The position numbers and the translations under genes are program-made. From the NCBI RefSeq assembly GCF_001194135.2, contig NC_068999.1, forward strand, positions 2,514,935 through 2,578,934: 64,000 nucleotides of DNA, in the 5' to 3' direction. Of this stretch, positions 1 through 64,000 are shown piece after piece. Each line of letters begins with the position of its first letter. The stretch's first letter is position 1. This DNA is from Octopus bimaculoides (Eukaryota). The notes under the pieces were generated by a model. The model saw only the letters and a program-made list of their open reading frames with translations, was not told where the DNA came from and searched no databases.

Positions 1-351
1 TCATGCTCAATACTCTAGTTATTACTGGTATTATTATTATTATTGTTATTATTATTATTATTTTCTACTGGAACAGGTTTGTAAAATCCATATTTGTAAA
101 TAAATATAAGGATGTTAACTTGCTCTCCAGTTAACATTGTTACCTTATTTAGGGCTGATGAAAAATCCATAAGAGACGTAGGCATTAAATAATTACCTAC
201 AAATGTGGATTTCAAAATTTTAGGTGGCCCTAACCATGCCAGTTGACTATACTAATAATAACATTCAGCTGTATTGACTACATGCAGCACTCTTCTTTCA
301 TTTCTGACTTTCTATGGAAACTTTCAATATCACCTATGTATATATATATAT

Positions 352-390
<39 letters not shown>

Positions 391-1544
391 TAACGTATGC
401 TTTTCATTTTGGCATGGGTTGGACGATTTGACTGAGGACTGGCAAACCAAATGGCTGCACCAGGCTCCAATCTCATCTAGCAGAGTTTCTACAGCTGGAT
501 GCCCTTCCTAACGCTAACCACTCCAAGAGTGTAGTGAGTGCTTTTATGTGCCAGTCAGGCAGTACTGGCAACGGCCATGCTCAAATGGTGTTTTTTATGT
601 GCCATCTGCACAGGAGCCAGTCCAACGGCACTGGCAATGACCTCGCTCGAATACTTTTTCACATGCCACCAGCACAAGTACCAGTAAGGCGATGCTGGTA
701 ATGATCATGCTCGAATGGTGCTTTTTATGTGCCGCCTGCCTGTGCTGGATCAGGCTAATGGTCAAAGATTTCCTAACATGGTCATCCTGTCTCTTCATCA
801 GGCCCACAGTACATAGGGATTTGAGAGCAATTTTGGTTGCTATTCCTTGTAGGTCAGATGACTGTGTGTAGGGTTTGTCCATGGCTCGTGTGCAATTGTA
901 TATATTTTACTTAGTGATTCATCCATCACTACTTCAGCAATTATGGGGAAGACTATGTTTTGCTGAAGAGGTCAGAATAAGCCAGAAACATGCCCAGAGT
1001 TGTGTCTCCAGTACTTTTACTCAGGTAAGTTAGTATTAACATATTTAATGCATGGAGCAATAAAAAAGCTAATTATGACAAAATATGCAGTGATCAAACA
1101 ATGATATTAATGGCTAATATTATTTTCATGTTTCCATTAAATACATTAGACCACATGGGTTATGTCTCATCAGCAAAGCATAAACTTTACCATTTTTACC
1201 AAAGTAATGACTGAAGGATCACTGAGTAAATTTATGCAATTGTACATTTATTAATATAGGAAAATAGAATTTTGTTTTGTTTCAAACATGTTTGCATCTG
1301 TTTTTCCATGCTAGACCAGGTTAGATAGATATAGTACTGAAGCATTGTTTTTTCAGCCAGGTACTCTTTGTTCTTTCTATAATCCTTACTTGTTGTTGAG
1401 CAAGGGATCTCTTATTTCTACATTGCTTCAGCAAATAATGTGTTAATAGGGGAAATGAAAACAATGTCACTGCTTCTAGCTCAGGGATTTTTGCAGAGAA
1501 CAAATGTAAACAAACACACAGACAAATATATATATATACAGGTG

Positions 1545-1810
1545 CAGGCATGGCTGTGTAGTAAGAAGTTTGCTTCCTAACCACATGGTTCCAGGTTCAG
1601 TCTTACTGCGTGACTCCTTGGCCAAGTATCTTCTATAGCCTTGAGCAGACCGATGCTTTGTGAGTGGATTTGGTAGACGGAAACTGAAAGAAGCCCATCG
1701 TATATAATGTGTGTGTGAGTGTGTTGTCTTTGTGCTTATGTTTGTTCCCTACCACTACTTGACAGCTGGTGCTGGTTTGTTTACATCCCTGTAACTTAGT
1801 GGTTCTGCAA
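1545..1810 (+). mobile_element. tRNA-derived SINE, family B (other copies: + about 12555-12920, 32850-33070, 36210-36365, 37345-37500; - about 23000-23240, 38100-38330, 38830-38970, 45030-45290, 48360-49490, 52280-52570)
   Basis: Recurrent TGGCTGTGTGGTAAGAAG (A box) ... GGTTCAGTCC (B box) ... GAGTGGATTTGGTAGACGGAAACTGAAAGAAGCC, with internal (TG)/(TA) microsatellites. Confidence 0.85.
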
Positions 1811-2026
1811 CCTTTTGAATTAAGAGAGTTGTGTTGATGTGTTGGTTGAGCTACCAATGCACACACCCAACAATGCATGACTTGTGTTCCTTGTGTCACA
1901 GAACGACATCAGGTCTGTTAGGTTTGTTCCGAATTGCTGTTTTTATTGGAGTGTTCCACCAGTATTCCTTGTTTTTTAAGGTGTGAATAACTACTGGCTC
2001 TGGTATTCCTTTGGTAGAAACGTCAG

Positions 2027-2270
2027 GTGACGAGCTGGCAGAAACGTTAGCGCGCCTGGTGAAATGTTTAGCGGTATTTCGTCTGCTGTTACGTTCTGAG
2101 TTCAAATTCTGCCAAGGTCGACTTTGCTTTTCATCCTTCCGGGGTCGATAAATTAAGTACCAGTTACACACTGGGGTCGATGTAATTGACTTAATCCCTT
2201 TGTCTGTCCTTGTTTGTCCCCTCTATGTTTAGCCCCTTGTGGGCAATAAAGAAATAAGAAATGTCAGGGC
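2027..2270 (+). mobile_element. tRNA-derived SINE, family A (other copies: + about 7715-7900, 14150-14570 x2, 27550-27750; - about 6920-7030, 7440-7680, 17760-18140 x2, 20300-20490, 46950-47140)
   Basis: Recurrent GAGCTGGCAGAA (A box) ... GAGTTCAAATTC (B box) ... GTCGACTTTGCCTTTCATCC ... GGGGTCGAT. Confidence 0.85.
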
Positions 2271-2816
2271 AATCCTTCCTGCCGATAACATTGTAAATAA
2301 TCTTTGCAACAACTATATCATGCCTCAGGGGCAGACAGTATGATATGGATGTATGCATGCATATGAATGATGGGCTTCTTTCAGTTTCCTACCTAATCCA
2401 CTCACAAGGCTCTCCCAACCCAGAATTAAAACAAAGAATACAATCCACTTATTTCTTTATATTGTTATCTTTGTAAGATAAAATCAACATTGACTCGTTA
2501 TCACTCGTTATCGTCATTTCTGTAAAGGTGATGTAAGTCATTTCTGCTGATTCATTGCTCTTGGTTTCATTTTCTATCATCATCATCATCATCATCACCA
2601 TCATCGGCAGTGGCAGCGATAATAATAATAATAATAATAATAATCCTTTCTACTATAGACACAAGGAATTTGGGGGGAGGGGGAGGGGTCTAGTTGATTA
2701 CATTGACCCCAGTGCATAACTGATACTTAATAATAATAATGATAATAATAATTTAACAATCTTTCTGTTTCCTGGATGTGTATATCGTTTTTTTTTGCTT
2801 TTGTTTTTACTTCCAG

Positions 2817-3032
2817 GGAACCCATTTGGACCCTTCTGGGATGGCCTAGGTGTTGATTTTGATGCCAACATGCCTTACACAGTCACTTACCAATTACCAG
2901 AACTATGGAAAGAAATGTAACTATATTTCTAACGACTGTTTATTCTTATCTTAATCGAGGCACACACAGCTATGCTTCCTTTTCTTTTCTCCAACTACTT
3001 GGTTGCTCATAAGTTTCGCTCCTACTTTATTA

Positions 3033-3083
<51 letters not shown>

Positions 3084-6000
3084 TGTAGCTGCTAGAACAA
3101 GAATAACCTGGGCAAAGTTCAGTGAGCTCCTACCTCTGCTGGTAACGAGGACAGCTGTGTGAAAAAGTGTCACACCTAACAGTTGAGGGAACCTGTGGAA
3201 GAGGTAAACCCTGTAAGACCTGAGATTTACTTCTTATTACTAGCAAGTCAAACATATTGTTGTTATTTAGCCCTAGGTCAATCCTGATCAAGCACATTGA
3301 CAATAAGCTGATGACTAAGTTTGATCTATAGGTCATGTCTTCTTTTCTCTTGTATTTGTATCAAACATATTCACTTATTCGAAGCCTTTCACATTCATAT
3401 TATTCTGTCAAGGATGCTATGAATGGCCCCTAATGGGAAATGGCAGCAACACACAACAAATGAGTGCCTTTCTGGAGACCTACCAAAAGTTAACGAGAAG
3501 ATCAGGCAAAGATGGCTGCAACTGTCTGGTCACTGCATGTGCCACGTGCCACCCTGAACTGGAAGCACCCAGATTAGTTTTGTGGGACCCACTTCATGGT
3601 GATGTAAGAAGAGGAAAACATGGTCACACTTACATCAACGACTTCATTGCAGAAACTGGCCTGCAATGTCTCCAGGACATCAAGGTAGTGATAATGGACT
3701 GGGTGGGCTTTGTTGCTGTGGCCCAGGCTGGAACCCAGCCATAATAATAATTATTCTCATTGTTTTGTTTTAATCATGCATTATCTTGTTGCTCTAAGAT
3801 TTCGATGATGTGATTGTTTGTTTTTAGACTGACATTGTAGTATAGGTGTGAGAGGCCAGATCTGGCCAGTTTAAACAAAAAACTGGTAGAATATTTGGGC
3901 CTGATATGGCCAGTTTAAATGCAAAAGGGTTAAAGAGAGTAGCAATGTTTCGAGGAGACTTCACTACTACTTCTAGCATGTTGAGTGACCACATAAAAGC
4001 TCCTTATGTGTAATTATGATATTTTGTTTATTTATTGTGTATGTTTTATTTCCCCCCCCACTTATTTAAAGGTACCCGTCATCTAAATACCCAGTGGTTG
4101 CCATGCGTGGAGCCCCTTCCAGTTTCCCCGTAGCAGAGCAGTATGTTTCTTTACACAAATATCTTTATTGGTCTGATGCCATTGAAGCACGGGTCAACGA
4201 TTACATCGAAGATACATTTGAAGGAAAAGACTTCATTGGGATTCACTTACGGAATGGTGTAGATTGGGTGAGTGATGGAACTTGCTTCACCATTTAATGT
4301 CTCTTCACAACAACAACAACAATGTTCGTTTGAGTATGTCGTTCTTCTTCATCTTCTTCACCTTCTCCTTCTTCATCTTTTCTTCTTTCTTTTCTCCATT
4401 TTTGTCTTTCTTCTTTATTTCCTTTTCCTCTTCCTCCTTCATCTTTGTTTTCGTTCTCTTTCATTTTTTCTTCTCCTCCCTCTCCTCCATATTCTTTCTT
4501 CTCCTTAAACCAGTATGTGTGTGTGTCAGGGCGTGTAATAAGAGCAGTCCTTGTGTGTAATATTTTTCAAAAAAAATTCTATGGTCAGGGGTACAAAAGG
4601 AAGCCTTTCTGTAAAGATGTGTGTATTACTGTTTTCATGACTGAATTATTAATACTAATGTTAATTATGGTAATTTTTAATTTTACTTAGGTGAACGCCT
4701 GTGCTAATGTTGATAAATACAAGATGACATCTTACATGGCGTCACCTCAGTGTCTCGGCTACAGAGGAAATCGCTTAGTGACGCACCAAATTTGTCTCCC
4801 TTCTGCTGATGAAGTCATTAGGTACAGTCAGCCGACTTTTTCTCTTATTGGAAACACATGCACACACCCACACACAATCTCCCACCACACACACACATAA
4901 GTATGCATGCACCACTGCACACAAGTGTGTATATATATGTACCATAACATATGTATGTATCAACACATGATCTTGTGCACATACTACTACACACACATGC
5001 ACATACACATATGCACATACACACACACACGTGTGTGTATGCATGCATACACACAAATGTGTGTATATATATATATATATGTACATATACATTGTTGTTG
5101 TTGGCACTCCGTCGGTTACGACGACGAGGGTTCTAGTTGATCCGATCAAAGGAACAGTCTGCTCATGAAATGAACGTGCAAGTGGCTGAGCATTCCACAT
5201 GAGGAAATATTACCTTGCTTGGAGAGACAAATGAGAGTTGTTAACAGGAAAGGCATCCAGCCATAAAAAGTTTGCCTCAACAAATTCTGTTTGACCCTGT
5301 GAAAAGATGGAAAAGTGGACACTAATAAATGATGATGATGATGAACAATAAAGTTATACCTTGCCCTACTTTAAACATGCATTTAACAAAACAAAAAAAA
5401 CCTGTATGAATCACTTAAACGATGTCTAATTTCCTGTTTTCAATTCTTAGAACTCAAAGACTTTGCTTATATCTTGTCATAAGGCTCATTATATCTCTTG
5501 TATTTCTTATCCTATCTGTCTGTAGATGATAAAAATAGCTCTGTTTAATTTATTTACAACAGAAAAAAAAAAAACTGAAGAACAAAGCAAGTGAATTTAA
5601 GAAGTCTTTTATTGTGGTCTTTTTTTTTACGTCTTTATTTCAGATTAACGAAAACCATTGTTACTGAAACTGGCATCAACATTATCTTTGTTGCTACTGA
5701 TAAAGACCCCATGATTGAAGTATTAGAGCAACAACTGAAAGCACAAAAGGCAAGTATTATATATAGTTAGGCAAGGTAGGCAGTGCCTACCTGAATAAAA
5801 TAGATTCGAAAGCAACATTTTCCTTTTATGGCAAAATATGCACCTAATTCAATATAATTTGGAAGGTTACTCTGATTATTACGCATAAAATGCAAAATGT
5901 TTTATATTTTCATAGATTAGGTAGGCATAATTCGTCCCTGCTTTTCAATCTCAGTATTTAAGCAATGCACAGTAACTGCTGTAGTACACGTGCTGTGTAC

Positions 6001-6413
6001 ACTCCAACAACATGTTCTGTATGTGATATAAAGGCAGAAGTGTTAAATTCATGTGGTGAATAAACTGTCGTTTAAATTATGCAAAAATGAAAATAACACT
6101 GATGTCTCATTTTAACACAACATTCTTCTCATTTTTCTCTTTTCTTTCCCTTTTTGTTTGTTTCTTTTTTTCTTTCTTTCCTGTCCCTCTTCCTTTCTTT
6201 CCTTATTTCTCTTTCTTTAAATTTCAACTTTTTTTTCTCTTCCCGAAACAGGTGCAAGTATTCCATCTAGATCCATGGTTACCACAACTGGATCTTGCAA
6301 TCCTGGAGAAATCAAAACATTTTATCGGAAACTGTATTTCTTCCTTTTCCTCATTTGTTGCTCGGGCCCGACTGCGAGAAAACGCACCAACATCCTACTG
6401 GGGTTTCAGTTAA
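2817..6413 (+). CDS. POFUT1: Protein O-fucosyltransferase 1, 3' part; coding exons 2817-2916, 4072-4267, 4691-4821, 5644-5749, 6252-6413; 5' exons lie upstream of the window
   Basis: Spliced translation (G)NPFGPFWDGLGVDFD...YPVVAMRGAPSSFPV...FIGIHLRNGVDW VNAC...MASPQCLGY...IFVATD...DLAILEKSKHFIGNCISSFSSFVARAR matches the POFUT1 motifs GNPFGPFW, HLRxGxDW, ASPQC and FIGNCxSSF. Exon phases are consistent. Introns are GT-AG except 5750-6251 (GC-AG). Confidence 0.95.
3035..3078. repeat. (AT)n microsatellite; many others in the window, e.g. (ATT)n 30-62, (CAT)n 353-390, (AT)n flanking the gaps at 35514, 40235, 48508 and 52370
   Basis: Read directly. Confidence 0.95.
3400..3744 (+). mobile_element. 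Degenerate RTE-type LINE ORF C-terminus in a POFUT1 intron
   Basis: HPELEAPRLVLWDPLHGDVRRGKHGHTYINDFIAETGL resembles the RTE C-terminal H..RHPE...LVLW.P.HG...RGR..TYI...DTGL pattern. Confidence 0.6.
5750..6251 (+). other. Non-canonical GC-AG intron of POFUT1
   Basis: AAG|GCAAGT donor. The nearby GT (+5) would shift the frame of the last exon. Confidence 0.8.
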
Positions 6414-8138
6414 CCTTAGTTATCTATTTATACAACCACCCGTTGTGTCTTATTTGTTCATGTTTGTTTGTTTGTCTCTTGAGTGATGTTAAGCAAATTT
6501 GGTCCGTCACATTGGAAGAAATGTCAAATTCTCTGAAAGCCAAAGCAGAAGATCAAATACCAGTGAAAACCAGATGGAATAATATTTGCACATCTGACGT
6601 TCTTGGATAAAGTTTTTTTATTTCTTNNNNNNNNNNNNNNNNNNNNNNNNNNNNNNNNNNNNNNNNNNNNNNNNNNNNNNNNNNNNNNNNNNNNNNNNNN
6701 NNNNNNNNNNNNNNNNNNNNNNNNNNNNNNNNNNNNNNNNNNNNNNNNNNNNNNNNNNNNNNNNNNNNNNNNNNNNNNNNNNNNNNNNNNNNNNNNTTTA
6801 AAAATTAAAATTTTTTGTACATAATGTTCTTTTCTTTTTAATAAATAATTAAATAAATGAAAGCATTTCAGAAATGAAATCAAAGATGTTTGTAAGATTT
6901 CTTTGATTGATGTGTTTGAACTCAGAACGTAAAGACAGACGAAATACCGCTAAGCATTTCCTCTGGTGTGCTAACGTTTCTTATTTCTTTATTGCCCACA
7001 AGGGGCTAAACATAGAGAGGACAGACAAAGGGTTTCTCTGATGCAATCTGCAATATCTTACGTGAATTTAGCTTTAACCCCAACGTCTTTAAAAAGCGAA
7101 GTGAATTCTGTTAGTGAAACTGGAGTTACCTCCCGTGGCTGAGAAAGGCGAGGATCAAATCTAGTTGTCTCCTTTCCATTGTCAGAAAATGGAAGAAATA
7201 CTACGACCCGTTTCTTTTGAAATGGTCTGACAGAATTTGTTGAAGACAAACACTATCTCCCATACATGAACTACATAAAACATCCTTCTAAGAGTGTGTG
7301 ACGAGAAATTTCGTCATCTCACGGATGACGTCGAATTTCAAAGAAATGAATCCGAAGTTGCCATCCTTAGTTGCACTTCTATCGGAATGGCTGTTAAGTA
7401 AGGCAAACTCTGAGGCACATTCCTCTTGAAGGGTGCAACGATTCTGACAGCTCGCTGCCTTACATTGCTATGAATATTAGTTTCAAATTTTGGAAGAAGG
7501 CCAGTAATTTCGGGCAAGTGGGTAAGATCAATCCCGGTGTTCAACTGGTACTTATTTTATTGGCCCTGAAAGTATAAAGTCGATCTCGGCGGAATTTGAA
7601 CTCAGAATGTAAAGAGGTAGAAGAAATGCCACTACATATGTTGTATGCTTACAATTCTGCCTGCTTGCCGCTTTTACATTGCTGCTAATATTAATTTGAG
7701 GCAGAAGCGGTTACCGCATCGTTAGCATATCAGGCAAAATACTTAGCGGCATTTCGTTTGGTTTTATGTCCTAAGTTCAAATTCTGCCAAAGTCGACATT
7801 GCCTTTCATCCTTTAGGGGTCGATTAAAAAGTACCAGTTTGAACATTAAAGTCGATATAATCTACTTACCCGCTCTTATAAAAATTGCTGGCCTTGTGTC
7901 AACATTTGAGAATATTATTAATTTCAAACATAATGATGATTGTATATAGTCTGCAGATCTTTAGAAATTCGAGAAACACATATTTCCTACAAGCAAACCT
8001 TACAAGGCTTGCAGACAAGTATTTATAACTCACTGAAAACTGCTATGTCGGGTGCTTTCAGCAAAGACACTGAACGTTGCTGGAACTTTTTTCTGTTGGG
8101 AACATCAATTATATTGTCACCGTTACTAAGTTGTCTTA

Positions 8139-11100
8139 ATGGCGGCTCCCGGCAAACATCTATCGAATGCAACAGATTCTGAGACTGTTGCGAAAAAGAA
8201 ATGTTTTCCTGGTCATTGGAGTCAGGGATTATTATCTTCCATGGAAAACCCTGAGTTACGTGTAGACAGTGACGACCAGGTTGTAGTTATAAAAGATAAA
8301 TACCCAAAGGTATTATTTGGCCTTCCTACTCATTTGTGCCACGCACCGAGTTTCTTGCCGAATGACTTACAGAAAAATGGATATTTATTTATGAAAATTT
8401 CCACAAATACTTTTCAGATAGTGTAGATTCCGATATAATCGGAATCTGTTGTGAAAATTTTTTTTTCCGGGAGTGGAGAGAGGAGTTTCGGAAAATTCAC
8501 CCGAGTCGGCTTTGTTTCCTCATAAGTTTCAGAAAAATGGGTATTTTTTAATGAGATTTTCTACAAATACTTTTCTGAGTGTATAAATTACGTTTATGTC
8601 GGATTTCGATGTGAAAAGAAAAATAGTGAGAACACAGGCATACATACTGACACATCGCGATTTTTTTCGAAATTTCAAGTTTCATTTTGTAGATATATAT
8701 GACGAGTGTCTTATGTATGTGTACGAGTCCACCAAATCCTTTTTTTTTTCACATAAAATTCCGATGTAATCGTAATTTACACACTCTGAAAGGTATTTAT
8801 AGAAAATTTCATTGAAAATTAACCATTTTTGTGAAAGTTATGAATAAAGAAAACCGTCTCGTGTGGATTTTCCGAAACTGCTTGCCATATGCCTGGAATA
8901 GTTTTTTCTCCACATCCTACGACGTAATTGAAATCTACACTGTCTGAAGCGTAGTTGTGGACCCGCAAAAATCTTATACGGACTCTCAGGGACCATTACA
9001 CGAAAATTATTTTAGGAAGACTGAAATCATTTCTATAATTAATAAAACTACATTTTTAGGGGGGGGGGGGGTTTCTTCATTTTTTTTTATATATGGGTTT
9101 GCTAGTTTCTATCATCATTTTATTTCCTTCTAGGCTAAATATCATTTCCTAGTTCTTCCAAAAATGAAGATTTCAAATTTGAAGTCTGTTACCAAAGATC
9201 ATGTCAGTCTTCTCAAACATATGCATAAAATGGGAAGTAAGATGGCCAAAAGGTAAGTCTTAATTTTATTATGATTAAGAAATAAACTAATATTTATCAA
9301 TCCTAAAGATTTAATGTCACTTACTTGAGACTTTCCATGATTATCGGAATCTACGAATGAGTGAGCTATCCAGATAAATCCAGAGAGAAACAGATATGGA
9401 AATATTGATAAAAGCAAAAGCCTTATAAATTGTGTATAACTGCAACTTCAATTGAAATTGAGATACTGACTTCATTCACCAGGAACTTAAACCAAGAACT
9501 CCATCGATTATGATGAAGAGGGTTTCAGTTGGTGCAATCAATGGAAAATCCTGTTTGTTTAATTAACGTGCAAATGATTGAGTACTCCACAGACATGAAT
9601 ACCCTTAACTTAGATCTCGGGGAGATTCAGTGTGATACAGAATGTGACAAGGTCGGCTCTTTGGAAGACGGGTACAATTCATTTTTGCCAGCTGAGTGGA
9701 CTGCAGCAAAGTGAAATAAAGTGTCTTGCTCAAGGACACAACACATTGATGGGAATCGAACTCACCACTTTACGAGTGTGAACTGAACGCCCTAACTGCT
9801 AAGTGCTGCACCTTTGCAGAAACTTGTTTCCAATTTGACAACATTCCACTTGCATTACACAATATATATTGACACTTTATTATGGAAATTTTAAATATAC
9901 CACATTTTATAAGCAAAGGAAACAAATGTTTGTGTACAATTTTCACAGGTGATTTCAGAATATAAGAATGATGTCTCTGAAAACTAAATATTTCACAGGT
10001 GATTTCAGAATATTTTAAAAGGCTGCACAATAGGAATGATGTCTCTGAAAACTAAATTTTCATTTTTTTACATCCATTTTTCTATGCTTGGAAAGCTGAG
10101 ATCCTTTAGTACACCCAATTTTTTTTTAATATAATTGGTGACCCTTCTCACCTTTATCCACTCAACCCAGGAGTAAGAGTGTCACCTCACTGATCAGTTT
10201 ATTTGATCAAGGGATCTAATATAATTTTCTTGATTTGGTCTATTTCAGGAGTGATGAAAATCTTAAGTTTAAGATTGGATACCACAGCATCCCTAGCATG
10301 GGGTATGGTACTATCAAACTTTTTTATTTCTATTTTAAATTTTTTGAAGCTTATAGCTTATTGTATTTTATAATAATAGTATGTAAAATGGCACAATCCC
10401 AGCAAACTAATAAACATTTCCTGTGAGCTACTCTGAGCTACTTTTCTCATAATATAGTGTCAGTGAAATCTGAAACTCCTGTTATTTTAATACATACTCT
10501 CTGTTGCCAAAAACTTGGAGTATATCTTGACATAGAAGACCTCTGAGGTCAGTGACTCCAAATAAGAACTGATTTAGAGTGTAATGACCCATCCAACCCA
10601 TGCCAGTATGGAAAAACAAACATACAAGTTTTAAGTTCCCAAGATATTGTAAAAGTGATTTTCAATGATCCTATATCCTGGCAGATGAAATAAAGATAAT
10701 CCCATTGATAAATACTCAAAGATTAGTTCTGTTTGGTGTAATAATTTATTATTCTATTTCTGTCTGAATACACAAATGTAAGAAATTTCTCAATTTAGTC
10801 TCATATTTAACTATAACAAACATTGTTAATAAAAAGAAGTACCACTCATGACTGTACTTCATTTTTCCAGCCAGCTCCATCTTCATGTGATCAGTGAAGA
10901 CTTTTGCAGTCCATGTTTAAAAACTAAGAAACATTGGAATTCTTTCACAACAAGTTATTTCATAGACTCAATGGGTGAGTATATTTATTGTACTAAATCA
11001 ATATTTTATTACTTTAAAAGGTAATGTCTTACTTAAAAATATCCTGATTCAGTTATATGTAAACAGATAGCTTTTCTTTGCATTCGCAAAAAATGTAATA

Positions 11101-11988
11101 AAGCAAAAAAAAAAAGAAAAAAAACAACAAAACAAGTGAGTAAATTATGTTTAAAAGTATTACGTAGTGCAAAAATAATAATCCCTATCTAATAGAATTA
11201 AGTTTTCAAAGTGTGTTAGACTGTGGTCATGCTGGAGTATGGCATTATTATTCCCCACCACTCTGCATCAAAATATTAAATCCTGCTACAATCTGAAACT
11301 CGTATTTGTCTTTTAAAGGTTCAAGTAGCCTCCCCTCTTTCACAATTGGTCTCCATCCTCGGTCTCAGCATTTTTCATCTCATCCTGTTTTTCAAATGTA
11401 TTTTTAGAGGTTATCGAAACAGTTCAGAAAGAAGGCAAGCTCTCATTTGATGAAACATTAAATCAGAAATTACTGAAAGAAAATCTCAGGTAAATTCACG
11501 TCTAACACACTCCAATTCCTAAGTAGAAATCCTATTTATTTGATATTAATTAAGGTTATTCTAATGTTGTATAATAGTAATTTTATTTGTTTTGTTTGTT
11601 TTTTAATTCAAATTTTAAATCATATTCTCTGAATATATTTGTCTATTTACAAATAATTGTTATACAAACTTTCTTGAGTCCTCTGCTCTAGACTTCCTAC
11701 TCTTGTAATTCTCTTTCTGCCACCGTTGTCCACTGTAGAATTTCAAACTAAAAATCAAACTTACTGATCTGAGAGGAGCTCCATCTCTAACTAATTAAAA
11801 TTTTAAAAATACTTACAGTTTGGACATTTACATTGAATATAGTCTTTGTTTTTTGTTAAGCATGCATATTATTCTTGTTCTTTAATATGTATTTTTCTAA
11901 TTTCAGGTGTCATGTATGTCACAAGGAGATCACAACAATGCCGGCTCTCAAACAACATATCACTCAACACGATTATTCCATCAAATAA
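8139..11988 (+). CDS. APTX: Aprataxin (HIT domain + C2H2 zinc finger, no FHA domain), 203 aa; exons 8139-8309, 9134-9252, 10249-10302, 10871-10974, 11408-11489, 11907-11988
   Basis: Spliced ORF (612 nt, all GT-AG): GHWSQGL...[19 protein letters not shown]...LLKHMH...[39 protein letters not shown]...[23 protein letters not shown]. These are aprataxin hallmark motifs. Confidence 0.95.
8350..8960. mobile_element. Foldback-type element in APTX intron 1 (two direct units followed by two inverted units)
   Basis: The unit AGAAAAATGG.TATTT...ACAAATACTTTTC.GA.AGTGTA.A.. occurs at about 8370 and 8530, and reverse-complemented at about 8740-8840 and 8890-8960. Confidence 0.6.
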
Positions 11989-13284
11989 ATCTAGCTTAAT
12001 ATATTTATGCAATAATATATATAAATGTGTTCTTTTGTTTTTTTGTTTTTTGAGGAGGAAATCTGAAATACTTTCTAACATTTTCCATGTTACTTTATAC
12101 CAAACACTCCCTCCTAAGTCTAGGAGTGTTCCTTAGACTGCATTGCTTTATATTCACAATGGATTATGTTAAGGTTGGTATATAACAGACATAATGGAAT
12201 TCTACACTTAACAAAGTTAATATTTCATTATGTGTGTGTGTGTTAAAGTGCTCAATGCATGTTTGTGAAGGAAGTGGACAGATTCTGATGTATAACCCTC
12301 TATATACGTGTTTTAATCCATAAGTGGTTTCGTATAAGTATCTAAACAGATAAAGCTGACAAAGAAATGTCTATTTTTTCCAAAGTTATATAAATAGACC
12401 CCTGCATCTCCAGTTGACTATCAAAAAAACGGGATCTTATAATGCAAATTCATAGGATAGAATTTTCTAATTAAGATGCTTAATTAACTTTTATTTAAGC
12501 AAACTTCAATTGGAAGAATTTTAGATCATTCCAAAAGCAATTTCTCCATTAGTTGCAGGGGTGGTTGTGTGGTAAGAAGCTTACTTCCCAATCACATGGT
12601 TCCAGGTTCAGTCCTACTGTGTGGCACCTTGATCAAGTATCTTCTACTATAGACTTGGACTGATCAAAGGTGGATTTGGTAGATGGAAACTGGAAGAAGC
12701 CTGTCATATGTGTGTCTGTGTTTGTTCCCTATCATCACTTGACAATCAGTGTTGGTTCATTTATGTCCCTGTGACTTAGTGGTTTGGCAAAAAGAGACCA
12801 ATAGAATAAGTGCCAGGCTTAAAAAAGAAAAAAATAAGTGCTGGGGTCAATTCATTCAACTAAAAGTCCTTCGAGGTGGTGCTCCAACATGGCCACAGTC
12901 TAATGACTGAAACAGATAAAGAAATTAAACTTATAAATCTGAGTTAGTGGAATAAAATGTTGAACTTAAACAAAGAATTTTTGTCCATAGAAATTTGTAT
13001 TTATCTCATGATACTTGCCAGTTTTAGTTTTATCATCCAATAATCCCAAATCCTTGATTCACTTAAGTATTTCCATAGTTGCCATTTAATTCCAATTTGA
13101 TTAGAAAAATTTGGAAACTACTATCTCTGCAACAGAACACTAAATCACAATATTTTTTTTTACCAAATGAAACTTCAAAGTATTGAAAAAATTCTTTATT
13201 TTAATGAATGAGAAGTTATTAAAAATGACTCACTTTATTATTGCATTATTGGTACATTATTGTTTCAGCAGGTCACTGATATAT

Positions 13285-16200
13285 TTATACAACATTGTTG
13301 TCGATCACATGACTATCAACTGAAGCTGTACCAAGTTCTGAAAATAGAAATTAAGTTGATTGTTTTCTAATTGTAATTGATAATTGATAATTCAACTAAG
13401 AACTTTCTACATCACAATGAAAAGATTAAAACAGAAGAGAAGAGTGCTGTTATTGATACTCATCGAACAGTTAAGGAAATGAATGCTCTCACAAGAGCAG
13501 TAGAGACTGTTGCACTGGTGCTATTGATCTTGGTTGTCAACAACAGTAGAGAAAACGACTTCTGTTCTCCTTCACAATATCACTGAATGTATGAGTTGCT
13601 CAATGGAGATAGCTGTTCTCAAAGAATCACCAACCACAATAATAATATCATTTTTTAAGGTTTAAAGTTATTTATTTGAAGGAAATAGAAAGATAAATAT
13701 TCCAGAATCATATTTGTTTGGCAAATGATTCGCAATTCAATTTTATCTATTTTAAGTTAAATGGAAATAATTACAAAAACTTAATACCTTACAACCATGA
13801 ACTTGCAAANNNNNNNNNNNNNNNNNNNNNNNNNNNNNNNNNNNNNNNNNNNNNNNNNNNNNNNNNNNNNNNNNNNNNNNNNNNNNNNNNNNNNNNNNNN
13901 NNNNNNNNNNNNNNNNNNNNNNNNNNNNNNNNNNNNNNNNNNNNNNNNNNNNNNNNNNNNNNNNNNNNNNNNNNNNNNNNNNNNNNNNNNNNNNNNNNNN
14001 NNNNNNNNNNNNNNNNNNNNNNNNNNNNNNNNNNNNNNNNNNNNNNNNNNNNNNNNNNNNNNNNNNNNNNNNNNNNNNNNNNNNNNNNNNNNNNNNNNNN
14101 NNNNNNNNNNNNNNNNNNNNNNNNNNNNNNNNNNTTTTGGTTGTCAAGTGGCAGAATTGTTAGAATGCAAAATGGTTCATGGCGTTGTGTGTTTATGTTC
14201 TGAGTTCAAGCATCAACGAGGTGGACATAGCCTTTCATCTTTTGGGGTCGATAAAATAAGTACTAGTTGAATCCTGGGGTTGATTTAATCAACTTATCCC
14301 CTCCCCCGAACTTGCTGGCCTTGTGCCAAAATTTGAAGACAATATCTATAGAACTTAAGGTAGTAAAATGGCAGAATTGTTATCACTCCAGGCAAAATGC
14401 TAAGCAGCATTTCATCCATTTTTGTGTTCTGAGTTCAAATTCCACTGAGGTCTAGTTTGCCTTTCATCCTTTCGGGGTTGATAAAATAAGTTCCAGTCAA
14501 ACACTGGGGTCAATGTAATTGTCTTACACCTTACCCCAAATTGCAGGCCTTGTGCAAAAATTTGAAACCGATATTTATAGAACATAATTTGAGAAAAGGA
14601 ATTGTAGGCATTCTATAGCATGTTTGCTTGGAAAGTGATAGCTTTGTGGTTTGTGTCCTGTCGGTGGGCCTCTGGCCCTTTTCTAACTCATATTAACCCC
14701 CAATATTGACCTTTCCCTGCAATGAAATATTCAGACTTAATTCAAAAGAATGGAATCTGTTACGGCAAAGTGGTAAAGACCAAGGCTTCTACTGAAGAGA
14801 ATTAACTTGAGAACCGAATAACCTGTGAAGAAATTTTAAATCATAGTCAAAAGACGAGGTAAATATAAGAAATAAGGAAGTAATTTACTCTTCAAAATCC
14901 AATGCATCAACCCAATCAAGCAAATTATTCACTTCACAGTGGTCTTCCTCGGAAGATAATTTCTCAAAGTCACCTCTGTACCTAAAATAGATGCTTTCAT
15001 TAAAACATTAGTTACCAGGTAAACCTTTAAAAGTAATATCAACCAATTTATTTCTGTAATGATTATTGGTGCATCAAAACAGGAAAATATATGTACATGG
15101 TGAAATGTATGTATGTATGTGTGTGTGTGTATAGTTGGAATTTACAAAAAAAACAAAAGATGAAGACAGGTGTGTAAACAATAAACGGGTGTATTAGTTT
15201 AATGCTCGGGAAGGTGAGAAAGTCTTTTACATTTCGAGCCTATGCTCTTCAACAGAAAGGAACACGAGAAAATAAACAGAGAGAGAATAAAAAAAAGCTT
15301 TAGTGGCCAGCGGTCGATCATGGCGATATATACATATATATATACATACACATTTTTCTTAGTTTCAAATTCAAATTTCTTATGAAGAAATGTGATTATA
15401 TTAAGAAGAAATTATTTTTCTTGTAATTAACTACAACCACAAGGGCAAAGACATGTTTGAATGAACATTAAAATATTAATAGAATATCAGAATTATGTCA
15501 ATAGTTTATATCTGATGCAAAAATATTATGTATAAATTTTACTTACAATTTTTTCTTCCATTCTATTTGAAGTAATTTCTTCTTTTGTTCAGCATTTTGT
15601 TTTCTCTTGAGCTACATTAAAAAAGTTTCATTTTAATAAGTGTCTTCCATTAAAATGCTTTTGGTTTTTCTTGAAATTGGAGACAGACTACAAAGATATT
15701 CATCAAATAATCACATATTTTAAAATTTGCTGCAGAACCAATTTCTAGTTTGCTTTTATGAAAGTTCAGATTGGATTTAAATATGACAGCAGGACCTGGG
15801 GTGTAAAGCACACACAGATGTATACTGCAATTTCATTGTAACTCCTTTCTTTTCTGTCTGTTCATAGTACAACATACTTCAGTATGTATACTTTTGCATC
15901 CACCATATCAAGTCTAAGATATATTTCCCTGAGTGCTATACATCGAGCTTCATTGCATGCAGCAAGATCTCTCAAGAAAGAGGTTTTTTTGTTCTATTGT
16001 TGAAGTGCAACAGACCTCTGGAATTCAATAAGAATGAATGTGATGCCTGTGCTGGTGTTAGTGGTGGTCATCCTGTATCTGTTGACTGTGGTGGCCTCAT
16101 GTGATAGTGATTGCAATCCCAAGCCTAAGCTCAATGTAGCCAGGTCAGCTGCTTCACAATCTTTTGTGCCATGCACAAAGAATTTTTGTTCAGCTGCTGG

Positions 16201-19200
16201 TGCTTTTTTCACATCTAAGGTGAAGTTGGTTGTTCGGGTTCCAGTATGTGGTGTTGTTTGCCAAATAGGATGTATAGCAAAATCTTTTTGAAATTTATTT
16301 TATCTAAACAGGGAACAGGAGTCAGTTCTGGAAAAATTTGGACTAAGAAATGTAAGACTCAGAAAAAATAGATGCAGTAAAATATCTCGAGCACTGAATA
16401 AGATTCAATAATTGGTGTTTAAATATCCATTCTTACATAATAACAATACAAGCAACAAAATCCACCCAATTGTTAGATTAAAAGACTAAGTTGGTTATAA
16501 CAATGATGGGAAGGTTAATGTAAAATTATGCTGAAGTCAGTCAATGAAGATACACTTTTGTAAGATGTCTACATTCTAAGAGAACGAAAACAAAGGAATC
16601 AGAAATATTGATTTTAATATCAGTTGTTTTCAATTTAAATTGGCAAGCATATCTACCTTACTGGGGTGAAATAAATACTTTGTTTGAGATGATTCCAAAG
16701 TTAGCTGATCGTTTTTGTAAGGACAAAGGAATTGACCAGACACCAATCTCCAGCCATTATTTTCGGTACGCCGATACCAGTCGCTCATATCTAAAAAAAT
16801 AAAGAAACACTAAGATTCCTTCAACGCTAAAACAAAACTCTTCAGTAATTGTCTGAGATATGTTACTTTTATCAAGATTATCAACATTAATTTGTACTTT
16901 TTTTCCAACATGAAATTTTCTTTTAGAATATCATGAAATAGTTGTTGTAGGAACTACACTGCTCTGGTAAGAGGATTAGGTATTTTTAACTGTTAATTCA
17001 TACTAAATATGTTTCAACATCAAATTCTTTGGACTGATTTTTAATTGGGAGAAAAAGTACGATATATAAGTAACATTTCATCAATTCCATACCGTTATTT
17101 TGAGCAAGAAAAATGTCATATTGTTTATTGTTAGAATGTAGTGCAAGAGGTAATTTCATCTTGTTGGTACAATAGTTTTTTGGACTGATAGCACAGAGGT
17201 CAATGATATTCCTTTCCGTATATATCTTGTAGTAAATATTTGGAGGAAAACAACCCTATAAAATAAAATTTAAAAAAACAATTAATAACATCAGAAGAAA
17301 TCATAAACATTCTCAGAAAACAACTTCATTAATGCGGTATCCACTTAAAAACAAATACTCCACGTTAAAGGTATACATGTCTGTGGAGTGCTCAGCCACT
17401 TGCACGTTAATTTCAGGAGCAGGCTGTTCCGTTGAGTGGATCAACTCGAACCCTCGTCGTCGTAACTGATGCAACAATGCTTTCACTTTATTCAGTTTCC
17501 TTACAATTAAATATTTACACACACACACACACCCCACAACTGGAAAATTTGTTTGCTGAAGGAATTGGTATAATTTTTCTGGCTATGNNNNNNNNNNNNN
17601 NNNNNNNNNNNNNNNNNNNNNNNNNNNNNNNNNNNNNNNNNNNNNNNNNNNNNNNNNNNNNNNNNNNNNNNNNNNNNNNNNNNNNNNNNNNNNNNNNNNN
17701 NNNNNNNNNNNNNNNNNNNNNNNNNNNNNNNNNNNNNNNNNNNNNNNNNNNNNNNNNNCAGTCGATTAGATCGACCCAGTATGCAACTGGTACTTAATTT
17801 ATCGGCCTTGAAAGAATGAAAGGTAAAGCCGACCTCGGTGGAATTTGAACTCAGAATGTAAAGACAGACAAAATACCGCTAAGCATTTCGCCCGGCGTAC
17901 TTACGTTTCTTATTTCTTTATTGCTCATAAGGGGCTAAACTAGAGGGGACAAACAAGGACAGACAAAGGGATTAAGTCGATTACATCAACCCCAGGGCAT
18001 AACTGGTACTTATTTAATCGACTCCGAAAGGATGAAAGGCTAAGTCGACCTCAGCGGAATTTGAACTCAGAAAAGTAGCGGTAGACGAAATACTACTAAG
18101 CATTTCGCCCGTCGTGCTAACGTTTCTGCCAGCTCTTCACTGCCTTTGTGTGTAACAATATATCACAATACCAAATATAACCGTATAACAATAAGCAATG
18201 TAACAAGAGTTGTTTATCTTAACTGTTTGCACAATAACAATTCAATACTTCAACGCAAAGTTAATAACGCGACTAACACTCTCAGCTCAACCTCAACTGT
18301 CTACTGGCTGATCTATTTGCAAGACTCGTCCAGTTCACTGACAGTCATGTGCGGAGGAGTTCACTCCACATCAGGTTTACAACAAAAAAGGGAATACCAC
18401 CTTGATATAGAGAACTGGTGAAAATATAGGAAATTTTATTTAAAAAATGTCAAGAGTAAAGATAATTTTACTTACACCACCTAACCTGAATCGGACTTTG
18501 TTACCTGATGCAGCATCCAATAAATCTGCTTCCACAGGGTTGATACAGTGGAGCATGAAAGCAGGATTTCCACAATTTTTAAAATTTATTAAATCTTTAT
18601 AGTATTTAAAAATTTGCCTATCCTGAATAACAAAACAGTAAATAGATTATTAGTTTTCAGTTCGTTATTAGTATTTTTATCCTTTTATAGGATTAGAAAT
18701 AACAAATGACTCAAACTAAAGCATTAAAATTCGATAAAAATGGGATTTTAATCAGTAAAATGATACATATAAAAGTCAAAATTAAAATATTAAACAACAC
18801 GCTAAATTGAACTTTCAGCTGAGATAATATTTCATTATGTAAACGCAATCAGGTAGAAGTTAACTTTGAAAATATAGCAGATATTAATGAATTGCAATTT
18901 CAAAATCCCTCACTCACTCATGCCCTTGCTCAATGGGGCTGAGGTCATCTTAGGTAAGTGGTCCCAGAGGCATCATCGTGTGTAGAACTAACCAGATCCA
19001 CCAACGCACTCCATCGCTGGCAACCCTGTGACTGTTTGTCTGCATCCTCCAAGATGATGTTGGACTTCTGGAGATCTTCCTTAATCACATCCAGCCATCT
19101 GGTTCAGGGCTTGCCACGGTGTCTCTTCCAGCCCACAAATGCTGGATCAAATGAGAGGCTGGGGGTGGAGGACATGTCTGTGCCAGTGCAGGTTGCGGAT

Positions 19201-22200
19201 ATCTATGAGGTGGGAGGCTGCGGGCTGGTGCATGTCACCATGGAAATTTGACTTAGACTAATGGAAATACCAGAGATACTAGAAATTCAGCATTACACCT
19301 GTATTAATGAATTTAACACTTAAGTATAATAAATAGTTACATATTTTGGTCCTACATTATCATATCTGTGAAGTCGAATGTCTTAAGATTTGACAATCCA
19401 TTTACTCTAGCACTGCTTTCTTATGTCAGCTCACAGAACCTTTTCTTTTCACCAAGCATTCCTCATCCAACTTGTTCTCACTTATTACAAAATAAAACAT
19501 TACTGCTAAAATTTTAGTTCATCTTCTATTGCAACACTTAAAAATTTCAGTGTTATTATATATAAAAAAAAGTATATAAACTTACCATAAAAGAACGCCA
19601 TTTTCTCTGTATCTTAGCTGCCTCCTCATCTAAATCGTGAAATGAATTCATTTTATGTCATAACCACAATACGCTGGTTAGATTTGAAATTGTGAAAATG
19701 TCTACAAAAGAACATTTACAGATCTTAAATCACCTAGTCAAATATAAGGTACAAAAATCTCTGAATTTTACTTCATGGTAAGCATATGAAAATATGTAAA
19801 ACATGTTATTTAGGTGAGCTAATTATCAAATGAGCTGATTGTTTCTGTTCCTAGGCCCACTCCTACGCTTTTCATCTGGCACAAATACTACCCCCTCTCT
19901 CAGTTGAGGGGTCTTGTCTTGTAAATTATTTGGTAACTTCCCTGCTGTTGGTGTCACATAAAACACTTCGCAGAAGAGGAGACTTCCTAGGGCTGCTCGT
20001 GGAAACCCCACAAAACCACGACCGCTCTGACCACTAGGGCAAGTGCCCTCTCCACAGCGTCTTCAGGCGCGTGTTTAGAGTAGGCCTGTTCACTCGGACC
20101 ATTCTTGTCACATTCACCCACCTTTCAACAAAATTGCTGGGAGGCAGCACTCCCCTCACTTTCCTTTTCAAATGAAATTTGTAAAAGTTGATGAGAGCTT
20201 GGCCAAAGAGGAAAGCTATCTCTTCAGCCCTTTCAATCTAGTCCACCACACAACCTCTTTCGCTAAGGCTACCAGACAAAGAAACATTGTCTACCCTTAA
20301 TAATTCTTTCTATTATAGGTACAAAGCCTGAAATATGGGGGAGGAGGATAGTCTATTACATCGACCCCAGTGTGTAACTAGTGCTTATTTAATCGACCCC
20401 AAAAGGATAAAAAGCAAAGTCGAACTCGGCGGAATTTGAACTCACAACGTAGCGAAATACTGCTAAGAATTTCGTCCAGCGTGCTAACGATTTTGGCCAC
20501 AGAATGAAGCTTTTGTATTGTTCAGGAGCACTCGTGGTGGCTAATTTAATGCGTGGATTCCATAATATAAAAGCATTTTGATTTACTGAAAATCATGCAT
20601 ATGAGTCTGGTGGTGGCCGATCTTTAGCCAAAAATTCTCTTTGCTCAACGTGCAATATATCCTTCATTTGTTTTAAATTATTATTGCTATAACAATATTG
20701 TTACATTTATTAATGATTGATATTGCTAGAGCTGAGCATTATTATCATTGATATTATTTATCAATTTCAAAAATGCAAGAGACTCTTAAGTTTGCGAAAG
20801 TGTAAATGGCACGCCATACTCCATGATCGCCCACAGAACGCGGAATGACATGAAAGCTTTAATGGAAAACCTATTGTCAACATGTCTCAATAAAAACAGT
20901 CACCGTCTGAGTAGTAACACCTATGGCTGTGTTGTTTAAGCGTTTGGGTATACTGGACAGTCAACTGGGGATTCCGATGCTAATTTTCGTGCTGTGGTTT
21001 TCTTTCGATAGGACCCAGTGCTTTGCTTCGTTTGAAGTGAAATCGGGGTTTTAATGCTGTTAAGTAGCCGTAGCCCAGTTGAAACCATTCTGCCTTTGGC
21101 GATCTTACGGTACGAGTCCAAAATATCGGCCTTTTCCGTAAAAAGTGTCTTCGGCGATCTTTACCAAAGGTCGCCCTTTTCCGTAAAAAGTGTTGGAGAG
21201 AAACAGGGAAACGACGTCATAAAAGCGAAAGAGATACAGAGAGCGCGATTTCTTTTGAAGGGTTTAGGGTTAGGGATTGGGTTATGGAATTCCGTCACTA
21301 ACCCTAACCCTAAGCCTGACACTAAAACCCTAACCCTAACACCGTAGTGAAGATCGTGCGGGTGTTACGGAAAAGGCCGATCTTTGGTAAAAGTCGCCGA
21401 AGACACTTTTTACAGAAAAGGCCGATATTTAGGACTCGCACCGTAAGATCGCCCTGCCCTTTTAAGGATACGAAGGACTAATTTATCAAAGAAGTACTCT
21501 CGATATTCAAAACGGTAAGTTGAGATTTGGCTGTTATTTCTAGCTGGTCGAACAGCAAGGTAGATACTTGCTCCTTGAAAGAGAACATTCTCGCTAACAG
21601 GACTTTGTGCCATCACCAGTTTACATTTATTTTATAAGGGTAATAAACGTGGCTGTAAGTACCATATCAAATTGTTTCAGCTGATTTTATGGTATCAAGT
21701 TGACAGAAGAAAACGAGGAGCCATCGACCTAGAAGAAATAACCGTTGTAGGGACATATTACCTCAAAACCTCGTAAAACGACACATTAGTTTTATCTATA
21801 TATACAAAAGGGTGGTATTATTACGGGTGGAACACCTTTCGTCATATGCTTGACCAGAGCTCAGCTCGTCTAAACCGAAGTTCACCACTCTAAATAATTA
21901 TTATCGCTCGATATTTTATCATCAGTAAAATGATTGGACATAACTTCAAAAATTCCTTTCATTACCTGAGTTTCTCTGTATTTGATGGAAATGCAAAATT
22001 GTTACGTATATTTAGATGTCCGTAAAGTTAGAGATGAACGAGCTGTTAATGTTTTTGTTGCCTAAAAACACTTGGCAACCAGAGTGACAGAATATTTATT
22101 AATCCGTTAGCAACACATACTATACTCATTGAATGATGAATAATAAATCAAAAGCCGGAAAAAGAAAAAAAAAAAGGTGAACTCTTTCACGAGAAATGAG

Positions 22201-22630
22201 CCAGGCATCTCGCGCAGACAGGAAAATATTAGTTTTTCTTTATTAAAGTACACAATACTAATACTTTTGGGAAGGAAAAGAACGATATGACGTCCGTGTC
22301 ATTCTCAAATGGAATATTAGCAAGTCAAATAAAGTGAAATATGTTCGGGTAGGCATTGAAACCGGGACGCGATCTTAGCATCGAGTACAGGAGCGGGTAG
22401 AATCTGAAGCTCAGCTAAATTCACGTTTGGTATTCGTATAGAGCACTAGCAATTTTGTTTTCCTGCGCCCTCCACTGAACAATTAACATTGTTTATTATT
22501 AATTGTGTTTTCTTAAATAAACCCGGAAAGGTGTTCCCATTAAATTGTGTGTAGACAGCAAAATTAATTTGAATAGAAAATTAGCGACAAATGTAGTCAG
22601 TTACGTTTTACCTGAGAACTCGGCGTCCAT
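13285..22630 (-). CDS. C11orf65: C11orf65/MFI-like IQ-motif protein; exons 22612-22630 (tentative start), 19586-19629, 18476-18622, 17093-17255, 16657-16790, 15547-15611, 14889-14981, then probably one short exon missing (N gap 13810-14134?) and a tentative last exon 13285-13337
   Basis: Spliced translation MDAEFSDEEAAKIQRKWRSFMDRQIFKYYKDLINF...INPVEADLLDAASGNKVRFRLGGGCFPPNIYYKIYTERNIIDLCAISPKNY...DWYRRTENNGWRLVS...FHPSKLKRKQNAEQKKKLLQIEWKKKL...EVNNLLDWVDALDFE. This follows recalled human C11orf65 motifs (IQQAWKSF, INPKEAELLDAAAG..VRFRLGG..FPP.IYYKI, WY.R.ENNGWR, FHFSKLKRRQ, LNWTNTLNFD). Internal exons are GT-AG with matching phases. The first and last exons are less certain. Confidence 0.88.
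16034..16291 (+). CDS. Candidate small secreted cysteine-rich peptide (85 aa), nested antisense in an intron of the C11orf65-like gene
   Basis: ATG start, 22-residue hydrophobic leader (MNVMPVLVLVVVILYLLTVVAS), 7 Cys, net charge about +6, non-repetitive sequence. No family recognised. Confidence 0.3.
   Translation: MNVMPVLVLVVVILYLLTVVASCDSDCNPKPKLNVARSAASQSFVPCTKNFCSAAGAFFTSKVKLVVRVPVCGVVCQIGCIAKSF
17760..18140 (-). mobile_element. Two tandem family A SINE copies in a C11orf65-like intron
   Basis: Two GTCGACCTC.G.GGAATTTGAACTCAGAA...AAGCATTTCGCCC blocks. Confidence 0.85.
18950..19200 (-). mobile_element. Degenerate RTE/CR1-like LINE 3' ORF fragment
   Basis: Minus strand reads KRHRGKP*TRWLDVIKEDL...RWSALV, matching the R.RGRP..RW.D.I..DL...W..LV tail. 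Confidence 0.6.
19850..20250 (-). mobile_element. Probable L1/Tx1-like LINE 3' end fragment
   Basis: Minus strand reads VLPPSNFVERWVNVTRMVRV, similar to the Tx1 ORF2 C-terminal F..RW motif, followed by a GC-richer UTR-like tail. Confidence 0.4.
21098..21453. mobile_element. MITE/foldback element with about 89-bp terminal inverted repeats and internal inverted TTAGGG/CCCTAA repeats
   Basis: 21098-21186 is the reverse complement of 21365-21453 (about 90% identity by eye). The interior has GGGTTTAGGGTTAGGGATTGGG and CCCTAACCCTAA runs. Confidence 0.8.
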
Positions 22631-24974
22631 AAGAACTTTATCACATTCTTATATCTGTTGCTATGCTGTTTGGCGGTTTTCCAGTCTGGCTACCATAAAC
22701 ATGTCACCTGAAAACACGTTAACTATATACTAATATAGTGGTAGGTCTGTTGATAGTGTAGAAAAAGGTTGTCAGTCAGTAGAGAGTGAAAGAGTGAGGA
22801 ATGCACGGTGCTGACTAGAAAGGATAGAGGTGGCATCGGCTTTCTTGCGGCCGAAAGGCAAGTGCTGGTCTTGATCAAAAGCGGGTGCTGCCCTTTGGTC
22901 TGGCTGACACAAAAGAGCAGCACTTCCCTTTTCGACTGCAAGAAAGATGATGCCACCTTTATTCTTATTCTTTTGCCGAATCACTAAGTTACGGGGACAT
23001 AAACACACCAGCATCAGTTGTCAGGCGATGGCAGGGGGACAAATGCAGACACACATAAATATATACACATATATGTGTGTGTTTATGTCTCTGTAACTTA
23101 GTGGTTCAGCAAAAGAGACTGATAAAATAAGTACTAGGCTTACAAAGAATAAGTCCTGGGGTCGATCTCTTCATCTAAAACCCTTCAAGGCAGTGTTCCA
23201 GCATCACTGCAGTCAAATGACTGAAGCAAAAAAAAAAAAATGACTGAAAGAATAACCATGTGATGTCCCGCTTCCAGGCTGGCGAAAGCTGGATGGTTTC
23301 ACAGGCTCTGGTGACTTACAGTACTGCATCGCACTCCAGTCTCTGCCTTTGTATGGTTTCTACAGCTGGGTGCCTTTCCTTCTGCCAACCACTTTATAGT
23401 GTACTTGATGTTTTTTTTCTGTGACACTAATAAAGTGATTGCTTCATAACTTGCAAGGCTGAGGGCCTAAAGTAGCCCCTGTAACTGAGAGAAGATACAA
23501 GAGAGTGTGGGCTATCATTCAAGGTAGAGGAATGGTTAGTAAGAAGGGAGGATGGAGAGGTATGGCGCAGAAGATGAAAGGGGAGGGATTAGTGACAGAG
23601 ATTATAGAAGAGAAAAAAAAAAGAGAAAGACTGAGCTGAATGGTGATATGTTGGGTTGTGTGAGGAGGGTATCTAGAGCAATCCAATATTAGAAGAGGGT
23701 GAGTAAGAGAACAGATGGGGAAAAGGAAAAGAGAAAGGAAGAAAGCAATAGCCAAGAGTAGAGAGAGATGCTGTGAGAGTCATTGAAGGAAAACAGGGTG
23801 TGGGGGATTCATGGGGATACATCAGAGGGGGAAAGCTGAAGAAAAAGATGAGGCTGTTGAGGGGGAAGAGAAGCGGAGAGTGAGAGAAAAGGAGGCACAA
23901 GATGAGGAGCAAGAAGATGTTGAAGAGTGCTATGGATGTAGGAGGAAGAGGAAGAGCAGAATCTCAATGCTGCAAATGCATTCTAAATGGGGAGGCAGTG
24001 GAGAGGATGGAAAAAGAGAGAGAGAGAGACTCAAACAGACAGAGTGTGACAGAGAGAAACAGCAGATGAGTGAGTGAAGGAAATGATAGAAGGCATCCAA
24101 GAGGTGTAAGAGCTGGTAGTAAGATTAAGATAAGAGGAGGTAATTGAGTGACAGTAGAGGTAACCTGAGAGAGAGTGTGAGTGATGAAGAGATGGGAGAC
24201 CTGGGTGAGGGGAGATGTAAGGTTCGGGTTAGGGATAAGAAATGGAAGAACAAGAAGTCTGTGCTTTTTGATTGAGAGATAAACAAAAGTCTGTGTGAAG
24301 TTCCAAATACAAAATATTTATTAATCATAATCAAAACAATGTGTTGTTATGGTGAATGACAGAAAAGAAAATATTTAAGACAAGTAAATCAATTTGTGTG
24401 TGTCAGCAGCCATGAGTGGACTAAATTCGTTCTGTGGTTGTTGTCAAGTGCCATAAATTTCTGTAGTGTCATAAATTTCTTGGCTGCTTTATGGTCACTG
24501 GCAAATTAGCAGATAAACAAACTATGCATAGTTAATGTCTTTCAATGAAAAGGAACCAAAGACAAAATTATTAATGACATTTCAGTATGTCGTTTGTCCA
24601 AAATTATGGTAGTATACAACATATGGATTCAAAGGGTAAAACATCTGTTGGATTTATTGTATTTTGTTGGTCACCTCAGTTATTGATTAAAAACATGTTC
24701 TTGAGGGTTCTACCTGAGATTTGAGTGATCACCTTTTTTCTGATGTTATCAATCTATGACAGAATTCTGTTATTTATCGGTTTTTTTTTTTTTTCTGAAC
24801 AGTGATTCAGGTTTGATTTCTAGTCAGTGAGTTGGTGTTTAGGACTCTATCAAACATTCCTGCTGTATGCATGTATATACGTCGGTGTGTGTGTCACAGC
24901 TTTTTAATTGCTCCCCTTGTGTTAGGATGTGTTTTTCTTTTTCTTGGGTGGACAAGTCTTCTGTAACATCATGT

Positions 24975-25200
24975 ACTGGCAATCAGTAGAGTCTTTTCTC
25001 TTCAGATCAGCTTTCACCATTTTGTCCTCAGTCTTCTTTGGCCCTCCTCTTCTACAGACTGGAACAGTCATCTTCAAACATATCTCATGCTTGTATCAAC
25101 ATAGTCTCATCTCCTGTACACTACACCTGACTCCGCTTCTATCCGGTCTCTCTCTTGGCTCATTTCTATTCTGGCATTCAAGCATACTGACAAAGCACAT
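24975..25200 (-). mobile_element. Degenerate RTE LINE 3' fragment
   Basis: Minus strand reads ...VRCSVQEMRL...RRGGPKKTEDKMVKADL, a decayed form of RCSVQERRLRW...RGRPRKTW.EVVK.DL. Confidence 0.5.
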
Positions 25201-28200
25201 CTATTAAAGCAAGAGAACTTCGTTTCTTTCAAGTTTTCACAAATTTTTTGCATGCAAGACTCAAGTTACCATGCAGCATTGCAGTTCTAGCACACCACTT
25301 TCATTCTGAGAGAAAAACTTGGTGCCAGCACAGTGACGTAACTAGAGTGTGTGCTGCCACAGCAGTCTTTGAGTTTGCCGCCTCTCTCTCCCAAATATTC
25401 CTGCTACACATATGTATGTATGTACATACGTTTATACAGCAGACCCAAAAATGCCATCCGAGGTGGACCCCACGCCAACACCCAGTTACACCCTAGTCAG
25501 CAATGGTAGTAGCTCCCTGAACTTTTTCCAACCTGTATAGTAACCTGGCTACTTTACTTTCCAAGTAACCATCTCCCCCACCCTATGTCTTCTAGCTAAC
25601 AGAAACTATCGACTACTTCTGGTGAGCCACCTGGGCATTTAAGAGAATCTATGCCAAATCACCCAAAAGTAGAGAAAGAACTGTGAAACAGGTGACATAC
25701 ATTAGTCACCATTTGCATAAAGTTACAAGTAGTTAGTAACCAGCCAAGGCATCATGATGCATTCTGCTTTCACTGTCTCATCAGAATGCTTTTTCCTTTA
25801 GCTTTGTCAGGGTACAACGACTTTCAGAATAACTATTTATTAGTATCATATAATTGACATATGTGGTTGAGTCTCAGAGTTGCAAAACTTTGGTTAACTG
25901 AAATTATCCATGCAATTAGTAAACAAAGTTTCCTAAATGAGGCATTCAAAAATTTAAAAAAAAAAAAAAAAAATTAACACAAGCAAGGGAGATAAATCCA
26001 ATAATATAAGCTAATTTAATGGAAATTAAAAATGTCAGATCAGAGTGGACCTTGTATTTAAAAAGCAAGACAGGATTCATTTGTATCGAATCTCCTCAGT
26101 GAATTTTATCCAACTCAGTTGGCAAGGCATAGAAGTGATTAGTATTTTAAATAGGAATAGAAAGTATTTCCTTTTATTATATCAGTGCATCATACATGTT
26201 GACTGCATGTCTGAATTAATGTACATATACATTCACATTCATTGTGTATAAATGTATGTGCCCACATACAAATATGCATGTCTCTGTGGATTTGTGCGCA
26301 CACACATTCATATATCACAAAACACTGAAGGCACTTGAACAGAAAGAGCCTCTCTGAAGGAATAAGGGTCTCTCTTGGCACAACCAGTCATAATTAAGGC
26401 TTCCATCTCATGAGGCATGAGAACTTTGCAGCCTTTTGATGCAACTAAACTTCATAGGTACCCCTACTTTTAGTTGCAGATTGTAAGGAGACACAACAGA
26501 TGGCTGAATGGAGGCTAGGATAAACTCAGAAGCATTTCTTGAGATGTGTTCATTATTATACATTTTTTTTTTATCTAGACACATCCATTCCTTAAAAGAA
26601 AGCGCTATTAAGTGTGATTCTCATATTGGAAGAAAGAAATCTTTGAGGCCTGCTCTCAAAGTCATTAGCCAGTGTATCCTTGAGAATGATTGGCAGAGTT
26701 TGCCTGAAATCACCAGAGAAAAAACTGTGACTCCAGCCGAGTTGTAATTTGTGATAGGGATCTGCCAATGCAGTCTTTGAGACATTGTGCAGTCACCTGA
26801 TACTTTCAGTTTGGATTGCTTTGAAACCTCTGATTTCTTAATACTGCACATATGACTGTTACTGTAGCTCAAGCGGCAGCTTAAAAAACAGAATGACGTC
26901 AGTGCTGCCACCTGTGAACAAAGCTGCAACAACTCCAAATGAGGACACTGCAATAATATTTGAGTGATTAAACTTTGGTCCAAATTAGGTTGAGCAAAAA
27001 TGCTTTACCAATTCCATTAGAAGCATCAAGGGAAAGTACTCCTCTTCACTGAGATATCATTAATTGTTTGATCTTTGTATTAGTCTTTTTTTTTCTATAA
27101 ATATATCTGGAACCACATACACACACACATTAATATAATGGTACCAACTGTAGAAGCAATCACGTAAAATTTTTTCTTAAGTATATGAAAATTTAAATTG
27201 GATCACATACATAAACAGACTCAAGATTGTGTTCTCATTAAAGTACATTTGAGAGTAGCAGAATAAACTTAAGGTCAATAACAGAGTAAATACAAATTAA
27301 CTGTAATAATCAGTACAATTATACTGGTAGCCTAATATTTTTTTTTGTACCTAATGAAGATTCCATCACAAAAGCAGAATTTCCTTTTCAGAACCAGAAA
27401 ATACTTCAGTCCTTAACAGCTACTAACCCTTTCCAGACATTATGCCTTTCATAAGGGTGTTGTTTTCACACATGAAACAGTTCACCAATCACACACACAC
27501 ACACACACATATATTCTTGGTCATATCTAAAAGCCATTATATGGTGGTGAGCTGGCAGAATCGGTTCCATGCTTAGTAGCATTCCATCAGTCAATTACGT
27601 TCTGAGCTCAAATTCGACCAAGGTTGGCTTTTCCTTTCATGGTTGATAAAATAAGTCCCAGTTGAGCATTGGGGTTAATGTAATTGACTAGCCCCTACTC
27701 CCACACCTGAAATTGCTGGCCTTGTGCCAAAACTGGAAACCAATATCTAAAAGCTGTAAAGTTAACCTTCATTCATTTATACTCTCGAACTACTGTGCCT
27801 TCTTCCTGTCTTCTACAACAATCTCTGCTCCTCTTATTTCATCCTTCTATACATTCAACACTGCCCAATCCTTTTCTTGAACTACTTCCTCTAAAACTAG
27901 CACCACTAACCATCAATATTTTAAATTGATATCAACTTTATCCTCACCTTTATTACAGACAACATAATTTAAAAATTGAGTAACATTTCAAAAGCAACTT
28001 GTGAAAAAACAATGGCTGACAATTCTCAATAAGTTCTTAAGAATGAAGAATTTTCCTTATGAGAGAGTTCTCCCAAGAAGTATGTTCCAGATAAAAAAAA
28101 AAAAAAAAATGAAATTCTCCACTATCTATTCTATTTCTGTGATTATCATTAAAAAAGCAGTATAGCTTGAATTGATAAATTTAAGGATGTTTTACCATAA

Positions 28201-29697
28201 CATAGCTATGTAATATTTCTGTTTTGATAGCCAGACAAGAGAAACTGCTCTTATTTTCATCAGGATAGAATAAGTAATTATGTTGGAATTATACCAATGT
28301 ACACACTCCCCTTTTCACAGAACAGGCTCTATAATTACTAAAGAGAAATCATAAACTGAAAAAAAATAAATAAATAAAATAAATGGAAAAACTGCAATTT
28401 GCAATGTCATTTTCATTATAGAATAAAATTCTTTATTAAAACAAGTTGTTTAGTCAAAGACTATAAAGTTCAGTGTTAGACTTTTCAATATTACAAAAGC
28501 TCAATTGAAGCAATTTAAATACTGAACATAATTGTATTTATTAAAAAAAAAAAACTACTAATAAATAATAATAATTATAATAATAATGAGCCAAGCAGTA
28601 GTTAACCATTAACTGGAAAGTTTGGTGAAATTGAACCATAATTTGGAATCCAAAGAATTTTGTATGTAACAAGAATAATAACTAAGAATCTACTAAACAT
28701 ATTCTGTTAAAAATATAGAATTGAAATTAAGACAGTTTTAATTTACAAGTTAGCTTCAGCTTCTGAGCTATACACCTCTCTCAGGGCCAAACTATTTGAG
28801 TATAATCAAACATACAATCAGCATGTAATTTGGTCCCTTGTTGAGTGAGAAACAGCTGTTGTAGTTGAAAATATCACCAAACTAAAGAGGATCAAGTATT
28901 GTGAAAAACAATACTTTATTAGTGGAAGACAAACAAACATCATAAAAAAAAAAAAAAAGAAGGGGGAAAAAATATAAGCATTACAGAAACTCTTTCAATG
29001 AAAAGGGTGAAGAGGTGCCAGAAATAAGTGAAAATGGTGCAGAGCTGAATAGGAGAGATTTGATAAATGGAAAAAATGTAACTGTGGTGCTGTTTGTACC
29101 GTTTCCATTGCTAAGGATCTTGGAAAAGGTAAATGCTATTCCTTGTTATTTTCTGCATCCTAAACCTCTCAGGTGTTATCCCTATTTACAAAATTTGACA
29201 ATTCCGAAGAAATAATATTTAATGTAAATAAAATTTAAATGGAGTAAGTAAATTACGAAAACTCAATTCTAAAAACTGTATCAAACAATTTTATCATCCT
29301 TATTTGTAGCTCCAGCAAATGGTTTTCTAACCATTTTATTAAAGCTAACAGATGTGATATGCTTATAGTTCACTAAATGGGTGAAATTAATTTTATATTA
29401 AAATAAAACATTTTTGTTTAAGACAATGTGATGAAGTAATTTATTTTCACATTTTAATATATTTAAATAAATTTTATCAAAAGACACATGTCTTTAGAAA
29501 ATAAAATTGTAAACGAGAAAAAAAATATATTATATGGTATGAAATGATTTCTGGAACAGCCTATAGAGAACATCATTTTTGAGGAGATGCCCTGGAAGGA
29601 ATATATTTTTCTTCACTTTCAAAATAAGCTGCCCAGCATAATCAAAATCCATATGGCATCCTTTCAAACAGATTGGTCAAATATCTTCATTGATTTA

Positions 29698-34875
<5,178 letters not shown>

Positions 34876-35322
34876 ATTCTCCTCTACCAACTCCAAACGT
34901 TGAGAAAATAGAAAAACACAGAGAGAGAGAGAGATGTCTTCGAGGGAGGAAATAAAAGTGGCAGACTTTCCTTTTTCGCTGCTCGGTTCAAGGGGTCAGT
35001 ATTTGAAAATCAAATGGAATTGGTGAAAGCCAGGCTAAGTTTGGCGAATGTTGTTCAAGATTTCACAGAAAACCCACAGCTGAACGACGTCGTGGATGGT
35101 TTTAGTGAGCGAGGGGGAGAGAGAGAAGGAAGAGGGAGAGAGAGACGTGGTAAGAGAAACGAGAGAGGAGCACGGAAGAAAGTGTGACGTTGAAAGAGAA
35201 ATGCGGAGGGTTGAGGACTGGTGAAGAGAAAAAGGAAGAGTGAGAGAGAAAGAAAGAAAGTTGAAGGTGAGGGAAATATAGATAGAGTAAGAGGAAAAGA
35301 AGTGGGGAAGCGAGAGATAATG

Positions 35323-35330
35323 CCACGTCA
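35323..35330 (-). promoter_or_regulatory. UPRE (TGACGTGG) upstream of SERP1
   Basis: The plus strand GCCACGTCA reads TGACGTGGC on the SERP1 strand, about 450 bp upstream of the ATG. Exact UPRE consensus. Confidence 0.5.
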
Positions 35331-35513
35331 CAATATTTGGCAAAGTAAAACAACAAATCCTTTCTAACCGACATTATNNNNNNNNNNNNNNNNNNNNNNN
35401 NNNNNNNNNNNNNNNNNNNNNNNNNNNNNNNNNNNNNNNNNNNNNNNNNNNNNNNNNNNNNNNNNNNNNNNNNNNNNNNNNNNNNNNNNNNNNNNNNNNN
35501 NNNNNNNNNNNNN

Positions 35514-35544
<31 letters not shown>

Positions 35545-35863
35545 GATACATGCGTACAGATATGTATTCGTTGTAAGATTCATTTGAATCAAAGTATTTT
35601 AACATTCAGGACACCAAGAAAGATTCCAGCTCAGCACATACGTGTATATATCATACAAACACATCCATATACACACGAACGTATCCATAGATTTACATAT
35701 ATATATTGTACACGCACACATACATACACATATACAATAGACATGCAAGTGTATCCCCATGCACACACGCATGTTCATTCACGATCCAACGTAAGTTCCA
35801 GATCCAAAATAGGGAAGGTTTCATATGTTTTGTTTGTATAAAATAATAACACAAATGGGTTAA

Positions 35864-36174
35864 AGATTCACTATAGCTGTTTCAGACGCAATTAATATTG
35901 ATTAATACTTCGATTACATCAGGAAAAAAAAAAAAACTTCTTTACGGCGATTAAAAATTTGGTTCTGACAAAAGTCTTCTCAGTTAGGCATCATTGAAGA
36001 AAGTCTCTCTTCTCTCTTCAGTGATGTCGAACTGGGAGGATCGATCCACATCTTGCGGTATCTTTTTGTCAGAACCAAATTTTTAATCACCTGAAAGAAA
36101 ACGGTTTTTTTTTTAACGATGTAATCGAACTTATTGATCAATAAAAATGCATGTGAAACAGCCGCAGTGAACCT
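35864..36174. mobile_element. Non-autonomous DNA transposon (Kolobok-like), about 110-bp TIRs, TTAA target-site duplication
   Basis: ttaa|AGATTCAC...GTGAACCT|ttaa; arms about 35864-35974 and 36063-36174 are reverse complements. TTAA TSD with purine-purine termini is the Kolobok signature. Confidence 0.65.
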
Positions 36175-36741
36175 TTAAACCTTTTGTGTTCCTATTCTGG
36201 GCAAGTGCCTTCTACTATAGCCTTGAGTCGACCAAAGCCCTGTGAGTGGGATTTGGTAGACGGAAACTGAAAGTACTAGGCTTACAAAGAATAAGTTTTG
36301 GGATCGATTTGCTCGACTAAAGGCGGTGCTCCAGCATGGCCGCAGTCAAAATGACTGAAACAAAGAATAAACGAATATATATTATATATTTAATATATTT
36401 TTATATTATACATTTAGATAAAGATAGATCTGACCGGTTTATGGAGTTACCCTGGGTTTCACGTCTATAAAGCACTTAGCTTTACAGCATTTCTTCAGAT
36501 CCTAGGCTTATGGCCTCTCCATCTTTTACCTTTTACTTGTTTCAATCACTGAACTGCAACAATGCTAGGCCACCATCTTCAAGGGTTTAGTCAAACAAAC
36601 CACTCCCCTCCCTGGTACTTATTCTATCAATCTCTCTTTTGCCAAACCTCATATTTATGAGGACATAAACCAACAGTTGTCAAGTCATGGTGGAGGGGAG
36701 GACAAACACAAAGGTATATATACATAGATACACACACACAG

Positions 36742-37083
36742 GCTCTATACAGAGAGGCCATTAGAAAGGTTAGGATTGGCAATAAGTATAGTGAAGAATT
36801 CCGGGTAGAAGTAGGGGTCCACCAAGGATCAGCCCTCAGTCTCCTTTTATTCATCATAGTCCTCCAGGCAATAACAGAGGAATTTAAGATGGGTTGCCCC
36901 TGGGAGCTCCTCTATGCTGATGACCTGACCCTCATAGCAGAATCACTACCAGAACTAGAGAAGAAATTTTGTGTGTGGAAGCAAGGTTTAGAATCAAAAG
37001 GCCTTAGAGTCAATGTAGCAAAGACCAAAGTTCTAGTAAGTAGGAAGGCAAACTCACCCCCAACCTCAGGTAGGAGGAGATAA
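36742..37083 (+). mobile_element. RTE-clade LINE reverse-transcriptase fragment
   Basis: Translates VEVGVHQGSALSLLLFIIVL...PWELLYADDL...GLRVNVAKTKVL, containing the RT QG and YADD motifs. Confidence 0.9.
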
Positions 37084-39639
37084 GAGGGTATAAAAGAGGT
37101 ACAGGGAATAGGAGAGATGTGTAGGCAGAGAAGAGGCAATATAGGGTGTACATTACTCCATTATTTTAACAAATATTTCACCAAGCTGGCAGAGAAATTT
37201 GGGTCTTCTGCAGCTCTGTATATCAGCAGCAGACAAAGTGTGTGTATGTGTCTATGTACTTGTGTGAATATGTCTCTCTCTCTCTCCATCCCCCCTCTCT
37301 ATTTTATGTATATATGTGTGTGTAAATATATAATGGAGAAGTATATATATATCACATAAAGTTTGGCTGTGTGGTAAGAAGCTTGCTTCTGAACCATGTG
37401 GTTCTGGGTTCAGTCCCACTGCATGGCACCTTGGGCAGGGGTATTTTCTACTATAGTTTTGGGCCAACCAAAGCTTTGTGAGTGGATTTGGCAGCCCTTC
37501 AATATTTCCCTCACTTTAATGGAAACACGATGTAAACCACAGTCTACGGACATATCTCCTGAGAGTGACTTTATTTACTTACCACAGGATGGATTATAAC
37601 AACACCTTAAAATGAAGTTCTTACCTTTCCTTACCACGTCTATTACATTATATCATTTTTATTTTTTATTTTTACCTATTTTACTCTATCTTATCTTATT
37701 TCACCCTACTCTATTATTCTGAGTGCAAAGGTTTATTTTTGGCTAAATACAGCTCTTGCAGCACCCTACCAAGAATATAGCATCAATAGTGTTTCTTCCT
37801 GGCACAAAATCAAACTGCATCTCATCTGGGCTAATTCATTTTTTAATTATTTGACCTATGACCCTGTTTCCTTCTTACTTCATAATCTCCCTCGTTTTGG
37901 TTGTGTCTTGTGACCATTTGGTTGGGAAGCAGGCTTTTTAACCACACAGCCATGCATGTTCCTATTCTGTCAATCAAGTTGGCATAGAATTCCAGAAACT
38001 GTCATTAAAACCATTTCCAGTTTATATTAATCTCATTTGTGGATATAAAGAATTGAAAACATTTATGTTACACTTTGATTTGTTTTGATTTTTGTTTGGC
38101 ACTATCTTTTGTTTTTTACTTGTTTTAGTCATTGAATTGTGGCCATGCTGAAGCACTGTATTGAAGGGTTTTAGTTGAGTGAATTGAACCCCAGTACTTA
38201 CTCTTTTAAAGCCTGATACTTCTTCTATTGGTTTCTTTTGCTAAACCACTAAGTTACGGGGGACATAAACAACCAACACCTGGTTGTCAAGCAGAAGTGG
38301 AGGACAAAGGCACACACACACACACACACACACGAGAGGAACAAAAGTCATGCACTGTTGAAGTGGTCAGCTGCCCAACAGATGTGAATGTGCGATCAAA
38401 AGTTCAAGTAAAAGAGAACATTTATGGCAAATAAATGTGGAACTTACAGCTCTTGTATCCTGACTATAAATTCTCATTTGTACCTGTCATCTCAGGTGTA
38501 TTAGGTTATATTCCAACAAATTTACACAAAAACCTTGAAGTGCTAGTTTTTTTCAGAGAAAGAACAAAAGAAACTGACATAGATTCTTGTATTCCAATCT
38601 ATTAATGGCAAATGGAAGATTTGTAAGACATTCCAAAGATTCTCCATCTGAGATTCTTTTGGTGAATAGAGGCACACACTTGGATGTATGCATCGACAGC
38701 TCAACCAACACACCAACTCAGCCACATATCAGGAATTCTCTTAACTCTTCAAGTCTTGTCACTTTGTTAGCATCCGGCTTGAACTTTTTAAAGAACTTGA
38801 ATAAAACTCAAGAAAAAAAAGTACATACATGACAGGCTTCCCCTCTACTAAAACAGCTTACAAGGCTTTGGTCAGCCTGAGAATATAGCAGAAGACATTT
38901 GCCCAAGGTGCTACACCATGAGATTGAACCCAGGGCCATGTGGTTGGGAAGCAAACTTCCCACTACATGCTCACTCTTGTGCCTATATACATATTGAGGA
39001 ATTAAAAAAACAAAAAAAACTAATAACAACTGGAGAGGTTCCAACAAAAGTATAATTCTATTAGCAAGAATTCATGTCAGACATTGTATTTTGAGCTAAT
39101 CCTTTAACACTAAATGCAGTTGATATATTAACTTAAATCTTTTTATTCTCTAAACGATTATATTTTCCTGTGGCAATAAATGTGCAATGCTGGATATTTA
39201 TTCTTTGACTTATTTCAGGCTTTGAATTGGAGCAGTGCTGATGTACCACCTTGAAGGGTGCAGTAAATGAAATTAGCTCCTGTGCATATTGCCAGTCTCT
39301 CTCTTTTTTTTTTCTTTTGAACTCAGTAGTATTTGTGCCATTACTTTGGTAAAGTGAAGGCTGAATTTTAGAGATGAGGTTAGAATAAGGTCAAAACTTT
39401 GTCAGAGTTGTCACCCTTAGAAGCTGGAAAAAAGGAAAATACAATTAGCTGTGGATCGATATCGATTTTAATTTTGTTTCATCTCACAACATATATATTC
39501 CTAGTTAGCTTTTTAATGCTCTTTGCATTAAATACGTAAATAAGAACATATCTATGACTTCAAGAGTTAACAACATGACAAACTGCAAGTCTAATTCTAT
39601 AACAATAGCGTAGATAGTCTGCGGAAGTTTAATTGTCTA

Positions 39640-39780
39640 CATGGAGCGCCGCCTAGCCAAGGGAGATAACCTACTTACAGGAAAGCCCTCTTGCCAGCCT
39701 TTTAAAGTCAAGCTGGGTAAGAACTGACTAGTCACGTGAATTCTCGTTTCTTTTCACGTTACGAGGGAACAAGATGGCGA
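39640..39780 (+). promoter_or_regulatory. EIF2A proximal promoter: E-box GTCACGTGA (39731-39739) and YY1-like AAGATGGCG over the start codon
   Basis: Motifs read directly in a locally GC-richer stretch just upstream of exon 1. Confidence 0.4.
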
Positions 39781-40227
39781 TGCCCATACCTAACTTGGCA
39801 TGTGAGTCGAACATATTTCAGTTTTCACTTGAATATAGAATAATAATAATAGTATATATATAGGTTTGTGTGCGTGTAATGTTGAGTATAATTCCTTGTT
39901 TAAAATTTTGTCAATCAATCGTGATAATTAAATCGGTGCACTTTGAACAATGATTCTTGTAGTTGCTGGAGAATTTATTCGGTTATGTTCTATTGTCAAA
40001 ATATAATTAAATCATTGATGTATAATATTTACACAATATCTGGTAATAATTACATATCAGTGATAAGGCTTGTTTAGGCTTTCTATCGATTTCTTAGATA
40101 CGAATTCTTCTAGAAGAGAAACATTCAGATTATATGACGTTGATGTCATCTCAGTGCTATTAGCTAATTAATTGAACTTAAATGTCTACAGATGCGAAGA
40201 GAAATTGGTTTGAAGAACGTTCGTCTG

Positions 40228-40264
<37 letters not shown>

Positions 40265-43200
40265 NNNNNNNNNNNNNNNNNNNNNNNNNNNNNNNNNNNN
40301 NNNNNNNNNNNNNNNNNNNNNNNNNNNNNNNNNNNNNNNNNNNNNNNNNNNNNNNNNNNNNNNNNNNNNNNNNNNNNNNNNNNNNNNNNNNNNNNNNNNN
40401 NNNNNNNNNNNNNNNNNNNNNNNNNNNNNNNNNNNNNNNNNNNNNNNNNNNNNNNNNNNNNNNNNNNNNNNNTTTTAATGATTCGAGATTTTATTTAGAT
40501 ATCTCAAGTTTATTTAGAAACGTGGTCAAGTTGTCGAATTTGTACGTAAATAACTACCTCCAGTACAAAACGGTCGGGACCACGTAAAAACGATTTGTCA
40601 CATTCTAATAAATCACCATTTTTCACAATTGAATATTAAGATTAATTGAACTGAGTTAATTCCCAACATAAGACATATTTTTTTTAGACATAAAGTAATG
40701 CACTTCAGAATTTTTATAGTCATTCGGTGACTCCACACGTTTTATATAATACTTTATGCGCTAATAAGGAACCTGTGATTACTAATTACACCGAATTAAT
40801 TATTGTTTAATAGTATATTTTATTAACAACGTAGCACCACACTTTGCAGGCATTGAGTAACTGCAGCATGTCATTCTTATATGGTCCTGTTCGTTTTATG
40901 CTGGAGGTCGTCGTTAATCAACTGACACATGTCTAGTAAAATTCCTATTAGTTGATTACACGGTCAGTGCCATATGTTACTTGCAGCCAATAGTATTCTC
41001 GTAAGTTTAAACCTTTTAAGTTAGCAATGTGTAGAATTGGTAAATGGGTTGTAAAACTAAGATATAATTTATATCTAACCCGCGTTAGATATTTGGCCGT
41101 GCATGGAACATGATTGACCAGTAACTTTCAGATTGGAATCACAGTGTTTGATGTTCACAAATACTTGCTCTCATTTTCGTAACTTAAATCAATGCCTTAA
41201 AACAATTCTGAGTTTAGAAAGATAACATAAATGAAATTTCATTTTACAGTGCGTGGATCAGATGGTGTTTGGGTTCTTCAAGGTTCCCCTAACAAAACCA
41301 AAGAAGTGTTTCGAGGGTAAGTTTTAATTTGACCTTTTTTTATTTAACAGTTGTCGCATATATTAACATTTATAGTGTTCAAGCATGTTTGTGTTTTAAA
41401 TATTTTATAAGGACACACACATATCTGAAATTAAGGTACTGCCCTACTGAAGATATGATTGGAAGTTAAGATCTTGTTGTGGCAATAATACAGGGTGGGG
41501 CATAAAGATCTTCCACATTGTGAATGAATGTAAAAAGAAAACACAACCATCCAAGAAAAAATTTATTATCTTTCTGAAATATCCGCCTTCCATGCTGGTA
41601 TGGGTAGGACGGTTTGACAGGAGATTTCTGTGACTGTTTTGGCAGGATTTTTACAGCTGGATGCCCTTCCTAACACTCATCACCCAGCAGAGTGGACTTG
41701 ATGAACTGAAAATAAATGAAACTTACTGTTTTCAGTGGAATGGTTACATACAGGAAGGGAAACCAAGCAGAAAAACAGATTTCTACCTCATTTTATAAGC
41801 ATTGAGTGTAAAACTTATGCTTAGCATTATAAATTTGTAAAATAGATTTAAATCAAAATGAAATACAAATTCAACTTGAAGAAGTTTTGAGAGTGCACAT
41901 ATCAACACCAGTTTGTTACTATGTAGATTTACTCTTTTATGTTTTTGATTCCAGTGCTGAAAATTTGGATAAGATTTTTCCCTCTATGAATGCATTCTAT
42001 TTTTATTCAGGGATTGCAAAACAGAATGTCGTGCCATGGCTTTCTCTATGAATGGGCAATATTTTGCCTGGAGTGATGAAGATGGGTAAGAATTTAACCA
42101 TTAATTGGCTTTGGATAAATTTATTACTGTCAAATCTTATGTAACTATTTTGCAATTTAAGATAGATTTCAATATTTTATTGTACCTGTTTAGGGACTAA
42201 GAATAAAGAAGCAATTTCTTCTTTTCATTCTAACCTGATGATAACGTGAACTTGTTTCAGTATATTCTTCACTACAAATCCTGTAAATTATTCCTTGTCT
42301 TCACCTCTCATTTTTGCTAACCGTGTGACTGCAGTTAATGGAAGTGGCTGTCTCACTTACTCCAGCTCCCTCTCTCCTCTCTCACACTCCCTTTCTTTCA
42401 CCCCCTCCCCAATAACCTAAAGTGTAATGTGCGAACGAACGACCAAGCAGAATTATAATATAGATTTGTTTTAATTTCAGTATCAAAGTTATGAAAACCA
42501 GCAACTATGAAAAAGTGATGGCAATTGAGAAGTCCAGAATATCTGGACTTGCATTTTCCCCTCTTGGGACATACCTCATATCTGCTGATATCTCAAGTAA
42601 GCATACATTGGTTTGTGTGTCTATATCCACCCGTGTACATACATTTGCAAATGATAATTTAAAGTATCTTGTTTGATATGGATTCCTTTTAACAGCTAGT
42701 TTTTTGACTTTATTAATTGCAGGTCAAAAGAAAGATGTTCCTAACCTGTGTATTTGGGAAACAGCCACAGGTAAATTGTTGAAAGGATTCTTCCATAAAA
42801 GGATGTCTGATTGGTAAGTTTGAATTGCATTAATACTCATCTTCATCAGCATCATCACCATCGTCTAATGTCTGTTTTCCATGCTGGCATGGGTTGGATG
42901 GTTTGACAGGAGCTGGCCAGCCAGTGGGGCTATCCAGACTCCAGTTGTCTGTTTTGGCATGGTTTCTATGGCTGGATGCCTTTCCTAACATGAACCACAT
43001 TACAGAGTGTGCTGGGTGCTTTTTGCATGCCACCGGTATGGATGTGTTTACACAACACCAGCACAAGTGCATTTCACATGGTACTGGCATGAGTGTGCTT
43101 TACACGATACTGGCATCAGTGCATTTTATAAGGTACCAGCACCTGCAAAGGACATGCCTGTTAATGAGATTTTAGAGACATGCCTAGATTGTTAATGAGA

Positions 43201-46200
43201 TTTTAGCAATTAATTATTATTTCTCTTATCTGTTAATGCTGGATATTTTTAAATAACCATTTTCTTTTTAGCTTGGGAGAGAACCATTTTGTTATATGCT
43301 AGACATAAACATTTGCAAAAGTACTAGTTTTTGATAAAAGACTCAATCTATGAATTTATGTTAATAAAAAAAAATCTACCTGGCAAAGCTTTGTTTTTTT
43401 GAAAGACAATTTACTGGAAACTTCATTGTATTTTTTAATCCTCGTGTTTTCTTTTCAAGGAAGCCCAGTTGGACTCCTGATGATAAACTGATGGTCCGTC
43501 TACACAACAACGATGTTGAGTTTTATGAAAATGGAGATTTTGGTATGTTGCCGTAATGTTATATTTTAGAATTGAAATTTATGAAATAAAGAAAGACATT
43601 TATTCAGTGTTTATCAACAAGTATATTTGATTATTTTTACAATCTGATCAATTGCAATACCTCAAATGAAATGTTGAGAAAAATTTAAATTTCAACACAC
43701 TTTATATATTTTATTTAAAATATTCTCCAGATTATAGTGATATTAAAAAAAAAAAAAAATTAATAATGTAATGAGCATAGCTTTACTTTGTTTATTTCTC
43801 TCACTACTATGAATTTATTTAGTAGCATTCTGCTGGCTAGAAGCCTTTCTCTACACCATTCTAACACAAGATTCATTATGAAGAAATGATGTTGATTACA
43901 CTTATGCATATCTTTTGAATGAAACAATAATTTGACATTTTGATTTTTATTCTAGATAATCCAAAGACACGTCTTCATGCTGCAAAAATTTCTGAATATG
44001 CTTTTTCTAAGAGCGACCATGTTGCCATCTATATTCCTGGGAGTAAAGTGAGATTTTATCTTTATGCCATGTTTGCTATTTTAGGACCATTATATTTGAA
44101 ATAGTTCTTTTTATTTTACATCCATGTGTGAAATCTAACATTGTTTGGTCTGTTTGAATAACAGCTTGTAAGATAGTTGAACAGCAGTTAGACAAAACTG
44201 ATGTGAAAAGTACAGTTATGTTGGAGGGACAGTCAGACAAGTGTTAAATTGGAGGGTCAGATAGATTTGCAGTTGAGATAAATATTACTGGTATTAAACA
44301 ACTGGTTAAGCTGTCAGCCTACAAGTTTGACTACTTAAAGAAACAATGTTTTTGAGTCTATCGTTGATGCTGGACTGTTCTGATCTGATAAACAAAATAA
44401 TTTTCATTATTGGCTCTGTCCAATTAATTCTTTAATAGGTACTTTAACTAGAATTACGAGAATTTGCATTGCTGGATTTAAATCTTGTCAGAGATGAAAC
44501 CTGTAATTGAACGTTGGGATTATACAAGAAAACTGTGGTCAGTGCTGTCTCGTGCAGCATGACGCCTTCCAGTAATGCTGGTAGTAATTAAAAACAAAAA
44601 ACAAAACAAAAAAACTCATTGATTATATTTGTTTTTTAAGCAAAATGTATTTTCTAAATTGTTTAAGATGTAAATTGTAATAAGATTTGTAAAATGGTTC
44701 ATTCAACCATCTTTAAATTTGGATGTAGTTGTTAGTTGGAGAATTTCTTCTAAGATTTCATCAAATCTTTATATAATCTTCTTTGATTTTCAGGGTCAGC
44801 CATCAAATATTCGAATCTTCAAACATCCCAACTTCAATGGATGTCCCTTGGCAAATAAGAGCTTTTTCAAAGCTGACAAAATTACAATGTATTGGAATAA
44901 AGCTGGTGAGTGTAGATGTCTGTATGTGTGGAGTATATATAAATAAACTGTTTGAAATATTGTATTTTCACCATTTAATTCCTTTATATTTTTGTACAGC
45001 TTAGATGATGGAGGAATTGTAAGCCTAGTACTTACTCTATCAGTCGCTTTTGCTGAACCGCTAAGTTATGGGGACGTAAGCACACCAGCATCAGTTGTCA
45101 AGCAGGCGGGGGGGGGGGGGGACAAACACACACACACACACACACACATAAATATATATATATATACGACAGGCTTCTTTCAGTTTCCATCTACCAAATC
45201 CACTCATAGGCATTGGTCGGCCCAAGGCTATAGTAGAAGACACTTACCTAAGGTGCCACGCAGTAGGACTGAACCCAGGACCATGTGGTTGGTCTTCAGG
45301 TCTTCTCCAGCACAGAATCTTTATGATCACATGCCATCTTTTTCATGAGATCAGTCTTCACATGTCATTTTTTTTTGTGCATAGATTCATTCCTCTTTGT
45401 TTTTCTTTCCCTATTGGTCATCCTGCATTTTAATACCTCACATATCCTTTACTCTCTCTGTTCACTGGTGGTCCATTGTTTATGCACACAAACATTAATG
45501 TATACAGCAGAGCATGTTTGCCTCTGTTTTTTTTCCAACCTGTTGCACACATTCTCTGCATTCAATACCTGTTTCACTACTGTGCAACATTGCACTTCAT
45601 ACACAACCTTGCCCCAGCACAATTTGGCCCTCCATAACAAAACGCAAGAAGCTGTGCTGGAAACGCTTCATCCAATCCGAGTTAAAAATCTTGATTCTTC
45701 ACATGAATTCTGGTTTTATTCTTGATTCTAATTTTATTATTTTCAAGTGGTCATCTTTTTTTCTTCAGTTTTATTTTGTTTTTATTGCTTATACTTTACT
45801 CATCCATATTACTTTTTCTCTCTTTCTTGCCACTATTTTCTTAAATCTATTTTGAAGAGCTAAAAGTAATTTTAGAACCATTAATCCATATTTTCTCTGT
45901 TTTACCCTCCTTCTTCTCAGGTACCGGTTTGCTTGTGATTACATCAACAGAAACTTCAGACAAGTCATATTATGGAGAAACTGGCCTTCATTACCTTAGT
46001 ATAAAAGGTGAAGGTTGCCTTGTACCAAGAGGTAAATATTTTCATAACACACATGTTAATGCTCGCTTTGATTTAATACTTTGTCCTGCACGACTTCCTC
46101 TTGGATTTATTGAGGAATGAGACATTCAGTAAAGTGGTTGGTGATAGGAGGGGCATCCAACCATAGAAACTTGTCCAAAAATGGAACTCATATGCAAGGC

Positions 46201-48489
46201 ATGGAATCCATTAGCAGTGTCATAAGTTATCTGTCTAGCTGGGGTAGGAGCTCTAAATTAAGGACGGATACAGAGTGGAGATGAATCTACAGTCTGTGTC
46301 ACATTGAACACTTTATCCTTCCAATCCATTATGGAAAAATGGATGTAAAAATGAGGAGGATGGGAGTAACTTTCATGAATTAACCGTAAAACCTTGATAT
46401 TTTTAGTGGTATTTATACACATTTAAAGTAAATGAATGACTTTACTTTCAGCTAAAGATGGTCCTGTCTACTGTGTGGAGTGGCATCCCAATTCTACCCA
46501 ATTCTGCGTGGTTTATGGTTGTATCCTTTCATTTACTTCTATTTTCAATTGCCATTAAATAAACTTTATCAAATTATTTTCCGTTCTTTTGTACGGATTG
46601 TGTATGACCTCTACCTAAATCTACTTGTATCCCTTCTCATCTCTTTAATGTTTATCCCCCATGTTCCCACTCAAGGCTTTGTCTAATACTTTTTCTTCAA
46701 ACCAATAATCCTTTTGGAACATTCTCCTTTATGATTTTCTCTCAAACACCTGACCGTCAAAAGCTCAAATTGATATTAATCCTAATAACTATTTCCATCT
46801 TCTTCAGGTGGGCATGCAAAATCAATGGAAGATTTCTCTTTAGACTAAATTATAGATTAAAAATGCACATTGATATAGTTTTTCTTTTGCTGTAGGACAC
46901 TATTTGGTATGGTTGAAATTTTGAAGATGTTTAATAATCTTTTCTCCTCTAGGCACAAGGCCTGAAATTTTTTTTGGGCGGGGCAGTCGATTAGATCAAC
47001 CTCAGTACATAACTGGTACTTGATTTATCAACCTCGACAGGATTTAAGGCAAAGTCGACCTCAGCAGAATTTGAACTCAGAACGTAAAGACAGACGAAAT
47101 ACCGCTGAGCATTTCGCCTGGTGTGCCAGCTCACCACCAATGTTATTGTCTTGGCCATCATAAAAATAACGGAGCTGCTTTACCATATTTGGAATTACAG
47201 ATTTAAACAAAAATGTATTTTTAAATATAAAAAAATAAATTGTAACGTCATGCAACAGATGCACATGAATTTCTCTGTCGTCCAGTGTCATTCATGTGCA
47301 ATCTTCCATGACAGGCCAGAAGAAATACCCCCAGTTTGAAATTCCACTTTATTCAGATATTGCTTACTGGATAAGCTACAACTGTAGGTGTACAAGACTG
47401 AAATGTCTTGTCTTTATCACGATATCAGGACAGTTTGTCCCTATCTCCCTATTTGTATGTTTTCAAATATCTCAGAGAATCACGTCTTCATTCTTTTCAA
47501 CTATTTCTGGGATATACTTGTTCAATATTTCAACTTAGAAAAGGTTCATTTCCTTAACTATTTTTCTCTGCTACTAAGTAGCTGTCTCCTCTGTCGTGTA
47601 TCATGACATGGTCACTATGAAGTATCCAAACAGAACGAGGCTAATGTCCTCATCAACTTTACTGCCATACTTTAAAACATTCAGATTTGATATTTCACTT
47701 CAGTGTTTTTCTTGTAAAAACTGGTTGCTAGATACTTCACCTGGTTTAGCAATTATCGGGTCTTTATTTTCTCATTTTTGTTGAGTTCTTTGGAACTAGA
47801 TGTAGCTCTGTCACATATTAGAGTTGAAGATTGTTCATGGAGAGGTTTTCTTTTTTTTTTTTTACTTGATTGTATTTTTGTTTGTTATAGTTTCTTGAAG
47901 TTTTTTTTACATTCTAGTATTTTTTTTTTTTAAAGAATATGTAGTTAGATTGCCTTTTTCTGTATTTTGTTTCTGTTTTGAATGCAATATTTTTTGTCAT
48001 GTTTTGCCTGTCATAATTTTGTTTCTATTTTATCTAAGTTTTTCTCTTAATCCCAGCTACACCGCTGTGTTTTTAAATAAGTTATTTGATGATAAAAATC
48101 TTTGTATGCACTTCTATTTAAATGTTTTGCTGTGATCAAAAGTTATTCCTTAACCACATATTCCAGTTATGCCAGCCAAAGCTACACTCTATAACTTGAA
48201 ATGTGATCCTGTATTTGATTATGGAACTGCTCCACGGAATTCAGCCTTTTATAACCCACAGGGAAACAATATCCTTTTGCGCTATACTTCACCTTTGTGG
48301 AAAATGTCTTTCCTTAGAGATATGTGATGATAATTAGAGCCCTGTCAATTAGAGAGGTAGGACTTATTCTTTGTAAGCCTAGTACTTGTTCTATCGGTCT
48401 CTTTTGCCGAACTGCAAAGTTACAGGGACGTAAATACAGCAGCATCGGTTGTCAAGCGATGGTGGGAGGACAAACACGGATACACAAAC

Positions 48490-48531
<42 letters not shown>

Positions 48532-51500
48532 NNNNNNNNNNNNNNNNNNNNNNNNNNNNNNNNNNNNNNNNNNNNNNNNNNNNNNNNNNNNNNNNNNNNN
48601 NNNNNNNNNNNNNNNNNNNNNNNNNNNNNNNNNNNNNNNNNNNNNNNNNNNNNNNNNNNNNNNNNNNNNNNNNNNNNNNNNNNNNNNNNNNNNNNNNNNN
48701 NNNNNNNNNNNNNNNNNNNNNNNNNNNNNNNNNNNNNNNNNNNNNNNNNNNNNNNNNNNNNNNNNNNNNNNNNNNNNNNNNNNNNNNNNNNNNNNNNNNN
48801 NNNNNNNNNNNNNNNNNNNNNNNNNNNNNNNNNNNNNNNNNNNNNNNNNNNNNNNNNNNNNNNNNNNNNNNNNNNNNNNNNNNNNNNNNNNNNNNNNNNN
48901 NNNNNNNNNNNNNNNNNNNNNNNNNNNNNNNNNNNNNNNNNNNNNNNNNNNNNNNNNNNNNNNNNNNNNNNNNNNNNNNNNNNNNNNNNNNNNNNNNNNN
49001 NNNNNNNNNNNNNNNNNNNNNNNNNNNNNNNNNNNNNNNNNNNNNNNNNNNNNNNNNNNNNNNNNNNNNNNNNNNNNNNNNNNNNNNNNNNNNNNNNNNN
49101 NNNNNNNNNNNNNNNNNNNNNNNNNNNNNNNNNNNNNNNNNNNNNNNNNNNNNNNNNNNNNNNNNNNNNNNNNNNNNNNNNNNNNNNNNNNNNNNNNNNN
49201 NNNNNNNNNNNNNNNNNNNNNNNNNNNNNNNNNNNNNNNNNNNNNNNNNNNNNNNNNNNNNNNNNNNNNNNNNNNNNNNNNNNNNNNNNNNNNNNNNNNN
49301 NNNNNNNNNNNNNNNNNNNNNTATATATATATATGCATATGATAGGTTTCTGTGTACAAAATCCACTCACAAGGCTTTGGTCATCCTGAGGCTATAGCAG
49401 AAGACACTTGCTCAAGGTGCCATGCAGTGGGACTGAACCTGGAACTATGTGGTTGGGAAGCAAGCTTCTTACCACACAGCCACGCCTATACCAAAATGAT
49501 TTTTATCTTAATTACATAGACTCTAGATTACTTCCAAAACCGATGGAGTTACAAGCTTTGCCTAATTATAATTATATTCAGTATGGATAGTCCATTTCAC
49601 TATTCCTATAAAATCAATAGATATTTGATAATTTTATTTTTAATTTAATTAGTAAATTTTATTGTTGAAGTTTTAGATAATTTCTGAAAATTCATCATCA
49701 TCATCATCATTTAATGTCCGTTTTCCATGCTGGCATGGGTTGGACAGTTTGACTGGGGACTGGCAAGCCAGGAGGTGGCACCAGGTTCCGATCTGGTCTG
49801 GCAATGTTTCTACAGCAGGATGCCCTTCATAACGCCAACCACCCAGAGAGTGTAGTGGGTGCTTTTTACGTGCCATCGACACGAGGGCCAGTTAGGTGGG
49901 CCTGGCATCGATCACGTTCGGATGGTGCTTTTTACATGCCACTAGCACAGGGGCCAGTCAGTGAGTACTGGCATCGACCACGTTCGGATGGTGCTTTTTA
50001 CGTGCTACCGGCACAAGAGCCAGTCAGGGTACTGGCATTGGCCATGTTCGGTTGGTGCTTTTTACATGCCATCAGCACGAGAGTCAGTCAGGGGGTATAC
50101 TGGCATCGACCACATTTGGATGGGACTTTTTATGTGCCACCAACACGAGAGCATCAACATTATTTTTCCTTTACTGTTAACTTTTGTGTTTGGCTGGATT
50201 TGGTAATTTGCAAGGTGATTTGGAATTCTGGGATCTTCAGCAACAAAAAGTGATCAGTTCTACTAAAGCAATGGATACAACACATTTTGCTTGGTGTCCT
50301 GATGGTGTTCACTTTATTACAGCTACCATGGCTCCTCGACTCCGTGTTGGTAATGGGTAAGTACTTTATTATTATTATTATTATTATTTTGTATTTGCAT
50401 TGGCAAGATGCTCCTTCAATTTGCTTGAAAGTTCATCCCAATTAGGTTATTAAAATTCTTCATCTAAAAAAAAACAATGGCAGCAAAAGTGAAAGGATGG
50501 ATGATGACGGTGACTACAATTCTTACCTACACCACCAAAAGTAAAGGGACAGCTACAGCAACATGGCAAATAAAGAGAACAAGCAAACCTTGTCGACGAC
50601 CATCTCCTGCACACACCTTTACATCATTTCAGCCACAACAGAAATAGCACCACCAAAACCCAGCTGTCTCACTACCAGGGATGTCACTTTGACCAATATG
50701 CCTGTTGTTGGTTATGATATCTTTATTAAAGCAATGACTGCTACGCCTAAACTGCCGAAACTGTGTCTTTTGCTAATTCAGGCAAAGATATGCGGAAAAT
50801 TTGATAAGGTAACTAAGGGAGGATGAAGAGGAAACTCTTGCCATACCAGAACATATTAACAAACCAGGAGGTGCATAGTAACCTACTCTTACATAGGACA
50901 AAAGAAAAAGTAGATGGGTGGAAAGACCAAATCTAGCTGAAATAGAATTCTGTTCTGACAGAAAGAACTCTAAAAATTCGAAGAATTAATCCTGATATTC
51001 TCATATCTTGGCTGATGTGTGGCAAACATATTGGTTGATAGCAGCTGGCTGGCATTGAAGAGGAGACCCAGGTATTAGACGTTTGTAAGTTTTGCAATGA
51101 GAACTAAAGGAATAAAGGAATGGTGCTCTTGATCCAAACAGAGCAGGATATAACTGAAGCCATCCCTGACCTAATTCACTTGTTAGATAAAACCCATTTG
51201 TTTGTGCTGATAGAAGACTGAAGGCCAAGGTGTCACATGTGTGGGTTTTTTTTTGTCCACAGCAGAGGAGGCCAAACGAAAGGTCCCCACTGCTGTTAAT
51301 ATCACAACTTGAATAATATGAATGATAGCAGGCGACTACAATGACAATAATTATTTCAATAGTAAAATCAGTAGCAGCTGTGAAAGTAAGGGCAGCCGTA
51401 ACAGCAGTGCCAACCGAAATGCAGAACAGAACCCTAATGACAACAAAATGCTCCGTCTCTACAAAATAGCATAAAACGTTTGGGTCACCATTTAGATTAT

Positions 51501-52365
51501 TCAGGTTTGTCCTGCAACGAGGACCATAAAGATGGAAATTAGAAAACGGTCCCTTGTAAGAAGGGAGAAAGAAACGGGAAAGGGACACAACAAATCTACA
51601 CTCACAAAAAGCTGAGAGATTGAGAGGGAGGAAATTGATGTGATTCCTAATAATTAATGGAAACTCTTCTGCTTGACCTCCTTTTACAACAGCAGAAAAA
51701 ATATTTATCCAATTAATGAAAAAAAAAAAATGAAGTTTAGAAAATGACTAATTTTTGATATTTTTTTAATTTAATTTCCTTTCAGGTATAAACTGTGGCA
51801 TTATACTGGAAGTATTTTGGCTCAGTTGGAAATACCGTCTGGAAAAGAATTATGGGAGTCATTATGGATGCCAGATATGGATGGCAAATTCCCTTCGAAA
51901 TCTATTGTGTATAAGAAGGTACCATCNNNNNNNNNNNNNNNNNNNNNNNNNNNNNNNNNNNNNNNNNNNNNNNNNNNNNNNNNNNNNNNNNNNNNNNNNN
52001 NNNNNNNNNNNNNNNNNNNNNNNNNNNNNNNNNNNNNNNNNNNNNNNNNNNNNNNNNNNNNNNNNNNNNNNNNNNNNNNNNNNNNNNNNNNNNNNNNNNN
52101 NNNNNNNNNNNNNNNNNNNNNNNNNNNNNNNNNNNNNNNNNNNNNNNNNNNNNNNNNNNNNNNNNNNNNNNNNNNNNNNNNNNNNNNNNNNNNNNNNNNN
52201 NNNNNNNNNNNNNNNNNNNNNNNNNNNNNNNNNNNNNNNNNNNNNNNNNNNNNNNNNNNNNNNNNNNNNNNNNNNNNTATCGATCTCTTTTGTCAAACTG
52301 CTAATTTACAGGGACATAAACACACCAACACCAGTTGTCAAGCGATGGTGGGAGGACAAACACAA

Positions 52366-52416
<51 letters not shown>

Positions 52417-55400
52417 CACGATGGGCTTCTTTCAGTTTCCGTCTACCAAATCTACTCGTAAGGCTTAGGTCGGTCCAAGGCTATATAGTAGAATGCCCAA
52501 AGTGCCATGCAGTGGGACTGAACCTGGAACCATGTGGTTGGTAAGCAAGCTACTTACCATACAGCCACATCTGCAGACTCCTTCACATCAACCCTACCAT
52601 CATAGAAAAGAACACGTTGGGTAAAGTGGCCTTGGGTTCCATACACAACTTGGTGAAAAGAGGGATTGTTTATAACTGAAATTCCTTTCATCTGAAGTCT
52701 ACTCAGTCAGCCTAAACACCCATCACCAACTTAGATGATATCTTGTATTTTATTTCTCATATTTCTTTTTTTAGGTCGAATGGGTTCATCTAGATTGTAT
52801 GTTTCTTGTAGGGCATCTTTTGAAGCCTTTCTCGTCCAATATTTTATGAGGTTCATTAAGACTTGATAGGGTTTTATATTTTTTACTATTGTAGGACTTG
52901 AATTCTTTTGCTAGTTTGACAGAAAAAAGTATTCTGCTCAAGGATTCTGTTTAGCTATTCACACATTCAACTTGGCTGCTTTCCCATTCGTTGGAAAGTC
53001 TCTGGCTATTATTGTGTTACTCTAAGAAACAATTATATACTTTAATAATTGAAACTAAAATTTCTTTAACATGTTATAAATTTGAAATTTATTTTAAATA
53101 TATTTGCAGTGAAACCTGTTGCTGCCTATCGCCCTCCACACGCTCGCGGTCAGCCTGCTTCAGATTTTAAGTTACATGAATTCGAACCTCCTTCCAATAA
53201 AAAAATTCCAGGTCTTAGTGAGTAATGTGTTTTTTCTTAATATTCTCATTTGTTTGAACAAAATGTTGGAAGATGAAAGTTTCTAACTCAGATTTGAAAT
53301 AAATTACTAGGAATAAACTTACCAGTGTAGTTTGCTGAATCAAATTCTTCTACAGCTATTGGCTGTGACATATAGCCAATGGATAAGATATGCTAAGCCA
53401 TTGTCTTGTTGTGCTGTTGCTGTCAACTTGGCTACAAATATCTGTACCTTGATAGCTGACATGTCTTAAGAAAAGCTGTCTAAATGTTATAATCTCTTGT
53501 GTAATTGTAAGCTGTGAAATTTTAAGGCATTTTGCTTTAAGTTTTAAGGCACTGTTTTGCAAATCTACTTTACATCAGTTTGAAATATTTGGATAATGAT
53601 CTGTATTATGTTTCTGTACTTTGAAATTTAAAGACTCAAGTTATGCAAAGACAAAATTATCATTTTAGTAACTTATTTTTTTTGTTTCTAAGATATTTTC
53701 ATGAGTGAAATATGCAGGAGTCGTGATCGTAACCTACTCAACCAACACTAGTATGGAGAGCAGATGCAGAACGACAGTCATGGCTCTCTATCAACTCAGA
53801 GATAACAATTTTCAGAAAAAATATATAATTTTGAAGTGTAATGGTAATTTAAACTATATTTGGCATAAATGAAATTTTTGAAATCTTCTCTACAGATTCT
53901 GGAGACACAGGAAAAAAAGGTAATAAGAAGGCTAAAGGTCAGAAACAGGTAAATTATTTCTCTAAACACTCCATATTTTAATATAATGATTTCTGATATT
54001 GGAAAAAGGAATATATAATTATGCAGTTTCTAATTATGGCAACTCATTATGGTTTTGAAATGAAGAATGATATTGTTTAAAATTCTAGACAGCTCTGAGT
54101 TGAGATCCAGTTTATCATGATTTTTTTTTTTTTCACATATTCTCCAGTTGTCTGGAAGTAGTAAATTCTAATTTATGCAAATTAACCACTAAGTAATTGC
54201 CTGTAACAAAACTGAAAGTCAAAAAATGGTGATAAACAACAGTAATATTTTCATTTCTTTTTTCTTTAGATTCAACAAGCTAACATCCCTGGATTAGCAC
54301 CAATCACTGTTGAAAAGAAAACAAATTCTGAATCTGCCGATTTTGACAAAGATAAAAAAATAAGGAATTTAAAGAAGGTAATTACAAAACTTAATTTTTA
54401 TTTTCTAATTTTATTTTCCTCTGGAATCTTTGAAATTGGTTGGGGTGGGTGATGTATTTCATTGTGATCCTTTAAGATTAACGCTAGAACTGTAGAAAAC
54501 CATTTATGCAAAGTAAAATATTCAATCATTGGGTTGTAGAGATATGTCTGGCCATATGCACAAGTTGTAGAGTGGAGTGGTGACTTTCTTTGCATGCTTT
54601 AACATAGTGTGGAATTGGAAGCAATGCAGAATATGAGTTGCAGAGCCTTGGTTCTAGGGTAGTGGGTAGATTTCTACAAGGTTAGTATTGATCTTGACAA
54701 ATAAACCAGAACACCCAGTTGCTATTTGGTTAGTAAGAGAGAGAGATAGTAAGACCATGCAATACATCTCAGCAGACTTTACTTTCCTATTGAATGTTCC
54801 ATTTGAATATTTCACTTGTATGTGGGTAACAACTGCAAGTGAACCATTTTTGGAGGGACACAAGTGGCTCATCCCATCCTCCTAGCTGTCTTGGATTACT
54901 CTGGGGAGGCACATTTGCTGGTAAGGTTACTTACTGTAAAATCGTCAGAACTGCAACTTGGAGGAAGACTTGAAATGTCTGAATGTGTGGGTTGCATTGA
55001 ATGGGCAACATGCAATACTGTTGACATGGGTTAACTTCTTATTTTGGAAACCTTGTTATATTTTAATTCTTTTTTCTTTTTGTAGAAAATTACTCAGATA
55101 AACAAGCTGAAAGAGCAACAGAAAACTGGCAAAAAACTCGATGAAACTCAGGTAAAAATGATTTCATTGTTTAGAATTGGTATTGAAATGACCTGGAGAA
55201 TCACTACCCTCCCGCTGGTTTTTTTCCCTCTAGCAGTTGGCAGATCAGACAATATTTTTGGTTTTCTGTTACATTTTCTATTTCATTCCTTTGGAGACAG
55301 TGTAAGGAGATGCTTACGGGAAGCTGAGAGTCTTTCAGTTATGAATGTAGACACCATTACACAAACTCCATTTTAATAAGGCTATTTCAGTGTACATGTT

Positions 55401-55817
55401 GGCTTTATTGTTTTTGCTACCATATTCAGCTTCCTACTTACTTTTTCCCCAGATGCTTGGATGCACCAGTTTCAATCTCTCCCCACCAGTCTTCACATTC
55501 ATGTTTTCCTGCCATGTAACAAATGCATTTCATACAATCTGCCGTTCGGTTGGAGAGATCTTGTTAGCAGAGCTATTAGCTACCTCAACTTTTTTCACCT
55601 TATTTTAACTAATCAGGTTATTCCAGTATCAGAAGTAATCAACTACTTCCAAAGAATCTTTAAAGCATTTGCAAGAATTTATTTCATGTATGTCCCTATT
55701 GTTAACTGTTACTTCATAAGAAGTCTGATTATTGATTTTTTTTTTTTTTTCCAGTTACAAAAAATATCTAAGTATGATGAAATTACGAAAGAGATTAATG
55801 AATTGAAACTGCAATAA
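39774..55817 (+). CDS. EIF2A: Eukaryotic translation initiation factor 2A; exons 39774-39801, 41250-41316, 42011-42085, 42481-42596, 42723-42813, 43460-43542, 43956-44047, 44794-44905, 45921-46031, 46452-46520, 48167-48268, 50182-50356, 51786-(runs into gap at 51927), 53110-53217, 53896-53948, 54270-54377, 55086-55151, 55755-55817
   Basis: Spliced translation contains LRGSDG, ANKSFFKADKITMYWNKAG, DKSYYGETGLH, DGPVYCVEWHP...FCVVYGFMPAKATLYNLKCDPVFDYGTAPRNSAFYNPQGNILCLAGFGNLQG, FITATMAPRLRVGNGYKLWHYTG, AYRPPHARG and DKDKKIRNLKKK...QQKTGKKLDETQLQKI. All are eIF2A motifs and the phases are consistent. Confidence 0.96.
46521..48166 (+). other. U12-type (minor spliceosome) GT-AG intron of EIF2A
   Basis: 5' site GTATCCTTTC; branch site TTCCTTAAC at 48146-48154, 12 nt before the AG; no polypyrimidine tract. 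Splicing restores VYG-F-MPAKAT. Confidence 0.92.
48269..50181 (+). other. U12-type AT-AC intron of EIF2A
   Basis: 5' site ATATCCTTTT; branch-like TTCCTTTAC at 50166-50174; 3' end AC at 50180-50181. Splicing restores QGN-I-LCLAGFGNL. Confidence 0.9.
49690..50160 (-). mobile_element. Family C retroposon with an RTE-like (ATG)n tail and an internal ~65-bp tandem array (other copies about 350-760, 5095-5345, 31180-31660, 41560-41700, 42835-43160)
   Basis: CATCATCATTTAA.GTCCGTTTTCCATGCTGGCATGGGTTGGAC...GGATGCCCTTCCTAACGCCAACCAC followed by GTGCTTTTTACGTGCCA... repeat units. Confidence 0.8.
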
Positions 55818-56529
55818 CCGTTCAGGCCTTCATCCAGTAGAAATGGTTGAAGAACTTACGGTGAAATTCCAAGTGTTCCAATCCATTGAGGTAAAGAAAA
55901 ACAACAAATCAGAACTTTAATAAACAAAAATAAAATCTACTTTGATTATAGACATAGACTTGTTTTTGTTTTTTTTTTTAATCTTGCATTCTTTTCCTGC
56001 AACATCAAACTCTCATGATCACATTTTAATATTCGCTAAACTCCCACAATGTAAGTGTTTTGGGGGCAGGGGCTGAAAGTAATTCCGGAAGTATTACTCC
56101 CTACTTTTAACATATTTACCTTTAGTAATGACTCAAAATTTAATTTTAGATTGGAGGAGGCCCATCAATAAACTTCAGTTTTTTATTTAAAAATCTCTTA
56201 AAACCTGAAATGATACATTTTATCAATGTTTACTGTCACAGATTGAAAAAAAAAGTGATAAGAAGTCAATTATTTTACTTTTCATCATCAGATGAATACT
56301 TAAATGAGAAATTAATTCTTGATTTCTGGAAGTAAAGGAATGGGAAATGCATACTTGTTGCATCTTGGTCACAGAATTTACTAATGGCAAATATGAAGGA
56401 GAACCAAAGGAAGCTGTGGGCACAAACCTGGGTGAATCTGACCCCAGGAGCAGATCTTGGTGGTAGTAAAAGAAAAAAATATATGACATATAAATCAATT
56501 TAAATAGCTTCTTTTTTGCCTGCTTTTAG

Positions 56530-57270
56530 TGTTGTTGTCTTTGTGGCCATGTGGGCAATTGCACATGCTGTATTACACATCCTGAGCAAGGTTCAATCCC
56601 TTCCAGAAGCACTATCCTTGGTGTTTATAAAATTATAAAAATTTGAAATTTTTTTAAAATAAAATATTTACTCCCCTGCTCTTGTAATTCCTTGGAAGAG
56701 TTACAGATTGAAACCCTCTCCCAGTGCATTAAATCCCTACTTACTAATTTTTATTTTATCTTTAGCAATGATAGATTTAAATATCTCTTAATTTACTACA
56801 TTACTGTTGGGTGTCTTGGTGGTCTCGTGGGTAGAGACACAGACAGCCACATTGAACATCCTGGGCAGGGTTCAATCCTGCCCAGGGCCTGCATTAAGGG
56901 GTCTTACTAAAATTTTTCATTTTTTTTTTTATCTCTAGAGATAAAAAATGAAAATGTTTAATAAGACCCCCTGTATTTCCTGGCAGAGATTAGAAACCTC
57001 TGCTTGTGTCTTGTTACTACTTTTAAACACCCTTACCAACTGGGCCACCAAAGCAGCAACAATTTTTATGAGAAAATTAAGATACTTAAATTTACTTCAA
57101 ATAAATATATGAGGGAGATCTGGTTACTATGTGGCTCTTTCTTTGCACACACACACAATATTTTTGGTGAGTGAAATAGAAGTATTTAATGTCTTTAGTA
57201 ATTTCTGGCAGAGATTTGAAACCTCCACTTCTAAACATCCTGACCTGTTAGGCCACCAAAGCAACAACAA
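56530..57270. repeat. Mirror-symmetric array of four tRNA-head-like units around a central palindrome
   Basis: Units at about 56530-56610 and 56805-56890 (+) and about 56973-57060 and 57198-57270 (-); palindrome 56898-56970 centred on ATCTCTAGAGAT. Confidence 0.55.
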
Positions 57271-57552
57271 TTCTACTACGAAGTGTTGAGTGAGATTTGG
57301 TTACTATGTCAAGGCTGGCTAAAGCCTTGTGAGTCGATTTGGTAGATGGAAACTGAAAGAAGTCTGTCATGTGTGTGTGTGTGTGGTCGATTTGCTCAAC
57401 TAAAAGCGGTGCTCCAGCATGGCCCCAGTTAAATGACTGAAACAAGTAAAAGAGTCTGGCACTCATTTGCATTCAGTTGATCATATTTATTAGAATCAAA
57501 ATTTCCAGATAACACAAAAGTATCTCTGGAGATTTAGAAATGATATATTTCT

Positions 57553-57797
57553 AAATCTCTCAGAGATAAAGCGATAGTATGTCAACTTAATGTGACAGTC
57601 CCATGAAAGGGAAGAATGCTAGTATTATTTAGCCTTAGGAAACACCGTTTCCTGTTGGACTTGACACATTTCCTGAGTCCATGTGTTTTCAAAGTGGAGA
57701 CACAGGAAATGGTGTTTCCTAAGGCTAAATAACACAAGCATTCTTCCATTTTATGGGACTGTTACATTAAGTTGACATCGTTTTACTCTGGAGATTT
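57553..57797. mobile_element. Foldback/MITE; core arms 57579-57655 and 57702-57778 with a 46-nt spacer
   Basis: ATGTCAACTTAATGTGACAGTCCCAT...AAACACCGTTTCCTGT is mirrored on the other arm at about 90% identity. Confidence 0.75.
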
Positions 57798-58282
57798 GTT
57801 ACAAAGAACAATGGAAGACTTGTCACAGGATTTGTCAGGGTCAGGTCAAAAGTCATAAAATAAACGAGCATTGTTTCAGTTCACTTAATTTATCTTTATT
57901 TTGCTGTAAAAAAGTTTTTTAGTTTTAGCTTTTAATTATGAAAGGATGATCTTAAATGAGCTGACAAAGTAAGAGGGTTTGTAAAAGATGAGCTTCATAT
58001 GAACAGAAGCAGGGGCCACACTGCTTTGTGTATGGATGGTATATATTGGATGAGAAGGCACCAGAAGTTGATAATGGGAAGTAGACTTGTTCGAATGAGA
58101 ATAGCTTGAGAACAAATCAGAGAATATTGTGCCTCATAGATTGCAGGATGCAAGCGTAGAAGAGAAATAATGTGGATTAATCCAACCCATGCCAGCAGCA
58201 AGCGAAAAATGTTAAAATGGTGATCAAAATTTTGATTTATACAATCGAAAGACAATCTTGTTTTCATTTGTTTTAAAAATAA

Positions 58283-59524
58283 TCAAAGTTCATCATGGGT
58301 ATTTAGTTGATGGAGTCCTGTACTGCTGTCAGGGTGAGTGCATTTTCCCACATGTAGAATCATGAAAGAAGTTTTATCAACAATAAAGAATAAAAATGGA
58401 TGATTAACTGTGAAAGAGGTTTCATATTTGGCTTTTTTTTCAAACAAATGACTAGATTTTCTGATGGTAGCAGGACTGCTTGTTGTTCCCAGTTCATTGA
58501 AATTGAGAAAACCTTGGTGAAGAATGTCAATTAAGTGTACGTGGGTATTTGTTAAGTTGTTATTTTCCAAATTGAAGAAATGGTCAGTCGTTTCTTTGAA
58601 TAAAATATCTTGAAAAGTCAAGTTAGATTTCATTTGAAACTTGGGTAAAATCAAAGCAACATTTCTTGGAGAAGCCTTGTTAGCAATAATTTGCCATAAG
58701 AGTCGTGATGTCAGCTGTTTTTCTATTGAAGTAATTCCTTCAATATCATCAGGAAGAACGACATAGAAACTAAACCGGTTACCAACCAAGGGTATTTCTA
58801 GACTCCTAAAACTAAAACGTTCATCTGATTTTATAGTAAAATAGTCTTCTGTATACATCATTTCAACAACTTCTGCTTGTTTTTCTGTCACATAAAAGTT
58901 TTCTCTCATGGTAAACTTTCTGTTAAATTGATTTTTCCAAAATCCTTGGAAATGCAAGCTGTTCACTAATACAGCAAATATTTCTTCATTTGTGTTGCCA
59001 AATGACATAAAATTGCTGATTCTATTTTTATGGAACTTATCACTTAATTTATCAATAGTTCTTGGATTAATTTCATCTATTTCCAAAAAGTAGTATTTGC
59101 TAATATTAATGTTGATGTTCGGAAGAAGAACTGGATCAATATATAATTTATTAGATAACTGGAAATTTGATAAACCTTGAACAGTTTTCAAATATTCTGT
59201 AAAACTTTGATGGAATAATTCCCATGAAACAGATGGATAAAGCAGAGATTGGATTTTCTCTGCAGAGTTTATTTTATCAGTCATCTGAACGAATGACAGA
59301 CTTATACTAACAAGAAATGGTGACCAGAGTATGTTTCCTGTCTTTGAATCAAGAAGTTGTTTGAATATTTTCAAAGTGAAATCATTAATTGGTACAGAAA
59401 TGTCATGTTTGTATTGTTGTAGTTTGTCATAATTTGCTGACGGTGTGTCAGCTAAGGCAACGAAATTATTAGTGAATAAAAATATGATATACGTACTTAC
59501 TATGAAAACACTGAATACATACAT
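58283..59524 (-). CDS. Serpin family protein, intronless CDS of 413 aa from the ATG at 59524, with signal peptide and C-terminal HDEL
   Basis: ORF contains NILWSPF, VLVNSLHFQGFWKNQF, FYV...VEMM, LEIPL, VVLPD, LPKFQM, ILHQGFLNFNELGT and FTVNHPFLFFIVD...ILHVGK. The track start is a TTG; the first ATG gives the hydrophobic MYVFSVFIVSTYIIFLFTNNFVALA. A polypyrimidine-AG acceptor at 59543-59544 suggests an upstream non-coding exon. Confidence 0.93.
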   Translation of the reverse strand: MYVFSVFIVSTYIIFLFTNNFVALADTPSANYDKLQQYKHDISVPINDFTLKIFKQLLDSKTGNILWSPFLVSISLSFVQMTDKINSAEKIQSLLYPSVSWELFHQSFTEYLKTVQGLSNFQLSNKLYIDPVLLPNININISKYYFLEIDEINPRTIDKLSDKFHKNRISNFMSFGNTNEEIFAVLVNSLHFQGFWKNQFNRKFTMRENFYVTEKQAEVVEMMYTEDYFTIKSDERFSFRSLEIPLVGNRFSFYVVLPDDIEGITSIEKQLTSRLLWQIIANKASPRNVALILPKFQMKSNLTFQDILFKETTDHFFNLENNNLTNTHVHLIDILHQGFLNFNELGTTSSPATIRKSSHLFEKKAKYETSFTVNHPFLFFIVDKTSFMILHVGKCTHPDSSTGLHQLNTHDEL

Positions 59525-62500
59525 GTTGGTATAGACTGGACGCTGGAAAATATAAACATTACTGAATTTTATTAAAAGAAACAAAACTTTAGATCTTATA
59601 AGCACCAATATGAGGTAGAATAGAGAAAGAAGCTCCCACGAATATGCTTCTAATGTCAGGTAATCTATTGTGTAATTAATAATGTAGTTAATGAGAAAGT
59701 GACAGGTACAGGATTTGAGTCAGCCAATTTCTGTTTTGTTGACATTCATTTACAATTAGTGTGCGATGTTAAAGGAAGGATACGCAAGCACACACACACG
59801 ACAGGCTTCTTTCAGTTTCTGTCTACCAAATCACATCCTTACCATCACCATCTTCAAGTAGAAAGAAGGACAGAAGAGACCTGGATGCATCTTTGCTCAA
59901 AGCGCAGGAATATCCAAGACTATATCATAATTTGACAACAGGGCAGGAGTGATGTGCACATTACACAGGTAATTTGAGGGGCAAACTGTAGCATCGACTA
60001 CTAATAAAGATAGCCTTCGCGGTAGGCACCAAAAGATACAGGACCTGATCTCCCATGTTCATGAAACAGGCAGCAGTAAAGTTGGTGAACAAGATTGTAA
60101 AAGTCATCCTAGAAAAAAATATGAACGAGGCGCTGGAACGATGGAAAAAACAACAAAGGCCTCGAATAAACACAAAATTTTGTCCTATAGTATACGACAC
60201 AACTAAGCAGAGCTTGGAAAAGTTAACATCAAGATGGCTTTGAGTGCGAGGCTATTATTCTTGCTTCATTTTTAGAACAATGAAACCAAGCTCAACAGAA
60301 ATGTCTCTAGGCTCCAAATTCAATCAAATCCTGTTAAATTAAGAAAGGCCAAGACTGGACCACCCCTTGTTGCTATTTTTCAATTACAGAATGGAACTTC
60401 AATAATGTCTTTAAGATTTATAGGCTACACACCTCAGCGGTCTACTCAGTGTTAGCAGATGGATTAACAGAGTTTCATAGGGAAAGAGAAACACANNNNN
60501 NNNNNNNNNNNNNNNNNNNNNNNNNNNNNNNNNNNNNNNNNNNNNNNNNNNNNNNNNNNNNNNNNNNNNNNNNNNNNNNNNNNNNNNNNNNNNNNNNNNN
60601 NNNNNNNNNNNNNNNNNNNNNNNNNNNNNNNNNNNNNNNNNNNNNNNNNNNNNNNNNNNATAATTAAGAGCAGACATCGTCGATGAAGTATCTTTTTGGA
60701 CTATAATTCTTGTTTGTGTATTGAATAATTGAAACATGGTAATTTAACTGAAATTAGTGGTAAAAAGACAAAGAATTTTCACGAAATACTTACATAACTG
60801 AAGAGAAAATCCAGAAACTGTAAAGTTCGTAAAAATTCTGTTAATTGAAAAAAGTCGGTGCTTGTTTGCAAGGGGAGTTAATTCGTTTGAAGAGTCGCAA
60901 CTCTTCTATTCAAGCTGTACTCCACTCTAACAGTTATACTCAGCTCTTCTATTTAAGTTGTGCTCCACTCTTAGAGTCGTACTCAACCGAAAAATATATC
61001 AGAAAAATTAACTGAATGTGGTTTATTTCATCACTATGTTTAGATATAACGCATTAATAATGTTTTTTTGTTAATCAGGTTTCAGTATGTTACAATAAAA
61101 ATTCAGTGGAAAAGAATACAATTTACAAAAGTTATCTGTAAGAAAAAAAAAATGCAAAAAAGCTGTAAAGAAAATGATTTGAAATGAATAAATACATAAA
61201 CAAGAAAAAGCTATGTACACTCTTTCAGTTATACGTCGGGGCTGAGAAAAAATTTTTGCCAGCAGCCTTGCATGCACGAACGTCTCAAAAGCTACAGGTT
61301 TAGGATTAGAGAAATCAAAGTTGATTTCAGTAGAATGCGATCCTTGAGATACGAGGCTCTGAATATCTATTGTGAAACATCTCATATGCCTCTTTCTCCA
61401 GTCTAGCAATAGTCTTGAAAATACTTTTAATACAAATTAAGCCTAATCAAATCAGCTGGCATCTGTTTATATTTTAATAAAGTGAGGTACAAATGGAATT
61501 ATAAACTGCTTCTGTAAATTGAGGTTTTTCGATAAACCAAACATTTGTCTTTAGCAAATGTGACAAGAAAAATTATCTTCAGCCTCATAAATTTGACCTC
61601 TTTCAATTTAATTTCTAACAATTCAACAATTATCAGTCATATTTTAGTGTAGTATTAATTAACAGTTACTCACTCCGTTTTCCTTTTAAATATTTTGGAA
61701 ATTAATTAAATATTTTATAAGAATTTATTTCAATATCGGATTAGCAGTCCATTAGGAGTTATTTCCCTTTACCCGCCAATATCCTTTACTTTTGGAACTT
61801 GAGAATTTTTGTGCAGTTGTAGATTCAATGTTGGATGAGAACCCAACGATGCTACTACTGTCTGTAGACCACAATATGTCAACCGTTTACCAACTGCAGT
61901 TTGGACGGAGTTGTCCTGTAGTTAGGTAGCACTTTGCCCTGGCTATTTGCATCAAAGCAGAATTAGAAATGAGAAAAAAAAAAAAAAAAAAAATTTGCCC
62001 GACGCCGTAGGAATTTCGCAAATTCACCTTTGAATTGGAATTGTATTTATCAGCCCCGTAAGGATGAACGGCAAACCTGTCTTGAATGAAGTTCAAATCT
62101 TTCTCTAATCAAATTTAACTCTCAATCTTTTCATTGTGTTAGCCCAACTCGACTGCCAGCATTTCTTAACTAAATAATGTTTTTTTTTTTTTTTTCATTG
62201 ATAAAAGTTACACATTTGTATGGAAGGACAATATTCGATCGAATATTACTGGTATTGCTTTTAGTGACCAGAAGTTAACAAGCAAAGTCAATTCTAATTT
62301 GATTTGAAGAACGGAAAGGGTCTTCTGCCAGAATAAGTAGTTGGCAGAAACTAGTTATTCTGCCAACACAAAAGTAATTTGTGTTACGTGCGTATTAGTG
62401 CATGTGTACACGCACGAACACAAACACAAACACACACACACACACACGTGTACGTACGTAATTATGTATGTCATGTTTAATACATACTTCTGATTCAGTT

Positions 62501-63669
62501 TGTTAGATTCATTGTATTCTGCCTAAATTGAATTTTTGCGGCCCTTGGAGCGAATAAAGGTATTGGTCAGCGTATGTGTGTGTGTGTGTGTGTGTGCGCT
62601 TGCCTGCACGACGCCTATCCCTGTTGTGTTTGCGTTTACTGTTAGCATTTCAGGTTTTTAATGCTCGTATGTCTATGTGGGCCAAAATTGCTGGCGCATA
62701 TTCTACATGGATGATAACTTGTTTAAGACGTCAGGGTCTGAGATAAAGTAAAGAAAATTAGGTGCCGGTGTAGTATGTGATCTACAGCAACTTAAATCTA
62801 GACTAGCTTGTAGTCTACTTTCAAAATTTTGTTATAAATTTGCAATTGTAATTAGAGGAGTGAGTTAAACATTCAAAAAATAAAAGAAAAAGAAAAATTC
62901 TTATTGATTTTTATTTCATAGGAGAAACATGAATACTCTGACTGTTTGTATACAGCACGGATATCCTTTAAAAATGCAATAAAGAGATTTTGCTCATTTG
63001 ATTTTAAAATCTTCCAACAAATGAAATCTAAATGAGATTGAAAGGTTTGCAAACATTGAAATGCTTCACAAGGTATATCATTTGAACTAATGTAGATCAC
63101 AAGCTATACCAGTACCATGTATGTAGATCACATACAATACACCGGCACCGAAAATTATCTATTATTTCGATGAAGTTTAAAGAACTTCAGGAACCCTCAT
63201 CGCCTACCTGAATATTTCTTTACATAAACAGTACAAGAATTGAATTCAAATAACAAATGAGATTTCTAGCAGTTAATAATATTTTTCTGTTCCTTTATTC
63301 ATTCGATAGCATATATCGGAGATTGGTAAATTATCCTAGAATGTTTATTTCAAGTTGTATTTCTCTTCTTTCTTCCCAGCTTATCATTGTTCTCAACTAG
63401 TTTGGATGTTTTCTCGTTTCACGTTCCAAAATGAAATCAATACCACTTATTATTTGACGCTTAATAATTTTCTTTTTTTTTTTTTTTTATTAAAGTTCTG
63501 CATGTTTCTTTGTGTTTGTAATCCTTACGGTCCTAATTGACTTTGGTTCTCAAACTGAAAAATACAGACTCCCCAACTCTCAAACATATTCGCGAAGATT
63601 TTTGCTTCACATCTCATCATTTGTAAAAGAGATGACGGGTAACACTCATGCTTGCGCGCGTGCACTATA

Positions 63670-64000
63670 TACAGTTTGATGTATTGGTGAACTGTTAACG
63701 GCGTTGGAGAGCATAAATATTAAAGTTATAGTTGAGAAAAAGTTAGTTGACATGGAGGACTGGAAGCCATCTGAATATTGGAAAAGAGTAACCTGCATCA
63801 TGATGATTCGCGTCGGGCATCGAAACACCGACATCATGACTGCTACTCAATGCTCTGAGAACATTGTAAAGGCTGTAAGACATGATACGGACAGCTGCAA
63901 CGGAGACTACACCAAGAAGTGACACAGCAGGCGTTTTGACTGCGTCCACACGCCAGAATTCATTCCCACATCTTTGAATAGGGCCTACGGCTCGCTTCAG
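63670..64000 (+). mobile_element. Degenerate Tc1/mariner-superfamily transposase 5' part (ATG at 63752), truncated by the window end
   Basis: MEDWKPSEYWKRVTCIMMIRVGHRNTDI...KK*HSRRFDCVHTPEFI resembles the mariner/maT N-terminal HTH (IRAGH...I; K.H..RSD..RTPEF). One in-frame stop. Confidence 0.55.

Follow-up and report, generated by a model that had tools for sequence, protein, structure and literature searches.

A 102-nt exon of EIF2A between two U12-type introns, GT-AG and AT-AC

A 102-nt exon of the gene for EIF2A, hereafter exon B, is very probably bounded by an old pair of U12-type introns, GT-AG upstream and AT-AC downstream, which have been retained and are removed by the minor spliceosome at the junctions 46520^48167 and 48268^50182 of the window (the whole stretch of 64,000 nucleotides analyzed here). 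The same pair recurs in 14 or more further invertebrate-like sequences and thus represents a genuine, old, conserved and fairly ordinary feature of gene structure. As established knowledge of U12 introns would predict, the minor spliceosome (U11/U12-U4atac/U6atac) should excise both introns, and should do so constitutively. The two introns are most probably ancient elements that this lineage has retained as neighbors rather than a local peculiarity, and other lineages have lost one or both of them or possess a U2-type intron in the same or a nearby position.

Exons and protein product of the EIF2A gene

The + strand of the window carries an animal EIF2A gene, probably that of a mollusc, the located exons of which extend from approximately 42.0 to 55.2 kb. 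The exon map is partial, with the first exon and the exons past 53204 only partly placed. The exons considered here are the following:

44794-44905 and 45921-46031, + strand: two upstream EIF2A exons (within 44794-46031), with ordinary U2 GT-AG introns
46452-46520, + strand: exon A, 69 nt, encoding KDGPVYCVEWHPNSTQFCVVYG, preceded by ctttactttcag and with the 3' end ...GTT TAT GGT T in phase 1
48167-48268, + strand: exon B, 102 nt, phase 1 to phase 1, with the product (F)MPAKATLYNLKCDPVFDYGTAPRNSAFYNPQGN(I)
50182-50356, + strand: exon C, 175 nt, with the product (I)LCLAGFGNLQGDLEFWDL...PRLRVGNG, followed by the U2-type donor GTAAGT
51786-51926, + strand: next EIF2A exon, its 3' end truncated by the gap 51927-52277

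The two upstream exons have the donors GTGAGT and GTAAAT together with pyrimidine-rich acceptors, and the remaining EIF2A introns examined in the window are also of the ordinary U2 GT-AG kind. When spliced, exons A, B and C give the open frame ...FCVVYGF|MPAKAT...YNPQGN|ILCLAGFGNL..., the product of which is a clear orthologue of human eIF2A. The spliced model of 236 amino acids matches Pfam PF08662 (eIF2A) at 1.1e-70, with 237.9 bits against a cut-off of 20.5, and aligns with residues 211-450 of human eIF2A (PDB 8DYS) at E = 9e-101, gapless at both junctions. The match to 3WJ9 reaches 1e-53 and that to eIF3b is far weaker (approximately 1e-11), while six contiguous homologues align to the model through both junctions. 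A collection of 5.8 billion proteins yielded no spliced protein from the same species. Upstream of 44794, frame breaks point to at least two further EIF2A exons beyond those located.

U12 signals, splice junctions and alternative readings

Assignment of both introns to the U12 type is based upon consensus matching and conservation. Their elements are distributed as follows:

46521-48166, + strand: intron 1, U12-type GT-AG, 1646 nt, the junction of which yields VVYG F MPAKAT
46521-46529, + strand: U12 5' splice site of intron 1, GTATCCTTT, a perfect match to RTATCCTTT
48146-48154, + strand: U12 branch site of intron 1, TTCCTTAAC, a perfect match to TTCCTTRAY, with 12 nt to the intron end, CAG
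48269-50181, + strand: intron 2, U12-type AT-AC, nominally 1913 nt including a gap of estimated length
48269-48277, + strand: U12 5' splice site of intron 2, ATATCCTTT, a perfect match to the consensus
50166-50174, + strand: U12 branch site of intron 2, TTCCTTTAC, departing from TTCCTTRAY at one base, T in place of R
50180-50181, + strand: 3' terminal AC of intron 2, which ends in AAC

Intron 1 shows RTATCCTT at +1 and a TCCTTRAY motif whose distance to the 3' splice site falls in the range of about 8-20 nt; the branch A, at 48153, precedes the final base of the intron by 13 nt, with CACATATTCCAG in between. Intron 2 combines RTATCCTT at +1 with AT-AC ends and a near-consensus branch site by its 3' end, which has the form TTCCTTTAC-7 nt-AC. 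With its branch A at position 50173, intron 2 leaves a distance of only 8 nt to its final base, which is short in comparison with the usual spacing of U12 introns. Neither intron contains a polypyrimidine tract. Given the base composition of the window, the per-position chance is p = 1.75e-5 for RTATCCTTT and p = 2.7e-5 for TTCCTTRAY, and the chance of encountering the motifs of both introns at exon edges defined by homology is of the order of 1e-16, calculated with the 5' motif exactly at the exon end and the branch motif at most about 13 positions away from the matching exon start, twice. The window-wide count of RTATCCTTT (5 observed vs 1.6 expected) is not significant by itself. Other occurrences were rejected as extra U12 introns: RTATCCTTT at 45442 sits within a U2 intron, the copies at 61779 and 62961 lie in AT-rich DNA past the gene with no exon there, and RTATCCTT at 20657 and 26674 is upstream of the located exons. 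Rfam returned no match and no snRNA gene in the 64-kb window.

Enumeration of all GT-AG, GC-AG and AT-AC combinations within approximately 50-140 nt of both junctions left only 46520^48167 and 48268^50182 as restoring VVYGFMPAKAT and NPQGNILCLAGFGNL, the intron 2 junction being the sole one that restores NPQGN-ILCLAGFGNL. The initial annotation had proposed precisely this pair, a GT-AG and then an AT-AC intron of the U12 type around a 102-nt EIF2A exon at 48167-48268; its coordinates and motifs are right to the base, and the proposal is sustained by motifs, frame, exclusion of alternatives and conservation. Its further statement that both introns are needed to obtain FMPAKAT and ILxLAGFGNL agrees with the spliced frame and with the enumeration of alternative sites. 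Close to each junction there are stop-free GT-AG or GC-AG combinations that keep the frame, for instance 46518/48166, which gives VVYVMPAKAT, and 48297/50257, so that the major spliceosome might be imagined to cut the region at such canonical sites, with the U12-like motifs being coincidental. However, the canonical options at junction 2 all delete the invariant ILCLAGFGNLQ, some of them adding unrelated residues, and those at junction 1 replace the conserved GF; moreover, acceptors upstream of 50180 are blocked by the in-frame TAA at 50178-50180, just 5' of exon C, and at least 14 further sequences retain the U12 motifs in the same positions. We regard this as the least probable of all the readings considered. 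Somewhat less remote, yet still very unlikely, is the possibility that the junctions are right and only intron 2 is truly minor, with intron 1 a substrate of the major spliceosome or of either machinery. Its GT-AG ends fit both spliceosomes, U2-type introns occur exactly at site 1 (the position of intron 1) in the orthologous loci L036 and L048, and some introns with U12-like motifs are reported to be spliced by both machineries (PMC10853781). Against this, GTT|GTATCCTTT is a poor target for U1 and a poor U2 5' splice site (GTT|GTATCC, with C at +5 and C at +6), a perfect TTCCTTAAC stands 13 nt from the 3' end in place of a polypyrimidine tract, and the conservation of a GTATC[CT]TT donor with a branch motif 12-16 nt before AG is unexpected for a U2 intron.

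The structure of intron 2 includes unread sequence and repeats:

48371-48489, + strand: 5' half of a SINE-like repeat, corresponding to positions 1-125 (45017-45141) of an intact copy at 45017-45292
48532-49321, no strand: assembly gap (N) of 790 unread bases, of estimated length and wholly within intron 2
49346-49456, + strand: 3' half of the SINE-like repeat, corresponding to positions 167-276 (45183-45292) of the intact copy
49858-50152, + strand: 66-nt tandem repeat, 4.5 copies, TRF score 321

These 790 bases of estimated length, together with the presence of eight gaps in the window, one of which (51927-52277) does cut an exon, raise the question of an assembly artefact, in which the join across 48532-49321 would be wrong, or the gap would hide a coding exon, and intron 2 as drawn would be unreal. 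The gap begins 263 nt past the 5' splice site and ends 860 nt before the 3' splice site, and the two halves of a single repeat flank it in the right order and the same orientation, with (TG)n(TA)n running from the end of the 5' half into the gap; the absent part corresponds to the (CA)n(TA)n core of the SINE-like element. The 5' splice site with exon B, as well as the branch site and 3' splice site with exon C, are on sequenced DNA. On the two sides of the gap the exons come in the order of the protein, with no residue missing at the junction in comparison with human eIF2A and six other homologues, and therefore the reading frame is set by the exons and not by the gap. Furthermore, fully read orthologous introns at this position (391 nt in L001, 97 nt in L003, and those of L051, L052, L062 and others) contain no exon. 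An artefact is thus highly improbable, ranking between the two previous alternatives, although the unread stretch 48532-49321 could in principle hide an alternative exon.

Distribution of the pair among orthologous loci

Related loci were searched with a trimmed alignment and compared with the window by tblastx with filtering; terms such as vertebrate-like or fungus-like are readings of sequence similarity alone. Besides the window, 14 distinct exon-B sequences from public assemblies carry both U12 introns around the 102-nt exon, GT-AG upstream and AT-AC or AT-AA downstream. Both introns are found in L051, L052, L057, L062-66, L070-72, L074, L075, L077-80 and L091, as well as in L001, a close relative in which intron 2 is complete (ATATCCTTTC...TTCCTTAAT-10 nt-AC). 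For each of the two introns, other species have a U12-type intron at the same site and phase. The loci L003, L005 and L083-L090 have an intron at site 2 (the position of intron 2) only, with the donor ATATCCTT, which is present at the identical position in all the loci with both introns, L001 included. L004 shows the reverse situation, lacking an intron at site 2 but having GTATCCTTGA...TTCCTTGAC-13 nt-CAG at site 1.

The U12 GT-AG donors at site 1 are GTATCCTTG in L004, L052 and L078, GTATCCTTT in L070, GTATCCTTC in L091, GTATCTTTT in L062, L064, L072 and L079, and GTATCCAAC in L051, with conserved GTATC[CT]TT and branch motifs such as TTCCTTGAC and TTCTTAAC located 12-16 nt before AG. Introns at site 2 terminate in AC or AA, downstream of a CTTAAC or CTTGAC motif; the AA ending, combined with the ATATCCTT donor and a CTTAAC branch site, is seen in L057, L062-66, L071, L072, L074, L075, L077 and L080. 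Several intron 2 orthologues therefore resemble the AT-AA U12 introns listed in Table 2 of PMC1557818, whereas intron 2 of the window is canonical AT-AC.

U2-type introns occupy exactly site 1 in L036 (GTATGA) and in the fungus-like L048 (GTACGT), indicating that this site has changed type in evolution. U2-type introns that coincide with a site of the pair or are displaced from it by a few bases are seen in L036, L048, L006, L008, L076 and L012. The last of these, vertebrate-like, has no intron at site 1, a U2 GT-AG intron 14 nt upstream of site 2 and only U2 GT-AG introns in the region. The spliced protein is a clear orthologue of human eIF2A (8DYS) and belongs to PF08662, whereas the gene structure differs from that of L012, and vertebrates appear to be devoid of either intron. 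EIF2A is not in the lists of human and mouse minor-intron genes (MIDB; supplements of PMC6717393), while the latter supplements include EIF3I, EIF3K and EIF4G3. The divergence among the sequences, rather than a species tree, suggests that the pair is old.

A different kind of evidence is provided by L011, an intron-less processed pseudogene of EIF2A, ridden with stops, from an L001-like species. It keeps the exact junction predicted for the AT-AC intron, GGAAACA|TTTTGTGT and ...CAAGGAAACA|TTTTGTGTCAGGCTGG. At the junction of intron 1 it has an insert of approximately 66 nt, and consequently does not confirm that junction.

Relation to known U12 introns, and a possible role in regulation and exon definition

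The EIF2A introns share with known U12-type introns the RTATCCTT 5' site, a TCCTTRAY-type branch near the 3' end without a polypyrimidine tract, GT-AG or AT-AC termini, strong positional conservation and U2-type neighbors in the gene; they differ only in the branch of intron 2, with its one non-consensus base and short distance of 8 nt. Genes with two or more U12 introns include the vertebrate SCN and CACNA1 channel genes and the SLC9A exchangers (PMC1557818, PMC2831892), and genes with two such introns are commoner than expected by chance, 45 having been observed in human against 6-16 expected (PMC1557818). EIF2A resembles these genes in having more than one U12 intron, but its introns are immediate neighbors that share a 102-nt exon and belong to different subtypes; the typical minor intron is depicted with U2-type introns on both sides (PMC8329584). 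Our literature searches found no paper describing adjacent or consecutive pairs of U12 introns, and only incidental co-mentions of EIF2A with U12 or minor introns. The view of the initial annotation that such pairs are rarer still than U12 introns, themselves rare, is plausible. The pair leaves current knowledge of U12 introns unchanged and is of modest interest.

The initial annotation had also suggested that two slowly spliced U12 introns could render eIF2A output rate-limited or stress-tunable. Splicing of U12 introns is thought, in the general literature, to be slower and possibly rate-limiting (PMC1557818, PMC8329584), and the pair has been retained in many lineages. However, many lineages, one of them vertebrate-like, have lost one or both introns with the protein visibly unchanged, and the gene is missing from the human and mouse lists mentioned above; a second U12 intron may leave the rate of processing unchanged (PMC1557818), and much of minor-intron evolution may be neutral (PMC10639083). 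Such a regulatory role would therefore seem doubtful.

We give a similarly low probability to the idea that the 102-nt exon could constitute a conserved 'minor-only' unit of exon definition, read on both sides by U11/U12 components. All 15 sequences have GT-AG upstream of the exon and AT-AC or AT-AA downstream of it, and this fixed order of subtypes means that skipping of exon B would pair a GT 5' end with an AC or AA 3' end. Among the U12 pairs reported as productive, GT-AG and AT-AC are the best and AT-AN and GT-AT are possible, GT-AC and GT-AA not being among them (PMC1557818). The order of subtypes may thus protect the in-frame exon B from being skipped. If true, the locus would offer a natural system for the correct pairing of two minor introns across a short exon.

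Considered as a compact and conserved locus, with two minor introns on one short exon and lineage-specific loss of either, this region of EIF2A is convenient for studies of U12 intron loss, conversion of U12 to U2 introns and exon definition between minor introns. It also bears upon genome annotation, and the expectation of the initial annotation that standard gene predictors will mis-model the region is plausible. The link between exons B and C is out of reach for a predictor limited to GT-AG and GC-AG introns, which would lose or garble some 90 conserved residues in the beta-propeller of eIF2A, and the series of orthologues shows the same problem in many invertebrate genomes.

Splice signals and junctions of the U12 intron pair

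Direct reading of positions 46200-50600 and in silico splicing of the three claimed exons reproduced exactly what the initial annotation had described, namely a 102-nt EIF2A exon flanked on both sides by U12 (minor-spliceosome) introns. The elements of this region, all on the forward strand, are as follows.

46452-46520, +, exon A, ending ...GTT TAT GGT T
46521, +, 5' end of intron 1 (46521-48166, GT-AG), starting GTATCCTTT
48146-48154, +, branch site of intron 1, TTCCTTAAC, with the CAG end 12 nt further on, at 48166
48167-48268, +, exon B, 102 nt
48269, +, 5' end of intron 2 (48269-50181, AT-AC), starting ATATCCTTT
50166-50174, +, branch site of intron 2, TTCCTTTAC; the intron terminates ...TGTTAAC at 50181
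50182-50356, +, exon C, followed by GTAAGT

The spliced A-B-C frame is free of stops, reading KDGPVYCVEWHPNSTQFCVVYG-F-MPAKATLYNLKCDPVFDYGTAPRNSAFYNPQGN-I-LCLAGFGNLQGDLEFWDL...PRLRVGNG, and both introns are in phase 1. Each shows every sequence-level feature of the U12 type, the sole blemish being in intron 2, whose branch site carries T in place of the consensus R, at a distance of 8 nt from the 3' end. The other EIF2A introns examined are of the major-spliceosome (U2) type, with donors GTAAGA, GTAAGT, GTATGT, GTGAGT, GTAAAT and GTAAGT and pyrimidine-rich acceptors.

An open model of 236 residues, built from six consecutive exons (44794-51926), matches Pfam PF08662 (eIF2A) at 1.1e-70 and human eIF2A (PDB 8DYS, residues 211-450) at 9e-101. 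The latter alignment is ungapped at junction 1 (FCVVYGF/MPAKAT vs FCAVYGFMPAKAT; the slash marks the splice) and at junction 2 (YNPQGN/ILCLAGFGNL vs YSPHGHILVLAGFGNL). When the 115-residue peptide of the three exons was searched against 5.8 billion proteins, 47 PF08662 fragments were returned, six of which read through both junctions without indels. Around each junction, to a distance of about 50-140 nt, we also enumerated every GT-AG, GC-AG and AT-AC pair that leaves the frame open. VVYGFMPAKAT is produced by 46521/48166 only, and all GT-AG or GC-AG options at junction 2 lose ILCLAGFGNLQ, some of them adding unrelated residues too; acceptors farther upstream are ruled out there by an in-frame TAA at 50178-50180. 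The alternative of canonical GT-AG sites that keep the frame thus fails at both junctions, and the U12 pair around exon B is confirmed as an observation, with the structural interpretation of the initial annotation supported.

Given the base composition of the window, RTATCCTTT has a probability of 1.75e-5 per position and TTCCTTRAY of 2.7e-5. The 5' motif lies at +1 of two exon ends fixed independently by protein homology, and a branch motif precedes both of the matching exon starts at the short distance allowed, with a joint chance probability of the order of 1e-16. Across the window RTATCCTTT occurs five times against 1.6 expected, a count that is not significant alone. The match at 45442 (+) was rejected as a U12 splice site, lying in an ordinary U2 intron (GTGAGT...TTCTCAG), as were those at 61779 and 62961 (+), which lie downstream of the gene, in AT-rich DNA without any visible exon. 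RTATCCTT is also present at 20657 and 26674 (+), upstream of the mapped EIF2A exons. All five of these consensus matches are taken as chance.

Two minor features of the introns can be added. Intron 1 contains a second perfect branch motif TTCCTTAAC (within 47550-47578) with an AG 21 nt past its branch A, a possible cryptic 3' splice site of the minor type; the three copies of this motif on the + strand of the window, against about 1.7 expected, are compatible with chance. Intron 2 carries a 66-nt tandem repeat (4.5 copies, 79% matches, 49858-50152) that stops 13 nt short of the branch site.

Conservation, loss and age of the two introns

Related EIF2A loci were collected from contigs encoding the homologous fragments and from a trimmed-alignment scan of JGI metagenome contigs, and the resulting 92 loci were parsed for the two intron positions, hereafter sites 1 and 2. 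U12 introns flank the exon on both sides, and its length is exactly 102 nt, in 14 distinct exon-B sequences other than that of the window (loci L001, L051, L052, L057, L062-66, L070, L071, L072/74, L075, L077, L078, L079, L080 and L091), which share 68-77% DNA identity with exon B of the octopus. Their upstream donor, where the contig extends that far, is GTATCCTTT, GTATCCTTG, GTATCCTTC, GTATCTTTT or GTATCCAAC, and the branch motif of the upstream intron (TTCCTTGAC, TTCCTTAAC, TTCTTAAC, TTCCTGAC or similar) is found 12-16 nt ahead of the AG. The downstream donor is invariably ATATCCTT, while intron 2, with CTTAAC or CTTGAC ahead of its 3' end, terminates in AC or, for one group (L057, L062-L066, L071, L072, L074, L075, L077 and L080; ...CTTAACATAGATAA/TT), AA. 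These last introns would seem to be of the AT-AA minor type, which several distinct sequences have conserved; U12 introns with AT-AA ends are on record for both human and mouse (PMC1557818, Table 2).

One further locus bears on the splicing of intron 2. L011, an EIF2A copy at 1000-2340 of a 26-kb genomic contig, is by its sequence a processed pseudogene from an L001-like species, since it is intron-less, bears stop codons and has about 88% DNA identity with the L001 exons. It reads ...CCACAAGGAAACA/TTTTGTGTCAGGCTGG, with exon B joined to exon C precisely at the predicted AT-AC junction, and the next three introns are likewise missing. It is uninformative on junction 1 because of an insert of ~66 nt there (about 1679-1745), which starts ATATTTG, contains GTCTTGAC and ends CAAG; this insert could be what is left of a U12 intron that was mis-spliced or retained in part, or else an insertion with no relation to it.

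Other loci retain intron 1 alone, as a U12 intron (L004), intron 2 alone, as AT-AC (L003, L005 and L083-L090), or neither (L009). Small U2-type introns occupy exactly site 1, in the same phase, in L036 (150-235, GTATGA) and in L048 (2440-2500, GTACGT), the latter fungus-like in sequence, which points to a very old site 1 whose intron type has switched in some lineages. Near site 2, U2 GT-AG introns are found 6 nt upstream in phase 1 (L006:790-1190, L008:298-908 and the 45-nt intron of L076) and, in the vertebrate-like L012, 14 nt upstream in phase 2, with site 1 free of introns; they may reflect replacement or sliding after loss of the U12 intron, or independent gains. The gain of U12 introns is generally rare, and it is on this rarity, together with sequence divergence, that the pair may be considered old.

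Relation to known minor introns and possible function

Human genes with two U12 introns are over-represented (45 vs 6-16 expected; PMC1557818), the usual examples being the SCN and CACNA1 channel genes (PMC2831892). A typical minor intron is drawn between U2-type introns (PMC8329584), whereas in EIF2A each member of the pair has a U12 neighbour. Our literature search found no paper discussing adjacent U12 pairs and none mentioning U12 introns in EIF2A, a gene not entered in the minor-intron gene lists of human and mouse, where EIF3I, EIF3K and EIF4G3 are present. Minor introns have been scored across >3000 genomes, with relative enrichment in molluscs (PMC10639083), and introns 1 and 2 are probably already in such survey tables wherever the gene was modelled correctly.

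The best-supported reading is that these would be two constitutive minor-spliceosome introns kept from an ancestor. The initial annotation had proposed that slow U12 splicing could make eIF2A expression rate-limiting or stress-tunable; this is the generic idea about genes with minor introns, with no specific support from this locus, and against it stands the loss of one or both introns in many lineages without visible change in the protein. A role in guarding exon B against skipping might be sought in the order of the subtypes, which is constant in 15 of 15 sequences (the window and 14 others), GT-AG always preceding AT-AC or AT-AA. If this in-frame 102-nt exon were skipped, a GT...AC or GT...AA pairing would be required, which is not among the pairings reported as productive in U12 splicing (PMC1557818), and we give a low probability to the constant order being meaningful in this respect. 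The pair is of use for annotation and offers a tidy evolutionary example.

Assembly gaps and the incomplete gene model

An assembly gap (48532-49321) lies entirely within intron 2, well away from either splice site. The left flank (48371-48489, then (TG)n(TA)n) matches positions 1-125 of a SINE-like element and its right flank ((TA)n, then 49346-49456) positions 167-276, in the same orientation. Since these flanks are the halves of a repeat that only a (CA)n(TA)n microsatellite parts in the intact copy at 45017-45292, the unread stretch would most simply be the microsatellite core of one repeat, the length of the gap being an estimate. The unread bases may conceal an alternative exon, but the fully read orthologous introns (L001, L003, L051, L052, L062 and others) are without any exon; the exons on either side follow in protein order with zero residues missing.

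The SINE-like element is ~276 nt long, with an internal (CA)n(TA)n, and is dispersed in at least 10 copies in both orientations in the window.

Partial copies: about 1579-1810, 12588-12709, 22970-23145, 32877-32984, 36200-36710, 37392-37494, 38209-38947, 48371-49456 and 52278-52541

The gaps appear tied to this repeat, at least two of them (48532 and 51927) adjoining copies. At the second gap (51927-52277; region 51786-52541) the following EIF2A exon loses its 3' end, its translation passing from ...SIVYKKVPS into N, and another SINE-like copy (52278-52541) lies immediately on the 3' side of the gap; judging from L001 and L011, the loss probably amounts to about 10-15 codons. Upstream, the reading frame is interrupted between two located exons, 42011-42085 and 42723-42813, and again between 43460-43542 and 44794-44905; at least two further EIF2A exons are in these intervals, and the first exon is also outside the located set.

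What the first reader, a model, noticed from the sequence alone, without database searches (positions are those of the whole stretch)
58283..59524. ER-retained (HDEL) serpin with a non-inhibitory hinge: possible HSP47-like chaperone analogue
A signal peptide plus C-terminal HDEL (58286-58297) predicts ER lumen residence. The hinge E-L-G-T-T-S-S-P-A-T places Pro at P10 (58472-58474); the P10 Ala-to-Pro change is known to convert antithrombin from inhibitor to substrate. The shutter motif is SPFL rather than SPxS. There is no RxxR furin bait at the expected P1 (H-L|F by counting; RK falls at P6-P5), unlike the HDEL/KDEL convertase inhibitors Drosophila Spn42Da and amphioxus Spn1. The best-known ER-resident non-inhibitory serpin is the collagen chaperone HSP47 (RDEL). 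This may be an independently evolved cephalopod ER chaperone or decoy serpin (inference).
Basis: partly seen in the sequence, partly recalled or inferred. Interest (0 to 1): 0.75.

Follow-up and report, generated by a model that had tools for sequence, protein, structure and literature searches.

The report
Octopus ER-retained serpin, inhibitory hinge lost
This is a real, conserved octopus gene for a serpin that is probably held in the endoplasmic reticulum; it descends from a family of ER-resident protease inhibitors but has lost the sequence features needed for protease trapping, and it shows no specific likeness to the collagen chaperone HSP47.

Summary
Window 58283-59524 (minus strand, Octopus bimaculoides) is one uninterrupted 413-codon ORF encoding a serpin (Pfam 5e-58). 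It has a hydrophobic N-terminus, a C-terminal HDEL, the hinge ELGTTSSPAT (Pro at P10) and the shutter SPFL.

HDEL, the P10 Pro and the RCL blocks RKSSH and EKKAK are identical in O. sinensis and Argonauta hians. dN/dS is about 0.2.

None of 217 other serpins has Pro at P10, Ser at P12, or Leu at the Ser56 position. The octopod proteins keep only 35-37 of 67 near-universal serpin residues; the mean for other serpins is 63.

The nearest relatives (99% bootstrap) are HDEL/HEEL serpins from unannotated transcriptomes. They have a canonical hinge and RR|S or KR|S bait. So ER retention was inherited from the known ER convertase-inhibitor kind of serpin, not newly evolved. The octopod RCL has a 4-residue insertion that puts the ancestral dibasic pair (now KK) out of register.

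The HSP47 collagen-site residues are not conserved (Asp385 is Asn, Arg222 is Glu).

Best reading: a non-inhibitory, ER-resident derivative of a convertase-inhibiting serpin. Its actual function is unknown, and expression and localisation are untested.

The parts
58283..59524 (-). Complete coding sequence (413 codons plus TGA) of the serpin, in a single coding exon
   Evidence: ORF. Pfam PF00079 5.3e-58 over residues 47-398. Called as a 413-aa gene in the O. bimaculoides assembly and as single-exon 413/414-aa genes in O. sinensis and Argonauta hians. dN/dS 0.18-0.21.
59543..59573 (-). Conserved block AATAAAATTCAGTAATGTTTATATTTTCCAG ending 19 nt before the ATG. Probably a polypyrimidine tract plus 3' splice acceptor of a 5'-UTR intron (inference).
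   Evidence: Nearly identical in Octopus and Argonauta, while the sequence further upstream does not align. Coordinates.
59450..59524 (-). Predicted signal peptide, residues 1-25 (MYVFSVFIVSTYIIFLFTNNFVALA, then DTPS)
   Evidence: Maximum Kyte-Doolittle score over 11 residues is 2.59. The N-terminus is hydrophobic in all orthologs, and the relative P0010 has a classical one. In the AF2 model it is a separate low-confidence helix, residues 2-18. No dedicated signal-peptide predictor was available.
59312..59323 (-). Shutter motif S68-P-F-L71, with Leu in place of the near-universal Ser56 (alpha1-antitrypsin numbering)
   Evidence: Ser in 200 of 217 other serpins and Leu in none. Leu in all three octopods; P0010 has Thr and P0166 has Ser. 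HSP47 has SPVV here.
58616..58624 (-). N-glycosylation sequon N301-L-T, conserved in octopods
58550..58558 (-). N-glycosylation sequon N323-L-T, conserved in octopods
58466..58495 (-). Hinge P17-P8: E-L-G-T-T-S-S-P-A-T, non-consensus at P16, P13, P12, P11 and P10
58472..58474 (-). P10 Pro351 codon (CCT)
   Evidence: Pro in 0 of 217 other serpins. Conserved in O. sinensis and Argonauta. The non-inhibitory serpin PEDF has Pro at the same position (EDGAGTTPSP).
58454..58465 (-). Four-residue RCL insertion I354-R-K-S357 relative to P0010/P0166. It carries the RK pair at P6-P5.
   Evidence: BLASTP and MAFFT place the same gap. R355-K356-S-S-H359 is invariant in octopods.
58433..58438 (-). K363-K364, aligned with the KR/RR P2-P1 bait of P0166/P0010. 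It lies at P3'-P4' by canonical counting.
   Evidence: E362-K-K-A-K366 is invariant in octopods.
58394..58414 (-). Strand s1C motif F-T-V-N-H-P-F, identical in P0010/P0166. Asn374 occupies the position of HSP47 Asp385.
58286..58330 (-). Flexible C-terminal extension (residues 399-413) ending in the ER-retrieval signal HDEL (58286-58297)
   Evidence: pLDDT below 50 for residues 402-413. HDEL is conserved in three octopods; the sister clade has HDEL or HEEL.

Best explanation
The locus is a functional Octopus bimaculoides gene for a soluble serpin. The protein most likely enters the ER through an N-terminal signal peptide and is returned there by the KDEL receptor through its C-terminal HDEL.

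It descends from the known kind of ER-targeted serpin that traps proprotein convertases with a Lys/Arg-Arg bait. On the octopod stem lineage the trapping machinery was dismantled in four ways:
- The hinge acquired Pro at P10, together with Leu at P16, Thr at P13, and Ser at P12 and P11.
- The shutter Ser56 became Leu.
- About 30 of 67 near-universal core residues were replaced.
- A 4-residue insertion moved the ancestral dibasic pair (now KK) four residues beyond the canonical P1 and created a second pair (RK) four residues before it.

The new sequence has since been kept under purifying selection.

Most likely mechanism (inferred): the protein no longer inserts its loop fast enough to form a covalent complex. 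It acts instead as a stable, non-inhibitory ER/cis-Golgi resident whose conserved basic loop is bound, or slowly cleaved, by basic-residue-specific proteases of the secretory pathway. That would make it a bait without a trap, acting as a competitive decoy or buffer. Alternatively the loop may serve as a docking surface for some other luminal partner.

Shown: the gene, the fold, conservation, ancestry, and the rarity of the substitutions. Inferred: ER residence and loss of inhibition. Speculative: the partner.
For: Gene and fold:
- establish the ORF and serpin identity.
- AF2 with a 127-sequence alignment gives pLDDT 78.7 and pTM 0.80: a native serpin with the RCL (350-364) and the tail (402-413) disordered. 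Its Foldseek matches are native serpins.

Selection:
- Orthologs at 92% and 68% identity, all with a single coding exon.
- dN/dS 0.18-0.21 with dS about 0.9-1.0 between Octopus and Argonauta.
- A conserved putative splice acceptor lies just upstream of the ATG.

ER targeting:
- Hydrophobic N-terminus and two conserved sequons; HDEL conserved.
- HDEL binds the KDEL receptor about 10-fold more tightly than KDEL (abstract of PMC8248988, listed).

Ancestry:
- The clade octopods + P0010 + P0166 has 99% NJ bootstrap. Identity is 35% and includes the segment before helix A and the HDEL.
- The sister sequences have the hinge ESGS[TV]AAAAT and IKRR|S or IEKR|S.
- All 13 other xDEL/xEEL serpins among the top hits have canonical hinges, and most have a basic P1.
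- Literature: ER-signal serpins with KR bait inhibit convertases and are intron-poor (PMC2556349).

Loss of inhibitory features:
- Residue statistics.
- 35-37 of 67 conserved columns are kept, against a mean of 63 (sd 4) for other serpins and 58-59 for the sister clade.
- The hinge consensus comes from PMC2770083.
- PEDF is a natural precedent for P10 Pro in a non-inhibitory serpin. HSP47 also lacks Ser56.

From my own knowledge, not verified here: the antithrombin Ala384Pro (P10) variants behave as substrates, and changing RCL length by more than about 2 residues on the N-terminal side of the scissile bond abolishes stable complexes (Zhou, Carrell and Huntington 2001).
Against: - No biochemical, localisation or expression data exist. 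No transcript-derived copy of the octopod protein was found in the searched collections: each cluster has one member, from the genome only. The sister clade, by contrast, sits on more than 150 transcript-size contigs.
- A P10 Pro does not always abolish inhibition completely. As I recall, hinge mutants can be partial inhibitors depending on the protease.
- Total RCL length (32 residues from P17 to the s1C Pro) is within the normal range of 26-36. A canonical-register P1 Leu/Ile therefore remains geometrically possible.
- The RCL is only about as conserved as the rest of the protein, not more so.
- The insertion rests on a short alignment, although two programs agree on it.
- The species of the sister sequences is unknown.
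- The signal peptide was judged by hydrophobicity only.
Confidence: 0.5

Rival explanations
1. It is still a suicide inhibitor, retargeted from convertases to proteases that cleave after Leu or Ile (chymotrypsin-like, elastase-like or subtilase-like). It would guard the ER of secretory cells against prematurely active digestive or venom proteases, using the canonical-register P1 Leu360 (Ile in Argonauta).
For: - Counting 17 residues from the hinge Glu gives P1 = L/L/I and P1' = F/I/L.
- Total RCL length of 32 is normal.
- P17 Glu, P15 Gly, P14 Thr, P9 Ala, P8 Thr, the breach Trp196 and His336 are retained.
- P12 and P11 Ser fall within the (AGS) consensus.
- The gene is under purifying selection.
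Against: - Pro at P10 fails the consensus and occurs in 0 of 217 serpins. The only natural example I confirmed, PEDF, is non-inhibitory.
- P16 is Leu and the Ser56 position is Leu.
- 30 of 67 core residues are lost, including N158, T165 and G312 (each rounds to 1.00 conserved in other serpins) and Y246 and F391 (0.99 each).
- The putative P1 and P1' are the variable positions of the loop, while the flanking RKSSH and EKKAK blocks are invariant. For a specificity-determining P1 one would expect the opposite.
Confidence: 0.2
2. It is an HSP47-like collagen chaperone: an ER-resident serpin that binds folded procollagen triple helices.
For: - It combines an ER-retrieval signal, a non-consensus hinge and the absence of Ser56, as HSP47 does.
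- HSP47 itself is reported to be absent from invertebrates, so that role could be open to another protein (PMC5583329).
Against: - Identity to dog HSP47 is only 25% (74.7 bits). HSP47 is not among the best 60 PDB sequence matches and ranks 28th or lower by structure.
- The collagen-contact residues defined in PMC8301893 are not conserved: Asp385 to Asn374, Arg222 to Glu208, Tyr383 to Thr372, Tyr245 to Ile231, Ser305 to Ile292, His273/His274 to Asp259/Asp260.
- The same residues are found in the canonical inhibitory sister clade, so they are not a new adaptation.
- Phylogenetically it derives from an inhibitor clade, not from clade H.
Confidence: 0.05
3. It is a functionless relic: a gene that lost its role and is slowly decaying or barely expressed.
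For: - Many conserved serpin residues are lost and the branch is long.
- No transcript-derived copies were found in the searched protein collections.
Against: - The 413/414-codon ORF is intact in three species across dS of about 1.
- dN/dS is about 0.2 both on the recent Octopus-Octopus branch and on the deeper one.
- Most of the derived residues are fixed identically in all three species.
- HDEL, the sequons and the upstream acceptor block are conserved.
Confidence: 0.05

Closest known systems
ER-targeted proprotein-convertase-inhibiting serpins: Drosophila Spn42Da/Spn4A (HDEL), Branchiostoma Spn1 (KDEL), sea-urchin Spu-Spn-1, and the uncharacterised HDEL/HEEL serpins P0010 and P0166
   Same: - Serpin fold, signal peptide, and a C-terminal H/KDEL-type signal on a short extension.
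- Basic residues in the RCL.
- No intron in the serpin core, as reported for the sea-urchin and Nematostella genes.
- 99% bootstrap grouping with P0010/P0166, and shared motifs (YxxxQQxK[HY]D[LI]S, FTVNHPF, DKTSxMIL).
   Different: - The hinge is non-consensus (P16 Leu, P13 Thr, P12/P11 Ser, P10 Pro).
- The shutter Ser56 is Leu.
- A 4-residue RCL insertion is present.
- The dibasic pair is KK, not KR or RR, and sits at P3'-P4'.
- About 30 of 67 near-universal residues are replaced.
- No inhibition has been shown.
HSP47 / SERPINH1
   Same: An ER-retrieval signal of the [RKH]DEL type, a non-consensus hinge, no Ser56 (SPVV), and non-inhibitory status (predicted here).
   Different: - 25% identity.
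- The collagen-binding residues are not conserved.
- HSP47 is reported to be vertebrate-only, with a 4-exon/3-intron gene.
- The octopod gene arose from an inhibitor clade.
PEDF / SERPINF1
   Same: The hinge has hydroxylated residues at P12-P11 and Pro at P10: EDGAGTTPSP against ELGTTSSPAT. PEDF is a well-known non-inhibitory serpin (own knowledge).
   Different: PEDF is secreted and has no ER signal. There is no specific sequence relationship (it ranks 39th in Foldseek).
Ovalbumin and ovalbumin-related protein X (the automatic NCBI name for the orthologs)
   Same: Serpin fold. Clade-B-like serpins (MENT, SERPINB1, B3) are the best PDB sequence matches.
   Different: The name is a best-hit label. 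The octopod protein has a signal peptide and HDEL, and is only 25-27% identical to bird clade-B serpins.
Neuroserpin / SERPINI1 lineage (Kumar and Ragg 2008)
   Same: A secretory-pathway address signal at the C-terminus. The lineage is proposed to include the invertebrate KDEL/HEEL serpins.
   Different: Membership was defined by PDCD10 microsynteny, which was not found within 10 kb upstream here and could not be tested properly. Deep serpin phylogeny is unresolved.

Membership tests
Serpin superfamily (PF00079) | Full-length match to the serpin profile, and the serpin fold | tested here: met
   Pfam 5.3e-58, 197 bits, profile positions 4-370 of 370. AF2 pTM 0.80. Foldseek E 5e-29 to native serpins.
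Inhibitory serpins | Hinge consensus P17-P9: E[EKR]G[TS]x(AGS)4 | tested here: not met
   ELGTTSSPA fails at P16 (Leu) and P10 (Pro). Consensus from PMC2770083. Pro at P10 occurs in 0 of 217 serpins.
Inhibitory serpins | Conserved shutter and core residues (Ser53, Ser56, N158, T165, G312, Y246, F391 and others) | tested here: not met
   Ser53 is kept, but the Ser56 position is Leu. Only 35-37 of 67 columns that are at least 85% conserved are retained, against a mean of 63.
Inhibitory serpins | SDS-stable covalent complex with a target protease; stressed-to-relaxed transition on RCL cleavage | not testable with these tools
   Needs recombinant protein.
Soluble ER-resident proteins (KDEL-receptor cargo) | C-terminal [KHR]DEL exposed at the very C-terminus | tested here: met
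   HDEL followed by the stop codon. Conserved in 3 octopods. The tail is disordered in the model.
Soluble ER-resident proteins (KDEL-receptor cargo) | Cleavable N-terminal signal peptide | tested here: inconclusive
   Hydrophobic h-region, an A-L-A then D site, and conserved sequons. No SignalP-type predictor was available, and the Argonauta N-terminus is less hydrophobic.
Soluble ER-resident proteins (KDEL-receptor cargo) | Observed ER localisation that depends on the signal | not testable with these tools
   Experiment needed.
ER-targeted convertase-inhibiting serpins (Spn4A / Bl-Spn1 type) | Lys-Arg or Arg-Arg immediately before the scissile bond, in canonical register | tested here: not met
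   The canonical P2-P1 is His-Leu. RK lies at P6-P5 and KK at P3'-P4'. The sister clade has KRR|S or EKR|S.
ER-targeted convertase-inhibiting serpins (Spn4A / Bl-Spn1 type) | Common descent with members that carry the ER signal and a dibasic bait | tested here: met
   99% bootstrap with P0010/P0166. Relationships to Spn4A and Bl-Spn1 themselves are unresolved.
Neuroserpin orthologue lineage (Kumar and Ragg) | Head-to-head microsynteny with PDCD10 | tested here: inconclusive
   No gene is called within 10 kb upstream in O. bimaculoides or O. sinensis. In Argonauta the only called gene upstream is an rve integrase, about 2 kb away. Octopus genes are long, so this is a weak test.
HSP47 / SERPINH1 | Collagen-binding residues (Asp385 salt bridge to the collagen Arg; Arg222, Tyr383, Tyr245, Ser305, His273/274) | tested here: not met
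   The equivalents are N374, E208, T372, I231, I292 and D259/D260. Residues defined in PMC8301893.
HSP47 / SERPINH1 | Clade H / group V6 ancestry and a 4-exon gene structure; vertebrate distribution | tested here: not met
   Single coding exon. 25% identity. Groups with invertebrate HDEL inhibitor-type serpins. HSP47 is reported only from vertebrates.

The most novel reading that the evidence does not exclude
Octopods converted what appears to be their only ER-resident convertase-trapping serpin into a non-inhibitory luminal protein whose basic loop is still conserved. This would be an invertebrate parallel to the origin of HSP47, in which an ER serpin fold is repurposed as a binding protein, chaperone or competitive convertase regulator (in the manner of 7B2 or proSAAS). 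It would imply that convertase control in the octopod secretory pathway was rewired.
Probability: 0.3. Interest if true: 0.6.

Novelty: new variant of a known kind. Interest (0 to 1): 0.4.

Why it matters
ER-retained serpins are few. Those described so far are either true convertase inhibitors (Spn4A, lancelet Spn1) or the vertebrate collagen chaperone HSP47.

This gene looks like a dated, lineage-specific switch from the first class towards a non-inhibitory state. Its sister clade still shows the ancestral state. In their survey of 12 Drosophila genomes, Garrett et al. found no orthologue set that mixed inhibitory and non-inhibitory serpins, so such a switch would be notable.

If confirmed, the gene would be a natural experiment on how a serpin trap is disabled while the fold, the address signal and the loop are kept. 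It would also raise the question of how octopods control convertases in the early secretory pathway.

It remains a sequence-based inference about one uncharacterised gene. Non-inhibitory serpins of unknown function are common, so the interest is moderate.

Tried and rejected
- **AF2 with a shallow alignment.** The 3-sequence ortholog alignment gave an unusable model (pLDDT 29). The run was repeated with 127 serpins.
- **Species of the sister sequences.** I could not identify the species behind P0010/P0166 (Logan contigs from SRR27666087, SRR27666077, SRR27666070, SRR24189490 and SRR9970007). No paper in the library mentions these runs, and no cluster member carries a name. The only hint is that the variant differences are all of the A-to-G recoding type.
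- **Deeper phylogeny.** Nodes above the octopod + P0010/P0166 clade have less than 35% bootstrap. Orthology to Spn4A, Bl-Spn1 or neuroserpin cannot be claimed.
- **PDCD10 microsynteny.** I did not pursue it, because 10 kb of flank is too little in this genome.
- **Retrogene origin.** I considered this as an explanation for the single coding exon and set it aside. The ER-serpin lineage is reported as intron-poor, and a conserved acceptor-like block suggests a 5'-UTR intron.
- **A paralogue cluster in the window.** None was found by tblastn.
- **Literature.** No paper on this octopus serpin was found. A search for the antithrombin P10 Pro variant found no usable source, so that point rests on my own knowledge.
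- **RCL length.** The idea that the RCL is abnormally long overall was rejected. Its length of 32 is within the normal range.
Full report
**What is there**

On the minus strand, window 59524 to 58283 is one uninterrupted reading frame of 413 codons plus TGA. It is the only long ORF in the 64 kb window that is not an artefact of N runs. The window comes from Octopus bimaculoides chromosome record CM046619.1, where the same 413-aa product is a called gene.

The protein matches the Pfam Serpin model end to end (5.3e-58) and 189 distinct PDB serpin sequences. MENT, SERPINB1 and SERPINB3 are the best of these. With a 127-sequence alignment, AlphaFold2 gives a confident native-state serpin (pLDDT 78.7, pTM 0.80). 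Only four kinds of region are disordered: the signal-peptide end, two surface loops (168-179 and 321-328), the reactive-centre loop (350-364) and the last 12 residues. Foldseek returns ordinary native serpins.

- HDEL at 58286-58297.
- Pro351 (P10) at 58472-58474, within E-L-G-T-T-S-S-P-A-T.
- The shutter S-P-F-L at 59312-59323.
- P1|P1' = Leu360|Phe361 by counting 17 residues from the hinge Glu, with R355-K356 at P6-P5.

**Is it a working gene?**

Orthologs exist in O. sinensis (92% identity) and Argonauta hians (68%). Each has the whole CDS in a single exon. Nei-Gojobori dN/dS is 0.18-0.21, with dS of 0.19 between the two Octopus species and about 0.9-1.0 to Argonauta. The frame has therefore been held under purifying selection over a long period.

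The following are identical in all three species: HDEL, the P10 Pro, the loop blocks R-K-S-S-H and E-K-K-A-K, and the shutter Leu. Two N-glycosylation sequons (N301, N323) and a hydrophobic N-terminus are also conserved.

A 31-nt block ending in TTTTCCAG lies 19 nt upstream of the ATG. It is almost identical in Octopus and Argonauta, while everything further upstream fails to align. I read it as the 3' splice site of a 5'-UTR intron (inference).

One caveat applies. The protein collections hold no transcript-derived copy of the octopod protein, so expression is unverified.

**How unusual is the sequence?**

I aligned the protein with 217 other single-domain serpins gathered by exhaustive HMMER and word-index searches:

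| Position | Other serpins | Octopod residue | Others sharing the octopod residue |
|---|---|---|---|
| P10 | Ala in 203 | Pro | 0 |
| P12 | Ala in 212 | Ser | 0 |
| P13 | Glu in 197 | Thr | 5 |
| P16 | Glu or Lys in 176 | Leu | 2 |
| Ser56 equivalent | Ser in 200 | Leu | 0 |

The hinge fails the published inhibitory consensus E[EKR]G[TS]x(AGS)4 at P16 and P10 (PMC2770083).

The change goes beyond the hinge. Of 67 columns that are at least 85% conserved in 215 other serpins, the octopod proteins keep only 35-37. Other serpins keep 63 on average (sd 4, 5th percentile 56). Almost all of the replacements are the same in Octopus and Argonauta. Lost residues include N158, T165 and G312 (each rounds to 1.00 conserved in the others) and Y246 and F391 (0.99 each).

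The total loop length from P17 to the s1C proline is 32 residues, which is normal (range 26-36).

**Where it comes from**

An exhaustive profile search of 1.84 billion representative proteins found one close relative, P0010, at 258 bits. It is a 414-aa serpin with a classical signal peptide and a C-terminal KHDEL. A second relative, P0166, ends in KHEEL and is 74% identical to P0010.

These are 35% identical to the octopus protein along the whole length. The match includes the segment before helix A, the motif FTVNHPF(L/M)F, DKTSxMIL, and the HDEL. Neighbour-joining puts octopods + P0010 + P0166 together in 99% of bootstraps. All deeper nodes are unresolved.

The two relatives have a textbook hinge (ESGS[TV]AAAAT) and the baits I-K-R-R|S and I-E-K-R|S. 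They retain 58-59 of the 67 conserved residues.

Among the top hits, 13 further serpins end in KDEL, HDEL, KEEL or similar. All have canonical hinges, and most have Lys-Arg or Arg before Ser. This is the kind described by Kumar and Ragg: ER-signal serpins with a Lys-Arg bait that inhibit proprotein convertases (Drosophila Spn4, lancelet Spn1). The sea-urchin and sea-anemone genes of this kind have no introns in the serpin core (PMC2556349).

Three conclusions follow:
- The ER address and the single coding exon are inherited, not invented in cephalopods.
- What is new in octopods is the loss of the inhibitory features.
- The octopod branch is long. Its distance to outgroups is about 1.8, against 1.3 for P0010.

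No canonical P0010-like protein from an octopod was found in the searched collections. The octopod gene therefore looks like the orthologue rather than an extra copy, subject to how complete the annotations are.

The species behind P0010/P0166 is unknown. The sequences come only from transcript-length contigs of SRA assemblies, more than 150 of them, and none is NCBI-annotated. The amino-acid differences among the variants are I to V, N to S, D to G and N to D. All are A-to-G recodings, with the common form carrying the A. This looks like coleoid RNA editing and suggests a well-sampled decapodiform. I could not verify it.

**The loop**

BLASTP and MAFFT independently align the octopod loop to the relatives' loop as follows:

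```
octopod   ...P-A-T-I-R-K-S-S-H-L-F-E-K-K-.-A-K...
relatives ...A-A-T-.-.-.-.-[SA]-H-T-I-[KE]-[RK]-R-S-A-S...
```

On this alignment the octopod loop carries a 4-residue insertion (I/V/S-R-K-S). The ancestral bait segment survives as H-x-F-E-K-K, compared with H-T-I-E-K-R in P0166. However, it sits four residues beyond the canonical P1, and a second basic pair (RK) sits four residues before it.

The positions that would be P1 and P1' in canonical register (L/L/I and F/I/L) are the variable ones. The two basic blocks are invariant.

From my own knowledge, not verified here:
- Serpin inhibition tolerates only about 1-2 residues of length change between the hinge and the scissile bond.
- The antithrombin P10 Ala-to-Pro variants are substrates.
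- P10 points into the core of sheet A after loop insertion.

I did confirm from the PDB sequence that PEDF, a classic non-inhibitory serpin, has the hinge E-D-G-A-G-T-T-P-S-P, with Pro at the same position. I also confirmed that HSP47 has S-P-V-V at the shutter and so also lacks Ser56.

**Most likely mechanism**

The protein most likely enters the ER and is N-glycosylated. Its high-affinity HDEL signal then retrieves it from the cis-Golgi; HDEL binds the receptor about 10-fold more tightly than KDEL (PMC8248988 abstract).

It keeps the serpin fold and a conserved, exposed, basic loop. It can probably no longer complete the fast loop insertion that traps a protease. I therefore favour a bait without a trap: a stable luminal protein that basic-residue-specific proteases such as the convertases bind or slowly cleave. 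That would make it a competitive decoy or buffer, or a docking protein for another partner.

The gene, the fold, the ancestry and the rarity of the changes are shown. ER residence and loss of inhibition are inferred. The partner is speculation. I put about 0.5 on this overall reading.

**Rivals**

1. A retargeted but still active inhibitor with P1 Leu/Ile (0.2). The loop length and several hinge residues permit it. The P10 Pro, the loss of core residues and the variability of the putative P1 argue against it.
2. An HSP47-like collagen chaperone (0.05). Identity to dog HSP47 is 25%. HSP47 is outside the best 60 PDB sequence matches and ranks 28th or lower structurally. The collagen-contact residues defined in PMC8301893 map to N374 (for Asp385), E208 (Arg222), T372 (Tyr383), I231 (Tyr245), I292 (Ser305) and D259/D260 (His273/274). 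The canonical sister clade has largely the same residues at these positions, differing only at the Arg222, Tyr245 and Ser305 equivalents. HSP47 is reported only from vertebrates and has a 4-exon gene (PMC5583329). A chaperone role through some other surface is not excluded.
3. A decaying relic (0.05). The intact frame, dN/dS of about 0.2 on both branches, and the fixed derived residues contradict this.

**Comparison and novelty**

The locus works like, and descends from, the ER-targeted convertase-inhibiting serpins. It fails their defining features: the inhibitory hinge and a dibasic bait in register. It shares only the ER signal and a non-consensus hinge with HSP47, and a P10 Pro with PEDF.

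NCBI's name for the orthologs, "ovalbumin-related protein X-like", is a best-hit label. I found no paper on this gene.

I rate it a new variant of a known kind. Garrett et al. found no orthologue set in 12 Drosophila genomes that mixed inhibitory and non-inhibitory serpins. If P0010/P0166 are true orthologues, this would be such a case. Interest is moderate (0.4), because the case is coherent and testable but rests on sequence alone.

Noticed in passing
window 57336-57379 and 59789-59832; other copies at 1664-1695, 12670-12701, 45172-45203 and 52424-52455: A dispersed SINE-like repeat with core GGCTTCTTTCAGTTTCCGTCTACCAAATCCAC, often next to CA/TA microsatellites. Two inverted copies (44 nt, 91% complementary) flank the serpin gene. 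It accounts for the recurring 'GFFQFPSTKSTHKAL' pseudo-ORFs in the window.
   Followed up: partly
window about 48283-55817 (+ strand); last exon within ORF 55461-55817: The neighbouring gene is tail-to-tail with the serpin, with 3' ends about 2.4 kb apart. Its O. sinensis counterpart (559 aa) has eIF2A and WD40 beta-propeller Pfam hits. The same neighbour is present in O. sinensis. It is not called within the 10 kb shown for Argonauta; there an rve integrase ORF lies about 2 kb upstream of the serpin instead.
   Followed up: partly
proteins P0289-P0302 (cluster of P0166; loci L004-L008): Variants of the canonical HEEL serpin from more than 150 transcript-size SRA contigs differ only by I to V, N to S, D to G and N to D. 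These are all A-to-G recodings, and the abundant form carries the A. The pattern resembles coleoid A-to-I RNA editing and hints that the source is a decapodiform cephalopod.
   Followed up: partly
window 58045-58077 (minus strand, 3' UTR); AATAAA at 57887-57900: A block about 33 nt long in the putative 3' UTR (CCATTATCAACTTCTGGTGCCTTCTCATCCAAT) is conserved between Octopus and Argonauta, although the coding dS is about 1. The first AATAAA lies about 385 nt after the stop codon. This may be a regulatory element.
   Followed up: no
residues 163-177 of the protein (window about 58994-59038): The octopod proteins have a 7-residue deletion at the helix E / strand s1A junction relative to P0010. The near-universal N158, W160 and T165 are replaced. 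The AF2 model is least confident here (168-179).
   Followed up: partly
window 6627-6796, 13810-14134, 17588-17758, 35378-35513, 40265-40472, 48532-49321, 51927-52277, 60496-60659: Eight assembly gaps (N runs, 2315 N in all), mostly next to TA/CA microsatellites. The nearest to the serpin is about 1 kb upstream of the ATG, so the promoter and first-exon region is incompletely assembled.
   Followed up: no
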